DNA of 64,000 nt from Octopus bimaculoides (lineage: Eukaryota). The position numbers were made by a program, and so were the translations under genes. The notes below the pieces were generated by a model that made no database searches, had not been told where the DNA came from, and saw nothing but the letters and a program-made list of their open reading frames with translations. Of this stretch, positions 1 to 64,000 are shown piece by piece (within the stretch, counting starts at the first letter, position 1; every line of letters starts with the position of its first letter). The stretch is taken from NCBI RefSeq assembly GCF_001194135.2, contig NC_068988.1, forward strand, positions 5,453,084 to 5,517,083, read 5' to 3'.

Positions 1-456
1 TAGCCATAGTCAATATACTATGGGCTTCCACACAGTTTCCGTTTGCCAAATTCCAACCACATGGTATTGATAATCCGAGATTATGGTAGAATCACTTGTC
101 AAAGGTGCCACACAGTAAGATCGAACTGCTTAACCATGCAAGCAGCACCAATAATAAATTAAATCAATATCGTCACAGAGTTGCCAACTTCTTTATAAGG
201 AAATAATTTTTATCGATACAGAGAAGAGTAGCCAATTGAATCAGTTTAATTATATGTACTACCGATATTTATTTTCTCCATCACGTAAAATAATAGAAAA
301 TGTTAACCCTCCGTACTGTAAATCCTAAACTTTATTAAAATATCTAATACAGCATTCTACTATATCAGTCGTCAAAGTTTGGTGAAAGTCTTTAGATTTT
401 CAAGAAATGAAATCCTGTGATGTTCGTGTCTTTTTCAAGGTCATTAACAGTGAAGT

Positions 457-742
457 GGCGATCTTTCGATACGAGTCCTAAATATCGGTCTTTTCCGTAA
501 CACCCGCACGATCTTCACTACGGTGTTAGGGTTTTAGGGTTACGGTTAGGGACGGAATTCCGTAACTGAAACCGTAAAACCCAAACCCTAACCGTAAGCC
601 TAGCCCTAACCCTAACTCTAAACCCTTCAAAATAAATCGCGCTCTCTGTATGTCTTTCGCTTTTATGAGGTCGTTTCCCTGTTTCTCTCCAACACTTTTT
701 ACGGAAAAGGCCGATATTTAGGACTCGTATCGAAACATCGCC
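457..742. mobile_element. MITE with 44-bp terminal inverted repeats and internal telomere-like repeats
   Basis: 457-500 and 699-742 are reverse complements (2 mismatches in 44). The interior has TTAGGG-like repeats followed by CCCTAA-like repeats. Confidence 0.8.
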
Positions 743-2339
743 GACCCTTTTCAAGAAATATAGTAAAAAATTTATACAATTTGAAATTGTCTTGGAATAT
801 TTTTAATGTTTGCATTTCTGCATTTAAATATTTATATTGCAAATAAAGATCAACGTCCACATATGGGAGAGTTTGTTGAGAAAAACTTCAGATGCAGACA
901 TCGTTTCAAACACCCCAAACATACTCCATGGGAAACAATGACTTCTATCTTCACCCTATCCCCTCTTCTACTGCCTGCCACCATCCTATATTATTTTAAT
1001 TGCCAGAATACTCTTATTCCTTTTTTCTCAGGCCTCTGTCATCAATCTATCCCCTGGGTCATATAGATACAGGTTTCTCTCTATTTCAGTCATATTGCCT
1101 TAAATACTGATACATATCTCAGAACACTGTGCTTCTATCAATCATATTCTTCTCATTACTACAATGTGAGCTCCTTTTAATTGTGACAAGGACATGGCTA
1201 CCTCTCTAGTACAATACAAATAATACACTTAGTACACTGTGTAGAGTGTGAGGTTGTAAGCACCCTCTAATTTTGTCAAGGACCTTCTAGAGTTGATGTC
1301 ACAATAAAAAAAATAAAAAAAAAGAGTTCTCAGTACACTCTGTAAAGATGTTAGTTAAAAAGTAATTCCAGCTACAGAAACCAACCCGAAATGAAATATG
1401 AGCTAGAAAAGGTCCCCCAATCAAGCAACTCCTGTAAAAGGATAATGGTGGTGGTGACGATGGATGAGGTCTACATATTTTGGTATCTACTGCAGTGGCT
1501 TAAGACACTAGGCTGCAAATCTTTTAAGTTGTCACCTAACCATCCAGTATCTAACAGTCGGATTAAAAGAATGATATAGACTGTGAAAGTGGAATAGATG
1601 TACCAGAAGAATAGATTTTAGAACTCGATGACAATGACTATAAGAATCTAGGCATACTAGAACTCATCATTATTGTTTAACATCTGTCTTCCAGAGAGCT
1701 GCAACAAGCACCATTGTCTGCTTTAGCATAGTTTTAATAGCTGGATACCCTTCCTAACACCAACCACATTACAGAGTGTACTGGGTACTTTTTACATGGT
1801 GCCAACACCAGTGGGGTCGCTAAGTAACTTGCAAGACAAAGACCTTTCATCTAGGAGTGGGAGTGGTACTGAGCGAGGTGGCTTTGTGCCAGTTGAGAAG
1901 TTAAAATATAATAGAGGGATAGAGATAAGTGTCTTACTGTAGAGGAAATGTTTGGCTACCCTCGTAGTAAAAGAAAGGAGCAGTGAAAGGCAGAGTGAGA
2001 AAGAGAGAGATAGATGGTGTTAAAGATGCATCAGGATCTAACCACAGGGTACAGTGGGGGGAATACAAGTAGCACGGAGGGGATATAGAGGGAATGTTCT
2101 ATAAGAGTGTAAGAGATGGGGAAGAGGTGACTGTAGCAAGTGATGGTGGGAGTGACTGGGGCAGGGGTATGGTAGATATGTGAGGACATGGAAAGTATGC
2201 AAGAAGGCATCTTTTATTGTTGTACTAACTTAATTCAAGGAGTCTGATAAATGTGATCAATATATAAGTAAGGAGGGAAAAATGAAATAGACACATTAGA
2301 CAGAAAATGAGAAAAACCACGCATGGAGCACTTCATCCA

Positions 2340-2510
2340 AAGGGAAATGTCTGTCATCTATATAAATATAAAACAAAGGATGTCTGTGTGTATGTCTCTC
2401 TGTATAGTATGTATGCATTTCTACAATTTTCAACAAATTTTCACCAAACTTTACGCACACATTACTTATGTGCCAAGGATGGTCATGCACTATATCATTT
2501 TGCCCAGAAC
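2340..2510 (-). mobile_element. Helentron/DINE-1-like nonautonomous element end fragment
   Basis: Resembles the reverse complement of the 3' end of the 58318-58730 element (TATATA tract, short microsatellite, aaattttcaccaaacttt). Confidence 0.45.
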
Positions 2511-4011
2511 TTCCACGTAAAGCAAGAAACCAAGAAAAATGGTGCTTTACACAGGTTTTTCTCTAAAAACTTCTGCAGTTTTCGACCGATTCTCTCCCTT
2601 TTCTCTGTTTATTTCTCTCCTCTCTCTTTTTCTCATTCTCTAGTTCTCTTGCTTATACATATTCTCTCTCACCCTCTATAATAGTTCTTCTCTTTTAGTC
2701 TATGCCTGTTTCTTTCACATATTTACTAATTTCTGTCTACAAATTGATTTCTGTGTAAAAATCTCTGCTGTCCCAGTGTGTTTAAATTCAGTTTTGCCTC
2801 ACCTGCCCAAAAATTGACTTCAGTGTATTTCAGTTTTGTCATGTGTAAATATCTTTGTCTTAATGAGATTTGTATGTTCTGCCTACAACATTACTTAACT
2901 TATTCTAAATTTTTTGCACTCTGTCTATTTAAATACACTATCGAAAAACGTTGTGTATGTAGTCGTGCATACGTGCATATGACTGCTATGCGCCACATTC
3001 GGTATTATGTGTCAAAAGTGAAAGAATAAGATCTATATTGTAATGTCATGTTACACTTTTATTCTTTTACTTTTAATTCTATGTGATAAATAAATGAATA
3101 ATTTATATCTTAATGTAAACAGCATTATTCATTGGTAACTTTCCATCTTTACCACCATCACAGCGGAATGGTGTGTCAGTGTGTGCGTGTGTTGACTAAC
3201 ATAATAAATGGCTGGAGGTGAAACTCTTTGATAAAAAACAATTAGGTTGTAGGGTCAAGGTATATAAAAATAAACATTTACTGTTCAATTCCCAGTTCAT
3301 AATTATTGCAGCAGTTGCAAGGCTGCAAGGTATCTACAATTACATGTTTACCTTCAAATTAATGGAGTCTCAATAGAGAAGGGAGAAGAGACTTTCCCAA
3401 GATCAGCAAATGCATGCTGCATCATGTCAAATGGAGTCTCAGTACAGAAAGGAGATGGGACTTTCTCAAGATCAGCAAAGGCAGGCACATACCCCGCCAT
3501 CCACAATTTTCCATGACAAGTTAGGGCCTGGAATACTCTAAACGGACGCATGACATGTCACTTAGTCAAATTAGCCCATTATTTACTCCAGAAATGTTTT
3601 GTCATCAATGCTGCACTTTCCCATATCACCTGTTTCAACTATAATATATATACAAACTATGCCATTTTAATCCTGAGCAATGCCAAGTATCTCTGCTAGT
3701 TTCTATATAAAATGGAAAATTGGATGGAGAGAACTTATTAGTGTTTCTGATTGTGCAAATGAAAAAAAGATTTGTACACCACTTAGATATCAAAACTGTG
3801 AAAAGTCACGACTCATTGTGGAAGTGGCTAGAGATTTAGAGAGAGAAACTAGTTTGAAGACAGCCACTCAAGATCAAGCATATTTATTGCACTACTTCAA
3901 CAAATCAGTGGTAACCCTGTTTCCCTAAGAACTTTTACTCCATCGGAACATTAGTATATGGACACCGTACGAGGGGAGATAAGTTGAACAGGTTCTCGGA
4001 ATTGAGTCAAG

Positions 4012-4110
4012 ATGCCTGTCTATAATTTGTATATCTTCGACAGATATGGAACATGTTTGTATTATTCAGAATGGAATCGCAGAAAGCACCCTGGCATGAG
4101 CAAAGAAGAG
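4012..4110 (+). CDS. TRAPPC1: Trafficking protein particle complex subunit 1 (Bet5), exon 1
   Basis: [33 protein letters not shown] matches recalled TRAPPC1 N-terminus (MTVHNLYLFDRNGVCLHYSEW). GT donor at 4111. Confidence 0.95.
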
Positions 4111-4825
4111 GTACTTCATATCTTGAAATAGTTTTTATTATTCAAAATAATTCTCAGATATAGGTGCAGCAGTGAATTCCATTTTCTTGTAACACACCAA
4201 ATGTTTTAGTTCCCAAAATGATCGCTTCTTTGTTGTTTATGATTTAATTTATAAAAAGTTAATTCTAATACAGTTCCCATATTTTCGCGGTTAACCGTCG
4301 TAAAAAAACGAAAGCGTATCGCATAATACTTTCATTGTTGATTAATTCGGGTTGTGACATTTATAGTTCGATACCTATCATGCATTATCACAGTTTTTAA
4401 ATCTATAATCTTCGTTTTTGCTTCTTTCCTTGTTCCTCTTATTCCATTTTTATTTTTAGATATTGAATAAACAGATATATTATACACCAACATTATTTAT
4501 ATGTTACATATGATTGAGTTTGTGTAAGTTAAAATACAATCAAATATATTCAGGAATGTATCCATCTATAAAATCTCTTGCAATACAATTTTTGGGTGGA
4601 TCTCAAGAATCGACATTCAATATTTTTTGTGTTGAATTTTTACGTTTTGTAAAACTTTCATTATACTATACTCCTGTTCGTTAATACTTTCATATTTAAT
4701 GGATCTTTCTGATTTGGCAAAGATCCTTAATAAATCAGAAAGATCCTATTTAATAATTTAGCTTCCCTGTAAACATAAACTCTTTATCTTTTTTCTTATT
4801 AGTTTGATTGGAGGCTTTATTTTTA

Positions 4826-5150
4826 CTACGCCCTTAAAAACGATGGGAGAAGCCTTTTCGGTTAAAAAAAAAAGAAAAGAAAAACGTTTGTAAATATTTT
4901 CAGACGCAAAAGGTGGGTGATTTAAGGGAGATTTAGCTGTTGTTTCTAACACTTCCTACGACCACATGGTACCTTTCTCGTTTCTTTGTCACCCTGACAT
5001 GTATTGATTTTTTTCAATATTTTTCTCCCTATAAACATTTTATGGAATTATGATGCAGAAGTAACACGGCTTTTCGTCTAAAAATATTTTCTTTTTTTTA
5101 CTTTTTTTTTTCTATTGAAAAGACTTCTCCCATCGTTTTTAAGTGTGTAG
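4826..5150. repeat. Foldback/MITE-like inverted repeat in TRAPPC1 intron 1
   Basis: 4833-4859 pairs with 5117-5143 (26/27), and imperfect pairing continues inward (about 4890-4912 vs 5069-5090). Confidence 0.65.
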
Positions 5151-5901
5151 TGCCAAAAAAAAAAAAAAAAAAAGGCTCAAATCAGTCTAGATGAGGAGTG
5201 TAGGGGGAGAGTGAGATATAAAAAAGAAAAATAATTTTCAAACATTTTTCTCTCAAAAATCTTGCCCCCATCATTTCAAAGGCCATGGTGAAAAAGAAAT
5301 TGGAAAAGTCCCCATCAAAACAGAAAATCCAACTTATGTAGGTGTCCTGATCTGAAACTGTCCAAAAACTTAATTGGTCTCTTGAGAAATATAAATTCTA
5401 GCAGGCATGTGTGTTCAGAATGGTAATTTCTATCAACATAATATACTCCTGCGCCTATGAATTTTTTAAAACTATTTGATTGTCTTTCAATCATTCCACC
5501 TCACCTACTATCCTCTTTTGCTGCACCTATGAGGCACGCTGTGCCATTTGGGAACCACTGGTATAGACTAACATCTCTTGACTGTCAACTTCTGATGGGC
5601 CTTTGTGCCTGAAATATATAAATGTCATTGAACCCTTTTGTATTGTAAGAAGCTCTCCATCTTTCCTATTTTGTTATTTTATTTAAATAAAAATCATAAC
5701 ATTCATGCTAACATGAAAAGAATAAGATTTCTTTAAAAAAAATAAATAATGGAAAATATGAAAAATACACTGAATATAGAACAGAAAACATCCTAAAAGT
5801 GGCAGGTGTTGTATGTGTTGGTTAGCTATTTGGATATATGAATTGCTGAGAGTAATCTTTATCAATTTTACATTTAACATCCTAAAATAATTCTTTTGCA
5901 G

Positions 5902-5972
5902 GAATACAAACTTATGTTTGGCATGATGTTTTCCATAAAATCTTTCATTCACAGGATATCACCATCAGACAT
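5902..5972 (+). CDS. TRAPPC1: TRAPPC1 exon 2
   Basis: ttttgcag acceptor; EYKLMFGMMFSIKSFIHRISPSD(M); followed by GTATCCTTTC (U12 5' splice site). Confidence 0.95.
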
Positions 5973-8717
5973 GTATCCTTTCAAAATATTCCATGCAACA
6001 ATTTGAATTTTGCATTACATCTCTTTTTTTAAAAGCTATGTATGTTAAATGATAAAAATGAACAATGGCAAAGATAGTTGTAAGGATTTAAATGCTCCAT
6101 TACTGTCAATAGCTACATAATGAAGCTGCTAAATTAAGAGTTGAAACTCTAATATAGATTGGAAATTGCATTTTTAAGGCAAGGAGATTAATTTGCTTCA
6201 GTCAAATGATCGGTAATAGGACAGAACAATATGCATATTATCAAACACCTCAGCTCCTACAATTTAAACACTCATTCATCCTGGATGTGAAACTGTTTTA
6301 TGACAATAAAAAGAATTTTATTGTTTGGTTGATTATGGTTGTTCTGTTACTAAAAAAATTCAAACAAGTTTTTTTTTTTTTTGACAGTTATTGTATCCCA
6401 AGTCATGCAAATGTTTTGTGGTCTCAGTAAATAAAATGACAAATGTGTTACAGTAAAGAATGGGGAGGGAAGATGTACTGAAAGAGCTATTCTACTTCAT
6501 GGGTAGAATGGCTCTTTCTTCCTTAATCTTATGGATAGCCATCTCTACCCCAATCAGATTGGTTAAGGAAGTGGTTTGGAGGCCCAAGACATTAGAATTT
6601 TCATTGTTGTAGCTTTGAAAAGAAACATATCAGTGGTCATTACTTTGTCATCTTGTGATCCTTGGGTCTGATGACAATTGCCCAGAATGGAAACTTGTGC
6701 CTTAGAAAAAGAAGACTGATACCATCTGGTCTTTTGCCATCCTCTCATGTCTAACCCCACCAGCTCTAGTTATGATAGAAAATGGCAGCATCCAAATCTT
6801 ATTTTTCTATCTTTGGAGGCAATATGCTGAGTTAGCATGACAATGGGTGGAATATAAAAATATCCATTGTAGAGCTGCAACCTTAAGTGAAATGCTGATT
6901 TGGGGACAGTCATTATTCAACTGGTAATATTTGATCTGAAGGGTGTGCTGCTGGAAACTTGCCAGTTGACGTTGGTCGAGTGAATGCGTAAGGTTCATCA
7001 TCATCATCATGATCGTGTCCAAGATATTGTAGCATTTAATGTCATCCCATTGATGTTCAACTGATGAACCATCTGCAAGATTACAGTTTTAGCTTTGTAC
7101 AAGGTGGTACCAAAAGATTCCCAAACTAGTTCTGTAGTCATGGGCAGGAAGCTGGAACAAAGAGCCAACATGAAGTTTTGTGTCAAACCTGGGAAGTCTG
7201 CTACAGATACATCGAGCAAGCTTACAGCAACAAGGCACAGGCTCTTCAAAAGCTGAAGAACGTCCCTGGAAGATGATGAGCGATATGGATGACCTTTAGG
7301 AACTTTTGCTCCTAACAAAGAAAGCTGAAACATAGAAGGCAGACATTCTCCAAATACAAGAATAAAACAAATGTTAAGAATTTGCGAATAAGGCCGTAAG
7401 TCGTTTTAATCTTGGTACTGCATGCAAATTACAGTATTTGTATAGAAAGAGATAAAGGTGTTTCTGTGTGTTCGTATTCATATACAAGAGGTGGTTATGT
7501 TTGACTGTTACGTCACTTGGAATCGCTTTGGTTGCGCTGTCCAAAAGCTATAGATTTAATTCTCCCACAATGCAACACCACATGTGCCATTCAGCGGCCA
7601 ATGGATGAGACAACTGGTTTTAAGGGAGGTAACTGTCTACAGACCTGCCACGAATGTTACCCCCAGAAATGTGGGGAAAATTCATCAGCTTGTGCATGAG
7701 GATCATCGGAGAACAACCAACAACATTACTGGTGTTGTTGGTTTATTGTGCGGGTCCATGCAGGCAATGCTAACATCTGGATTCTTCACAACAACAATGT
7801 GCCCTGTCACCGAGCTCTCCACACTTGTGAGTTTTCTGCCCAAAACAACATGGTATTGCTTCCACATCCACTGTATTCGCCAGATTTAACACCTGTAAAC
7901 GTCCATCTCTTCCCTAAGATGAAAATGCAGCTCAGAGGTTGCTGTTTTAACACCATTGTCCAGATCAAGAGCAAATCACAGAAGATCCTTGACTCTCTTC
8001 TGGAAAATTACTTCCAGGCTGGATTCCAAAAGTGGCAAGAATGCTGGCACCGGTGCATTGCTGCACAAGGTGTCTATTTCGAAGGAGATGCTGTTAAAAC
8101 TCAGGTAAATAAGTTAGTTTTTATTAAACATAACTAGTCCAGGAACTCTTTGATACCACCATATACCAAATTATGGGAAAGTCTTCAGTGTTGTGAAGAA
8201 CATCAGTGATCAGGGTATGAAGATGATAAAAGGAATTGTGATTTCATTTCAAGTTGAACTGATTCATTTAAATACTGTTTAGTTGCAATGTAGTTTTTGA
8301 TGAGCTATATCCATATTACAGGTCTCTGAAATTGATGTAGCTTATGGAACCTTTACAATCACCCCATAGGTTTTGATTGTGACATGAGATATTCTCTAGT
8401 TTTGTTTAGTGCTGTTGTTAGATTTTGTGAAGTCAGGATTCTAATTTGTGGATATGTTGATTGATATTATCTGAAGAATCCTGGATGCTAGTAATATGTG
8501 ATGTAAACAACTAACGAGGGAGCTTCTATGTAATAATTGAGCTGATTCTCCAGCCTAGTACTGAGATGTTTCTCAGGTAAAAAAAAAAATACTTCCCTTA
8601 TTGGAGAGAGAGAATTTCCTTATTAGGATACTATGATGCTTTTTTTTTTCAGTTTTAGAATAGGAAACAGAACATTTTTTCCTTTTAATATTTATTTTCC
8701 TTAACATGCAAACTTAG
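5973..8717 (+). other. U12-type (minor spliceosome) GT-AG intron
   Basis: 5' site GTATCCTTTC at 5973. Branch site TTCCTTAAC at 8697-8705, 12 nt before the end of the 3' AG (8717). Splicing restores D-M-K-D-G. Confidence 0.92.
7100..8162 (+). mobile_element. Degenerate mariner DNA transposon
   Basis: Imperfect TIRs (about 7100-7127 and 8136-8162) with TA flanks. N-terminal EQRANMKFCVKPGKSAT remnant; C-terminal PHPLYSPDL..HLFPKMK motif in ORF 7748-8137. Confidence 0.85.
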
Positions 8718-8856
8718 GAAAGACGGCTTTCTCAATTTTAAGACCAATGTTTACAAACTTCATTTCTATGAGACACCTAGTGGCATCAAAGTGATTATGT
8801 TGACTGATTTGAATGTTGGAAACATTCGGGACATTCTGCATCAAATCTATAGTTCA
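8718..8856 (+). CDS. TRAPPC1: TRAPPC1 exon 3
   Basis: KDGFLNFKTNVYKLHFYETPSGIKVIMLTDLNVGNIRDILHQIYSS; GTAAGT donor at 8857. Confidence 0.95.
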
Positions 8857-9847
8857 GTAAGTAAAGACTCATTCCTTTAAGTTTTATTTTTAATTTACAT
8901 TTCTTAGAATTTGTTGAGAGACAATAAATTTCATGTTCATGTACAATGAAAAACATAAACAAGAATATAATATAGCTTCTTTATTCTTTTTTAATTGTAT
9001 ATACAGTAATCGGGAAAATGATTTAGTGTGTGTACTTTGAGAGAATCATAGCTGATTAAATCACTCGAAAGACAGCTCACCAGTTAAGAAATTTACAGTT
9101 CAATCCTGTAGTAAAGACATCTTTTTGAATGCATATTATCAAAAAATATTTCTATGCACTCTCAAAGAATTGAAGGGTTATAACCCTTAGAGAGAGACCA
9201 TGTAGGTTTATTAGTCTGTCAACTAAATGATCACAATTTTAACGAAGTTAAGTCTCGTCAGTTTTGCTACAATTTGAGCTATATATTTGTTCTCAGTTAG
9301 ATGGTTTATATCTGGAATAAATCCTGGACTGAAGTACATTTTATGTAGAACAATAGTGAATCGGGGGGTAGTTTGAACTCCACTCTAAAGCTCTTCTCAT
9401 ATTCTTTTTCAGGGTTAAAACCCAAAATTATTTTGAGCAAGGCTAGAGATAAAAACTTTCTTATATAAGAGTAGACCCAGATAGTCCTTATTTCTTGTCT
9501 AAACCTTTGTTACCCTTGCATAACAGGGTTCCTGTATCCTACACTATAATTATGAACCTGTTAATGTCTAGAGACCCTGCTATGAATTAAAAATTGATTC
9601 CATCTGTCATGGTAATCGTTATTTCTACAGAGGAACTTGCTTCATTACAAATTTTGATACAATAAAACGGTAAAAATTTAGCTTGGTGCCCCAGCATGGC
9701 CACAACTCACAGGCTCAAACAGGTAAAAGAGAAATGTCACTTACTTGGACTAGCCTAGGTCTTTGTGATACCTGTATTAATGAAATGAAGCATGTTGCAA
9801 ATGTCTCATCATTTCTCTTATTGTAGATGTTTTTTGTATTTTCACAG

Positions 9848-9970
9848 CTCTATGTTGAATATGTTGTTAAGAATCCATTGTGTCTACTTAACAAGCCAAT
9901 AACCAGTGAACTGTTCAAAACCAAAGTGGATGAATTTGTGCAAGGACTAAGTATATATGCTAAGGTTTAA
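9848..9970 (+). CDS. TRAPPC1: TRAPPC1 exon 4 (terminal)
   Basis: ttcacag acceptor; LYVEYVVKNPLCLLNKPITSELFKTKVDEFVQGLSIYAKV*; total CDS 432 nt (143 aa). Confidence 0.95.
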   Translation, partial: LYVEYVVKNPLCLLNKPITSELFKTKVDEFVQGLSIYAKV

Positions 9971-10619
9971 ATATATATTTATAAAATTTAATGAAATCTA
10001 TGCAATGATATGTGTTGCCAAATGTTGTAAAAATTAAAGTAGTTGTATACTATTAAAGATATTTCATTAAATATATACAATAGTATTTTGGTATTCTGTA
10101 TATATGTTCTTTCTTTTTCTTTTTGTGAGTACTAAGTAGAATGTTTCTTTTGGAAATTAAAAAAAAAAAAGAAAATTATACTACTTTAACAACTTCTTGG
10201 TTATTTATAATTCAACCACCACATTTGTTTAACATTGTATTTTTACGATAATACATATACCCTTTACTATATAATACATTTTACCAGAAACAAATGATTA
10301 AAATAAAGATAAATTATTGAAAACAACTGTTTTTTTGTGTTGTTGATTTGTGTGACAGTTTTATCATTTTAATTAGATGTATTTCAAATTTATTCAAAAT
10401 AAGCTGTAGAATCAAAACCAAAAAGAGAGCACAAATGGTTGAGTTGAAAGAGTGTCAGACAACCAGCTGAGAATAAATGGTCTGTATCCTGTCATCAACA
10501 AATGTATTGTAGTTATGGCCAATGCATTTGACTCTCAAACATTAAATTTATATGGCATTGAATAGAAACCAGTACTAATTTACTAATATAAGCAAACATT
10601 GAATTGTAAAATTGCTGAA

Positions 10620-12500
10620 TATTTTGTCAGCTTTTTCATCCATTTAATTCACTAGATATCAGCATTAGAGATCATTAAAATTTACACTCCGAGAGTGTAA
10701 TGGATGCTTTTACATGCCACTGGCACAGGTGCCAGTAGTGTGACACCAGTATCTGACACAACTGCAATTTCACTTGACTTGATGGATCTTCTCAAGCATA
10801 GCATATTGCTAAAGGTCTCAGTCATTTGTCATTGCCTCCATGAGGCCTATTGCTTGAAGGGTGAATTTTATGTGCCACCGGCATGGGTACCAGTTACGTG
10901 ACACCAGCTTCAGCCATGACTACAATTTCACTTAGCTTCATGAGTCTTCTCAAGCACAGCATATCACCAAAGTCTTGGTCACTAGTCACTTCCTCCATGA
11001 GGCCCAACATTTGAAGATCATGCTGCACCACCTCATCGTATGTCTTCCTGGGTCAACCTCTACCACAGGTTCCCTCCACAGTTAGAGATCAGCACTTCTT
11101 TACATAGCTGTCTTCATCCATATGCATCACATGACCATACCAGTGCAGTCATCTCTCTTGCACACCACATCTGATGCCTCTTATGCCTGGTTTTTCTCTT
11201 GTACATGCACACTATAAATAGATTTTCAACAAATAAAATCAGTCTGGATTCAAAATATCCAGGCATAAAGAAAAAAAAGAGTTGTTGAATTCTTACTATA
11301 CTAAAATTTTATATTAATGTCATCAGACGAAATGAAAGCATTTATTGGATTCAGATTATGAATGAAATATTTGATTTTTTTAACCAAACTATAGTGACTA
11401 CAGGCTCTATAGGGAAAAGACTTTGTGATATTCACAACTGGTTTTCATCAAGTATGATACACGATACGTTTTGCTACCTGGAAATTTCAACACTTTATCA
11501 ACGAACAAAACTGAACCATTGATAAGGCAGATAAAATATGCAAAGTTCACCCAATGTTTCAGTTTTGCTGAAGGAATGATTTCTTCAAAAATTGCTTAAC
11601 ATTCAAGTAATATTTGAAAGACAGATCAATGAAATGGCAAATATTACATTCTATATGAAGGAGATAAAGTAATATATTATCAATGTTGAAATAAACAATG
11701 AAAACAGAAATAGTAAAAAAATTGGATGTCACGTCAGCTTGATAGTAAGGCACATGGCTTCATAATGAAGAGGTACTAGAATTTTGTGACTCTGTCAAAC
11801 CTTCTCTTGAATGTACTACACAGTGGTGCAATGGAATTAGTCATAACAAACTGAAAACATTATTCAAAGGATCTATAAGTGGAAAAAGAAAAGAAAAAAC
11901 TAGCAAAACTTGGAGATTTTTCTTTTCTGTGCCAAAATAGTTTAACATATCTATTATGGGAAGACAGGAACCCATTTTTATTTCATATCAAATCATTGTC
12001 CTGATGATAAAGTCACAACAACTAAGTGAAACAAAGATGAATCTTATCAGAATCACAGTTCCACGGTTTATCCATGCTTATAAGGAATTCATCAGAGGTT
12101 ATAACAAAAATGAACTGATAATGTAGCTCCACAAAAACAGAAAACCCAAATTTATCAAATTATTTTATGCAGGCTGGTTACAATTTACACACCTTGCTAA
12201 ATGCCCATCATCAAATAAGCAATATTTTATTAGATTCATCCAAGAAATTTATCACTCATCAGTGATTACCAAACATCAGCATAGTTCTGTGTAAAGAGCC
12301 ATATAAACATACCACACTTCACTTTTTTAGTGTCCCTGACATATCTGTAAACAGTGTGTTTTGTCTGTGGTGACAAACAGCTTAGATACAAGAAGCAAAA
12401 TTCTAATGAACTATAAACATTGTTTACAAACTAATCAAAACCACACTTTGTTCTTTGTGCAAGAAATATGTCAATATAAATAAGGATCCACATTCTGAGA
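10620..12500 (+). mobile_element. Highly degenerate piggyBac (PGBD4-like) transposase remnant, interrupted by an RTE 3' fragment
   Basis: Fragments SDEMKAFIG, ADKICKVHPMF, WEDRNPFLF and VPRFIHAYKEFIRG occur in piggyBac order, with Cys-rich remnants near 12300-12480. Many stops and frameshifts. Confidence 0.55.
10690..11205 (-). mobile_element. RTE LINE 3' fragment
   Basis: Reverse complement of the RRLxWYGH...GRPRKTxDEVVQHDL C-terminus plus 3' UTR repeats shared with other copies. Confidence 0.75.
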
Positions 12501-14699
12501 AAAATGGCACACCTGGGTGAATATAGGTATTTGTTAGACAGGTAATTGTAGGTAATATTCTCCATTTTTAGCTTTTTTTGTTCAGTACTTTTGAATCAGT
12601 CATTTTCTGTGACTGGAGATCAAGTAGACATTTGTCATCTCCTTTCACTGATAGTGTTTATAAGGCTGGAGTAACAAAGTGTAAAGATGATATATAACAT
12701 GTAGTATTAACTTATATTGCAAGATTAAACCCTGATTAGCTCAACTTCGGCTTTTTACAAGTTGATTCAATTGGTTATAACCCTTCTTTTGAAATGAGTG
12801 GCGTTATATTAATGTAAATTGTGATCAATATAATCATCATTTAATGTCTATGTTCCATGTTGGCATGGGTTAGATATTTCAGCAGGATTTAATGAACCAC
12901 AGGTTTCATGGAATCAGCACTAGGGAGATTACCAAGTAACTAACAATAGACAAAAAAACCCCAAAAAACCAACATTCCCTTAATTGAATGGGATTGTACT
13001 AGAGAGGGAGGTAGCTTTATGCTATGTGTTAAGAAGTTAAGGTATGACAGAGGGGCAGGAAAATGTAGGAAATACATGGCTACACTACATTATCTAAGGG
13101 GAGAGTGAATTTATACTGCCGGATGCCTTTCTGATAGCTGCTCTCTCGTTTGCACAGCTACTAGACGGGTTCCTCAAAAGCTCTTTGTGAACTTTTATAG
13201 AAGACGTCTTCCAAAACCTCTTTCCCAGTAGAAAAATGGCTCACACTACCAAGTATGACTCCCTAACTGAGCCAGTAATATAAATGGAGGCTAGTAGTAA
13301 ATATGTCTCTTTATGACATCTTGAGTCCGTTAATAAAAATACTTTACTGATTGACCAAGTAGAAAACACTGAAAGTTTAAATAACATCACTAAAAAATTG
13401 AAAATTGTAATATGGGGGTTGTTTAAAAAATTAAAATTATTTATTTATTTATTTTTTTTTTGAAAAATCGAAATTGTTCAAGTTCTTAAATTATAAATAA
13501 AACCTTGTGCGATCTTTGGTTTTTAAAGACCAAAAATGAAACCGAAACAATTGGAGATAATACTAAAATAAACTTGGTTTCAACGGAACGAATATGTGAA
13601 TGCATATTATTAACCCATTAGTATTTTATCTTTATTAAAAGAGTTCACTTTTTCAATAGGAACACTTTTGTTTCAACTTTAATGATAAAGTTATTAAAGG
13701 AGATATTACTAGAAAAATAAAACAACCACCAAACAATAATAATAAAAATGGAAACATTCCGAAGAAGCTATAAAAATAAATTTGAAAAAGGTTTAATCGA
13801 AAAGCAAATTAAAGTAATATATTTCCGTTCAATAACTGACTCTAAGCATTACGTATTCGTTTTGCTTACCCAATATAGCCAAGTCTATTTTTGTATTTTC
13901 TCGGATTGTTTAGGTTTCATTTTCAGATATATGTACCTATGACCAAAAACATCCACATATGCAAATCTTGTCCGGCCGGTTCTAAGGCGTGCTTCGATCA
14001 GAACTTCACCAAAGTAGTTTATAATATGTAACAGCAAATCTATGAAATAAACAGTTTCCTCATATATTGTTCACGAATAACAATCCTAATATTGAACAAT
14101 AAATAGAATTTAAAAAGAATATAAAAAATAATTTTTAACTGCAGCCCCAAATATTCTTTATGACAAAGAAACTGGTCGCAACTAGACATCTAGAAGATTC
14201 TTCCACGACCATAAAACATGGGTAATATTTAAGTATTTAACTAGGAATAACTTTTTTCAAGACATAAGTTTTTAAGATAGAAAGATATACGAGTCAGTAA
14301 TATTTTTAAATATTTTAAAAGTATATGTATGATGAAAAAAAAAAGACTATTAAGAGATTTAAAAGTATTTAATTTAAAAAATGTCAAGCATAAGATGTAA
14401 AAGTGTCAATAGAATTATGGACTCCTTATATTTAAAACCATTGCAATCTCACCGCTATAGGAAACAATATTTCGTTTTCGTTTCGGTATTTCAAGAAACC
14501 CATCATATTTTACATATGCCCAATTTTTGCTATTGACACCGTTTATTTATTGGCAGCGATTTCTTTATATTTCAGTGATCAGCTTTGTCTTTTGTAATTA
14601 TGATCGATCGTTGTTCAGTTCGCATATTGTAATTAAATTATATACTCAAAGACCAGAACTTTGTAGTCTCGTGCAAGCTAAAGACTTCCGAGAATAATA

Positions 14700-14768
14700 A
14701 TGGCGATGCCATCGACTGAAAGAAGCAATGAACACAATTTAATTGATGAACTTGAGACGGCTTTTCAA
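14700..14768 (+). CDS. MED28: Mediator subunit 28, exon 1
   Basis: MAMPSTERSNEHNLIDELETAFQ resembles human TLVDELESSFE; GTAAGT donor at 14769. Confidence 0.9.
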
Positions 14769-14959
14769 GTAAGTTCTTCGATTTTGTTTCGTGGAAATCT
14801 CAATTGTTTTATTTATTGGTAAATTTTAAAATAACCTCTGTTTATATATAAATAGGATATAAAGTCAATGAAAAGGCATTTACATAAAACATTTCGTCTG
14901 TTATATAAAACTGATTTTTCAATAAAGGTGTTTAATGTAATTTTGACCGAGGTACGCTG

Positions 14960-14991
<32 letters not shown>

Positions 14992-15399
14992 AGCACACAT
15001 GCATTTGTATGTGTGTGTGTGTGTATGTTTATGTCAAGTTATATTAAAAACTGTTTACCATTAAACTGAAGAATTACTCAATAATTTTTGAAGCGGACAT
15101 ATTTACTATACTGTAACGAGAAGGGTGGTGATAGTGGCTCCAAAGTTTCGTCTTTCTTTCTCTCTCTCTCCCTCTCTGTCTGTCCCTCTATCTATCTATC
15201 TATCTATCTAGATAGATAGATAGATATGAGACGGGGGTTAAAACCAGGTATTTTTGCTGCATTTTTGACTGAGACTATTTTTTTTACAAATGTTTACTAC
15301 CTTACAAAAAACTATATCAACTAAGCAAACGTCCTTCCCTAAATGCATTAAAAGGTTTATAACATAATCTAATTACTATTTCAGAAAATTATCGCCGTT

Positions 15400-16640
15400 C
15401 TCTTTGAGTATATAAAAGACAAATGGTCATGCTACACCTTTTCTACAGATGGGGCTGAGCCATCTACCTGAAGGGATTTGTGATTTGTCTGCTTTCTTTC
15501 TAAGACTTTGAATTTTTGCTAAGTTAACTGTAAGGCCCTTCAATTCTAGACCTTGTTTCCACACCTGAAACTTCTTCCCTAGCTCAGGTTGTGATTCAGC
15601 TATAAGAGCAAGGTCCTCAGCATAGAGGAGCTCCCAGGAATAGCATGACTTAAATCCTTCTGTTATTGCCTGGAGGACTATTCGTTGGTGAATCCCTACT
15701 TGTACCCTGAATTCTTCACTATACTTATTGCCAACCCTTACCTTACTGACAGTGTTCCTGTACATAGCTTGTACAGCTCTCATCAACCACTTGTCTATCC
15801 CTAGTTTCTGCATTGACCACCACAAGGGATCGAGTTACTATGTTAAAGGCTTCCTCTATGTCAACAAAAGCCAAGTACAGAGGTTTATCTTTGGCTAAAT
15901 ATTTCTCCTGCAGCTGTCTTATCAGAAATATAGTATTGGTGGTGCTTCTCCCTGGCACAAAACCCAAACTCCATCTCATCTAAACTAACTCTCTCCCTAA
16001 TTAGTTAGGCTATGACCCCTTTCTATGACTTTCATCGCCTGATGCAACAATTTGATATCTGTGTAATTATTTCTATCTAAGGCGTCACCATTATATTTAT
16101 AGCAGTTGACTATGGTATGACTCCTTCATATAACACCTGGTTAACTATATGGGTGACTAGGCCATAGCCTACACTATCAGATATTTTAAGCGTCTCAGCA
16201 GTGATTCCTATTGGGCTGGGGGGCTTTCCCTGTCTTTGTATCCTTAAATAACATTGCAATCCTTTCTCACACACTGTCTTGCAATTGGAAACACTTCAAG
16301 TCTCTGGTCCTCATGGCGCAGAACATTGGCAATCCTCTTCTTTTCTGCTTCCCCTCTGGCTAACTATACCTTTCTCCTAGCTTCCCTTTTGGCTACCACC
16401 ACACTTCCAGTCCTGTTTCTCTTCTCTAATGGCCCTGTCAACTACATTGTTCCACCACCATGTCACCTTGGGTTGAGAAGGGACTTTGCACCAGCCACAG
16501 ATCTGGTCAGTAGGCCTCAACAGGTTGTCCTCCATGTTATATGACGCTATATCCTCTTCTTTTTGTCAAAAGCTTCAAGTAACACATCTCTAAATCTCTG
16601 TCCATCCAGAGGATAACCTCAGTTACACTCGGGTTAAATT
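15400..16640 (-). mobile_element. RTE-clade LINE ORF2 fragment (reverse transcriptase), degenerate
   Basis: GFVPGRSTTNTIFLIRQLQEKYLAKDKPLYLAFVD and WELLYAEDL in ORFs 15743-15979 and 15427-15825. Confidence 0.9.
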
Positions 16641-16963
16641 TGAAAAATTTCTTGAAAAAAGAGGACCTACCACCTTACTATGTTTTGGACTCTCTCAAAG
16701 AGTGTATGGTTTGTGACATGTTCACATGGCACAAAAGAAAGAAGCATTCTTCACCACCACAGCTTCAAAGTTGGTGACAACAGGCTAACAAGTATAGATG
16801 TAAATGTGCTGTCATTTTGGGCTGTTTTATATCCTTGATGCGTACCAAGTTAGATTGTACTATCAGTTTTACCATTCAAAACTTTATTATTATGAATGAA
16901 TTGGATCAAAATAGATTTGTAACAGTGTTCTAAATATATATTGACATTGTATCCTTATTTCAG

Positions 16964-17030
16964 AATTGTCTGTCTTTATTAACTTCCCAAGAGTATTTCA
17001 ATGTAACAGACTCTGAAGAAACTAAAGCAG
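16964..17030 (+). CDS. MED28: MED28 exon 2
   Basis: tttcag acceptor; NCLSLLTSQEYFNVTDSEETKA(G) vs human [29 protein letters not shown] donor. Confidence 0.92.
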
Positions 17031-17564
17031 GTAAGCCTTTCTTTATTATTTTGTTGAAGATATTGAGAGAGAGTTCTGATCTTTAAATGCCTTACAGTAT
17101 GAGCTTCATCTCTTTCTTTGTTGTGAATTCAAATTCTACTTGGTTTGATTAAATAAGTGCAGTATATTGGGCTGGAAGCAATCATATGTTTGCTCTCCTT
17201 TAAAAATTTGGCTTTCTTTGAAGTCATTAATGTTGTGTTGTATGTAGTGGCTGATATAATGTGAGAGTAATTATTGAATCTCAGCCAAGTTTTGTGAAAG
17301 TGCTGATAATTTTTGACTTCCCCTAGTATATGATGAATTTTTATTTCAAAGTTTCCATTTACAAAATTTTATGCACAGTGAGATTGAACCCAGAATCACA
17401 TGGTTGTAAAGCAAAGTTCTTAACCATACAAATCATGACTGAGTATCTGTTTAAGGTATCTGGATGAAATTGTTTTAGGAAATTTGTTTTAAATTCCTAT
17501 TTTGAAATAGTTTTGAAGATAAACTGGTATATATTTTTTCTAAATGTCTTGAAATATTTTCTAG

Positions 17565-17677
17565 GTATTGAACATGCACTTCAAAGATTCTTAGAAGTTG
17601 GGCGGCAAATGGAAGCATTTTTTCTTCGGAAGAGAATGATTCTTTCAATACAAAAACCTGAGCAAGTTATAAAAGAG
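17565..17677 (+). CDS. MED28: MED28 exon 3
   Basis: (G)[37 protein letters not shown] vs human [37 protein letters not shown]. Confidence 0.95.
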
Positions 17678-19897
17678 GTAAAAGAACATGTGTAATAGAA
17701 AGAAAAATTCAAAACAAAAAATCTTTTTCATACCATCAATTACTTTTTTGCAACAAAATATCTTATGATCATTTTATAGATAAGATCTCAGATGGTGTTT
17801 TTTAAAATTTTTTGATAGTTATTTCAGTTATACAGCTAATTACTTTAGAAGAACCCAAACAGCCTTAAATCTCATTTCCATCTTGCATAAAATTCAAATA
17901 CAAAAGGAAATCACATTGACATAATATTCCAAAATTACTACACAGTAAACTTAGAAGCAGATCTCTTTAAAAGAATATAACCACTTCCATTGCTAATTGC
18001 ATATGGGCATTTCTTGGTATTGCTTAATAGTCAATATAGTTTCTTGTGTGCATTATTTGCATAAATTTTAATTCCTTTCTTAAAAAAACTGTCATTTTGG
18101 TAAAACTTTGATTTTTAGTATTTTTATTTTGAAATCTGGTGATTAAATTATTATATATATAGGAGAAAGCAAGAGAGAGAATAAAGGGATAAATTATGTT
18201 GGTGGATACTGTATTACCTCACAAATTGGTATAGATGCCAGCTATACACATACTTGTGAGCTTCGCTTTCCTCTTGGTTATCAGTTGTGTGTGTGTGTGT
18301 AAGAGAATGTTACAATATTGTAAAAAGAGAGATTTTATAATTTAATTGATTCTGCAAATGATTTCAGTGGCAAAATCACAAAAACAACCTCTAACAAGAA
18401 CTGTAGAATTTTTGCTTATGCAGATCAGGCTGAAACCTGGTACAGCTCTGGTCAAATTGTCCATCCCATGCCACCAGGGAAAACAAATGTTAAATGGTAA
18501 TGATCCTAAAAGTGTAATGCTTTAATGAATGGTTGAATGGTATTTTTTAATGAACTGTGAAATTGACCTATGTATAAAAATCATATAAGTTCAGTGCTGT
18601 GTAGGTAAAGATTTCAAGAACAAAAATCAATAAAAACAAACAAGAGTACAAAGTAATTCATTTTCCCCCTTAAGTAAATCAGTTCAATGTTTTATACAGT
18701 GATCATTCAGCAAAAAAAAAAAAAAAAAAAAAAGCAAATGTTTTAGAGAATGCTTTTACAGTGGCTGCTGCTGCATGTTGAAAACTGACCAAAAGATGTT
18801 TCTCAATAGAAGAGTGATTTTAGTAAGGCAAGTAATTGGCAAGACTTAATGTTTGTGATTTTTTGAGAACATGTGTGAATATGTGGAGTAGGCTGTTTGT
18901 GCATGATGTCTGTATCTCTGTGTGTTGTTGTATAGTTGCTATGAATAGAACATAATGGCATGTTTGAAGAGATAGGGAAGGCATGTATGTGGGAGGCATA
19001 TTAATTAAGGAAAGGGGGATGGTTTTAATTCTGATTAGGTGAGCTGTTTGTAGATGGAAGGTAAGTTGTTCCTTGAGCAAACAAAAGAGGGTTGATCCAT
19101 GGTGTAAAATGAGAGCACTAACAGAGCTGCAGGCAGCTCTGAGTAGAATTGAAATAAGCTACAGATCAAAGTGATCCAGTGTTGTAATGTCAGGCCTTTA
19201 TAAGATGCTTTCTAAAATGGCCTCTCTATCCTCAACCTCTGTAACATTGACTCTGATTTCAAAACCTAATCACACCAAATGATCTACTTAATATAATTTG
19301 ATTATCCCCAGCCAGATGTTGATGTTGCCTACAAAATTAACTGCAATTCTGCATCAGGAAAGAGTGTACCGGATGTCTTTTATATGTCACTGGTACAGGC
19401 ACTCTACATATCAACAGCACCAATTTTTTTATGTAAGAATCTTTTAATGTTCCAGGCACCTAATTAATAATGATGAGATTAGTTGTTTTAGAAAATTCCT
19501 CCAAATTAGTGGTTATTTTCGAAATTAATTAAAAGTCAGAGACATTGCATTTCATTAGAAATATATTCAATGGCATATAGTGCTAAGTTCAAATCCTCCT
19601 GGCAAAGTTTTTGAGAAGCTGGTACTCTGTTGAAAGAAAGAGATGTCTTAACTGCTTAATGCTTTCAAAACTACAACCAGCTCTGGTACATCATGATGTC
19701 TGGCAATGAAAGCAAATAAAACTAAAAGAAGATATGAAAACCCCATACTGTAAAGCATGAATAAAGGCTCTAATTAGAGAGCAGTGGGTTGTAGATTTTA
19801 AAATAGTGTAAACTTTCTAAAATATTTGCTTTAAAAAAATTACTCATTAATCTGAAGAGTTATTTATTCAACTTCAATAACTTTAACTCTATTTTAG

Positions 19898-20257
19898 GAA
19901 TTCACAGACTTGGAACAAGAATTGCTCCGCAAAGAATCTTTGCTGCAGAAACATCAACACCGTTTGCAACAGTGGCAGAGTCTATTGTGTAATCTACAGT
20001 CTGCTCAACAACAAACAAGTATACCTCAGCCTACTTCTAAACTTTCTCAACAACCGCAGTCAGCAAGTAACTCAATGCCATTGCATACAATGCAGTCAAA
20101 TATGGCTAATTATTCCCAACATCCACCACCATCAAATCCGACTGGAATGCAGCCTGCTTCTCAATCTCTTGTCATGCCTCCTCCTCAACAACCAGGTTAT
20201 CAACAAACTCCACTTGCTTTTCTTGAACAGACAATGTCTAACATTGGGATGCCATAG
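19898..20257 (+). CDS. MED28: MED28 exon 4 (terminal)
   Basis: ttttag acceptor; EFTDLEQELLRKESLLQKHQHRLQQWQ...PLAFLEQTMSNIGMP*; total CDS 609 nt (202 aa). Confidence 0.93.
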   Translation, partial: EFTDLEQELLRKESLLQKHQHRLQQWQSLLCNLQSAQQQTSIPQPTSKLSQQPQSASNSMPLHTMQSNMANYSQHPPPSNPTGMQPASQSLVMPPPQQPGYQQTPLAFLEQTMSNIGMP

Positions 20258-20295
20258 TAATTAAAGTTTTCTCCAGTATTTTTCTTATTTTAATC

Positions 20296-20301
20296 AATAA
20301 A
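20296..20301 (+). promoter_or_regulatory. Probable MED28 polyadenylation signal
   Basis: AATAAA 39 nt after the stop codon, followed by T/GT-rich sequence. Confidence 0.5.
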
Positions 20302-21025
20302 TTGCACATAGATAAATATTTTTCAGTAAAATTTTGTTATTTCACCAATGGTATTTTGTGTGATGATGATGATGATCATCATCATCATCATTTTACATGT
20401 GCTTTTTCCATGCTAGTATGGGTTGGACAAGAGATACTGAAGTAGTATGTTAAACTGAGTAGCCAACATGTTGTCGACTTGACTGCTTCTGAACACTGTT
20501 GTAAGAAGATAAATGCCACATTTTGGTAAGCATTGTCCTTGACTTTTTGCTCATTGACATAGTAAGTACAGGCCAGACATAGAATTGACACTGTCTTATA
20601 GTGAAGGGAAAATCTGTATCAGATGATTGCAGGTTGATGTGGGACATCAGCAAAGTACACCCTCCATCAATACCAGTAATTTTAGTTGCTTTTATGAAAG
20701 TGTCTGCAGCAGATTTCTTGAAAATTGCTATAAGAAATTAATCGTTGAACTAGCTTTCTGAAATGATGGACGGGAAGGAAGCAGGGAATCTCAGTTATTT
20801 GTGTCTTGGAGAGAGAAAAAAAAACCTGGTAAGAAGGAAGGAAAGAGAATAAAAGAGTGGAAGAGGAATAAAAAAAGAATGAACGAGTAAGAAAAGGAGT
20901 TATAGTAAGAAGGAGAAAATGAGAGAGAGAGAGAGGTAAAAGAAAGTAAGTGAAGTGAGGATAGGGGGAGAGAAAAAGTAAGAGAATAACAGAAGGAAGA
21001 AAGAAAAGAAACTAGGCAAATAGAT

Positions 21026-21180
21026 CATCATCATCATCGTTTAACGTCCACTTTCCATGCTAGCATGGGTTGGACGACTTGACTGAGGACTGGTGAAACC
21101 GGATGGCAACACCAGGCTCCAATCTAAATTTGGCAGAGTTTCTACAGCTGGATGCCCTTCCTAACGCCAATCCCTTCCTA
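21026..21180 (-). mobile_element. 5'-truncated RTE 3' end with (ATG)n tail
   Basis: (CAT)n-cgtttaacgtcc...gcccttcctaacgccaa. Related copies at about 26627, 31338, 35041, 35810, 37860, 38330, 39880, 42071, 47223, 47683 and 54250. Confidence 0.85.
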
Positions 21181-22142
21181 GATGGCAATTTTTATTTTTA
21201 AAAAAGTAACTTATGAAATTAAACTAAAACAAAACATTTGTAAGTTTTCTGAAGAGACATGAATTTTGTTTACTTTCTGTATTAACTTCTTTTAATATAA
21301 GAAATTTCTTATTTTCAATTATTATAACTTAACTGAATATTTTTAACAGAAGTATTGAGAAAGAAAACAGTTTGGTAATAGACAGACAGAGACACAGAAA
21401 ATACTGTTATATTTGTTTGTGTGTGTGTGTGTATAAATAGGGAAAGGAAAATGCAAGTTGTAAACCAAACTGGAAGTTGTGTGACAGATCAACAGGCTTC
21501 ATAATCATTATTATATGAAGATTGTTATTATCTTGATTCCAGTTTTGGTGTTCTAGGTTATCTATGTCATATCTTTACTCCTCACAGCTTAAAAATGCAA
21601 TGCTATCCTGAACACATATGTCGTTCCGAGTATGACCACGCACTGTACTTCCAATGATGTTTGGTAGTTTCAGCTTCTGATTCCAAGTTTTTGTTGTTCC
21701 TTAAGATGGTTCCAAATGCGCCAATCACATGCGCCACTTCAAATGCCAGGTTTTGATTTTTTTCAGCTTTTTCATTCTGCCTTCACGATGTTTTGATCTG
21801 CAGGTACCAGTATGTCAATGAAAATCCATTCTTTGCTCTTTTTGTGCAGAAGAGTGATATCTGATGTTGGACAAATTCTCCATGTAGGGCCATCTTGTCC
21901 CAGTTGTTGATCTTTTTCTCGTAAATCCTCTTTGTACTACTGGAGGTTAGACAATCAGGCAAAAGCAATAACAAATAGGTTGCTAACAAACATGGAAATT
22001 GAAGAAATAAAAAGGAAAGTAAAAAAATAAGGATAATATTGCACCAGCAGATAATGTGCCTCTTGAGAATAGAAAGCTGAAAGGTGGCAGTAAAGATGTA
22101 GAGCAAAGTGTAAATGTTAATGCACTGTCAGCAATTATTACG

Positions 22143-22652
22143 GTTAAGGTGGCAGCGAGCTGGCAGAATTGTTAGCACGCTTGACGAAATGCTTAGCAGT
22201 ATTTTGCCCATCGCTATTTTCTGAGTTCAAATTCTGCCGAGGTTGACTGCATTTCAACCTTTCAGGGTCAGTAAATTACATATCAGTGGAACACTGGGGT
22301 TGATGTAATTGACTCATTCCCTCTCCCAAAATTGCTGCCCTGGTGGCAAAATTTGAAACCTTAAGGTGGTGAGCTGGCAGAATCGTTAACACATCAGGCG
22401 AAATTCTTAGCAGTATTCTATCTGTCTTCATGTTCTGAGTTCAAATGTCACAGGTGTTGACTTTGCCTTTCATCCTTTTGGGGTCGATAAATTAAGTACC
22501 AGTTATGCACTAGGGTTGATGTAATTGACTGGTTCCCACCCCTAAAACTTCAAGCCTTGTGCCTATAGTAGAAAGGATTATTATTAAGGTGGTGAACTGG
22601 CAGAATCTTTAGCACACTGGACGAAATGCTTAGTAGTATTTCACCCATTGCT
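22143..22652 (+). mobile_element. Head-to-tail array of three copies of a SINE
   Basis: Unit begins (tt)aaggtgg..gagctggcagaat with a B-box-like gagttcaaat. Copies start near 22143, 22361 and 22584 (third truncated). A reverse partial copy lies at about 48590-48750. Confidence 0.7.
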
Positions 22653-23084
22653 ACTGTAGAGAGCAGTCAGCTAATCGTAAAAGACGGTAATATGACATAA
22701 TGGTAATGTTGCCCGAACAAGTATAATTGTTGGTTTCCCATTGGTTGAAATTACTGCCCATATTTCAATTCTAAACTTTCATCAAAGAGAATTCTTTCAT
22801 GAAATGCGATTCTTAGAATTCAGGTATGAGGGGTTATAAAGACCTTGATTTTGGGGAAATTAATCATTGATCATTGGTTGTTAAACTCCATGACACTCCT
22901 TTGAGATATTGGCTATTTTTATGCCATGTCTATTACTCAAATCCAACAAGACTTATTTGAATTGTTGTGTAAACTCTGATAGTTAGTATGAAGGAATTAG
23001 GTAGTAATAGATTTGGCCGTTATTTCTAGCATGTGAATAGCCTGCTTGAGGGGGGGGGGGTTAAAAAAAAAAATTTTTTTAAAG

Positions 23085-24835
23085 TTTTCCAAACTTGAAG
23101 ATTATCTCAAGAGAAATTAAAGATTGCTATGGCTGAATTTCGTCACATGTTAGACCTTGGAATAATTCATCCTTCTAGCAGTAACTGGTCAACACCTTTA
23201 GTTTTGGTAAAAAAACAAAATCTCACAAACTGGCATCCATGTGGGGATTTTAGACAAGTTAATGCGAAGACACAAGCAGACAAATATTCAATCCCACACA
23301 TTTATGATTTTGCAGCTCTGTTGGGTGGTTGTAATATCTTTTCTAAAATAGATTTAGTTGGAGCATACAATCAAATTCCTGTTGAAGAGAAGGATATACC
23401 AAAAACAGCAATCACACCTCCATCTGGGTCATATGAATTCCTTCGTATGCCTTTCAGACTGAGGAATGCAGCAAATACTTTCCATAGGTTCATTGATGAA
23501 GTAACAAGAGATTTACCTTTTGTATTTGTTTATAGAGACGATGTTCTCAATGCTAGTCCGTCAGAAGTCATGAAAATCACTTAAAACAAATTTTCAAAAG
23601 ACTGACTAAACATGGTAAAGTGATAAATCAATCAAAGTGTGTTTTCGGTGAACGTTCTATATCTTTTTAAGGTCATCTCATTGATAAAGGTAGAATTCGC
23701 CCACTGCCAGACAAAGTTGAAACTATTAATAAATTTCCAATACCGAATTCTTTAAGAAAGCTCCAGGAATATTTAGGACTCATTAATTGCTACCAATGCT
23801 TTATTCCACATTGCACAGAAAGAATATTTCCTTTGACTGAATTATTAAAGAATAGGAGAAAGAAAAATGAAGCTATAACTTCAAAAGATGAATTAAAGGC
23901 TTTTCCTGAAGCAAAATTATTGTTGGTAGTTGATGCTTCCGATGCTGGAATTGGTGGAGTTTTACAACAGTTTCATTGTGGTTCTAGGCAACCATTATCC
24001 TTCTTTTCAGAAAATTCAAGGTACCAGAAATGAAATACAGCGTTTTCGGCAGAGAATTGTTGGCAGCTTACTTGTCAATTAAACACTACAAACATCTTCT
24101 TGAAGGTAGGTCATTTACATAATTTACTGACCATAAACCATTGACACATACACTAAAAAATTCTTCTGGAAAATATTCTCCGAGATAAATTAGACACCTT
24201 GATTATATTTCACAGTATACTGTGGATATACGGTGTATCAAGGGTGTTGAAAATTCTGCAGCTGATGCACTTTCTTGAATGAATACTCTTTTACTTGTTT
24301 CAGTCATTTGACTGTGGCCATGCTGGAGCACCGCCTTTAGTCGAGCAAATCGACCCCAGGACTTATTCTTTGTAAGCCTAGTACTTATTCTATCGGTCTC
24401 TTTTGCTGAACCGCTAAGTTACGGGGATGTAAACACTCCAGCATTGGTTGTCAAGTGATGGTGGGGGGACAAACACAAACACACACATATATATACATAT
24501 ATACGACGGGCTTCTTTCAGTTTCCGTCTACCAAATTCACTCTCAAGGCTTTGGTCTACCCGAGGCTATAATAGAAGACACTTGCCCAAGGTGCCACGCA
24601 GTGGGAATGAACCCGGACCCATGTGGTTGGTAAGAGAACTACTTACTACACAGCCACTCCTGCACCTATAGCTACTTACCACACAGCCACTCCTGTGCCT
24701 ATATGTAGATTCATTGAATGTTAATGCATTAAGTTCGTTAAGCACTATCAATTTAGAAGAAATGTTTAAAGATCAAACTACTGATAAAAAATTTTCTTTA
24801 TATAAAGATTCCAGTTCTACTTCTTTGAAATTTAA
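23085..24835 (+). mobile_element. Ty3/Gypsy LTR retrotransposon pol fragment (RT, RNase H), degenerate, interrupted by a SINE
   Basis: GIIHPSSSNWSTPLVLVKK, GDFRQVN, FSKIDLVGAYNQIPV, YEFLRMPF, VYRDDVL, LVVDASDAGIGGVL, FGRELLAAY, FTIFTDHKPL. Confidence 0.92.
24290..24703 (-). mobile_element. tRNA-derived SINE inserted in Gypsy pol
   Basis: The minus strand begins with a tRNA-like head (GGAGTGGCTGTGTGGTAAG...GGTTCATTCCC) and contains a CA/TA microsatellite. The first 32 bp of the head are tandemly duplicated (24639-24670, 24672-24703). Confidence 0.8.
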
Positions 24836-24837
24836 AT

Positions 24838-25248
24838 TGTAGTGAAGCACAAGAAGCCAGCACCATTTTGTATGAGATCTCATCGGTAGCCATTACCATG
24901 TCTGAGACAGGAGCGAGATCTCACCTGCACCCATTTGCCATATATGAGACGACAGCAAGACTCATCGGCAACGACTATTTAAGCAGGAGAATTAAGATAT
25001 TCTTTCTCTTTCTTCCTTTTCACTTACGCTGAGAAACACTGTGAAACTGGCAGCTCACTGCGGACTATTATCCTGCTCTAACTTCACCTGTTATCTCCAG
25101 AGGTAATGAACCTCACATGAACGGAGCTATAACAAACCATGCGCTGCCATAAAGATGGTCACTGGGAACGAGAACTAAAAATAAACGACTATTGAATTAC
25201 ACTCTGCTTGTAAGCTTCTTTTTCGAGTTCCAGATCCTTAAGACTACA
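24838..25248 (+). mobile_element. Probable solo LTR (411 bp)
   Basis: Begins TGTAG and ends CTACA. Flanks are TAAAT/GAAAT (5-bp TSD with 1 mismatch). Internal TATTTAAG and AATAAA. Confidence 0.65.
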
Positions 25249-28200
25249 GAAATAATTGTAATGGCAGGAAATACTCCACAGGTGTCACAAGCCTTTAATT
25301 CCATTATAAAATGGTGGCCCCGACGTGATAAAGGATTTGCGGCAGCCGCAAGCTTTATCATTGTAGATGCCTCACCCAAACTACAGAATGGCAGTCTTTG
25401 CTCACATTCTCAACCAAATGAGCAAACATTCCATTATAAAATGGCTCACCTGACTTAGAACACGCATTTCTTTCTGTAGTTCAGTGCCAGCTTTCATTCT
25501 ACTTTAATGACCAACTGTTCTTTCTAATTTCATCTCTTCGCTACAGAAATATCTTCCTTTTATCATCTATTTTGTCTCCCACGAAATGACTTGTGAGGGG
25601 TTATCTGTAGCATACATTTGAGTGAAATTCCTCTCCTCTCTATTATATATACATACATACGAACGTAGTAGATAACAGCTAGCCTTTGGCCGCATTTTGG
25701 ACCCTGTTGTGTCCACTACTCTGATTGGTTGAGATTGGCGCAATTTGTCTCTTGCTCTATCGTGTGCCAATATACAACCCAACCAATCGCAGCCTTCAAA
25801 TAAGGGGTCGCTTGTGACAGCCTGTTTTCTACCCAGCTTTGAACCAACAATTTCTTATAAAACTCCAGCTTCTTGTTTCAAGGTCTTTTGGTTCCAGACC
25901 TATTAAGGTCTAGTCACTGACCACACAAGACACCACCAGTTCTAGCAACAGTACAACAGCAGCTACGTGGAGACTCACCAACTTTGTCCAACACCATTTG
26001 GCAACCTCTGTCTCTGTCACCACTATTTGTCCTAACATCAACATCTCTCTACGTACTCACACTGGTTACAACACTGCACTGTTCATGAATTACTTCACCA
26101 TGGATCAACAGCAAATATACAACCTGCGAGAACACCTGTACCAAGTGACACAAGCAGCAGCATCACAGCCACAACTTCACATACAACATGTACCACTCTG
26201 GCTCTGCATCATCGCCACAACTTCTTGGTACAGTATTTCAACTATCGTGTACAATTGACTATGAACTGGTATTTATCATTCTTGTGTCTATGAACTTACT
26301 CTGCACTTTGATGGCTATAGACTCATGCACTGTCTTAAGTTTATAAAACTATTTAAGTTTTGTCAACTGATCAAGCAGATTAAAGTTTGGTTATATTTTG
26401 ATGACAAGTTTCAAAAAGATAGAAACATAGCTGTCACCTTATATCTTTTAGTAAATTACCAAACTCCCTGTTAATTAATATTCTAATAAAATAAACTCTT
26501 AATTTATTGAAATCATCTCTTCTTTCTTCAAAACTTGCAATTTAGCTTTTGTATCCATTCTATAGCTAAAAGGCAAATTTGAGTACATAGACAATTTTTT
26601 TCTGTCAGTCATTTAGGCTACTGAACCATCATCATCATCATTTAACGTCTGTTGTCCATGTTGGCATGGGTTGGACAGTTTGACCAGGGCTGGCAAGCTG
26701 AGGGGCTGCACCAGACTCCAGTCTGATTTGGCATGGTTGCTACTGCTGGATGCCCATCTTAATGCCAACCACTTTGAAAGTGTAATGGGTGCTTTGATGT
26801 GCCACGAGCATGGATGTCAGTTATGTGACACCAGCATCGCCACATTGCCCCCGTGAGGTCCAATGGTCGAGTTTCTTTTTATTTCTTTAAGCTACTTACC
26901 ATTGTATCTTTTAATTATTTTAAAAGAAAGTGGCAAAGTATCTTGAATGAATCTACTAAATCATTCAGTTGTTTTTATCTATTTTTTATTCACTTCAAAT
27001 AGTAATGACGTTGAAAGAAAAAATTTTGGAAAGATTCCTGCAAAATAACTTCTGAAAGAGATCCTTCGTAAGAATTATTTATGCATGTATTCATGTGTGC
27101 GTGTGTGTGTCTGTGTGTGTGAGAGTGTGTGCGCGCACACACACACACACACACACACCCATCCACTCATGTACGTACACGCGCGCGCACACAAACACAC
27201 AAACACTCACTCATACACACACTCTGACACATAATTTGCATCGGTTAATTAAAAGGTTTAAGTCTGGTGGTACTCGGCCACCAAGTTACATACATATAGT
27301 GAGTGCGTGAATGGTCTGTTATTTTAATTAACAGAAATTATAAGCCCTTGATTAATAAAAAACAAAAACAAAAAACTCAGATGCTACGTGAAATTGAATG
27401 CTCTCCGCTGTATATAACATGACTGGAGAAGCTGTTTTGTTTGTTTACTTTATGACTTGATGTAAATCATTTGACAACAACCACAGCAGAAGTTGTTCTC
27501 AAAGTTTTTTTTTTTATTGTACGCTTTCCTTTCCTGATTTCTGTTTGTTCATATTAATCATTGTTACAATACAGTAACAAATCATAAACGTGACATTTTA
27601 TCCCAGCATAAACACACATTAAAAATAAAAAGAAAACAAAAACCAAATGTAAACTTAATTAAAAATCATTTGTTGTTGTTGTGGTTCGGCTCTGTTCGGC
27701 ATTTTCCGTAATTCGCCGTCCGCGCAATCGCATCGTAAACACTGGTCGTCCCTTCCGTTTATTATTACTTGATGGTTGCTTAAAATCTTTCTCTCCATTT
27801 CAACTCTTTCGAACTCTTCATTGTTATTTAATTCAATCGGGCTGCCAAGTACTCCGAGTTCGGCGAATTCTTCAAAGATCCAACTGATATATTCACGCAC
27901 ATTCAGACGTAATTATATTTAAATTACCCCAGCAAAGTATCAATGGGTGAGACTGCCTGTAATTGTTAATTGTTCTAATTAATAAGCAGGTTAAAGTAGG
28001 AAACCTTTATTCCAATTTTTTCGACTTGCCGATTATTTATTTTCGGAACTATGAAGAATAAAACTTTAAGAAATCATAAAGAGTCATCACGGACACGAAG
28101 AAAACAGTTTTGTCAGTACAGTTCTTGAAATCACATTGATTCAGTGATTGTATACAAATAAGGATTTCCCCACAAACAATCACATTTCGTTTTGTAATAA

Positions 28201-28282
28201 TTACAAATACAAGCTTTTTATAACATTTTACCAACTCACCCTCACCTCACAACCTCCCTAAACATTCACACACACCCAAACA

Positions 28283-28321
<39 letters not shown>

Positions 28322-28397
28322 ATGTATGTGTGAATGAGGTGTCTACTTGATATATAATTCTTCCTACCCCACAAAAGAAAGGGATTAAGAATTCAAA

Positions 28398-28592
28398 ATG
28401 GATCTAATATGTTGTGAAACTGATACACTAAGAAGAGCTTATGAGGATCCAAACCTAATTGATGATGACCGTGTTCTACAGAATCTCCTCAGTACCGAAG
28501 AAAGATATCAGCCATCAGCAAACTACTTTACATGTGTTCAGGACGACTTAAAGCCACACATGAGAGTTATGGTAGCCCAATGGATGTTAGAG
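28398..28592 (+). CDS. CCND: G1/S-specific cyclin D, exon 1
   Basis: MDLICCE (LxCxE Rb-binding motif)...[32 protein letters not shown]; GT donor at 28593. Confidence 0.96.
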
Positions 28593-28656
28593 GTATAGCT
28601 TTTATTAATAATGCTAATTGTATATGTAATACAAGTATTGCTTATTCCATCGTATG

Positions 28657-28692
<36 letters not shown>

Positions 28693-28759
28693 NNNNNNNN
28701 NNNNNNNNNNNNNNNNNNNNNNNNNNNNNNNNNNNNNNNNNNNNNNNNNNNNNNNNNNN

Positions 28760-28802
<43 letters not shown>

Positions 28803-29044
28803 TATATTTAGTAATTATCATGTATTATATATTGTATATTATGTATTATATATAATGTATTATACATTATTACTTATAAATTATATAATTTATATATATA
28901 TATATATATTTCATATAGAATATATACTGTGTATGCGTATACAGATATGTATATATTTCCATATATGTGTATGTATACATGCGTGCGTGTATGTATGTAT
29001 GTATGTATGTATGCATATATATCATATATAACACAGTTTATGTG

Positions 29045-29215
29045 GATGGGTGTAGGTATGGCTTTGTGGTTAAAACGTTCGCTTCGCAACCACGTGGTTT
29101 CGGGCTCGGCCCCATTGCATGGCAACTTGAGTAACTGTTTTCTGTTTTAGATCCGGGTCGACCAATGACTTTCGAGTGAATTTTGAAAACAGAAAGTGCG
29201 TTGAAGATCATTTTA
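29045..29215 (+). mobile_element. Degenerate tRNA-derived SINE
   Basis: Head and body resemble the 24290-24703 element (ggtatggctttgtggttaa...ggtttcgggctc...gggtcgaccaa). Confidence 0.6.
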
Positions 29216-29438
29216 TGTGTGTGTGTGCATGCGCGCATGTGTTTCATCACTTGACCACCAGTAGTAATTTCTTTTGACCTGATGACCTAGCGGTGTCGCC
29301 AGAAGAAACCGATAGAATATGTTCCAGACAGGCAGTCTCTCTCTCTCTCCACACACACACATAATGTCATCTAAGAATCCATTTGTCAGTAAAATGAGAC
29401 TTATTTGTCAATAGAGTGGATGTACTAATCAAATTATG

Positions 29439-29573
29439 GTAATTTTTCAGATTAACACCTGCACGATTTTCACTAGGGTGTTAGGGTCAGGGTTAGGGTT
29501 TAGGGTTAGTATTAGGACTTTAGGGTCAGGGTTAGGGTTAGGTAATCGTGCAGGTGTTAATCTGAAAAATTAC
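29439..29573. mobile_element. Short MITE with perfect 30-bp TIRs enclosing TTAGGG-type repeats
   Basis: GTAATTTTTCAGATTAACACCTGCACGATT (29439-29468) and its exact reverse complement (29544-29573). Confidence 0.85.
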
Positions 29574-29647
29574 TCAAATTATATTATAGATCCATTTCAA
29601 CCTAACTTACCAATCGATTTCGCACTGGGTTTTAGATAACAGCATGA

Positions 29648-31031
29648 TTATCTAAATGTATAAGGCATTCAGAGATGACTGGTTATATATATATAGTTTG
29701 CTTTTCCATTAAGGTAAGATAAAAAAAAGTACTCTATCTGGTGAGAGATATTGTTTAGTGTACATAATATATAATTATGAGCTACTGATAGTTTCATACA
29801 TTGAAATATACCTAGTGTCTTCAAGTAATCTTTGGGCTCCGAGCACATGATCTTTACAAGTTATTAATCAGGCAGAACAAGAGTAATCTCAATAAAAAAT
29901 GAGATGAAGGTGGGTTCAAAAAGTGGTAGAGTGAAAAAACAGGAAAAAGAAACAAGAGAAATTAGCGTTATGTCTCCTTTGACCATAGAATCATAAGGCT
30001 AGATGGTATAGAATCAATGGAAGGGGTCTAAAGTCTGCGACACAGCTGCTCAATCTGGAGAGTGGCTTTTCTCTAATTTGCCAAAAGAAACTTCTCCATA
30101 TGTTTGTATTTGCTGAAAATTACTGATCTGGAGTTCAGCAGTGCAATGCAATTCTTAGATCTAAAAAGGATATGCGATCATTCAGCTGCGTATACGAGCA
30201 TTTTTTTGATCCATTAGTATATGACATTGATTCTTCTATGCTTTTCCACTTGATTGTACGTGACATAGAGTTGGTCTTCAAACCCCGTATGTGGTTAGCC
30301 AACTTAGTGGCTTTACTTTTGTCCATGAGTTAGAAAAAAAGATAGGTGGTTAGCTGTTTTAAGATCTAAAAATTCCACCACTCTGCTGAATTCCAGATCA
30401 GAAATTTTCAGCAAATGCAAACATATGGACAAATTTTTTTTGGCAAATTGGAGAATACTACCCTCTCTGGATTGAGCAGACCTCCTTCTATTGATTCTAC
30501 ACTATCTAGCTTTACGACTCTACATTCAAAGACGGCATAATTCAGATTCTTTAAGTGAGAGATGTGTAGTGGTGGAGAGAGGGAGAGAATTTAGTGGCTC
30601 AGGGATGGGTGTGATCAATGTAAAATGTGGTTGGAGATGACAGTATAAGGATAAAGGATGGATATGGAGACAGATTAGTGGTAGATTAACCCATTAGCAT
30701 TTAAACTGGCTGTATCAGGTCCAAATATTCTGGTTTATATTCAAACCAACCAGATCTGGCTTCTTACACATACTTAACATTGTCATTCTAAAAATAAACA
30801 ACAATGTCCTGGTGATCTGATGAGTTAGCCTTCTAAATTTGCATTAATTTGTGGATATACAATAATAATATAAAGTTATCTAAATGTATAAGGCATTCAG
30901 AGATGACTGGTTATATATATATAGTTTGCTTTTCCATTAAGGTAAGATAAAAAAGTACTCTATCTGGTGAGAGATATTGTTTAGTGTACATAATATATAA
31001 TTATGAGCTACTGATAGTTTCATACATTGAA
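29648..31031. repeat. About 156-bp direct repeat pair (29648-29805, 30876-31031) enclosing a foldback element
   Basis: The two copies are identical except for the length of an A run. Inverted arms of about 150 bp (about 29985-30140 and 30380-30525) lie between them. Confidence 0.85.
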
Positions 31032-31337
31032 GATGTTATCTAGGCATGATTGCATACATATTAATGCAATCATGTTTGCATAATTTCTTCCACATTGAAA
31101 TTTATACTATATAAAGAAGGTTGCAAAACAACCATAATCCTAAGGGTGTCATGTGGTTAAATATCTATTTACTTCACACACCTCCTGACTTAATGGTTTA
31201 TATATTCCACATGAAATTTCGATTGGCTCTTCTGGATTTCCATTACATGGACATGCTTCATCACATTTGTTTGTATTGGATTACTATACATGCACACACA
31301 GACGGACACATATATATGTATATACATATGTGTATAT

Positions 31338-32150
31338 CATCATCATCATCATCATCATCGTTTAACGTCCGTTTTCCATGCTGGCATGGGTTGGCTGGTG
31401 TGATTGGGGACTGGCAAACCAGCAGGCTGCACCAGGCTCCAATCTGATCTGGCAATGTTTCTACATCTGGATGACCTTTCTAACACCAACCACTCCAAGA
31501 GTGTAGTGGGTGCTTTATACATGCCACTGGCATCTACCACATTTGGATAGCACTTTTTATGTGCCATTGGCACAGGAGCCAGTCAGCAGGCACTGGCATT
31601 GACCCTGTTTGGATGGTGCTTTTTACATGCCACCAGCACAGGAGCTAGCCAGATGGAACTGGCATCGACCACATTCACATGGTGCTTTTTACATGCCACT
31701 GGTATGGGGAACCAGTCAGGGGCACTAGCACTGAGCCATGCTCGAATGGTGCTTAGGCGGCAATGGCCACAACTACAATTTCGATTTCACTTGACTCGAC
31801 AGGTTTTCACAAGCACATCATATCGTCTGATGATTCAAGAGTATTTTTAAATGGGCCGGTTATGCAACACTGGCATTGGCCACGGCTGTGATTTCACTTT
31901 ACTTGCTGGGACTTCTCAATTACAGCATATCTCCAAAGGTCTTGGTGTCTTGTCATTGCCCCTGTGAGGCCCAACGTTTGAAGGTCATGCTTTACCACCT
32001 CATCCCATGTCTTCCCAGGTCTGCCTCTTCCTCTGGTTCCTTCCACTCTTAGTGTGTGACACTTCTTCATACAGCTGTCCTCATCGACACGCAACACATG
32101 ACCATACCAGTGCAGTCTCTTGCAGACCACATCTCATCCTTCTTATGTCC
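31338..32150 (-). mobile_element. RTE LINE 3' portion (ORF2 C-terminus, 3' UTR, (ATG)n tail)
   Basis: ORF 31894-32130 LHWYGHVLR...GRGRPGKTWDEVVKHDL is continuous with the 3' UTR and tail. Confidence 0.88.
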
Positions 32151-33670
32151 CACTCTTCTCCGCTCTCTGTGTCTCCTGCCGCAATGTGGGTTCGTCTAGT
32201 ATCTCAGATAGAAACCTGTCCAGATGTTTCTTGAAAACTTCCACATCACCATCACGTAGACCTCTAATGTTGCTTGGCAGAATGTTGAACAATTGTAGGC
32301 CCTTGAAACCCAGACTATTGCAGTACTGTGTCCTTCTTTTAGATGGGGAAGATGAGATCTTTGGTATGATGCAGTGCCATCCAGTTCAGTGAATGGTATA
32401 GCTGTCAGTTCTTAAACTGAGAGCTAAACCCTCCAAGATCTTCCAAATATATATCACTGCATATCTCTTTCATCTTCTCTCTGGGAAACAAAGACTCAGC
32501 TCCCGTAGCCTCTCCCAGTAGCCCATCTTTTGCATTGAGTTAATTTTCTTTGTGTATTGGCACTGGATTGCTTTGAGTTCCACAGTTTGTTTCACACTCT
32601 CTGGAGACCATAGTTAGCAGCAATAGTCCAAGTGGCTGAGAACGAAAGTTGGTTCTGAATGTCCTCGAAATCCATTTAGCCACTCGTCTGTGCAGTGTTG
32701 CCATCTAGGTAATATTCATGTGGTATGTTGCATCATTGCTCATGTGAACCCCTTGATCATGCATGGGCTCTGACTTTGTGATTGTGTTACCTTCTGGTCC
32801 AGTTTATTCTGATTTTAGCCTGGTGTTGGGCTGATAGTGGAGTGCCTGAAATTTCATAGCATTGAACTGCATGTTATTTTTAGCCCATTTGTATATTTCA
32901 TTCAGGTCTTTCTGCAGTTTTATGATGTCCTCTGGGTTCTTGACTGCCTGTGATACTCCTGTGTCGTCAGCATAACTGACTGTACCATGGAGGGCATGCC
33001 TGAGAGGACCACCACAAATAGTAGTGGCGCCAGTACAGTTCCCTGTGGGAGTCCGCTGAGAATTGGTGTCTCTTCAGAGTGAGCACCATTGGCTACAACT
33101 GTCTGACTCTTGGCCCTTTACAAAGCCATGCAGCCACTCTCTCAGTTTCCCAGTAATACCAAGGTTTCGCAGCTTGTGACATATCATGCTATGATCAACC
33201 TTGTTGAAGGCCCTGGCAAAGTCGAGGTATATCACATTTACAGCTGACTGGTTTAGCTGTTGCTTCAGTACCCAGTCAAAGTGCTGCAGCAGCTATGTGA
33301 GGCAGTTCCTCCATGAACAGAAGCCATGTTGCATGTTTGTGAGAAGTTTGTTTTCTTCTAGGAACGTGATCAGCCTTTTCTGATAATGCGTTCCATTGTC
33401 TTGCCAACATGTGAGGTCAGAGAGATGGGCCTGTAATTTTTAGCATCTGCTCTGCTCCCTTCTTTATGGACAGGACATATTATATCCTCTTTTAGCATGT
33501 TGGGAAGTTTACTACATGCAAGGAAACTCCGCAGAAGTATCTGCAGTAGCTTTGAAAGAGCCCTTTTACATGTCTTTAAGAGAACAGTCGGGAGTCCATC
33601 AGAGCCTGTTACTGAGTTTGATCTCATCAATGGCCGATAGTACATCCTTTTCTGTCATGTTGATGTAATC
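32150..33670 (-). mobile_element. CR1/L2-like LINE reverse transcriptase fragment
   Basis: GSDGLPTVLLK...NYRPISLTSHVGKTMERII, then QHGFCSWR.C, DVIYLDFARAFNKVDH and ADDTG remnants. Confidence 0.8.
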
Positions 33671-34130
33671 AATGGTTGCATATCTCCAAAGGTCTCGATC
33701 TCTTGTCATTTCCTCTGTGAAGGTCATGCTTCACTACCTCATCCCATGTCTTCCTGGGTCTCCCTCTCTCACGGGCTCCTTCCATTGTTTGGGTGTGATA
33801 CTTCTTCACACAGCTCCCCACATCCATACGCAGCACATAACCATACCAGCACAATCATTTCTCTTGTACACCACATCTGATGCTTCTTATGTCCAACTTT
33901 TCTCTCAGAGCACTTACACTCTGTCGTGTATGCACCCTCACATTACACATCCAGTGGATCATACTAGCTTCATTTCTTTCAAGCCTACGTATGTCCTCAG
34001 CAGTCTTGGCCCATGTTTCACTGCCATGTAGCATGGCTGTTCGCACACATGCATCATACAGTTTACTTCTCACTGTAGACAGAAAGGGTAAACACATCAT
34101 GGCCAGTTTGAAGTGCATGCATCCATTGAT
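33670..34130 (-). mobile_element. RTE LINE C-terminal fragment
   Basis: KLYDACVRTAMLHGSETW...REKLDIRSI, and GRPRKTWDEVVKHDL. Confidence 0.85.
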
Positions 34131-34473
34131 CTTGAAGAGAGCACTTCAAAATAATCATGGTGTGTTTACACTTTTTCGTCTACAGTGAGAATATTTCACT
34201 ATGATGGACCACAGTGAATAGCCATCTTTTAAGTTCAAATATCTCTCACACAAGTTTATATTTGTCTCAATCACTACTTAGCCCTTCTTTGCATACACAC
34301 ACACACACACATGTATACATACATATATATATGTGTGTATGCATGTATGTACATGCAGATCCATGTATTTTTCTATAAACTTTTCTAGTTTGTACTTGGT
34401 TTGTTTAATAGTGTTGTTAATTTATATCTTTCTACAAGAAGAAGAATGAATTTGTTTTTATGTGCAATTTCAG

Positions 34474-34689
34474 GTTTGTGGTGAATTGAGTTGTGAAGAA
34501 GAAGTATTTCCTCTCTCTATGAATTATCTGGACCGATTTCTTTGTGTTCACCCAATTAAGCGAAACCAGTTACAGCTTCTAGGTTCAGCTTGTATGTTCC
34601 TCTCATCCAAGATGATGCAGACAATTCCTTTAGCTGCAGAGAAACTAGTGATGTATACAGATCACTCTATTACCTTGGAGAGCCTTCTG
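34474..34689 (+). CDS. CCND: Cyclin D exon 2
   Basis: tttcag acceptor; [23 protein letters not shown]...[37 protein letters not shown]; GTGAGA donor. Confidence 0.96.
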
Positions 34690-36641
34690 GTGAGATTTTA
34701 TTCTCTATTTTTTTAATGTGTATTGAAGTGTATAAATGTTGGACTCCAGAATTGATGAAAATATAAACACAGTGCTATGTAAGATGACATAAATTGTAGA
34801 TAGAAAAGCTTCGCTGTAGGGGTTATTCATTTAACTAATTGATAAATAATTTTATGTGCATCGTTTGTATTGGTTTAAATGTCATCAACCGCCATGATGT
34901 GAAAGTGAAGGACATTTATGTTTTGCTGAAAGCATGAATTCTGCTTTTTTTATGATATGTGTAAAATAAAGATAAGTTGAAGGATATTGTGGTGATAGAC
35001 AAAAATGGCAAGTTTTATGAGGTGAGTAAGAAGATAAGAATCATCATCATCATCATCATCATTGTTTAATGTCCGCTTTCCATGCTAGCATGGGTTGGAC
35101 GATTTGACTGAAGACTGGTGAAACCAGATGGCTGCACCAGGCTCCAATCTGATCTGGCAGAGTTTCTGCAGCTGGATGCCCTTCCTAGCGCCAACCACTC
35201 TGAGAGTGTAGTGGGTGCTTTTACGTGCCATTGGCACGAAGGCCAGTCAGGCGGTACTGGCAACGGCCACGCTCAAAATGGTGTATTTTACGTACCACCT
35301 GCACTGGTGCCAGTCCAGGGGCACTGGCAACGATTTTGCTCGAATGTCCTTACATGTGCCAGGGTACTGGTGCCGAGGCATATAAAGAGTTGTGGTTTGT
35401 GAATGAAAAAGAATGGGGAAAAGCTCACTTTTGTTTGCATGTGATCATTATATTTTTAATTCCCATTTTTCTGTGCTGGTATGAGCAATGTGTCATTTGC
35501 CTTGATAGTGCATCATTTCATATGTGAAACCCAGTAACCTAAAATTTAACCATTTACTTCTGTTTGATAACAGGCAATATGGCATTTACTCTGATTTTGC
35601 TAAATTTAGATCTACACCTGCAATCCAACAATACAATTTAATAACAGGCTTATACTATTTTCAGCAAGCCCTCAAATTGTTCAAAAATATTTTCAGTAAA
35701 CCTAAAGCACCTTTTGAGCATTGGATCTCACAGAAGCAATGACAAAAGACCAAGACCTTTGGCAATATGCTGTGCTTGAGAAGAAGACCCATCAAGCCAT
35801 GTGAAATCATAGTTGTAGCAATCACTCTCGGAGTGGTTGGCGTTAGGAAGGGCATCCAGCTGTAGAAATCATGCCAAATCAGACTGGAGTCCGGTGCAGG
35901 CCCTCAGCTTACCAGCCTTGGTGAAACTGCCCAATCCATGCCAACATGGACAACAGACATTAATTGATGATGATGATGATGATACAGGATTAAATATTTT
36001 AATCATAATATTATTTTAAACATTTTTCTATAATTCTCAAACTAACCAGGCTCCCCACCTTATTAATGAATTTATTCACTTCACCTCTATAATTAGGAAG
36101 AGAAAATAGTTTCATCTTTCTTTTCTTTGGTGTCAGGCAAGTTTAAGATGAAAATTCATTTCAGTTTCTTTTCTTTCTTTATTAAGCTTGGCTATTTCTC
36201 TACTCCCTTTTGAATCCTCAAGCACTGCCCCCCCCCCACCTTATGAGAAACTGCATTAATTTGTATTTCATTACATAACTGTTTGGTAACCTTGTTTTGT
36301 AATATTTAATTTGATTTAGTGTTTGTGTGTTACTTTAGTTGGTTGAAACCAATGTGAGTTTTGGCTTGTCTGATCACTGGTTTTATTTTCTTGTATGTAT
36401 TTGGTGAATCGGTAATTTCTTGTTTAAACTATGCAGTATCAACATATAACCCAGGCCTCCTTGTCTGCTCTCTCTTCTTTTCTTGGGATTGATGCAGACT
36501 TTTCTCTTTTATCTGACATATGAGCTTAATATATATCTGTTGAATGATAAGTTTAAAATTATATTTTACTTGAAATATTTTCAAAGTTATAAATTCAACT
36601 TTTTCGTGTACATAAAAAAAAAATCTTTTATTACATTTTAG

Positions 36642-36801
36642 GCTATGGAGCTTCATTTACTGTGTGTTTTGAAGTGGGACTTGATGGCTATTACACCAAA
36701 TGATTTTATTGAACTTATTTTAAGACGTCTTCCAATAGATTCATTGAGAATAAATATCATTAAAAAACATGCACACACATTTATAGCAATGTGTTATACA
36801 G
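36642..36801 (+). CDS. CCND: Cyclin D exon 3
   Basis: AMELHLLCVLKWDLMAITPNDFIELILRRLP...KKHAHTFIAMCYT; GTGAGC donor (phase 1). Confidence 0.96.
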
Positions 36802-38743
36802 GTGAGCAAAAGACTGTTATTTTAATGTTATGAAATGGTATTTTGGTTTTAATTAAGAAAAGACAAATGAAATTTAATTACATATCTTTCTGGCTCGTAG
36901 CAGCAGCTCATTTAATTTTTAATTTTTCTGTGGATTCTGTTTTGAAAGTTTCGGCTTCTGGATATTGTTAAAGCTTTGCTTTTGCATTTTTTCCTCACTC
37001 ACAGGTAAAGTAGAAGTAAAACTCTTTTTAAGTTTAGATTAGTAAATTTATTTATATCGGATAAGCTTCAATAAAAACTTAGACATACGTATTTATAAAT
37101 GGTAAACAAATTTTGATTGAGACAAACAAACAACTTCTATATATTTAATTTGATGCGAACGACTTTTGATGAAATATTTAACTTCATTCATTTAACCTGG
37201 ATATACATTTGATGTTAGCATACCCTCAATGCTAGCAATATTGAAGAATTATAAAAACAAAATATCAAATGTAAACAAATGGATTAAACAACTTCATTTA
37301 AAATTTATAATTTAGCATTAAATTAAAAATCTGAAGTTTATTATGTAAATAATCTTTTCTCTCCTGCTTGTATAATGATTGAAAAATTTAATATACTAAC
37401 AACTATAGATATCATAACATGAAATATAGTTATAAATTACATAATAGTAAGTGAAAATATACCCAGTGTTACTTCTCTTAGTGATATATTCAAGACCAAA
37501 TAAAGATTCCAATATTTTAGGAAGAGTGGTTATTACATAATATTCTTTTCTACAGTTTATGATGAATACAGAAAATCTTACCAACTGAGAACTGCCAAGA
37601 ACAGAATGCATGTAGATTTCGGGCAAAACCCTTTCTGTGAAGGTTTATATATGCAAATACTTAACTATGCAGTCTGTAAAGATATGACCTCTTAGTTGTT
37701 ACATGTGTGACTGCTTATTATTAGTTTATTATGTATTTTAGTATAGCCAGAAAAGAGAGTGTAAATCTCTTTATTTTATAAGTTTGGTGGTGATGTAGGT
37801 ACTTTAATCTTAGGAGTGCAGGCACATTATGATATATTAGAATCACTTGATAGAAGACTGAGAGTCTGGTGCAGCCCCCTGGCTTGCCAGCTCTGGTCAC
37901 ACCGTTCAACCCATGCCAGCATGGACAATGGACGTTAAATGTTGATGATCATGATGATTTGTGCTGGTGCTATGTAAAAGCAATCAACATACTCTGTAAA
38001 GTGGTTTGTGTTAGGAAGGGCATCCAGCCATAGAAACCATGCCAAATGAGACTGGAACCTGATTTTCAATTTGTATTTTTTTCACATTTTTTAAATATAG
38101 TTTATTTTCACAGTTCACCAAGCTGCCTCTTGATGCATACCATCTAGCAGCTACTACGAGTGTGTGATATTACAATACTTACTCGCTTACTGATGTCTCA
38201 CAAATATGTGGATTCAATTCTTACTAAACTTATCTAAGTAAAAGAATTCTATTTTTCAACACTAACTGAACAACACTTTATATTTTGCTTTCACATTAGT
38301 GTTGTATTACCTTTTCTAAAAAATCCAGTGTCGCCTTTCTGGCACTTGTGCCTGCGGCATGTGTAAGGACTTTTGAGCGAGATCGTTGCCAGTGCCCCTG
38401 GACTGGCTCTTGTGCAGTTGGCACATAAAATACACTATTTTGAGCGTGGCCATTGCCAGTACCGCCTGACTGGTCTTCGTGTGGGTGACATGTAAAAGCA
38501 CCCACTACACTCTCTGAGTGGTTGGCGTTAGGAAGGGCATCCAGCTGTAGAAACTCTGCCAAATCAGATTGGAGCCTGGTGTAGCCATCTGGTTTCACCA
38601 GTCCTCAGTCAAATCGTCCAACCCATGCTAGCATGGAAAGCGGACGTTAAACGACGATGATGATGATTCAATCCTGGTTTATCCCCCACTAATAGGAAAT
38701 ATATGTTCAATTACAGAGATTTCAACCGTTTGTTTAATTTCAG

Positions 38744-38880
38744 ATTGCAAATTCATGACGTACACCCCATCAACTATTGCTGTTGGATGTATTGGTGCAG
38801 CTATGCAAGGTCTCACTAATACACCAATGGTGAATTTTAATTTACTTCAGAAGCTACATGAAATCACACATATTGAATTA
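38744..38880 (+). CDS. CCND: Cyclin D exon 4
   Basis: (D)CKFMTYTPSTIAVGCIGAAMQGL...LLQKLHEITHIEL; GTAAGA donor. Confidence 0.94.
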
Positions 38881-39039
38881 GTAAGAAACCTTTTAAAATT
38901 TTATATATGAAATGTTACGAAAAAGCTTATTGAACTTGATCCATTTCTAAATTCAAAAATTAATACATGACCAAAATTGTTTTAATTTAAACATATTAAG
39001 TTGTAATTCTCTTGTTTGTACCACTCAACCTAACTTAAT

Positions 39040-39300
39040 TTTTACTTGTCTGGTGAGGATGTAATCAATCTGGCTGGTTTCCTGAAGTTAGTTTTGCAGA
39101 TCATTAGATTATTTGGACCACAGAACTCCAGCATCCTTGTTCCTTCCTTATTTCTAAAACCAAAGCTGTAATCTCCATGCACACTGTAAAATCTATGCCC
39201 CTTGAAATCACCAGTCTCAATATCCAAGTCTCTGTTATTTGTTGTTGAGTCTGCAAAAGAACCTCATAAAATTGGTTGTTCTGATCATCTGCATGTCCAG
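39040..39300 (-). mobile_element. RTE LINE endonuclease-region fragment
   Basis: VHGDYSFGFRNKEGTRMLEFC..NNLMICKTNFRKP is typical of RTE APE domains. Confidence 0.7.
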
Positions 39301-40396
39301 ACTGGGATTATAGGCAGAGATAAATGTAACTGTTAATTTATCTAAGTCTTAGCTTAACTTATCTTATCACATACTCTGACTGCTTCACTTACCTTATCTA
39401 CCCATTTTTCTGCTAAAAGTACACCTATATCACCCACCCCATCAGTTGCCTACCCAAGAGAATTTGAACCTCTGTTTCTTACCTATAAGGAATCTAGCAG
39501 AGGCTTCTCTCCATTTTACTGTTTGCACATGTCTACATGTTGTCGCTCCAGCATTTCAGTGTTCTCATTGGTTCTGGGCCTTCCTTTCGTTTTGCTGCCA
39601 TTATTTGTGGAATAGGAAGGAAGAGTGAGAAGACAGTCATGGAACTTTTGTCAGCACCCGAAAAGAGATGTGTATATGCATGTTTATATCTGCATTTCTG
39701 CTTTACTGATTAACTATTAGTGTTGGTTTGTTTATGTTCTTGTAAGAACATAAGTTAGGCAAAGAGCAACCAATAGAATAAGTACCAATAAATAAAAAAT
39801 TAAGTGCTGGGTTTAATTTTAATGACAAAATCCCTTGAAGGTGGTATAGTTCAATGATTGAAACAAATAAAAAAAATATGTGGACCTCTGTTCGTTGCTA
39901 GTACCGCTGGACTGGCCCCTGTGCAGGTGGCATGTAAATACACCATTTTGAGCGTGGCCGTTGTCAGTACCCCCTGACTGGCCTTCGTGCTGGTGGCACG
40001 TAAAAGCACCCACTACACTCATGGAGTGGTTGGCGTTAGGAAGGGCATCCACCTGTAGAAACTCTGCCAAATCAGATTGGAGCCTGGTGTAGCCATCTGG
40101 TTCACCAGTCCTCAGTCAAATCGTCCAACCCATGCTAGCATGGAAAGCGGATGTTAAACGATGATGATGATGTATGTAGATGTTATATTTGTGTGAGGCA
40201 TACATAAGTGTTGAAACTTCTGGGAAATATTTTTCCTATTTATTCACTATTACATATATTTCATTTGCTAACAGGCATTACAAAATTGTACATGTAAGAT
40301 ATCTCCTATTAGAAATTCTATTCTTCAGACAGGGAATCAAATTATTTGATTTCCAATCTCCTGTTTTGATATATATATCTACAATTAATATTTTAA

Positions 40397-40614
40397 CCCT
40401 TTAGTGTTTAAACCAGCCATATCTGGCCCAAATATTCTATGTTTTATTTTCAAACTGGCTATATCTAGCCTCTCACACTTAACCTACATTGACATTCTAG
40501 ATATAAACAATCACATCATTGAAACCTCAAAGCTATAAGATAATGCATGATTAATTCAAAACAATTTGAGTAAAAAAATGTTACATTTAACAGAGTAATC
40601 TAAACACTAAAGGG
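40397..40614. mobile_element. piggyBac-type MITE (218 bp)
   Basis: TTAA on both sides; TIRs CCCTTTAGTGTTTA / TAAACACTAAAGGG; a related partial copy at about 30690-30800. Confidence 0.85.
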
Positions 40615-40715
40615 TTAAAGAAGCAAATAACTGAAATGAAAATGAACTAAAGATTAATATAAAGAAATAATGAAAACTATTTGTTGATGTAAATTTTTTT
40701 TGTTTTTTGTTTTAG

Positions 40716-40868
40716 GACTATTTGCGAGCTTGTCAAGATCAGATTGAACAAAAGGTTGCATATAATTTGTCGAATTTGAATATTCAAGAAGTTGATATTG
40801 CATCTAAAAATCATACTGTTAAAGAACACCCCACAACTCCAACAGGTGTAAATGACATAAATTTCTGA
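40716..40868 (+). CDS. CCND: Cyclin D exon 5 (terminal)
   Basis: DYLRACQDQIEQ...EHPTTPTGVNDINF*; total CDS 861 nt (286 aa). Confidence 0.95.
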   Translation, partial: DYLRACQDQIEQKVAYNLSNLNIQEVDIASKNHTVKEHPTTPTGVNDINF

Positions 40869-43800
40869 AGAATTTTTTTAAGGCAATACCTTGGTGATTT
40901 TGTTTTATTTTCATCTCTAAAATTAAAAATTAAAACTGTGTTTTTGTCCAAGAGAAATTTCTTGACATTGGATAGATTTCTCCTGAAATTCATCTGATAT
41001 AAACCTACTGGCTGTGAAAACTTTCATCTTGTAGTTACCTATAAAGCAATTCTTTATAAGGATTTCCAAACTATCCTAAAGAATTGTTATTAAAATATCT
41101 ATATTTTTCATCATATTGATGAGCATCACTTCAAGAAATCTTACAAAAATGATGCCTTTTTGTTGTTTGTAAATTGCCTATTACAAAACTGATTGCTTTT
41201 AAATCAAATATTGCTATTTCGTATGGTTTCTTTGTTAATTTCTGCCTAGAACATTATTTATAATAGAATTAAGTTTATATTAAAATACTCTAGCAATTGT
41301 TGTTCCTAATTTTTTAACTTGATGAATTTTATGTTTAATCTGATTCTAATCTGCACTTTCTAATAAAGATTTTTCTCCCAGGTAGTGTTGTTGCTGAAAA
41401 TATGGAGATTAATTTTGGCTTAATATTCTAAAATAGAAATTGCTTTAGGACCAGAAATTAGAAACATATTACACATGGCAGAGAGTTGACTGGGGTGTTA
41501 GCACTTGAGACAAAATGTTTTGCAGTATTTTTTGTTCTGACTTTCAGTTCAAGTCCCACCATGGTTGATTTTGCTTTTTATTCTTTTATAGTCAATAAAA
41601 CCAGTTGACCTGTCCAGGCAGTGAATTGATTGAATTGTTAGAACAAGCGACAAAATGCTTTGCTACATATGTTTCAATTCTTTGCAGAGTTTTGGGAGAT
41701 AATTTGTTGGTTGGTTTAGCAGGATTCACTCTGTTGCTGGTATTCGAGTCAGTTCTCTGATTCGGAAATGATTTACTTCCACCTGTCTTGTAGACTCTGG
41801 AAAAATAAAGGGTTATGGATTTTGCCTTTCCCTCCCCAAGCAGTAAAAAAAAAAGCAATGTATTATATATAAATTATCCTGCAAAAAGCAGTGAAAATAT
41901 TGCACATGTTTTACTACAAAATAAGTAATATAGACTTTTGTACATAGTATGGACATACTTGCTAATTTTTTTGAAGCTCATTTTTCTAGTTGAGTGAAAA
42001 GTGTTAATTTATGCAATGAGATATTAATGATGGGACAGCAGCAAAAAAATTTAAGTGTTAATCTATGTATATCATCATCATCATCATCATCGTTTAACGT
42101 CCGCTTTCCATGCTAGCATGGGTTGGACGATTTGACTGAGGACTGGTGAAACCGGATGGCAACACCAGGCTCCAATCTAATTTGGCAGAGTTTCTACAGC
42201 TGGATGCCCTTCCTAACGCCAACCACTCAGATAGAATTATTTTGGGACTTAACTTTTAATAATATTTATTATCATTGACTTATTTATTGTTTTAATACTT
42301 CAGACAGTTGTAAACTTTACAGATTTTTGCACTGTCATTGTTTGAAACACTCAAGTCACTAGATGTTACACGTTTTATTTAATCTTTAATCCTCAAAATA
42401 ACTTGAAATTGTTTAAATGGTTGATCATTTTGTGCAGCTGTATGTCTTCAGAATTCAGTGTGGAATCATTGTTACTAAACAACGAGTCTAAATTGTACAG
42501 ATAACCTGTATAATTTTATTTTGTCATAAATTTTGGATTTGGGATGAGAGGCACTTAATGAAACAGTAATTACTCTCATTATGTTGGTCCTGCAATTGTT
42601 TTTATGATAGTGCTGATATTTTCATATGCTTTGTTACTTGATGAAATTATAATTTCAAATTTATTGAAATTTTCCATCATTATCCTTGTCTTTGTAATGT
42701 CAACGGTACCTCTAGCATTTGTAAGTTCCAAAGAGGCAAGCAAGTGTTGTTTGTGGACCAATGTCTGTAAATACATCACAATCACCACCTTCAACATACA
42801 AATCAAAACCTGTCACTGTAACAGTCGACAAGTTTTGATTTTTACTATATAAGCAGTTGAATTCTTGGTCCAGCCATTTGTATAAGGGAGAAAAGCATAT
42901 TAAAAATTAATTTGCTTCTTATTTTCCTTTCTCTCAAAAGTATTATAAGTATGAAACTCAATATGTTATATTGTTTATACATTTAATATTTCATACTTCC
43001 CAATAGCTCCATATCCATAGATATAGTCCTGTTTCTGCATGTTGTGTGGAACAGTACATAGTCAAGTATTCTTAAACTCAAGCTTATTGCTCTCAAAAAA
43101 CAAAAGAAAAAAAAAATCCCAACTTTTAAAATTTACATTTTATATTTTGCCTTAAATCTACCTCTTGTTTGGAGGCTCCGAAATACTGTAGTTGGACATG
43201 ATGGCAGGGTCAAATAATTATGCTGATGAAATCAGAATATCCAACAATACACAACATCATTTATGAGCAGCGTAATTTTTTCCTTAGTGATTTTTACAGT
43301 ATTTTCTTCTAAATTCTTTCTATACAATATCCATTATGATTTAAAATTTAATAGGAGAATATATTTTTGTTGACTTTTAAATATTATAGAAAGTTTTTTT
43401 TTTTGCAAAGCTAAAAATTGATATCTTAGTATGACATGTATTCAATTTTCTGCAACATTATTAAATATGCAAATTATAGAATATTTTTTTTTTAACTTTG
43501 CAGACATATGTCTAGATTTTCAAGTACTAATATTCTCATTTACAATATTAATTACTTTATGACTTGTTTAATTTAAGTCCTTTAAAGAAAACTTTGTAAA
43601 ATAACAAAAATAGCTAGTTATTCATTTTAACAATGAGTTGAATATATATATCAGTATATTATTTGATATATTATTAGGTTTACAGTGTAATTAGAATTAT
43701 TCTAAGATAATTTTTATTTGTTTAAAGACTAGAGAACTTAATAGTGTTAAATCCATGGTTGTATCTCACTAAGCTGCAAACGCTTTTTCTATTTCCATTT

Positions 43801-46800
43801 AAAACGAAAGGTGTATAAAGTTTAAAAATAGTAACACTACAATGAAAAAAGATCAGTGTTAATATATCCCTCTTCTAATTTTTACATAGTATAATAGTTT
43901 ACAAAAATAATTGTCTAGAAGACACATCAACGAATGAAAATAGTTTGTGACAAATATTTTGGGTTTTAAATCTTGTCTCAAACATTTGGTTGCTCAGTGA
44001 AAGGTTTTGAAAATTTTAGATGTTGTACTTTATTTTATGAAGTTGATTATAATATTTCTTATTCCATCATTTATATATATATATAAATCTTAAAACTGTG
44101 GTACTGCTGCTCAACATGTCAGTAGGCAAAAAGATATTAAATCAATAAATGATGACTGTGATTATAAAAGTTTGATGTCATTTTTCAAGGCTTATTTATT
44201 AATTCAAATTGCCTACATTTATCTTTTTCAACTAATTCATAAGCTACATTAATATTTGACTACCGTGTCACAGCTCTGAAGACTTCATTTTTCTAATCAC
44301 TCGTGCTATATTTTTGACAATATTACCTGTTAATTCCCCTCCAGGTCCATTTTAACCCTTTCATTACCAACCTGCCCGTCATCATAGAACACCAGAGCAC
44401 ATCTGTATTTGCCTATTTATATATAAATATCATTACTACATTAATAATAACATGATTTTACTACATAAACACTTGTATACTCAGAATTTTGTCTTTTCCA
44501 AATGTTTTTTAAAAAAATTTCTATAAGCATTGTCCTTTCTTTAAAGTAAGTAAATTTATTTAAGCGTCAAATTTATTAGTTGTTCTGAATTAGAATGATG
44601 GTGGTTTCAGTTTTCAAATGTGTCATGTTGGATAGAAGTATTTAAAGTAATGGATGAAACAAAAACTTTTCAAATATTTCTATTCGAAAATTTCAGAAGA
44701 AACTATACCCAATCACTCATTAACTCTAATTTAACCCTTATACAAAGAAAAAGGAGAGCAAACTAAAGAAAATTAAGGCACTTTTGCCACGAATATAGTA
44801 ATAAACATTTTTAGTAAGCTATCTTGGTTAAAACGTCAGATTTTTACCTGTAATTGGAGTAGTTTTGAAACAAATTCCATAACAGATTTAAGAAAGTATC
44901 TTTCTCTGTCCAAAATACCACTTAAAATTTAAAAAAATGTTATTTTATGGAATGATTATTTTAGAATTCTGTTGAACTCTTGTAGTGTATTTTTAGTTAG
45001 AAATATAATCATAAAAATGTCAAGTATACATTCATGTTCAGGGCGAAAACAAGTCTAGATTATGAAGATGTTGCATATGGGAATTGTCAAGCAATGAGAA
45101 CTCTAAGCTTGAAATAGCAACCAGGTCTTTAAATCATACCCTTCCATTTTATATAAATACATGATACATCAAGTACCTGACAATTTTAAGAAAAGCTTCT
45201 TTCATGCCAGTGGAATCAGTGCTATTGTTATAGGATTTCTGCAACTGGGCTTGATGGAACTTATACTACTGGCACTTTTGAATATTGGTGGAAAAGCATC
45301 CAATCAAAGATCAGGAGTCTTTTCTCAATTACTGATGAACATATTAAATAATGCCTTTCATCAGGATTGATCTGTAACTGAGCATTATGTCCTACGTAAG
45401 TTAGATATTTATTTATTCTTGCAGTGTTAGATCAGTATTATGCATCAATGGGCTTACGAGTTGTAATTTAAAGGTGAAAAAATCATCAGAAAAGTAAAAC
45501 AATGTCCAGGAATGAAATGTGTTGCACACTATTATTTCTTCTTACGTCTGTATATGCTCAACTTTGTAATCATGAATTTATCTGTATTTCTCAGTTTTCT
45601 GGTTTATAAAGACCATTTTGAATGATAGGGGAGATTTGTATAATAGGAACATTTGGGGCAGCTAAAGAAATGACAAATTAGGATACTTTCAATATAGAGC
45701 AAATATATACATTGGGGTTAAATATTCCATATTATGTCTAAAATCGAGTTTTTTTTTTTTTTATACAAGAATTTGTCATTGTGACATTGACTGGGGAAAA
45801 CATGCAGCCATATATACTTTTTGGCTCTGATTTGGTGCTTGTTCACCAGAATTTCAGGATAATTTTTCTAATTCTATTTTTAAAGTCATCTTTGTATGTT
45901 GTTTTTATTATTATTATGATTGTTATTAACACTGTCACATGCTAATCTTGTATGTATTGTTTAAAATACCCCTAAAATTAATTTGTTACATTTAAAAATT
46001 TCCCATTAGGAAGAAAATACTCTGGGAGCAGATTACTGCCTAAAATAATCCTTAGAAAGTTCATGTTAGCCTTTTCAATCTATAGGTCCTTGTTAGCTCT
46101 TTAAAATAATTCCTTCTTTTCAGAACAAATATATGCAAAGAGGAATAAAAACAGTTCCTGGACTGACTTGCCAGATTCCTTGAAAATGTCTTTCAGCAGA
46201 GCTGTGATATACCCCTTGCTGGCAGGGTTACCAAGGATAAATCAAGTTTCTGGTTAATTTTATTTTCAAAATTGCTATTATCATTTTGTCCCTCCTTCTG
46301 CTACTTGTACTTATTAAAAAAAGTGTGCAAGAAAGAAAGCTTATAACTGTATTTGTAACTGCAAACAGGAACAACGAGTCTCTTGAAATATCTTCAGAAC
46401 TTTTTATTTATTTTGTTTTTCAAGAGTATCACCTTTCTTGAGTTGTATTAGGGAGTAAGTTCTGAAATTTTTTCTATAAACAAAATTTGCTTTTTTTTTG
46501 ATTCAGCTTGTCTTTTTCTAAACACTTTTCCATTCCAATTTTATCCAAAGCAGAGTGTTCAACAATACTGTCCCAATATTTGAATTTGATAAGTAAAAAT
46601 GCTATGCCATATTGGCTAGAGACTTATTTTCAAGTTCACTGTGCTAACTGAACCAACTATGTGAGAAATGGTTAGATCTTAACATGCATACTTCTCAAAA
46701 ATAAGGCCATATCAAATCACAGATGTCTTGCAGACCAAATGTATTCTGGTGTACGGGTTTCCCTATGTGATAAAATGAATGTTTCAAGCAAGAAGTGTAA

Positions 46801-47222
46801 GTTAATTTACTTGAAAGCACCAAAAAATTTTAATTACTGATATTTTCTACAACAATGTAATTTGTTTTCTTTAATTTATTGGATACTTTAAAATGTGTTG
46901 TTGTTGTTTTGAAGAATGCATTTTTCAAGATGGTAACTATGAACATTTTCATGAATTTATTTTTAATTCTTTTAAAAATCTAATAAAGGCTTACTTCTTA
47001 TGCTTTGGGTTTTGTTATTTTTACATTCTATTATTCAAACTTGTGCATGACCAAATTCAAAAACAAATACCTGGTTTTTTTCTAACGATACAAGCTTGAA
47101 TGAAGGAGCTGAAAGAATGCACTAACGGTCCTTTGAAGCATTTCTGAAACTAGTATAATTTCCATAACATGAAGGTAATAAGTACTGATGAAAAAAGTGA
47201 AACTGGTTACCATGTTTGCTAA

Positions 47223-48400
47223 TCATCATCATCATCGTCGTTTAACGTCCGCTTTCCATGCTAGCATGGGTTGGACGATTTGACTGAGGACTGGCAAGCC
47301 AGAAGGCTGCACCAGGCTCCAATCTGATCTGGTAGAGTGCCTACAGCTGGATGCCCTTCCTAATGCCAACCACTCTGAGAGTGTAGTGAGTGCTTTTACG
47401 TGCCACCGGCACGAGGGCCAGTCACACGGTACTGGCAATGGCAAGGCTCAAAAAGGTGTTTTTTACGTGCCACCTGCACGGGAGCCAGTCCAGCAGAACT
47501 GGCAACGATCTCGCTCGAATGATTTTCTAATGTGCCACCAGCACAAGTGCTACAAGGCAATGCAGGTAACGATTACGCTCAAATGGTGCTATTTACGAGC
47601 CACTAGCACAGAAGCCAAACAGCTGCCCTGGCAATGAACACGCTCAGACAGTGCTGTTAGTGCTCCACTAACATATATATATCATCATCGTTTAACGTCT
47701 GCTTTCCATGCTAGCATGGGTTGGACGATTTGACTGAGGACTGGTGAAACCGGATGGCAATACCAGGCTCCAATCTAAATTTGGCAGAGTTTCTACAGCT
47801 GGATGCCCTTCCTAATGCCAACCACTCAGAGAGTGTAGTAGGTGCTTTTACGTGTCACCTGCACGAAGGCCAGTCAGGCGACACTGGCAACGGCCACGCT
47901 CGAAATGGTGTCTTTTATGTGCCACCCGCACAAGAGCCAGTCCAGGGGCACTGGCAACGATCTNNNNNNNNNNNNNNNNNNNNNNNNNNNNNNNNNNNNN
48001 NNNNNNNNNNNNNNNNNNNNNNNNNNNNNNNNNNNNNNNNNNNNNNNNNNNNNNNNNNNNNNNNNNNNNNNNNNNNNNNNNNNNNNATGGTGCATCTTAT
48101 GTGCCACCCGCACAAGAGCCAGTCCAGGGGCACTGGCAACGATCTTACTTGGCTTGCCGGGTCTTCTAACGCACAGCACATTTCTAAAGGTCTCGGTCAG
48201 TAGTCATCGCCTCGGTGAGGCCCAATGTACGAAGGTCTTCCTGGGCCTACCTCTTCCACGGGTTCCCTCAACTGTTAGGGTGTGACACTTTTTCAGGCAG
48301 CTATCCTCATCCATTCTCACCACATGTCCATACCAGCGCAATCGTCTCTCTTGCACACCACAACTGATGCTTCTAATGTTCAGCTTTTCTCTCAAGATAC
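47223..48400 (-). mobile_element. Two adjacent RTE 3' ends (one includes an N gap)
   Basis: (CAT)n tails at about 47223 and 47683; the C-terminal ORF REKLNIRSISCGVQERRLRWYGH lies at 48204-48395. Confidence 0.85.
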
Positions 48401-51136
48401 TTACACTCTGACGGGTAGAAAATATGTGCCAAGGTTTCCTATGAATAAATTTGCTTGTATTTTTTAGTAAACAAGTTGAAGTAATCCAATATAATTTGTG
48501 TTCTATTAAAGCAAATTATTTTAATACTGTAGTTTTTATAAATGATGAAATGCTATTGTGTTTGTACTGAAAACTGAGGATATTACAATAATAATAATCC
48601 TTTCTGCTATAGGCACAAGGCCTGAAATTTAGGGAGAGGGGACTAGCCAATTGACTCCAGTATTTTACAGGTACTTAATTTATTGACCCCTGAAAGGATG
48701 AAAGGCAAACTACTGCTAAGCATTTCATCCAGCACACTGCCTTAATAATAATGATGCAGTTATTTATCAATATTTGTCATAACTTACCTACAAAAATGAT
48801 CCCCTTTTGGAAATTATCCATAATTTATTTCGTCAGTTCAGAATAATTTAATTTAACAATTGCCTTTGTTTTATTTGTCCCTCTAATGTGTAACAGTAAT
48901 TTTTTTCCCTCACCTTACAGTTTATTTCTCAGTTATATAAACACATGTAGCAAATATCAAAAGTATTTAAAATATTTGATAAACATTTATGTACTACATA
49001 GTATGTGTTAGAAAACCTAAATCTAAAATGATTAAAGCATATTTTGAAACTTTTCCCCGTGGAACTTTATAATCAGATGAGTTTCATGGTCTATTGACCA
49101 TTCATCAGAAGAGCACTCCTTTTGCCCATGAAGAGAATTTAGAGCCTTTGCTATTTATAACAAATACAATCAAGAACTTAGCTATGCTAGGTAGACTATT
49201 TTCTATACTATTCATTTGCCAGTGGCTTGAATTATGCCCAACACAGCAAGTGTAATTTTATATGCATACATCTTTCTATCCCATTCAGCCCCACTACCGT
49301 ACTTGTTTTCAAAGCAAAAGACATTTTAATCCACAGGTCTTTGAAAGCACATTGTGAAGGATCATTTAAACATGATTCACAGCATTACTCAAAGCAAAGC
49401 TGTGCAATATCAGTATTTACTTATGAGGTGCTGGGTTGGTCCAGTTCAGTTGTATAAGACCTGCAGACTGGAATGCAGCCTAGAAATGGTTGGTTTTGAA
49501 CTTCTTAATGGCATAACCATGCCACTACCATTTATAAAATATATTAGCTTTCGATGGAAACTCCTTCATGTACTGTTCTATTTGTTATCTTACCTATTCA
49601 AATTGGGATGCCACTTGTATGATGGTCAATAGCTTTGGACCTGATGCTATTCAATCTTTTTTATCACCCATGCTGTTACAAGGTGGCTTAAAAAAGACTC
49701 CCAACATATTGTACTGTACAATTTCTCCCATTCAACAGCTTGACAGTTGGGACTGAGCTTACTAGAGATTATAACAGTTTACTTGTGGAAGCACTGAGTA
49801 CTCTTTTTGTATATCTATAAGCCCTGTTCTCAAATAGAAATATGTAGACACATCACATGAGTAGGTGAGCAAATGAAAGAAAGCAGCACTCAACATTGTT
49901 GTAGTTTTATGTATTTAATAACCTGTTGACTTAACTTTAGAGTCATGGATGTAAGAAAACATGCATGTCCTTATACGTCTGGAGTCAGATTGGAGAGAAT
50001 TTAAGATGGTTTCACAGTGGCAATATTTAGGCCTCCATTGGTCAGTTCAGCTAGTCCACAACAGCAATTCTTGCATTTTTGCTCCCTGCAGTTGATAGGA
50101 TGGATGTTAGTGTCAATTGGTCCTCTATGAAGAATGGCAATTCAGCAACAGCAGTTACTATTTCATTTGGCAGTATCAGGTTACATATCAATGTGTTGTG
50201 CATGGTTGCTTGCTCTAAATACAGATGGATGATAGTACATGGAATAGGAGATAATCTTGCTGGGGATTAACAAGGATCACAACTCTTAAGCAGCTGTGAA
50301 ATTTCTGAGTTTCCAGTGGCCAACAGATTAAAGCTCATTAACAAGGTGTATCCTTGGAAGTGACTGCAATAGGATGGATACTATATGTAGTTGACAACTG
50401 TGAACACCAGATGAGTAAGGAGGAGTCCTGGAGTTAAAATTGGTTACTTAGAGTATTATGTATTTTGCTAAGCCAATTCTGTTTTCCATTACATTTTTGG
50501 CACCAAGTCATTTCTATGCATGAGGCTTTTAATAGAATATTTCTATCTTTTCAGTGTTCTTACCAACTAAATTTTTCTGACACTGTTTCAAATTTTCAGT
50601 CTCAGCTATGAGAATATCGTTCCTTTTTTTATTTTTATTTTGTCTGTATAACACTGCAATCCATATTTCAACTTTTTTTTTTTATCAATTTCAAAACAAT
50701 CGTTTCTTTTTTAGTCTATACAATATCAGTAATATTACTATGTTTGTTGCAGTTAAAAGCAACAGACATCATTATTAACATGAGGCACCCGTTATTGAAG
50801 TTGAGAGCAGAAACATTAGGGATAGTCACTGAAATGCTGAAAATATCCAGCAAAAATGTGCTAGCTATCTGCATAGTTGAAAAAAAAAATATGGAGATAT
50901 ACTCTGTGACTGACACAGATTTGGTCAGCTTGGGGCTATAGTAAGAGACATTTGCCTGAGGTGCCATGCAGTGAAGCTAAACCTGAACCCAGGTAGTCGG
51001 GAAAGAAATTTCTTCACCTTACAGCCATACCCAAGAAAATGCATTCAACCCATGGAAGCATGGAAAGAAAAAAAAAAAAATGAGGATGATGAGACTATTT
51101 TAGCACAACAATCTCATAATTTGATAATCTTTGTTA

Positions 51137-51362
51137 TTATTTCAGTTCCTCAGAGATGTCAACTTGTTTAAAAAGCAGATTTAATTTTTCTTCCAAGGAT
51201 GCCTTCTCAGCTTGTTTTTCAGCTAATGTTATGTTCAATAAATTAAAACTTGCAGGCAATTTTTCATAGACTGACAATTTCATTTGAATTGTGGAAGTTA
51301 ATCTCTGCAATTTGGATACCTCCTGAGAAGTTTTCCTCAAGTGTCCATGATGTAGATGAGAT
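51137..51362 (-). CDS. HAUS1: HAUS augmin-like complex subunit 1, terminal coding exon
   Basis: tttttcag acceptor (minus). (K)SHLHHGHLRKTSQEVSKLQRLTSTIQMKLSVYEKLPASFNLLNITLAEKQAE aligns with human SLSHQSL..KLARLKQQTIPLKKKLESYLDLMPNPSLAQVKIEEAKRE. Confidence 0.85.
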
Positions 51363-51829
51363 CTGAAAAATGAATGTGAAGATCATTTATTTTATAAGAC
51401 AAGAATAAAATCAGTAGTCAAACTAACATGTCTTAATCAAATATACAAAGATACTGTAAATAAAAATTATATCGTGCTGAAACCTTAACCAAAATTTGGT
51501 AGACCAAGTTAATATAAATTTACTCAATAAAACTATATACAATTATAAATAAGTGGAACATATCAAAATTATTGCTAATTAGCACTACATGTATGTACAC
51601 TTATTTAGGGTCTCTGGGCCAGGTCAAAATTGTATTTAGGGTCATGACCAAAAAAGTTTGGGATCAACTGTCTTAAGGTATAGAGGACATTATCAAGCTT
51701 ATTGAAAATAAGTAAATGAAATTTAGTAATTGCACCAATAGCCTTCAAAAGTTATTTGAAGCAGTATTTCAAGTCCTTTTAATCTATTTATACAAGCAAA
51801 TAAAACTAAAAGCCACCTGATAACCTATC

Positions 51830-54600
51830 AATCAGGTGACTCTGCTAGCCAGATTGATTTCATTCTCACCAGAAAACAGGATTCATGCTTGCTCTTAAAT
51901 ACAAAGACCCTCCCTGGTGAAGAATGTACGCCCCAACATAGACTAGTTATTAGTGACTTTAGACTCGAGGCCAGAAGGATGCCAAAAAGTAGACTAATCT
52001 GGAAAAGGACTTGGAAGGTTAAGAACCCTTCACATGGTCAGATGTTTAGGGATATCTTTACCGAGAAATTTGAGGAGAGAGCAGAGGAGCTACAGTCCTG
52101 TGACACAGAAGGCAGCTGGGAAGTCCTGTAAGACAGCTTGCTGAGTGCCTCAGACCAAATCTGTGGCTGGTGCAATGTCCCTCCCAGACCTAGGGTGACG
52201 TGGTGGTGGAACAATACTGTAGATAGGGCCATTAGAGCAAAGAAACAGGCCTGGAAGAGTGGGGGTAGCAGGGGACTGTATCAGATAGCCAAAAGGGAAG
52301 CTGGGAGACAGGAAATATATAGCCAAGGAAGTAGCGGAAAAGAAGTTTGCCAATGTTCAGCGATGTGAGGAGCAAATAACTGAAGTATTTCGGATTGCAA
52401 GACAATGTGTGAGAGAAAACCGTGATGTCATGGGAGAGAAATGTTCCCGTACTCATGATGGTGCCATTGCGTTTAATGATTCTGCAAAGAAAGAGGCTTG
52501 GAGATGCCATTATGAAAGACTGCTGAATGTGGAGAATGAATGGGAGGAGGAGGAGGATTGTCTGCCAAAGGTTGACCCAATTGAGGGACCAGCTATCCGA
52601 ATTGACATTACCCCGGTACTTAAAGCAATTAAGGATATGAAGACAGGGAAAGCACTTGGCACATCAGGAATCACTGCTGGGATGCTTAAAATATCAGGTG
52701 GTGTGAGTTATGGTCTTGTCACCCGCATTGTAAATCAGGTAGTTCATGAAGGAGTCATACCCAATGACTGGTGTGGCAGCACCATAGTCAACTGCTACAA
52801 GGGTAAAGGTGATGCTCTAGATAGAAATAACTACAGGGGTATCAAATTATTGGATCAGGTGATAAAAGTTACAGAGAGGGTCATAGCCCAACTAATTAGG
52901 GAGAGAGTTAGCCTAGATGAGATGCAGTATGGTTTTGTGCCAGGCAGAAGCACCACTGAGGAAACTACAGGAGAAAGCCTTTGACAGGGACCCCAATCTC
53001 TTATCTGGTCTATACAGAAACTGGGAATAGACAACAAGCCTTGTACAGGGATGCTATCAGTAAGGTGAGAGTTGGCAACGAGTATAGTGTAGAATTCCAG
53101 ATAGAAGTAGAGGTTCACCAAGGACCAGTCCTCAGGCCCCTCTTATTCATCATAGTCCTCCAGGCAATAACAGAGGAATTCAAGACAAGCTGCCTCTGGG
53201 AGCTCCTCTATGCTGATGACTTTGCTGTAATAGCCAAGTCAATGCTAGAACTAGAGACAAAGGACCTTAGGGTTAACCTAGCAAAAACCAAAGTCTTAGT
53301 AACTAGGAAGGCTGACAAATCACAAACCCCTTCAGGTAGATGGCCCTACTTGATCTGTAGAAAAGGCATAGGTAGAAACTCCATACAATGTACCTGGTGC
53401 AAGCTATGGATACATAAAAGGTGCAACAATATCAAAGGAAGGCTAACTGGGAAGATAGTTTTTGTGTATGACAGATGCATAGGGGCAATAAACACTGAAA
53501 ATGTACAGCAAACAGATTCCATCACTGTGAGGGAAAAAAACTGGAAGTAGTTGATAGCTTCTGCTACCTAGGCGACAAAGTCTGTAGTTGGGGTGGTTGC
53601 TCTGAGAGTGTAGCAGCTAGAATGAATAAGAATAGCTTGGGCAAAGTTCAGGGAGCTCCTACCTCTGCTGGCAACTGAGGGTCTCTTGCTCAGGATGAAA
53701 GGTAGACTGTATCATGCAAGTGTGCAAACAGCCATGCTACATGGCAGTGAAACATGGGTCGTGACTGCTGAGGATATGTGTAGGCGTGAGGGAAATGAAG
53801 CTAGTATGATCTGCTGGATGTGTAATGTCAGTGTGCATACGCGACAGAGTGTAAGCACCTTGAGAGAAATGTTGGACATAAGAAGCATCAAATGTAGTGA
53901 GAAGAGAGATGACTGTGCTGGTATGGTCATGTGTTACATATGGATGAGGGCAGCTGCGTGAGGAAGTGCCACTCCCCAACTGTGGAAGGAACCTGTAGAA
54001 GAGGTAGACCCAGGAAGACATGGGATGAGGTGGTGAAGCATGACCTTTGAACTTAGGAGATATGCTGTGATTGAGAAGACCCAGCAACTAAAGTGAGATT
54101 GCAGCCATGGTTGATGCTAGTGTCATTTGATCAAATCACTTAAACGCATCTTTAGAATGAGATAACCATCTTCCATATGATTTTTACTATCAAATAGAAA
54201 CAGGAGCCCTATTTATTTAATTTAATATACCATGACAGGCCCATTTAAGAGTACCCTTAATGTGTCGGGCAATATGATATGCTCAAGAAGACCTGTTGAG
54301 TCAAGTAAAACCAAAATCGTAGCTGTGGCCAGTGGCCCCTGACTGGCTCCCTTGCCAGTAGCACGTAAAAAGCACTATCTAAATGTGATTGATGCCAGGC
54401 TCGTCTGACTGACTCCTGTGCCAGTGGCACGTAAAAAGCACCCACTACACTCTTGGAGTGGTTGGTGTTAGGAAGGGCATCCAGCTGTAGAAACCTTGCC
54501 AGATCAGATTGGAACCTGGTGCAGCCGCTGGCTCTCCAGACCTCAGTCAAAGCGTCCAACCCATGCCAGCATGGAAAACGGATGTTAAACGATGATGATG
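51830..54600 (+). mobile_element. Long degenerate RTE LINE (APE end, RT, C-terminus, 3' UTR) antisense in the HAUS1 intron
   Basis: GEECTPQHRLVISDF, NYRGIKLL..VTERVI..QYGFVPGRST, LLYADD, GRPRKTWDEVVKHDL; (ATG)n tail near 54590; internal deletion in RT near 52975. Confidence 0.92.
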
Positions 54601-55609
54601 TTGCAAACACTGTTTCTCTGATGATATTTGTTTACAACTAGCACCCAAAGTGAAAACAAGTAGATACAAATACATATATATATATATACCCTCAGGCCTT
54701 CAAAGCAGGCTATCCACATGCTAGAAATAGCAGCCAAATCTCACAAGACTGCGATAACATAATGTAATCTACCTACTCAGTTTTTTGCAAAGATTTCTTT
54801 CAGAGTAATTTCCCAGAATAATATGACAAAGTAATTCATGTGAAATTAAAGTTTTTTTTTGTTTTTTAACTTCTTTTAAAACTTTTTTTCGAATTTTTTC
54901 CATCAATCTACGTGGGAAAATACGGAGATTAAGAATATGAAAAACATAAATTTAAATTTATTTTTTTCAGAATCGTAATCTTCGTATTCCGCAGAAGACA
55001 AAAAATTTCCGGAAAAAGTGAGAAATGAAGGGTGGGGGAATTTAAATTTTGAAAGGTCATACATCGGCTTGAAAGAAATGAAGCGAGTATGATCCGCTGG
55101 ATGTATAATGTCAGTGTGTATATATGACAGAGTGTGAATGCCCTGAGAGAAAAGTTGGATGGAAGCAGCATCAAATGTAGTGTGCAAGAGGGACGACTAT
55201 GGTGATGTGTTGAGTATGAAGACAGTTGTTCTTATTAAATGTGGAGAAAGGCTTATTTTCGAGGAAATGGAACGTGTATAAAACATGGTTTGCTTGAAAT
55301 ACCGAAACGAAATATTGTTTACAAGAGAGGTTGACTCCAACATCATTAATATATATTAAAATATTTTAAATCCCCCATACTGAACGATTACCATGGTTTT
55401 AATTAAATACTTTATTTCATTCAATTTGCCATAAAGGCATTTAATTAAATACTTATTTACTCACCTCCTCTCGTAATATACATACTTCGCTCGAAAATAA
55501 GCTGTGATTTTTAATATTTAGTTTTCAAACTTGCAAGTGCAGAGTTAGAACTTTCAATCGTAATTAGTTTTGTACATAATTTTGTAAGAAAACAAAAAAT
55601 AATTCATAC

Positions 55610-56229
55610 TTAACGCCTGTTTGAGTTAATTTCTTGTTCTCTTGGTTAAACCGATTTTTATAGGAATTGTTCTTTGACGCATAATATTTACTCATTTTCA
55701 TCTCTTCTTCTAATTTCGAAGAGGTCATTCTTTGACGTAAACAGTCAGTTGTTTCTATGAGTTGTTCGTTATCAATTTGGCCACTGCTGGAGGAATTCAA
55801 GTCGAAAAGGCTTTGCTTGTGAGCGATGCAATCATTCTTCAACAGAGCAACTTTTTGGTGCAAATACATTAATGCCATTATATAACAATTGTCACTGAAA
55901 TTATCATTAATTTGATTCGAAAACAGTTTCTGGGCAAGTGTGGTCAATGTTTTCAGATTACTGAAGCCAGACGTATTTAGTTGAGAAGGAACAACGCCAA
56001 GATATTCTGTGGCTATTTTGTAATACAACATTTCTTGTCGGTACTCGAGGATTTTGTCATTTAAATCGGATAATCTTAACGCATCGTTCTTCTTTGAAAT
56101 TTTGTTTATACACATCAGCTGCTTCAGTACACACAAACTTCGGTTATTAGCTTCATACAGATAATCCCCTTTTCCTAATATTTCTTGAAGCCATTCTTCA
56201 ATTTCAAACGAATCTCCAACATCCGACAT
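55610..56229 (-). CDS. HAUS1: HAUS1 first coding exon (620 nt)
   Basis: EIEEWLQEILGKGDYLYEANNRSLCVLKQL...LSDLNDKILEYRQE matches human VAAWLKKIFG...YEVNPRTTEILHHL...EDLKQKASEYESE. The phase-2 GTATGA donor at 55609 joins 51362 in frame; 281 aa total. Confidence 0.85.
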
Positions 56230-56483
56230 GATTAATTGCAATCAAAATTTAAATCCCGCGCCGTTGCAAGTGCGCATGACAGGAATTACGTCATCGACAT
56301 CAGGTGCGCGTGCTGGTAATTCAGAACTGGAATCTGAGGTTAGTGCCAACATTCTAGCCTAGAGTCTAACTTTTTTTTATATTTAAAGGCAAATTATAAA
56401 TATGATGGGGCAAAGTTTCAGGCTGGATCTTTCTGAATTGACGGGCACCACTTTTTATTTATGTTTTATTTAATGTGTTTTCT

Positions 56484-56590
56484 GGAGGCGCAATGGCCCA
56501 GTGGTTAGGGCAGCGCACTCGCGGTCATAGGATCGCGGTTTCGATTCCCAGACCGGGCGTTGTGAGTGTTTATTGAGCGAAAACACCTAT
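56484..56590 (+). mobile_element. tRNA-derived SINE head (3'-truncated)
   Basis: A box TGGCCCAGTGG and B box GGTTTCGATTCC. No tRNA acceptor stem; truncated by a CAGGGTG-type DNA transposon end at about 56595. Confidence 0.7.
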
Positions 56591-57039
56591 ATATACAGGG
56601 TGCTGTGAATTAATTGCTGTCTAAATTACGCAAAAATGAAAATAGCACTGACATCTCATTTTAACTGATATATTTACCAAAATTACATAAAAATATCTTG
56701 AAATACTAAAGAATACATTTGTAAAAGTTTGATAGTTGTCATAGAGACTTTAGTCTCTCTCTATCACCTTTTAACAGCATTATAAATGAAGAGACATCGG
56801 AACAATTAACAACATAATAAAAAGGTTTTATTTATGATGATGCTTGGTTTCACAATTCCTGTCATTCTACTGAGCCGCCGCTGATTAAATTGTAGGTTTG
56901 GTAATGGAAGGTTAAGGTCTTCCTTGATGCCTGCCAGAGAACAGTGTAAAAGGGCTTCGTGGAGGAGCGAGGTGTTGTTACGTAGAAGGTCTGAGCTCAA
57001 CTCACCGAGATAATGAAAGTAACTGCTTAAGTACGAGTT

Positions 57040-57105
57040 TTACTACGCATGCGCAACTCGAGGGGCTTCCGGTGGTGAAGTCCCCTGCGCATGCGCAGAA
57101 TAGTA
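57040..57105. promoter_or_regulatory. CpG-rich putative HAUS1 promoter with two NRF1-type motifs and an ETS-type site
   Basis: CGCATGCGCA 57046-57055, perfect TGCGCATGCGCA 57086-57097, CTTCCGG 57066-57072; minus-strand donor G|GTGAGT at 57006/57005. Confidence 0.5.
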
Positions 57106-57164
57106 CTTCCTCAATGGCAGCTATAATTTTGCGCCACTACACATTTATTCTATAAAATCGCCAT

Positions 57165-58305
57165 TAGCTTCAACCAAGCCTCAAGAAGACTTCGGAATCT
57201 CCTGCGACTCTTCTGGACGGTCTCCTCGTTCAAGTTGGAGAATGTTGCTATAATCCTTGCCTTCAGGTCAACATTGGTATTACAAGGAATTTTGTTGATT
57301 CCACGTCCAACTGTTCCCCATACATAGTAACCCAGGGTGTTGCAATCTCTGGAGTTTTTAAAGGGTGATGTGGTCTGGCCACATTTTAGGGGCGATGTGG
57401 TCGGAGAAACTGTCTGGCAACTATGATTAGGTTCTCCTGCTTGTGTGGAGGGTGAAGGGTCCTGTTGCTACCCACTTGACCCAGATCAGCACTACCTCCT
57501 CCGGGCACTCGATGTAGCTTCTGAGGCCGTGTTGGAAGATGAATGGAGGCATTACGTCGCCATCACTAGTGATTACTCCAGACACCATGATGTTCACTGG
57601 AGGCTTGATTTTTATCACTCTCGGTACGTTTTGGTGACACGGTTGGGGACAAACCAACGGTATTTCTATGTGTTAACCATCTAATCCTGGCAGGATTTTT
57701 TCTCGTCTGATAAAAACCAATGCTTCTTCAGTTGGAGAAAATACTTGAGTTTGTTCAGAATCTTCGTAGCGCGGTCTTTCCTCTTTTCCTTGATGTTTGG
57801 GTTAAAAATTCGCTCTTTCTCATCTTGTATGAAGAATACCGAATGTTTTCATGCACTACCTGCTTGAGTAGAGACTGAGATACTCTCATGACTCTGGCGA
57901 TGGACCTGTTTGATTTGGAGGGATCGTTTTCAATCATGGCATGGATATGACTAACAAATTCGGGATTTCTTTTCTGATCAGAACCATCAGCGTGAGATTA
58001 CCGATCTGCTGTACCTTCGTAATCACCTTTAGACTCATCCAACTTTTTCCGAATCCTCTGCACTGTCTTCAGATTGACACGCAAGCACTCTGAAATATTC
58101 GTATTGGAGCTTCCGGCGCGAATGCCAAAGAGTACAGCATTTCGTTTCCAAATTACTCGCAGAGTAAATTGCACCATGGGGCTGTTTTTCTCACACACGA
58201 TACCCAACTGGCCCTACCATACTGTGTAGTTGGCAAAATAAAAAAACAAACAATGCTCATGCGTGAAATTAAAAATATCGAATCGCGACAATTTACCCAC
58301 CGTAT
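57165..58305 (-). mobile_element. Degenerate Tc1/mariner-superfamily (maT/DD37D-like) transposon
   Basis: AVLFGIRAGSSNTNISECL, DPSKSNRSIAR...HENIRYSSYKMRK, KPPVNIMVSGVITSDGDVMPPFIF. Confidence 0.8.
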
Positions 58306-58317
58306 CACATATATATT

Positions 58318-58659
58318 TACTAGCAGAGATACCCGGCGTTGCCCGTGTTACATGCAATTGAAGAATGAGACTTTTCTGTTATATTTTCTGTAAGGAACTG
58401 GAATACATATGATTCGAATTTCATCAAAATTATACATGAGGGTTCTTTCCCTTTTTACACACCCTAAAAAATTCTAATCATGAGACATGTATCCCATACT
58501 ATTGATCTTTATGCGCATATTCCAAAATTTCAGTCTTCTGGAACCTGTAAGTTAAACATTTTTTTTGACTAAAACACAACCGGGACCCTAAGTAAGGCAA
58601 GTATAAAATTTGAATGAAATTGGTTGCGTAGTTCTCGAGATTTAGGGATTCACACAGAC

Positions 58660-58702
<43 letters not shown>

Positions 58703-58730
58703 CACATTCTCATTTTTATATATATAGAGA
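58318..58730 (+). mobile_element. Helentron/DINE-1-like nonautonomous element
   Basis: 5' ACTAGCAGAGATACCCGGCGTTGCCCG, internal (GACA)n microsatellite, 3' cattctcatttttatatatataga. Confidence 0.7.
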
Positions 58731-59852
58731 TGTACATATATAAACATATAGTTCATATTTATATAAAAGAATAAAAGGAAAATGGAGATTGCTCAGTCAT
58801 TAATTGTTTATTAACTGCAAATTAATCCCTTATAGATATATATAAACACACGCATACAGAATCACACACACACACATATGTACATATACACGATGATATG
58901 TATATACACACACATCACATACGTATTCTTTCATCTTCTTTGGCAACTTCAAAAAACGAATGAGTGCATATTGATTATTCTTGTAACATCAACATAAACG
59001 ATTATATTGTTGACAAAGTTTAACAGATGTATGATGCAATGGTAAATATACCCATTTGCTATCACTTAGGCACTTTTTCATTGAAGTCTATGCAATAGAG
59101 GTGTGTTAATTGTCGTTCAAGAAGATATTATTAAGTGTTGATAGGAAAACTAAATACAGAGAACACTTCCGCCCATGTTTATCGAATTATAATAAGGAAG
59201 AAAATATTAACTTCTTTTACAAGAAAATGTCATTCATTTACAGAAAGTCACACATGCACGTGCGCACACAAACAGAGGCCACTGGAAGCTATATATTTAG
59301 TTGTCAATTCTGTTATATCATAGTGGAAAGAACGTATATACTAACGCCTGCTAAATTTTATTTCCATTTGCAGAAAGAAGATATTTCATAACAATTAAGA
59401 GCTCAACATTACCTTCATAATCTAACAGTCTAACATCTACTTATAGGAGAAAATAATTTTCTTATATGTTGAGTCTAAAATTAATATTTGAATTCATTAA
59501 AGGAAGCATATCGGAATCAAATTTTGCCTCAATACCTTTGATAATTACATTATTTCAATTGGTTTCAGTTTAACGGGAAGAGTCACACATGTGGTCTCCT
59601 TTATATATACATATACAATAATCCTTTGAGATCTCAGAAACTTTTTCTGAATCTCCCTGATTCTTTTAATGTGTTTGTTCCCTGGTATTAACTTGATATT
59701 AATTAATATCTAATTTTTTACCCTACTATTTTAATTTTATAAATATATATATATACATACACACAGATATACGTTAAGCCACTTAGAAAGACTATTCAAG
59801 ACATTAAGAAATAAAGCGTGCGTCTTCTTTTCTACCGGTTTCAGTTGCCGAT

Positions 59853-60683
59853 ATGTCATCTCTTTTTGAAGTTGACGGAACTGGAGAAAATATGAAAACA
59901 AATGAAACACGGTTCATGAAATTGCTAGAATTTCATCGGAAAATTAATATTATTACGAAATCACTGATAAATGTCCCATCACTGAAATCACTCAAATTTA
60001 AAACAATCTGTTTTTATTGCGTTTATCTAGTGTATTGTATATATTTGATTGTAAGACCCATTCGTGACATAGCGCACTTAATACGTCAGAATAATAGCAA
60101 TACTGATGAAATATTTGCAAATATTTACAAAATATTTGCCCAGTGTTTCTTTTCTCTCTATTGTTTGACGAAAATGTTCAGCGAATCTAAAGACGAGCAA
60201 ATAATTGAAGCATTCAGTGGACTGACGGTCCAAGAAGACGATAGAAAATTCTATAATTCTACATTCATATTTTCCCATAAATCCCTCTATTTTATTATAA
60301 TGATACCTACCATGCATTACTTTATTATGGAANNNNNNNNNNNNNNNNNNNNNNNNNNNNNNNNNNNNNNNNNNNNNNNNNNNNNNNNNNNNNNNNNNNN
60401 NNNNNNNNNNNNNNNNNNNNNNNNNNNNNNNNNNNNNNNNNNNNNNNNNNNNNNNNNNNNNNNNNNNNNNNNNNNNNNNNNNTTAGTAAATGAATCATTA
60501 CAATTATGCACGGGATATATCGTAATTGGTAGTATTGCAGGATGTTGTATTGCAACTTACGGAATTATAAATGATTCATTTAGTAAGGCATTCGATATTT
60601 ACATTTATGCTACAATTCTTGTGGCTGCTAGCCTACTGGCTTTGATGATAATGGTTTGGAGAGGTGTTCGTTTAAACAAATCC
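59853..60683 (+). CDS. Multi-pass membrane protein, gustatory receptor-like (GRL/7TMIC) candidate; first exon, contains 150 N
   Basis: Open on both sides of gap 60333-60482, with five visible hydrophobic helices. The C-terminal part (CCIATYGI...LALMIMVWRGVRLNKS) resembles GRL TM5-TM6. Phase-0 GTAAGT donor at 60684. Confidence 0.6.
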
Positions 60684-62319
60684 GTAAGTTATATATTATA
60701 TTTCTATAATTCTCACATTTCATTATATCTATAATTCTCACATTTTGATAATAATTATTACATCATAAAAGCTGATAAATTGACAGACACCTGAAAGGTA
60801 CGATAGAATATAACGCTTCATTTCTCTAATCTGTTATTTTATTCCACCAACGCCCACCTTATTAATTATGTCTCTAGGTTGTATTAATAAAATACGCTTG
60901 AAATACTTGACAAAAATTAATCTCCCTCATTTGTCTTTTCCTGCTTCTGTTTTTCTTTTCTCAACCAGTCTCCCACTTTCTCCACTCTTTCCTTGAGACA
61001 TTGCAACAATATCTCGTAAGATGTGTTGTGAATAAGTCACACTAAATTTCGGTTCTGCCAGGATTGCAGGCAAATTTAGGTGAGGAATGCTATTCGTATA
61101 GACATACTGTCGCACGATCTCAATGATTATTTCATGAATAGTCAAACAGGCTGCAGTATCAAAATCAATCTTCGAGGTTTCAAANNNNNNNNNNNNNNNN
61201 NNNNNNNNNNNNNNNNNNNNNNNNNNNNNNNNNNNNNNNNNNNNNNNNNNNNNNNNNNNNNNNNNNNNNNNNNNNNNNNNNNNNTTTATATGAGCGTACA
61301 TATATGTGCATGTGTGTTAAACTGCTGAGGTCTAAAAAAAAAACAGGCTGCAATGCATTCTTCAGCTATTGGAAACTTAACTTTTTTCCTCACTGCACTA
61401 AAAAATATCAGACTACGCGACCAGAATACCACCAAGAGAATCCTTGGTGATTTGCTGTTGGAAACCCACCAAGATATCAGGAGGGACGGGCAATCAGCCC
61501 CACATAACAAAGCCAAGTGGCCTAATTTATTAAAATGATCCGATTTCCTGTGGGAAATGGGTTTTTAAGTGTGTGTATATGCTTGATGTTGTTTTTTAAT
61601 GATTTGTATGTGTAAGAAAATAGTATTGAAAGGAATATTCAAAGACAAAGAGTCTTCATATTATTAAAATACTTAGAATTAAAATAATATATTATAAGAA
61701 GAGCTTTTTCTAAGTTCATGCGATTTATTAAGAACACATTCCCATATATCGCTATATGTTTGTATGTATGGTGAATATAAGCTTACTGCTGTGGAGTTGT
61801 ATTTCTAAGGACCCATCTACTCCCTTTCAATTAATGCGTTCCGATTCCCCCTTCACTGTTTTCTGTATCTCTCTTTCTCCTTTACTCTCTCTCGTTGCTC
61901 ACACGTGACCATCGTCCATCTTTCTTTTCCTCAAGTGATATTACAGACTAGACGCATTCTTATTTGTCTCCTCTTCTATCTTTTCTCTTGTCAAAGACAA
62001 TATTCCATTCCTCCAGCGTTCGCTACTTCACCTCGTCTGGCCTAACGGCCCTCCATGTTTGTCTCCACTGTCCTGCTTTTGTTAACCAAATTGGATCCTC
62101 CGCAAATCCCAAATTTTATTTTGGTTCGCGGGTGCAACTGCCTTTTTGAAGACGCATATTATCATTAATTGCTCGGAATGAAGAGTAGATGGACAGCCGA
62201 CAACTGATGAAGGGTCGTTTTTTATGTTACTGTCTTGTTTTCCATTTGTTTCTCTCATTGTTCGCATGTAAAAAATGTTTTCGTATTTCATGTTGTTTAC
62301 GTTTTAATGATGTCCTGTA

Positions 62320-62373
62320 CTCATATATACATATATATATATGTAGAGATATGTATGTATGTATGTATGTATG

Positions 62374-62419
<46 letters not shown>

Positions 62420-62810
62420 ATTCTGTAAAGCTTAATTTAATCTTAATTTTTATAAATTGATTTTAATTGAGTTTTTACCTGTAACTTTGGATTTTGTCCT
62501 TAATATTATTATTATTATTATTATATATATATATAGAACAAATAATAAATGAGTATATGCATATATACGTGCAGGTATGTGCATACCCACGTCTACCTGT
62601 ATATATAGGTGCATATCTGGGTACAGGACATTGCAAAAACGTAGACAAGAAAATAATAATAACGAGAGTACAGAAAACACACAAACCACATAGAGAACAT
62701 TTTCCTTCATCAGCTACCCCCGTTTTAACACCGGCGTTATATATATATGTATATATGCATATATATTTATATTGTTATATGATCGAACGCTGCGCATCCA
62801 TTTCCAAGTA

Positions 62811-62872
<62 letters not shown>

Positions 62873-63559
62873 TATCTATCTATCTATCTATCTATATACA
62901 TATATATATACATATATATATATATGGAGAGAGATAGATTGATAGATAGATAGATCAATACATACATATATGTTTGTTCATGTGTGTGTGTTTGTGTGTG
63001 TATATATATGTATATATACATACATACATACATGGTGTATTGAACTGTGTTGTGTAAATCATGTAGAATATACATTTAATAATAACAGTTCTTCATTTGT
63101 ACACTTTTCGCATTAATACAAATTGAAGCTTTGTAAGATTCATAATGCCCGACCATATCTCATGTCTCAACAGGTCATTTGCTAAATAAACCACTTAACA
63201 TCCAAGAAACTTAAACAGACACACGCGCGCGCGCACACGCACGCACACACACACACACACACACACACAATAACTATATTTTCTATACGTGGAAGAAAGG
63301 AATAAATCGGATTATGCAAACACTCACACATACAGACACACACATGCACAGAAATCACACCCACGCACAAACATACACGCGTATTTATTTAAGGAGACAT
63401 ATGTAATTAATTATGTGACTTCCTTCAAATAAGATTACTGGGCCGACAGACTCACATTAATTTCAAATTAATGCTTCGTATCACTAATTCATATCAATGC
63501 AATATTGATATTTTACTTATCATCTTAAAAAAAATAATACGCATATATATTTATATATG

Positions 63560-63595
<36 letters not shown>

Positions 63596-63650
63596 CTTCT
63601 GCATGTGTATGTATGTATGTATGTATGTATATATGTATGTATGTATGTAG
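62320..63650. repeat. Microsatellite-rich tract ((TA)n, (ATGT)n, (CA)n, (TCTA)n)
   Basis: Directly visible simple repeats. Confidence 0.95.
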
Positions 63651-64000
63651 TCTTATAATATGCATTTAAATGTATGGGATATGTAAAAGATATTGGCTTA
63701 ATATAATACATACAGTTACAATAAGTCGTTAAGTAAGCACAGAAATGATTGGCTGTCCCATATAATATATGGCTTTTCGTTCAAAGGCGAGCGATCACGT
63801 ATATTGAGAGAAAATCAAAGTATTATTTGGACTTTCCTAACGAATACAATGCATAGACAACATTATATTAGGTGTTTTGAACTTTAAAATTTAATAATTT
63901 CTCATGTGTTGTTCATGACTGTTTGGTTTTATGTGGAGTTCATAGACGACCTTCGATATTAATCACAGTTAACCATAATAAAACATTTAAAGTTAATATC

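What the first reader, a model, noticed from the sequence alone, without database searches (positions are those of the whole stretch)
59853..60683. Candidate gustatory-receptor-like (GRL/7TMIC) chemoreceptor in an octopus-like genome
Seen: a long first exon with hydrophobic segments TICFYCVYLVYCIYLIV, IFANIYKIFAQCFFSLYCL, FIFSHKSLYFIIMIPTMHYFI, [gap], GYIVIGSIAGCCIATYGII and IYIYATILVAASLLALMIMVW, then RGVRLNKS and a phase-0 donor. Established: GR/OR/GRL channels have an inverted 7-TM topology, C-terminal phase-0 introns and a TM7 TYhhhhhQF motif. GRLs occur in some molluscs, while the best-known octopus chemoreceptors are nAChR-derived chemotactile receptors. Inference: a highly divergent member of a different chemosensory channel family. 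TM4 and the long loop should lie in the N gap, which is probably larger than 150 bp. TM7 was not found. A weak candidate for the next exon is 63738-63871 (HRNDWLSHIIYGFSF...IIWTFL), with a poor acceptor.
Basis: partly seen in the sequence, partly recalled or inferred. Interest (0 to 1): 0.72.

Follow-up and report, generated by a model that had tools for sequence, protein, structure and literature searches.

The report
Octopus gustatory-receptor-like gene, first exon
The stretch is the long first exon of an unannotated octopus gene of the insect-type taste/smell receptor channel family (GR-like, 7TMIC); its middle is hidden in an assembly gap and its last, pore-forming helix lies beyond the window.

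Summary
An open frame runs 59853-60332, the N gap follows, the frame resumes at 60483-60683, and it ends at a phase-0 GTAAGT donor.

It has 14 relatives among 1.84 billion proteins (E 1e-47 to 1e-11). Those that carry a name are Octopus sinensis or O. bimaculoides "uncharacterized" proteins.

Every relative carries both flanks on one uninterrupted exon, 104-105 codons apart. The flanks are therefore collinear, and the gap should hide about 312-315 bp, not 150.

Spliced relatives add three short exons behind phase-0 introns. The last encodes TM7 with TYILVVIQT, the GR hallmark TYhhhhhQF with F replaced by T.

- Pfam 7tm_7 passes its curated cut-off on two isoforms and reaches E about 1e-5, end to end, on four more.
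- Two AlphaFold models hit almost only insect OR/Orco/GR structures in the PDB.
- Predicted topology is 7 TM with the N-terminus inside.

In O. sinensis, 5-7 tandem long first exons precede one shared set of three TM7-side exons, as at insect Gr28b/Gr39a loci.

Its candidate next exon (63738-63871) is not. This gene's own TM7 exons are outside the window.

Verdict: a new, divergent member of a known kind. A chemosensory role is inferred, not shown.

The parts
59853..60332 (+). 5' part of the long first coding exon: cytoplasmic N-terminus, TM1, TM2, the acidic TM2-TM3 loop and most of TM3. A possible alternative start is Met14 at 59892.
   Evidence: Translation. phmmer finds relatives at E down to 1e-47. 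tblastn gives 35-55% identity to paralogous exons of O. sinensis. Alignment.
60333..60482 (.). Assembly gap inside the exon. By homology it hides the end of TM3, TM4, the long intracellular loop and the start of the TM5 helix. About 312-315 bp are expected, not 150.
   Evidence: Paralogues have 104-105 codons between the flank-homologous parts. Alignment columns.
60483..60683 (+). 3' part of the same exon: the LVNES helix end, TM5 (GYIVIGSIAGCCIATYGII) and TM6 (IYIYATILVAASLLALMIMVW), then RGVRLNKS.
   Evidence: Translation; the other frames are closed. Identity to relatives is 41-57%. It carries all 14 nearly invariant family residues.
60684..60689 (+). Phase-0 splice donor GTAAGT, at the codon homologous to the donor of every paralogous first exon.
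   Evidence: Sequence. The same GTAAG donor sits at the same codon in L001, in 7 exons of L002 and in 5 exons of L003.

Best explanation
59853-60683 is the long, 'variable-type' first coding exon of a gustatory-receptor-like (GR/GRL, 7TMIC superfamily, Pfam 7tm_7) gene of an octopod.

The exon encodes the intracellular N-terminus and TM1-TM6, the part that forms the ligand pocket in insect GRs and ORs. Its phase-0 donor at 60684 should be spliced to three short downstream exons. These encode the TM6-TM7 loop, TM7a and the pore-lining TM7b (TYILVVIQT in paralogues). They lie beyond the window's end.

By analogy with solved insect GR/OR structures, the mature protein of about 375-390 residues would assemble into a tetrameric ligand-gated cation channel.

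In O. sinensis the family sits in clusters. Several tandem long first exons precede one shared set of three C-terminal exons, and NCBI isoform models join different first exons to the same tail. One locus can therefore give several receptors with different ligand-facing halves and one pore helix. The window's exon may be the first such exon of a cluster, because non-GRL genes lie upstream of it.

Shown:
- The reading frame, the donor and the homology.
- Family membership of the paralogues.
- Cluster architecture in O. sinensis.

Inferred:
- Splicing of this exon to a TM7 tail.
- Intactness of the hidden 104-105 codons.
- Channel function and a chemosensory role.
For: Frame and donor.

Homology:
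- 14 relatives, E 1e-47 to 1e-11.
- They are named as O. sinensis LOC118764607/LOC118764608 and O. bimaculoides LOC106880719 isoforms.

Tail and gene structure:
- Spliced relatives carry the tail VHSITRSIHYMQFQ-DIKPEVVAK / ILVFLNRLTTESHGIDVGGCFVITPSSTLT / MIGSFITYILVVIQTKSL.
- That tail is encoded by three exons behind three phase-0 introns.

Pfam 7tm_7:
- 27.4 and 30.3 bits against a cut-off of 26.6 on P0011 and P0015.
- 25.1 bits on P0017.
- 25.3-25.6 bits, E about 1e-5, on three conceptual full-length isoforms, collinear over model positions 23-367 of 370. One of these is the window exon's closest full-length paralogue.

Fold:
- AlphaFold2 model of P0016 (pLDDT 69.9): the top 15 PDB hits are all insect OR/Orco/GR, probability 0.96-1.00. 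The next hits have probability 0.2 or less.
- Replicate with P0017: 13 of the top 14 hits are OR/GR, best E 1.4e-3.

Topology: seven hydrophobic segments; K+R count is 21 in predicted inner loops against 2 in outer loops.

Clusters:
- L002 has 7 first exons and one tail.
- L003 has 5 first exons and one tail.
- Isoforms X2 and X4 of LOC118764607, and X1 and X3 of LOC118764608, use different first exons with an identical tail.

The same architecture is described for insect GR/OR genes (PMC6175461). The phase-0 introns and the TM7 motif are named as GR hallmarks in PMC9998090.
Against: - The window's own fragments give no Pfam hit. They lack TM4, the intracellular loop and TM7.
- The TM7 exons of this gene were not found in the remaining 3.3 kb, so the splice partner is unseen.
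- About 105 codons are unread and could hold a stop or a frameshift. One of the 7 first exons in L002 has an in-frame stop.
- Most Pfam scores sit just below the curated cut-off. A profile search of PDB sequences found nothing.
- Foldseek E-values are modest (1e-3 to 0.2), and the TM7 region of both models has pLDDT below 50.
- No expression data are available for the window's exon. Shared-tail splicing in O. sinensis rests on NCBI gene models, not on reads I inspected.
- The closest paralogue seen is only 50-55% identical, so no orthologue was found.
Confidence: 0.85

Rival explanations
1. A dead copy: a GRL first exon that is no longer functional. It would be a pseudo-exon with a lesion in the unread gap, or an orphan exon without downstream TM7 exons.
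For: - 104-105 codons are unread.
- In O. sinensis L002, one of 7 first exons has an in-frame stop, and two inverted fragments of first exons occur.
- L003 has one fragment.
- P0013 looks like a rearranged copy.
- No TM7 exons lie within 3.3 kb.
Against: - Both visible parts (227 codons) are open in AT-rich DNA, where stops are frequent.
- All 14 nearly invariant family residues of the visible part are kept.
- The GTAAGT donor is intact at the homologous codon.
- In O. sinensis the tail exons lie 3.4-4.3 kb or more from the nearest first exon and tens of kb from the first one. Their absence from 3.3 kb is therefore expected.
Confidence: 0.15
2. A genuine GRL channel subunit whose job is not external chemoreception. 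It could be developmental, internal-state, light or temperature sensing, as reported for some GR/GRL members.
For: - The literature notes non-chemosensory GR/GRL roles: a cnidarian GRL in body patterning, and Gr28b in heat and light sensing (cited in PMC11526382; PMC6175461).
- No expression data are at hand.
- NCBI models of the paralogues are partly truncated (X3 and X4 start inside the exon). This may mean little transcript support.
Against: - Tandem expansion of divergent ligand-side exons (35-60% identity between neighbours) on a nearly invariant pore-side tail is the pattern of chemoreceptor repertoires.
- This is circumstantial.
Confidence: 0.3
3. Not a 7TMIC at all: a chance open frame, or a membrane protein of another fold such as a GPCR, a transporter or an nAChR-like chemotactile receptor.
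For: - The window fragments have no Pfam hit on their own.
- The family profile finds no PDB sequence.
Against: - Homologues at E 1e-47.
- 7tm_7 is the only recurrent Pfam hit, collinear over the whole model.
- No Cys-loop or GPCR domain was hit.
- In Foldseek, ABC transporters and a GPCR appear only at probability 0.44 or less and TM-score 0.23 or less. OR/GR structures score probability 0.96-1.0 and TM-score up to 0.55.
Confidence: 0.02

Closest known systems
Insect gustatory receptors and animal GR-like (GRL) proteins (Pfam 7tm_7, PF08395; 7TMIC superfamily)
   Same: - Seven TM segments with the N-terminus inside.
- Length of about 375-390 residues.
- A long first exon followed by three short exons behind phase-0 introns.
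- A TM7 motif TY+5 hydrophobic+Q.
- Pfam 7tm_7 aligned end to end.
- Predicted fold matching BmGr9, Gr43a, Orco, MhOR5, AaegOR10 and AgamOR28.
   Different: - Very divergent: about 10-15% identity to solved insect receptors.
- Most members score just under the Pfam cut-off.
- The last motif residue is T, not F.
- Relatives detectable by sequence were found only in octopods (14 proteins in 1.84 billion).
- No ligand or expression is known.
Alternatively spliced insect GR/OR loci (Drosophila Gr28b, Gr39a and Gr23a; Blattella Gr60a-m)
   Same: Tandem long first exons (TM1-6), each with a phase-0 donor, lie upstream of one shared set of three short exons encoding the C-terminus and TM7. This is seen in O. 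sinensis L002 (7 first exons) and L003 (5 first exons), with isoform models using different first exons.
   Different: - It occurs in a mollusc.
- The clusters span 40-70 kb or more, with large repeat-filled introns.
- An internal alternative acceptor in the first shared exon adds or removes 14 residues (VHSITRSIHYMQFQ).
- For the window itself only one first exon is visible.
Octopus chemotactile receptors (CRs, nAChR-derived pentameric channels)
   Same: Both are candidate ionotropic sensory receptors of octopus, expanded in tandem.
   Different: They are unrelated in sequence and fold. No Cys-loop receptor domain is hit. The fold here is the tetrameric 7TMIC type, not the pentameric type.

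Membership tests
GR/GRL (7TMIC, Pfam 7tm_7) | Sequence match to Pfam 7tm_7 at or above the curated cut-off (26.6 bits) | tested here: inconclusive
   - The window's own two fragments give no hit. They lack TM4, the loop and TM7.
- Close relatives pass: P0011 scores 27.4 and P0015 scores 30.3 bits.
- P0017 scores 25.1 bits. Three conceptual isoforms score 25.3-25.6 bits, collinear over model positions 23-367 of 370.
- The feature is met for the family and not directly for this incomplete exon.
GR/GRL (7TMIC, Pfam 7tm_7) | Seven transmembrane helices with an intracellular N-terminus | tested here: met
   - Full-length paralogue P0016 has seven hydrophobic segments. K+R count is 21 in predicted inner loops against 2 in outer loops.
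- The AlphaFold models show long helices at the same places.
- The window shows TM1-3 and TM5-6. TM4 is in the gap and TM7 is outside the window.
GR/GRL (7TMIC, Pfam 7tm_7) | TM7 motif TYhhhhhQF | tested here: inconclusive
   - Paralogues have TYILVVIQT: T, Y, five hydrophobic residues and Q are kept, and F is replaced by T.
- The window gene's own TM7 exon is not in the window.
- The motif definition is from PMC9998090.
GR/GRL (7TMIC, Pfam 7tm_7) | [quoted passage not shown] | tested here: met
   - The window has a phase-0 GTAAGT at 60684, at the homologous codon.
- In O. sinensis L002 and L003 all three introns are phase 0, and the last exon starts MIGSFITY.
- The second and third introns of the window's gene are unseen.
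GR/GRL (7TMIC, Pfam 7tm_7) | OR/GR fold: packed 7-helix bundle, long TM4-6 projecting into the cytoplasm, split TM7a/7b | tested here: met
   - Foldseek against the PDB gives OR/Orco/GR as the top 15 hits (model 1) and 13 of the top 14 (model 2). Probability is 0.96-1.0 and TM-score 0.35-0.55.
- The models have helices of 50-52 residues at TM4 and TM5, and two C-terminal helices (336-352 and 369-386).
- The C-terminal region has pLDDT below 50, so the TM7 split is only suggested.
GR/GRL (7TMIC, Pfam 7tm_7) | Forms a tetrameric ligand-gated cation channel | not testable with these tools
   Needs expression, electrophysiology or cryo-EM.
Alternatively spliced GR locus (Gr28b/Gr39a type) | Several tandem long first exons spliced to one shared set of three short C-terminal exons | tested here: inconclusive
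   - The architecture is present in O. sinensis L002 and L003, with NCBI isoforms joining different first exons to the same tail.
- In the window only one first exon is present and nothing lies upstream. The region downstream is outside the window.
Cephalopod chemotactile receptors / Cys-loop channels | Neurotransmitter-gated ion-channel ligand-binding and TM domains | tested here: not met
   No such Pfam hit on the window fragments or any relative. No pentameric channel appears among the Foldseek hits.
Rhodopsin-like or other GPCR | GPCR 7TM fold or domain | tested here: not met
   No GPCR Pfam hit. One receptor entry that is probably a GPCR appears in Foldseek at probability 0.08 and TM-score 0.14 (7f83_B). 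The charge bias predicts an N-in topology, opposite to GPCRs.

The most novel reading that the evidence does not exclude
Octopods possess a lineage-specific, so far undescribed repertoire of GR-like 7TMIC channels. It is organised in clusters of alternative 'variable' first exons (the ligand side) spliced to shared 'constant' TM7 exons (the pore side). That is the same gene logic as insect Gr28b/Gr39a. It would form a second ionotropic chemosensory system beside the nAChR-derived chemotactile receptors. The window's exon would be the 5'-most variable exon of a further, unannotated cluster.
Probability: 0.35. Interest if true: 0.65.

Novelty: new member of a known kind. Interest (0 to 1): 0.5.

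Why it matters
Work on octopus chemosensation has centred on nAChR-derived chemotactile receptors and on GPCRs.

This exon belongs to a family that NCBI lists only as "uncharacterized protein". I found no open-access paper tying GR-like genes to octopus. Subscription papers, and the octopus genome paper itself, could not be read.

- If these GRLs are expressed in suckers or the olfactory organ, they are a second class of candidate ionotropic chemoreceptors in cephalopods.
- The O. sinensis loci share a layout with insects: a long first exon, three short phase-0 exons, and alternative first exons on a shared TM7 tail. This bears on how old that gene structure is.
- Practically, the gene in this window is missed by annotation. 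No identical protein is on record, probably because of the gap.

Tried and rejected
- **Pfam on the window fragments and on P0001:** no 7tm_7 hit. The signal needs the TM4-5 loop and TM7.
- **Family profile against all PDB sequences:** nothing at E<=10. Only fold comparison worked.
- **TM7 exons in the window:** tblastn with all relatives at E<=10, plus a listing of open frames in 60684-64000, found nothing.
  - A short exon hidden in the 100-N gap at 61185-61284 cannot be excluded.
- **Further first exons in the window:** none.
- **Orthologue of the window's exon:**
  - The best matches are 50% identity (L003:1457-2413) and 55% over 74 residues (L003:59368-59586, cut by the locus end).
  - O. 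sinensis and O. bimaculoides orthologues are 88% identical, so no orthologue was found.
- **Exact-product look-ups of P0011 and P0017:** not on record.
- **Shared upstream motif before first exons:** only about 20 nt (CAGTTGC.G.TATG-like) is shared by the window, L001 and one L002 exon. There is no family-wide element.
- **Bacterial-type promoter/terminator scan:** irrelevant here.
- **Second AlphaFold model (P0017):** less confident than the first (pLDDT 61.5), but it gave the same hits.
- **Literature:** Robertson 2003 and the 2015 octopus genome paper are not held.

Full report
**1. What is in the sequence**

From the ATG at 59853 a frame stays open for 160 codons, up to the N run at 60333. 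After the run, 60483-60683 is open in one frame only (LVNESLQLCTGYIV...RGVRLNKS, 67 codons). The other two frames carry many stops.

The frame ends on a complete codon, followed by GTAAGT at 60684. That is a phase-0 donor.

The stop-free run 59808-60332 is the fourth longest in the 64-kb window. The longer runs are retroelement frames (two) and a HAUS1-like frame. Shuffles of the window give 0.08 runs of 160 codons or more.

Met14 (59892, MKTNETRF...) aligns with the start of most paralogues and may be the real start.

**2. Is it a gene? Relatives**

An exhaustive HMMER search of 1.84 billion representative proteins found 14 relatives, with E from 1e-47 to 1e-11.

The word-indexed searches and the cluster look-up put names on the annotated ones:
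- Octopus sinensis LOC118764607, isoforms X1-X4 (XP_036361417 to XP_036361420).
- Octopus sinensis LOC118764608, isoforms X1 and X3 (XP_036361421, XP_036361423).
- O. bimaculoides LOC106880719, isoforms X1 and X2 (XP_052825891, XP_052825892).

All are called "uncharacterized protein". The remainder are open frames on short Logan contigs.

No protein identical to the window's is on record. This copy is therefore unannotated.

**3. The gap**

Most relatives are open frames called on genomic DNA. They read through the same GTAAGT donor (the "VS.." tails; L001).

In all of them, and in the 12 paralogous exons mapped in O. sinensis, the left-flank and right-flank homologous parts lie on one uninterrupted exon. 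They have the same order and strand and are 104-105 codons apart.

The two sides of the gap are therefore collinear parts of one exon. The true gap should be about 312-315 bp.

That 150 N happens to be a multiple of three means nothing. The hidden part corresponds to the end of TM3, TM4, the long intracellular loop (YEFNK.A.EAQRY...) and the helix ITEICN.HD.LS..L that runs into the visible LVNES. Whether it is intact here is unknown.

**4. The missing C-terminus, seen in paralogues**

Spliced NCBI products continue after the donor. One example is ...RLHAA | VHSITRSIHYMQFQDIKPEVVAK | ILVFLNRLTTESHGIDVGGCFVITPSSTLT | MIGSFITYILVVIQTKSL.

On the O. sinensis chromosome (locus L002, CM016866.1) these are three short exons at 75234-75305, 79184-79273 and 81267-81323. 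All three introns are phase 0. A second locus, L003, has the same layout.

The last exon carries TYILVVIQT. This is the GR hallmark TYhhhhhQF with F replaced by T.

**5. Family tests**

Pfam 7tm_7 (cut-off 26.6 bits):
- P0011 scores 27.4 bits and P0015 scores 30.3 bits.
- P0017 scores 25.1 bits.
- Among ten conceptual full-length isoforms (first exon plus tail), five hit 7tm_7.
- Three of those five score 25.3-25.6 bits (E about 1e-5), collinear over model positions 23-367 of 370. One of them is the window exon's closest full-length paralogue, L003:1457-2413.
- No other family recurs.

Topology: hydropathy of P0016 shows seven segments. K+R is 21 in the loops predicted inside and 2 in those predicted outside, so the N-terminus is intracellular.

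Fold, first model (P0016, mean pLDDT 69.9, pTM 0.67; residues 334-389 below 50):
- The top 15 PDB matches are AaegOR10, AgamOR28, ApisOR5-Orco, Orco, MhOR5, BmGr9 and Gr43a.
- Probability is 0.96-1.00, alignments are full length, and TM-scores are 0.37-0.55.
- Probability then drops to 0.2 or less (ABC transporters, designed proteins).

Fold, replicate (O. bimaculoides P0017, pLDDT 61.5): 13 of the top 14 hits are OR/GR, best E 1.4e-3.

Weak points:
- The E-values are modest.
- The TM7 region is poorly modelled. Only five nearly identical tails were available for the alignment.
- A sequence-profile search of the PDB found nothing.
- The window's own fragments give no Pfam hit.

**6. Architecture of the family's loci**

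In L002 (91 kb), tblastn maps seven + strand first exons of about 1 kb:
- They sit at 9527-10519, 12449-13402, 31361-32314, 39876-40835, 51136-52095, 56579-57532 and 69989-70966.
- Each has a phase-0 GTAAG donor at the homologous codon.
- One (56579-57532) has an in-frame stop.
- Two inverted fragments of first exons are also present.
- A single set of the three tail exons follows.

In L003 there are five intact first exons and one fragment, then one tail set. Another first exon begins 10 kb further on.

NCBI isoforms join different first exons to the same tail:
- X1/X2 against X3/X4 of LOC118764607.
- X1 against X3 of LOC118764608.

An internal alternative acceptor in the first tail exon adds or removes 14 residues.

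I did not inspect reads. The sharing rests on gene models plus the absence of any other tail exons in these loci.

**7. The window's copy in context**

The window holds only this one first exon. Upstream lie:
- a HAUS1-like frame on the other strand (55564-56241; Pfam E 1.5e-19);
- transposon remnants;
- a Med28-like exon.

If a cluster exists here, this is its 5'-most member.

Only 3.3 kb follow the donor. In O. sinensis the nearest first exon is 3.4-4.3 kb from the tail and the first one is tens of kb away. Missing TM7 exons are therefore expected.

The best paralogue identity is 50-55%. O. sinensis and O. bimaculoides orthologues are 88% identical. No orthologue of this copy was retrieved.

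Dispersed repeats of the window match introns of the O. sinensis loci at 78-93%. This agrees with an octopod origin.

**8. How it most likely works**

Shown: the exon encodes the N-terminus and TM1-TM6 of a GR-like protein and ends in the family's conserved phase-0 donor.

Inferred:
- It is spliced to three short exons supplying TM7a/7b.
- Four subunits form a cation channel whose pore is lined by TM7b and whose ligand pocket lies in the exon-1-encoded bundle, as in solved insect ORs and GRs.
- Where first exons share a tail, a locus yields receptors with different ligand sides and one pore helix.

A chemosensory role is the default inference for an expanded GR-like family, but it is untested. 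Non-chemosensory GRLs exist.

**9. Verdict**

It is in fact strengthened by the TM7 motif, the introns, Pfam and the fold of paralogues.

It is a new, highly divergent and unannotated member of a known superfamily, not a new kind of system.

The open literature I could search does not link GR-like genes with octopus. Key subscription papers were not readable, so "undescribed" is provisional.

Noticed in passing
L002 (O. sinensis CM016866.1:83161909-83253231, reversed) 9527-81323; L003 (CM016866.1:82738771-82798359) 1457-49589: Two GRL clusters lie about 0.36 Mb apart on one chromosome, on opposite strands. Each has 5-7 tandem long first exons and a single set of three short phase-0 C-terminal exons. 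The layout matches insect Gr28b/Gr39a-type alternative splicing. Another first exon starts at L003:59368.
   Followed up: yes
L002 75234-75305 (and L003 46673-46741): The first shared exon has an internal alternative acceptor (cag|GAC at 75276). Isoforms therefore differ by a 14-residue insert, VHSITRSIHYMQFQ, in the TM6-TM7 loop (X1/X3 against X2/X4).
   Followed up: partly
L002 56579-57532; L002 38153-37778 and 49665-49282 (minus strand); L003 6109-6486: Decay inside the clusters: one first exon has an in-frame stop (LGNY*FKI), and there are three truncated copies, two of them inverted.
   Followed up: partly
window 55564-56241 (-): A 225-codon open frame matches Pfam HAUS1 (augmin subunit 1) at E 1.5e-19 over positions 1-207 of 236. 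It lies 3.6 kb upstream of the GRL exon and diverges from it. It looks like a single large exon.
   Followed up: partly
window 19910-20257 (+): An open frame whose first 26 residues match the C-terminal end of Mediator subunit Med28 (E 7.6e-5, below the Pfam cut-off). A Q/P-rich tail follows.
   Followed up: no
window 23099-23584 (+), 52289-53550 (+), 15427-15825 (-), 57400-58210 (-): Retroelement reverse-transcriptase fragments (RVT_1, E 1.8e-14 at 23129-23584; weaker elsewhere), and remnants of a DNA-transposon-like HTH/transposase frame broken over several frames.
   Followed up: partly
window 24284-24670 and 22130-22650: Short dispersed repeats match many places in the introns of the O. 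sinensis GRL loci at 73-93% identity. They are probably octopod SINE-like elements.
   Followed up: no
window 59834-59852; L001 215-233; L002 9508-9526: About 20 nt just upstream of the ATG (…CAGTTGC.G.T|ATG) are shared by the window's exon and two relatives, but not by the other first exons. In two of the three it contains a possible AG acceptor. Whether a 5' UTR exon is spliced here is open.
   Followed up: partly
window 61185-61284: A second assembly gap (100 N) lies in the intron 0.5 kb after the donor. It is long enough to hide a 69-72-bp exon, so absence of the first tail exon from the window is not absolute.
   Followed up: no
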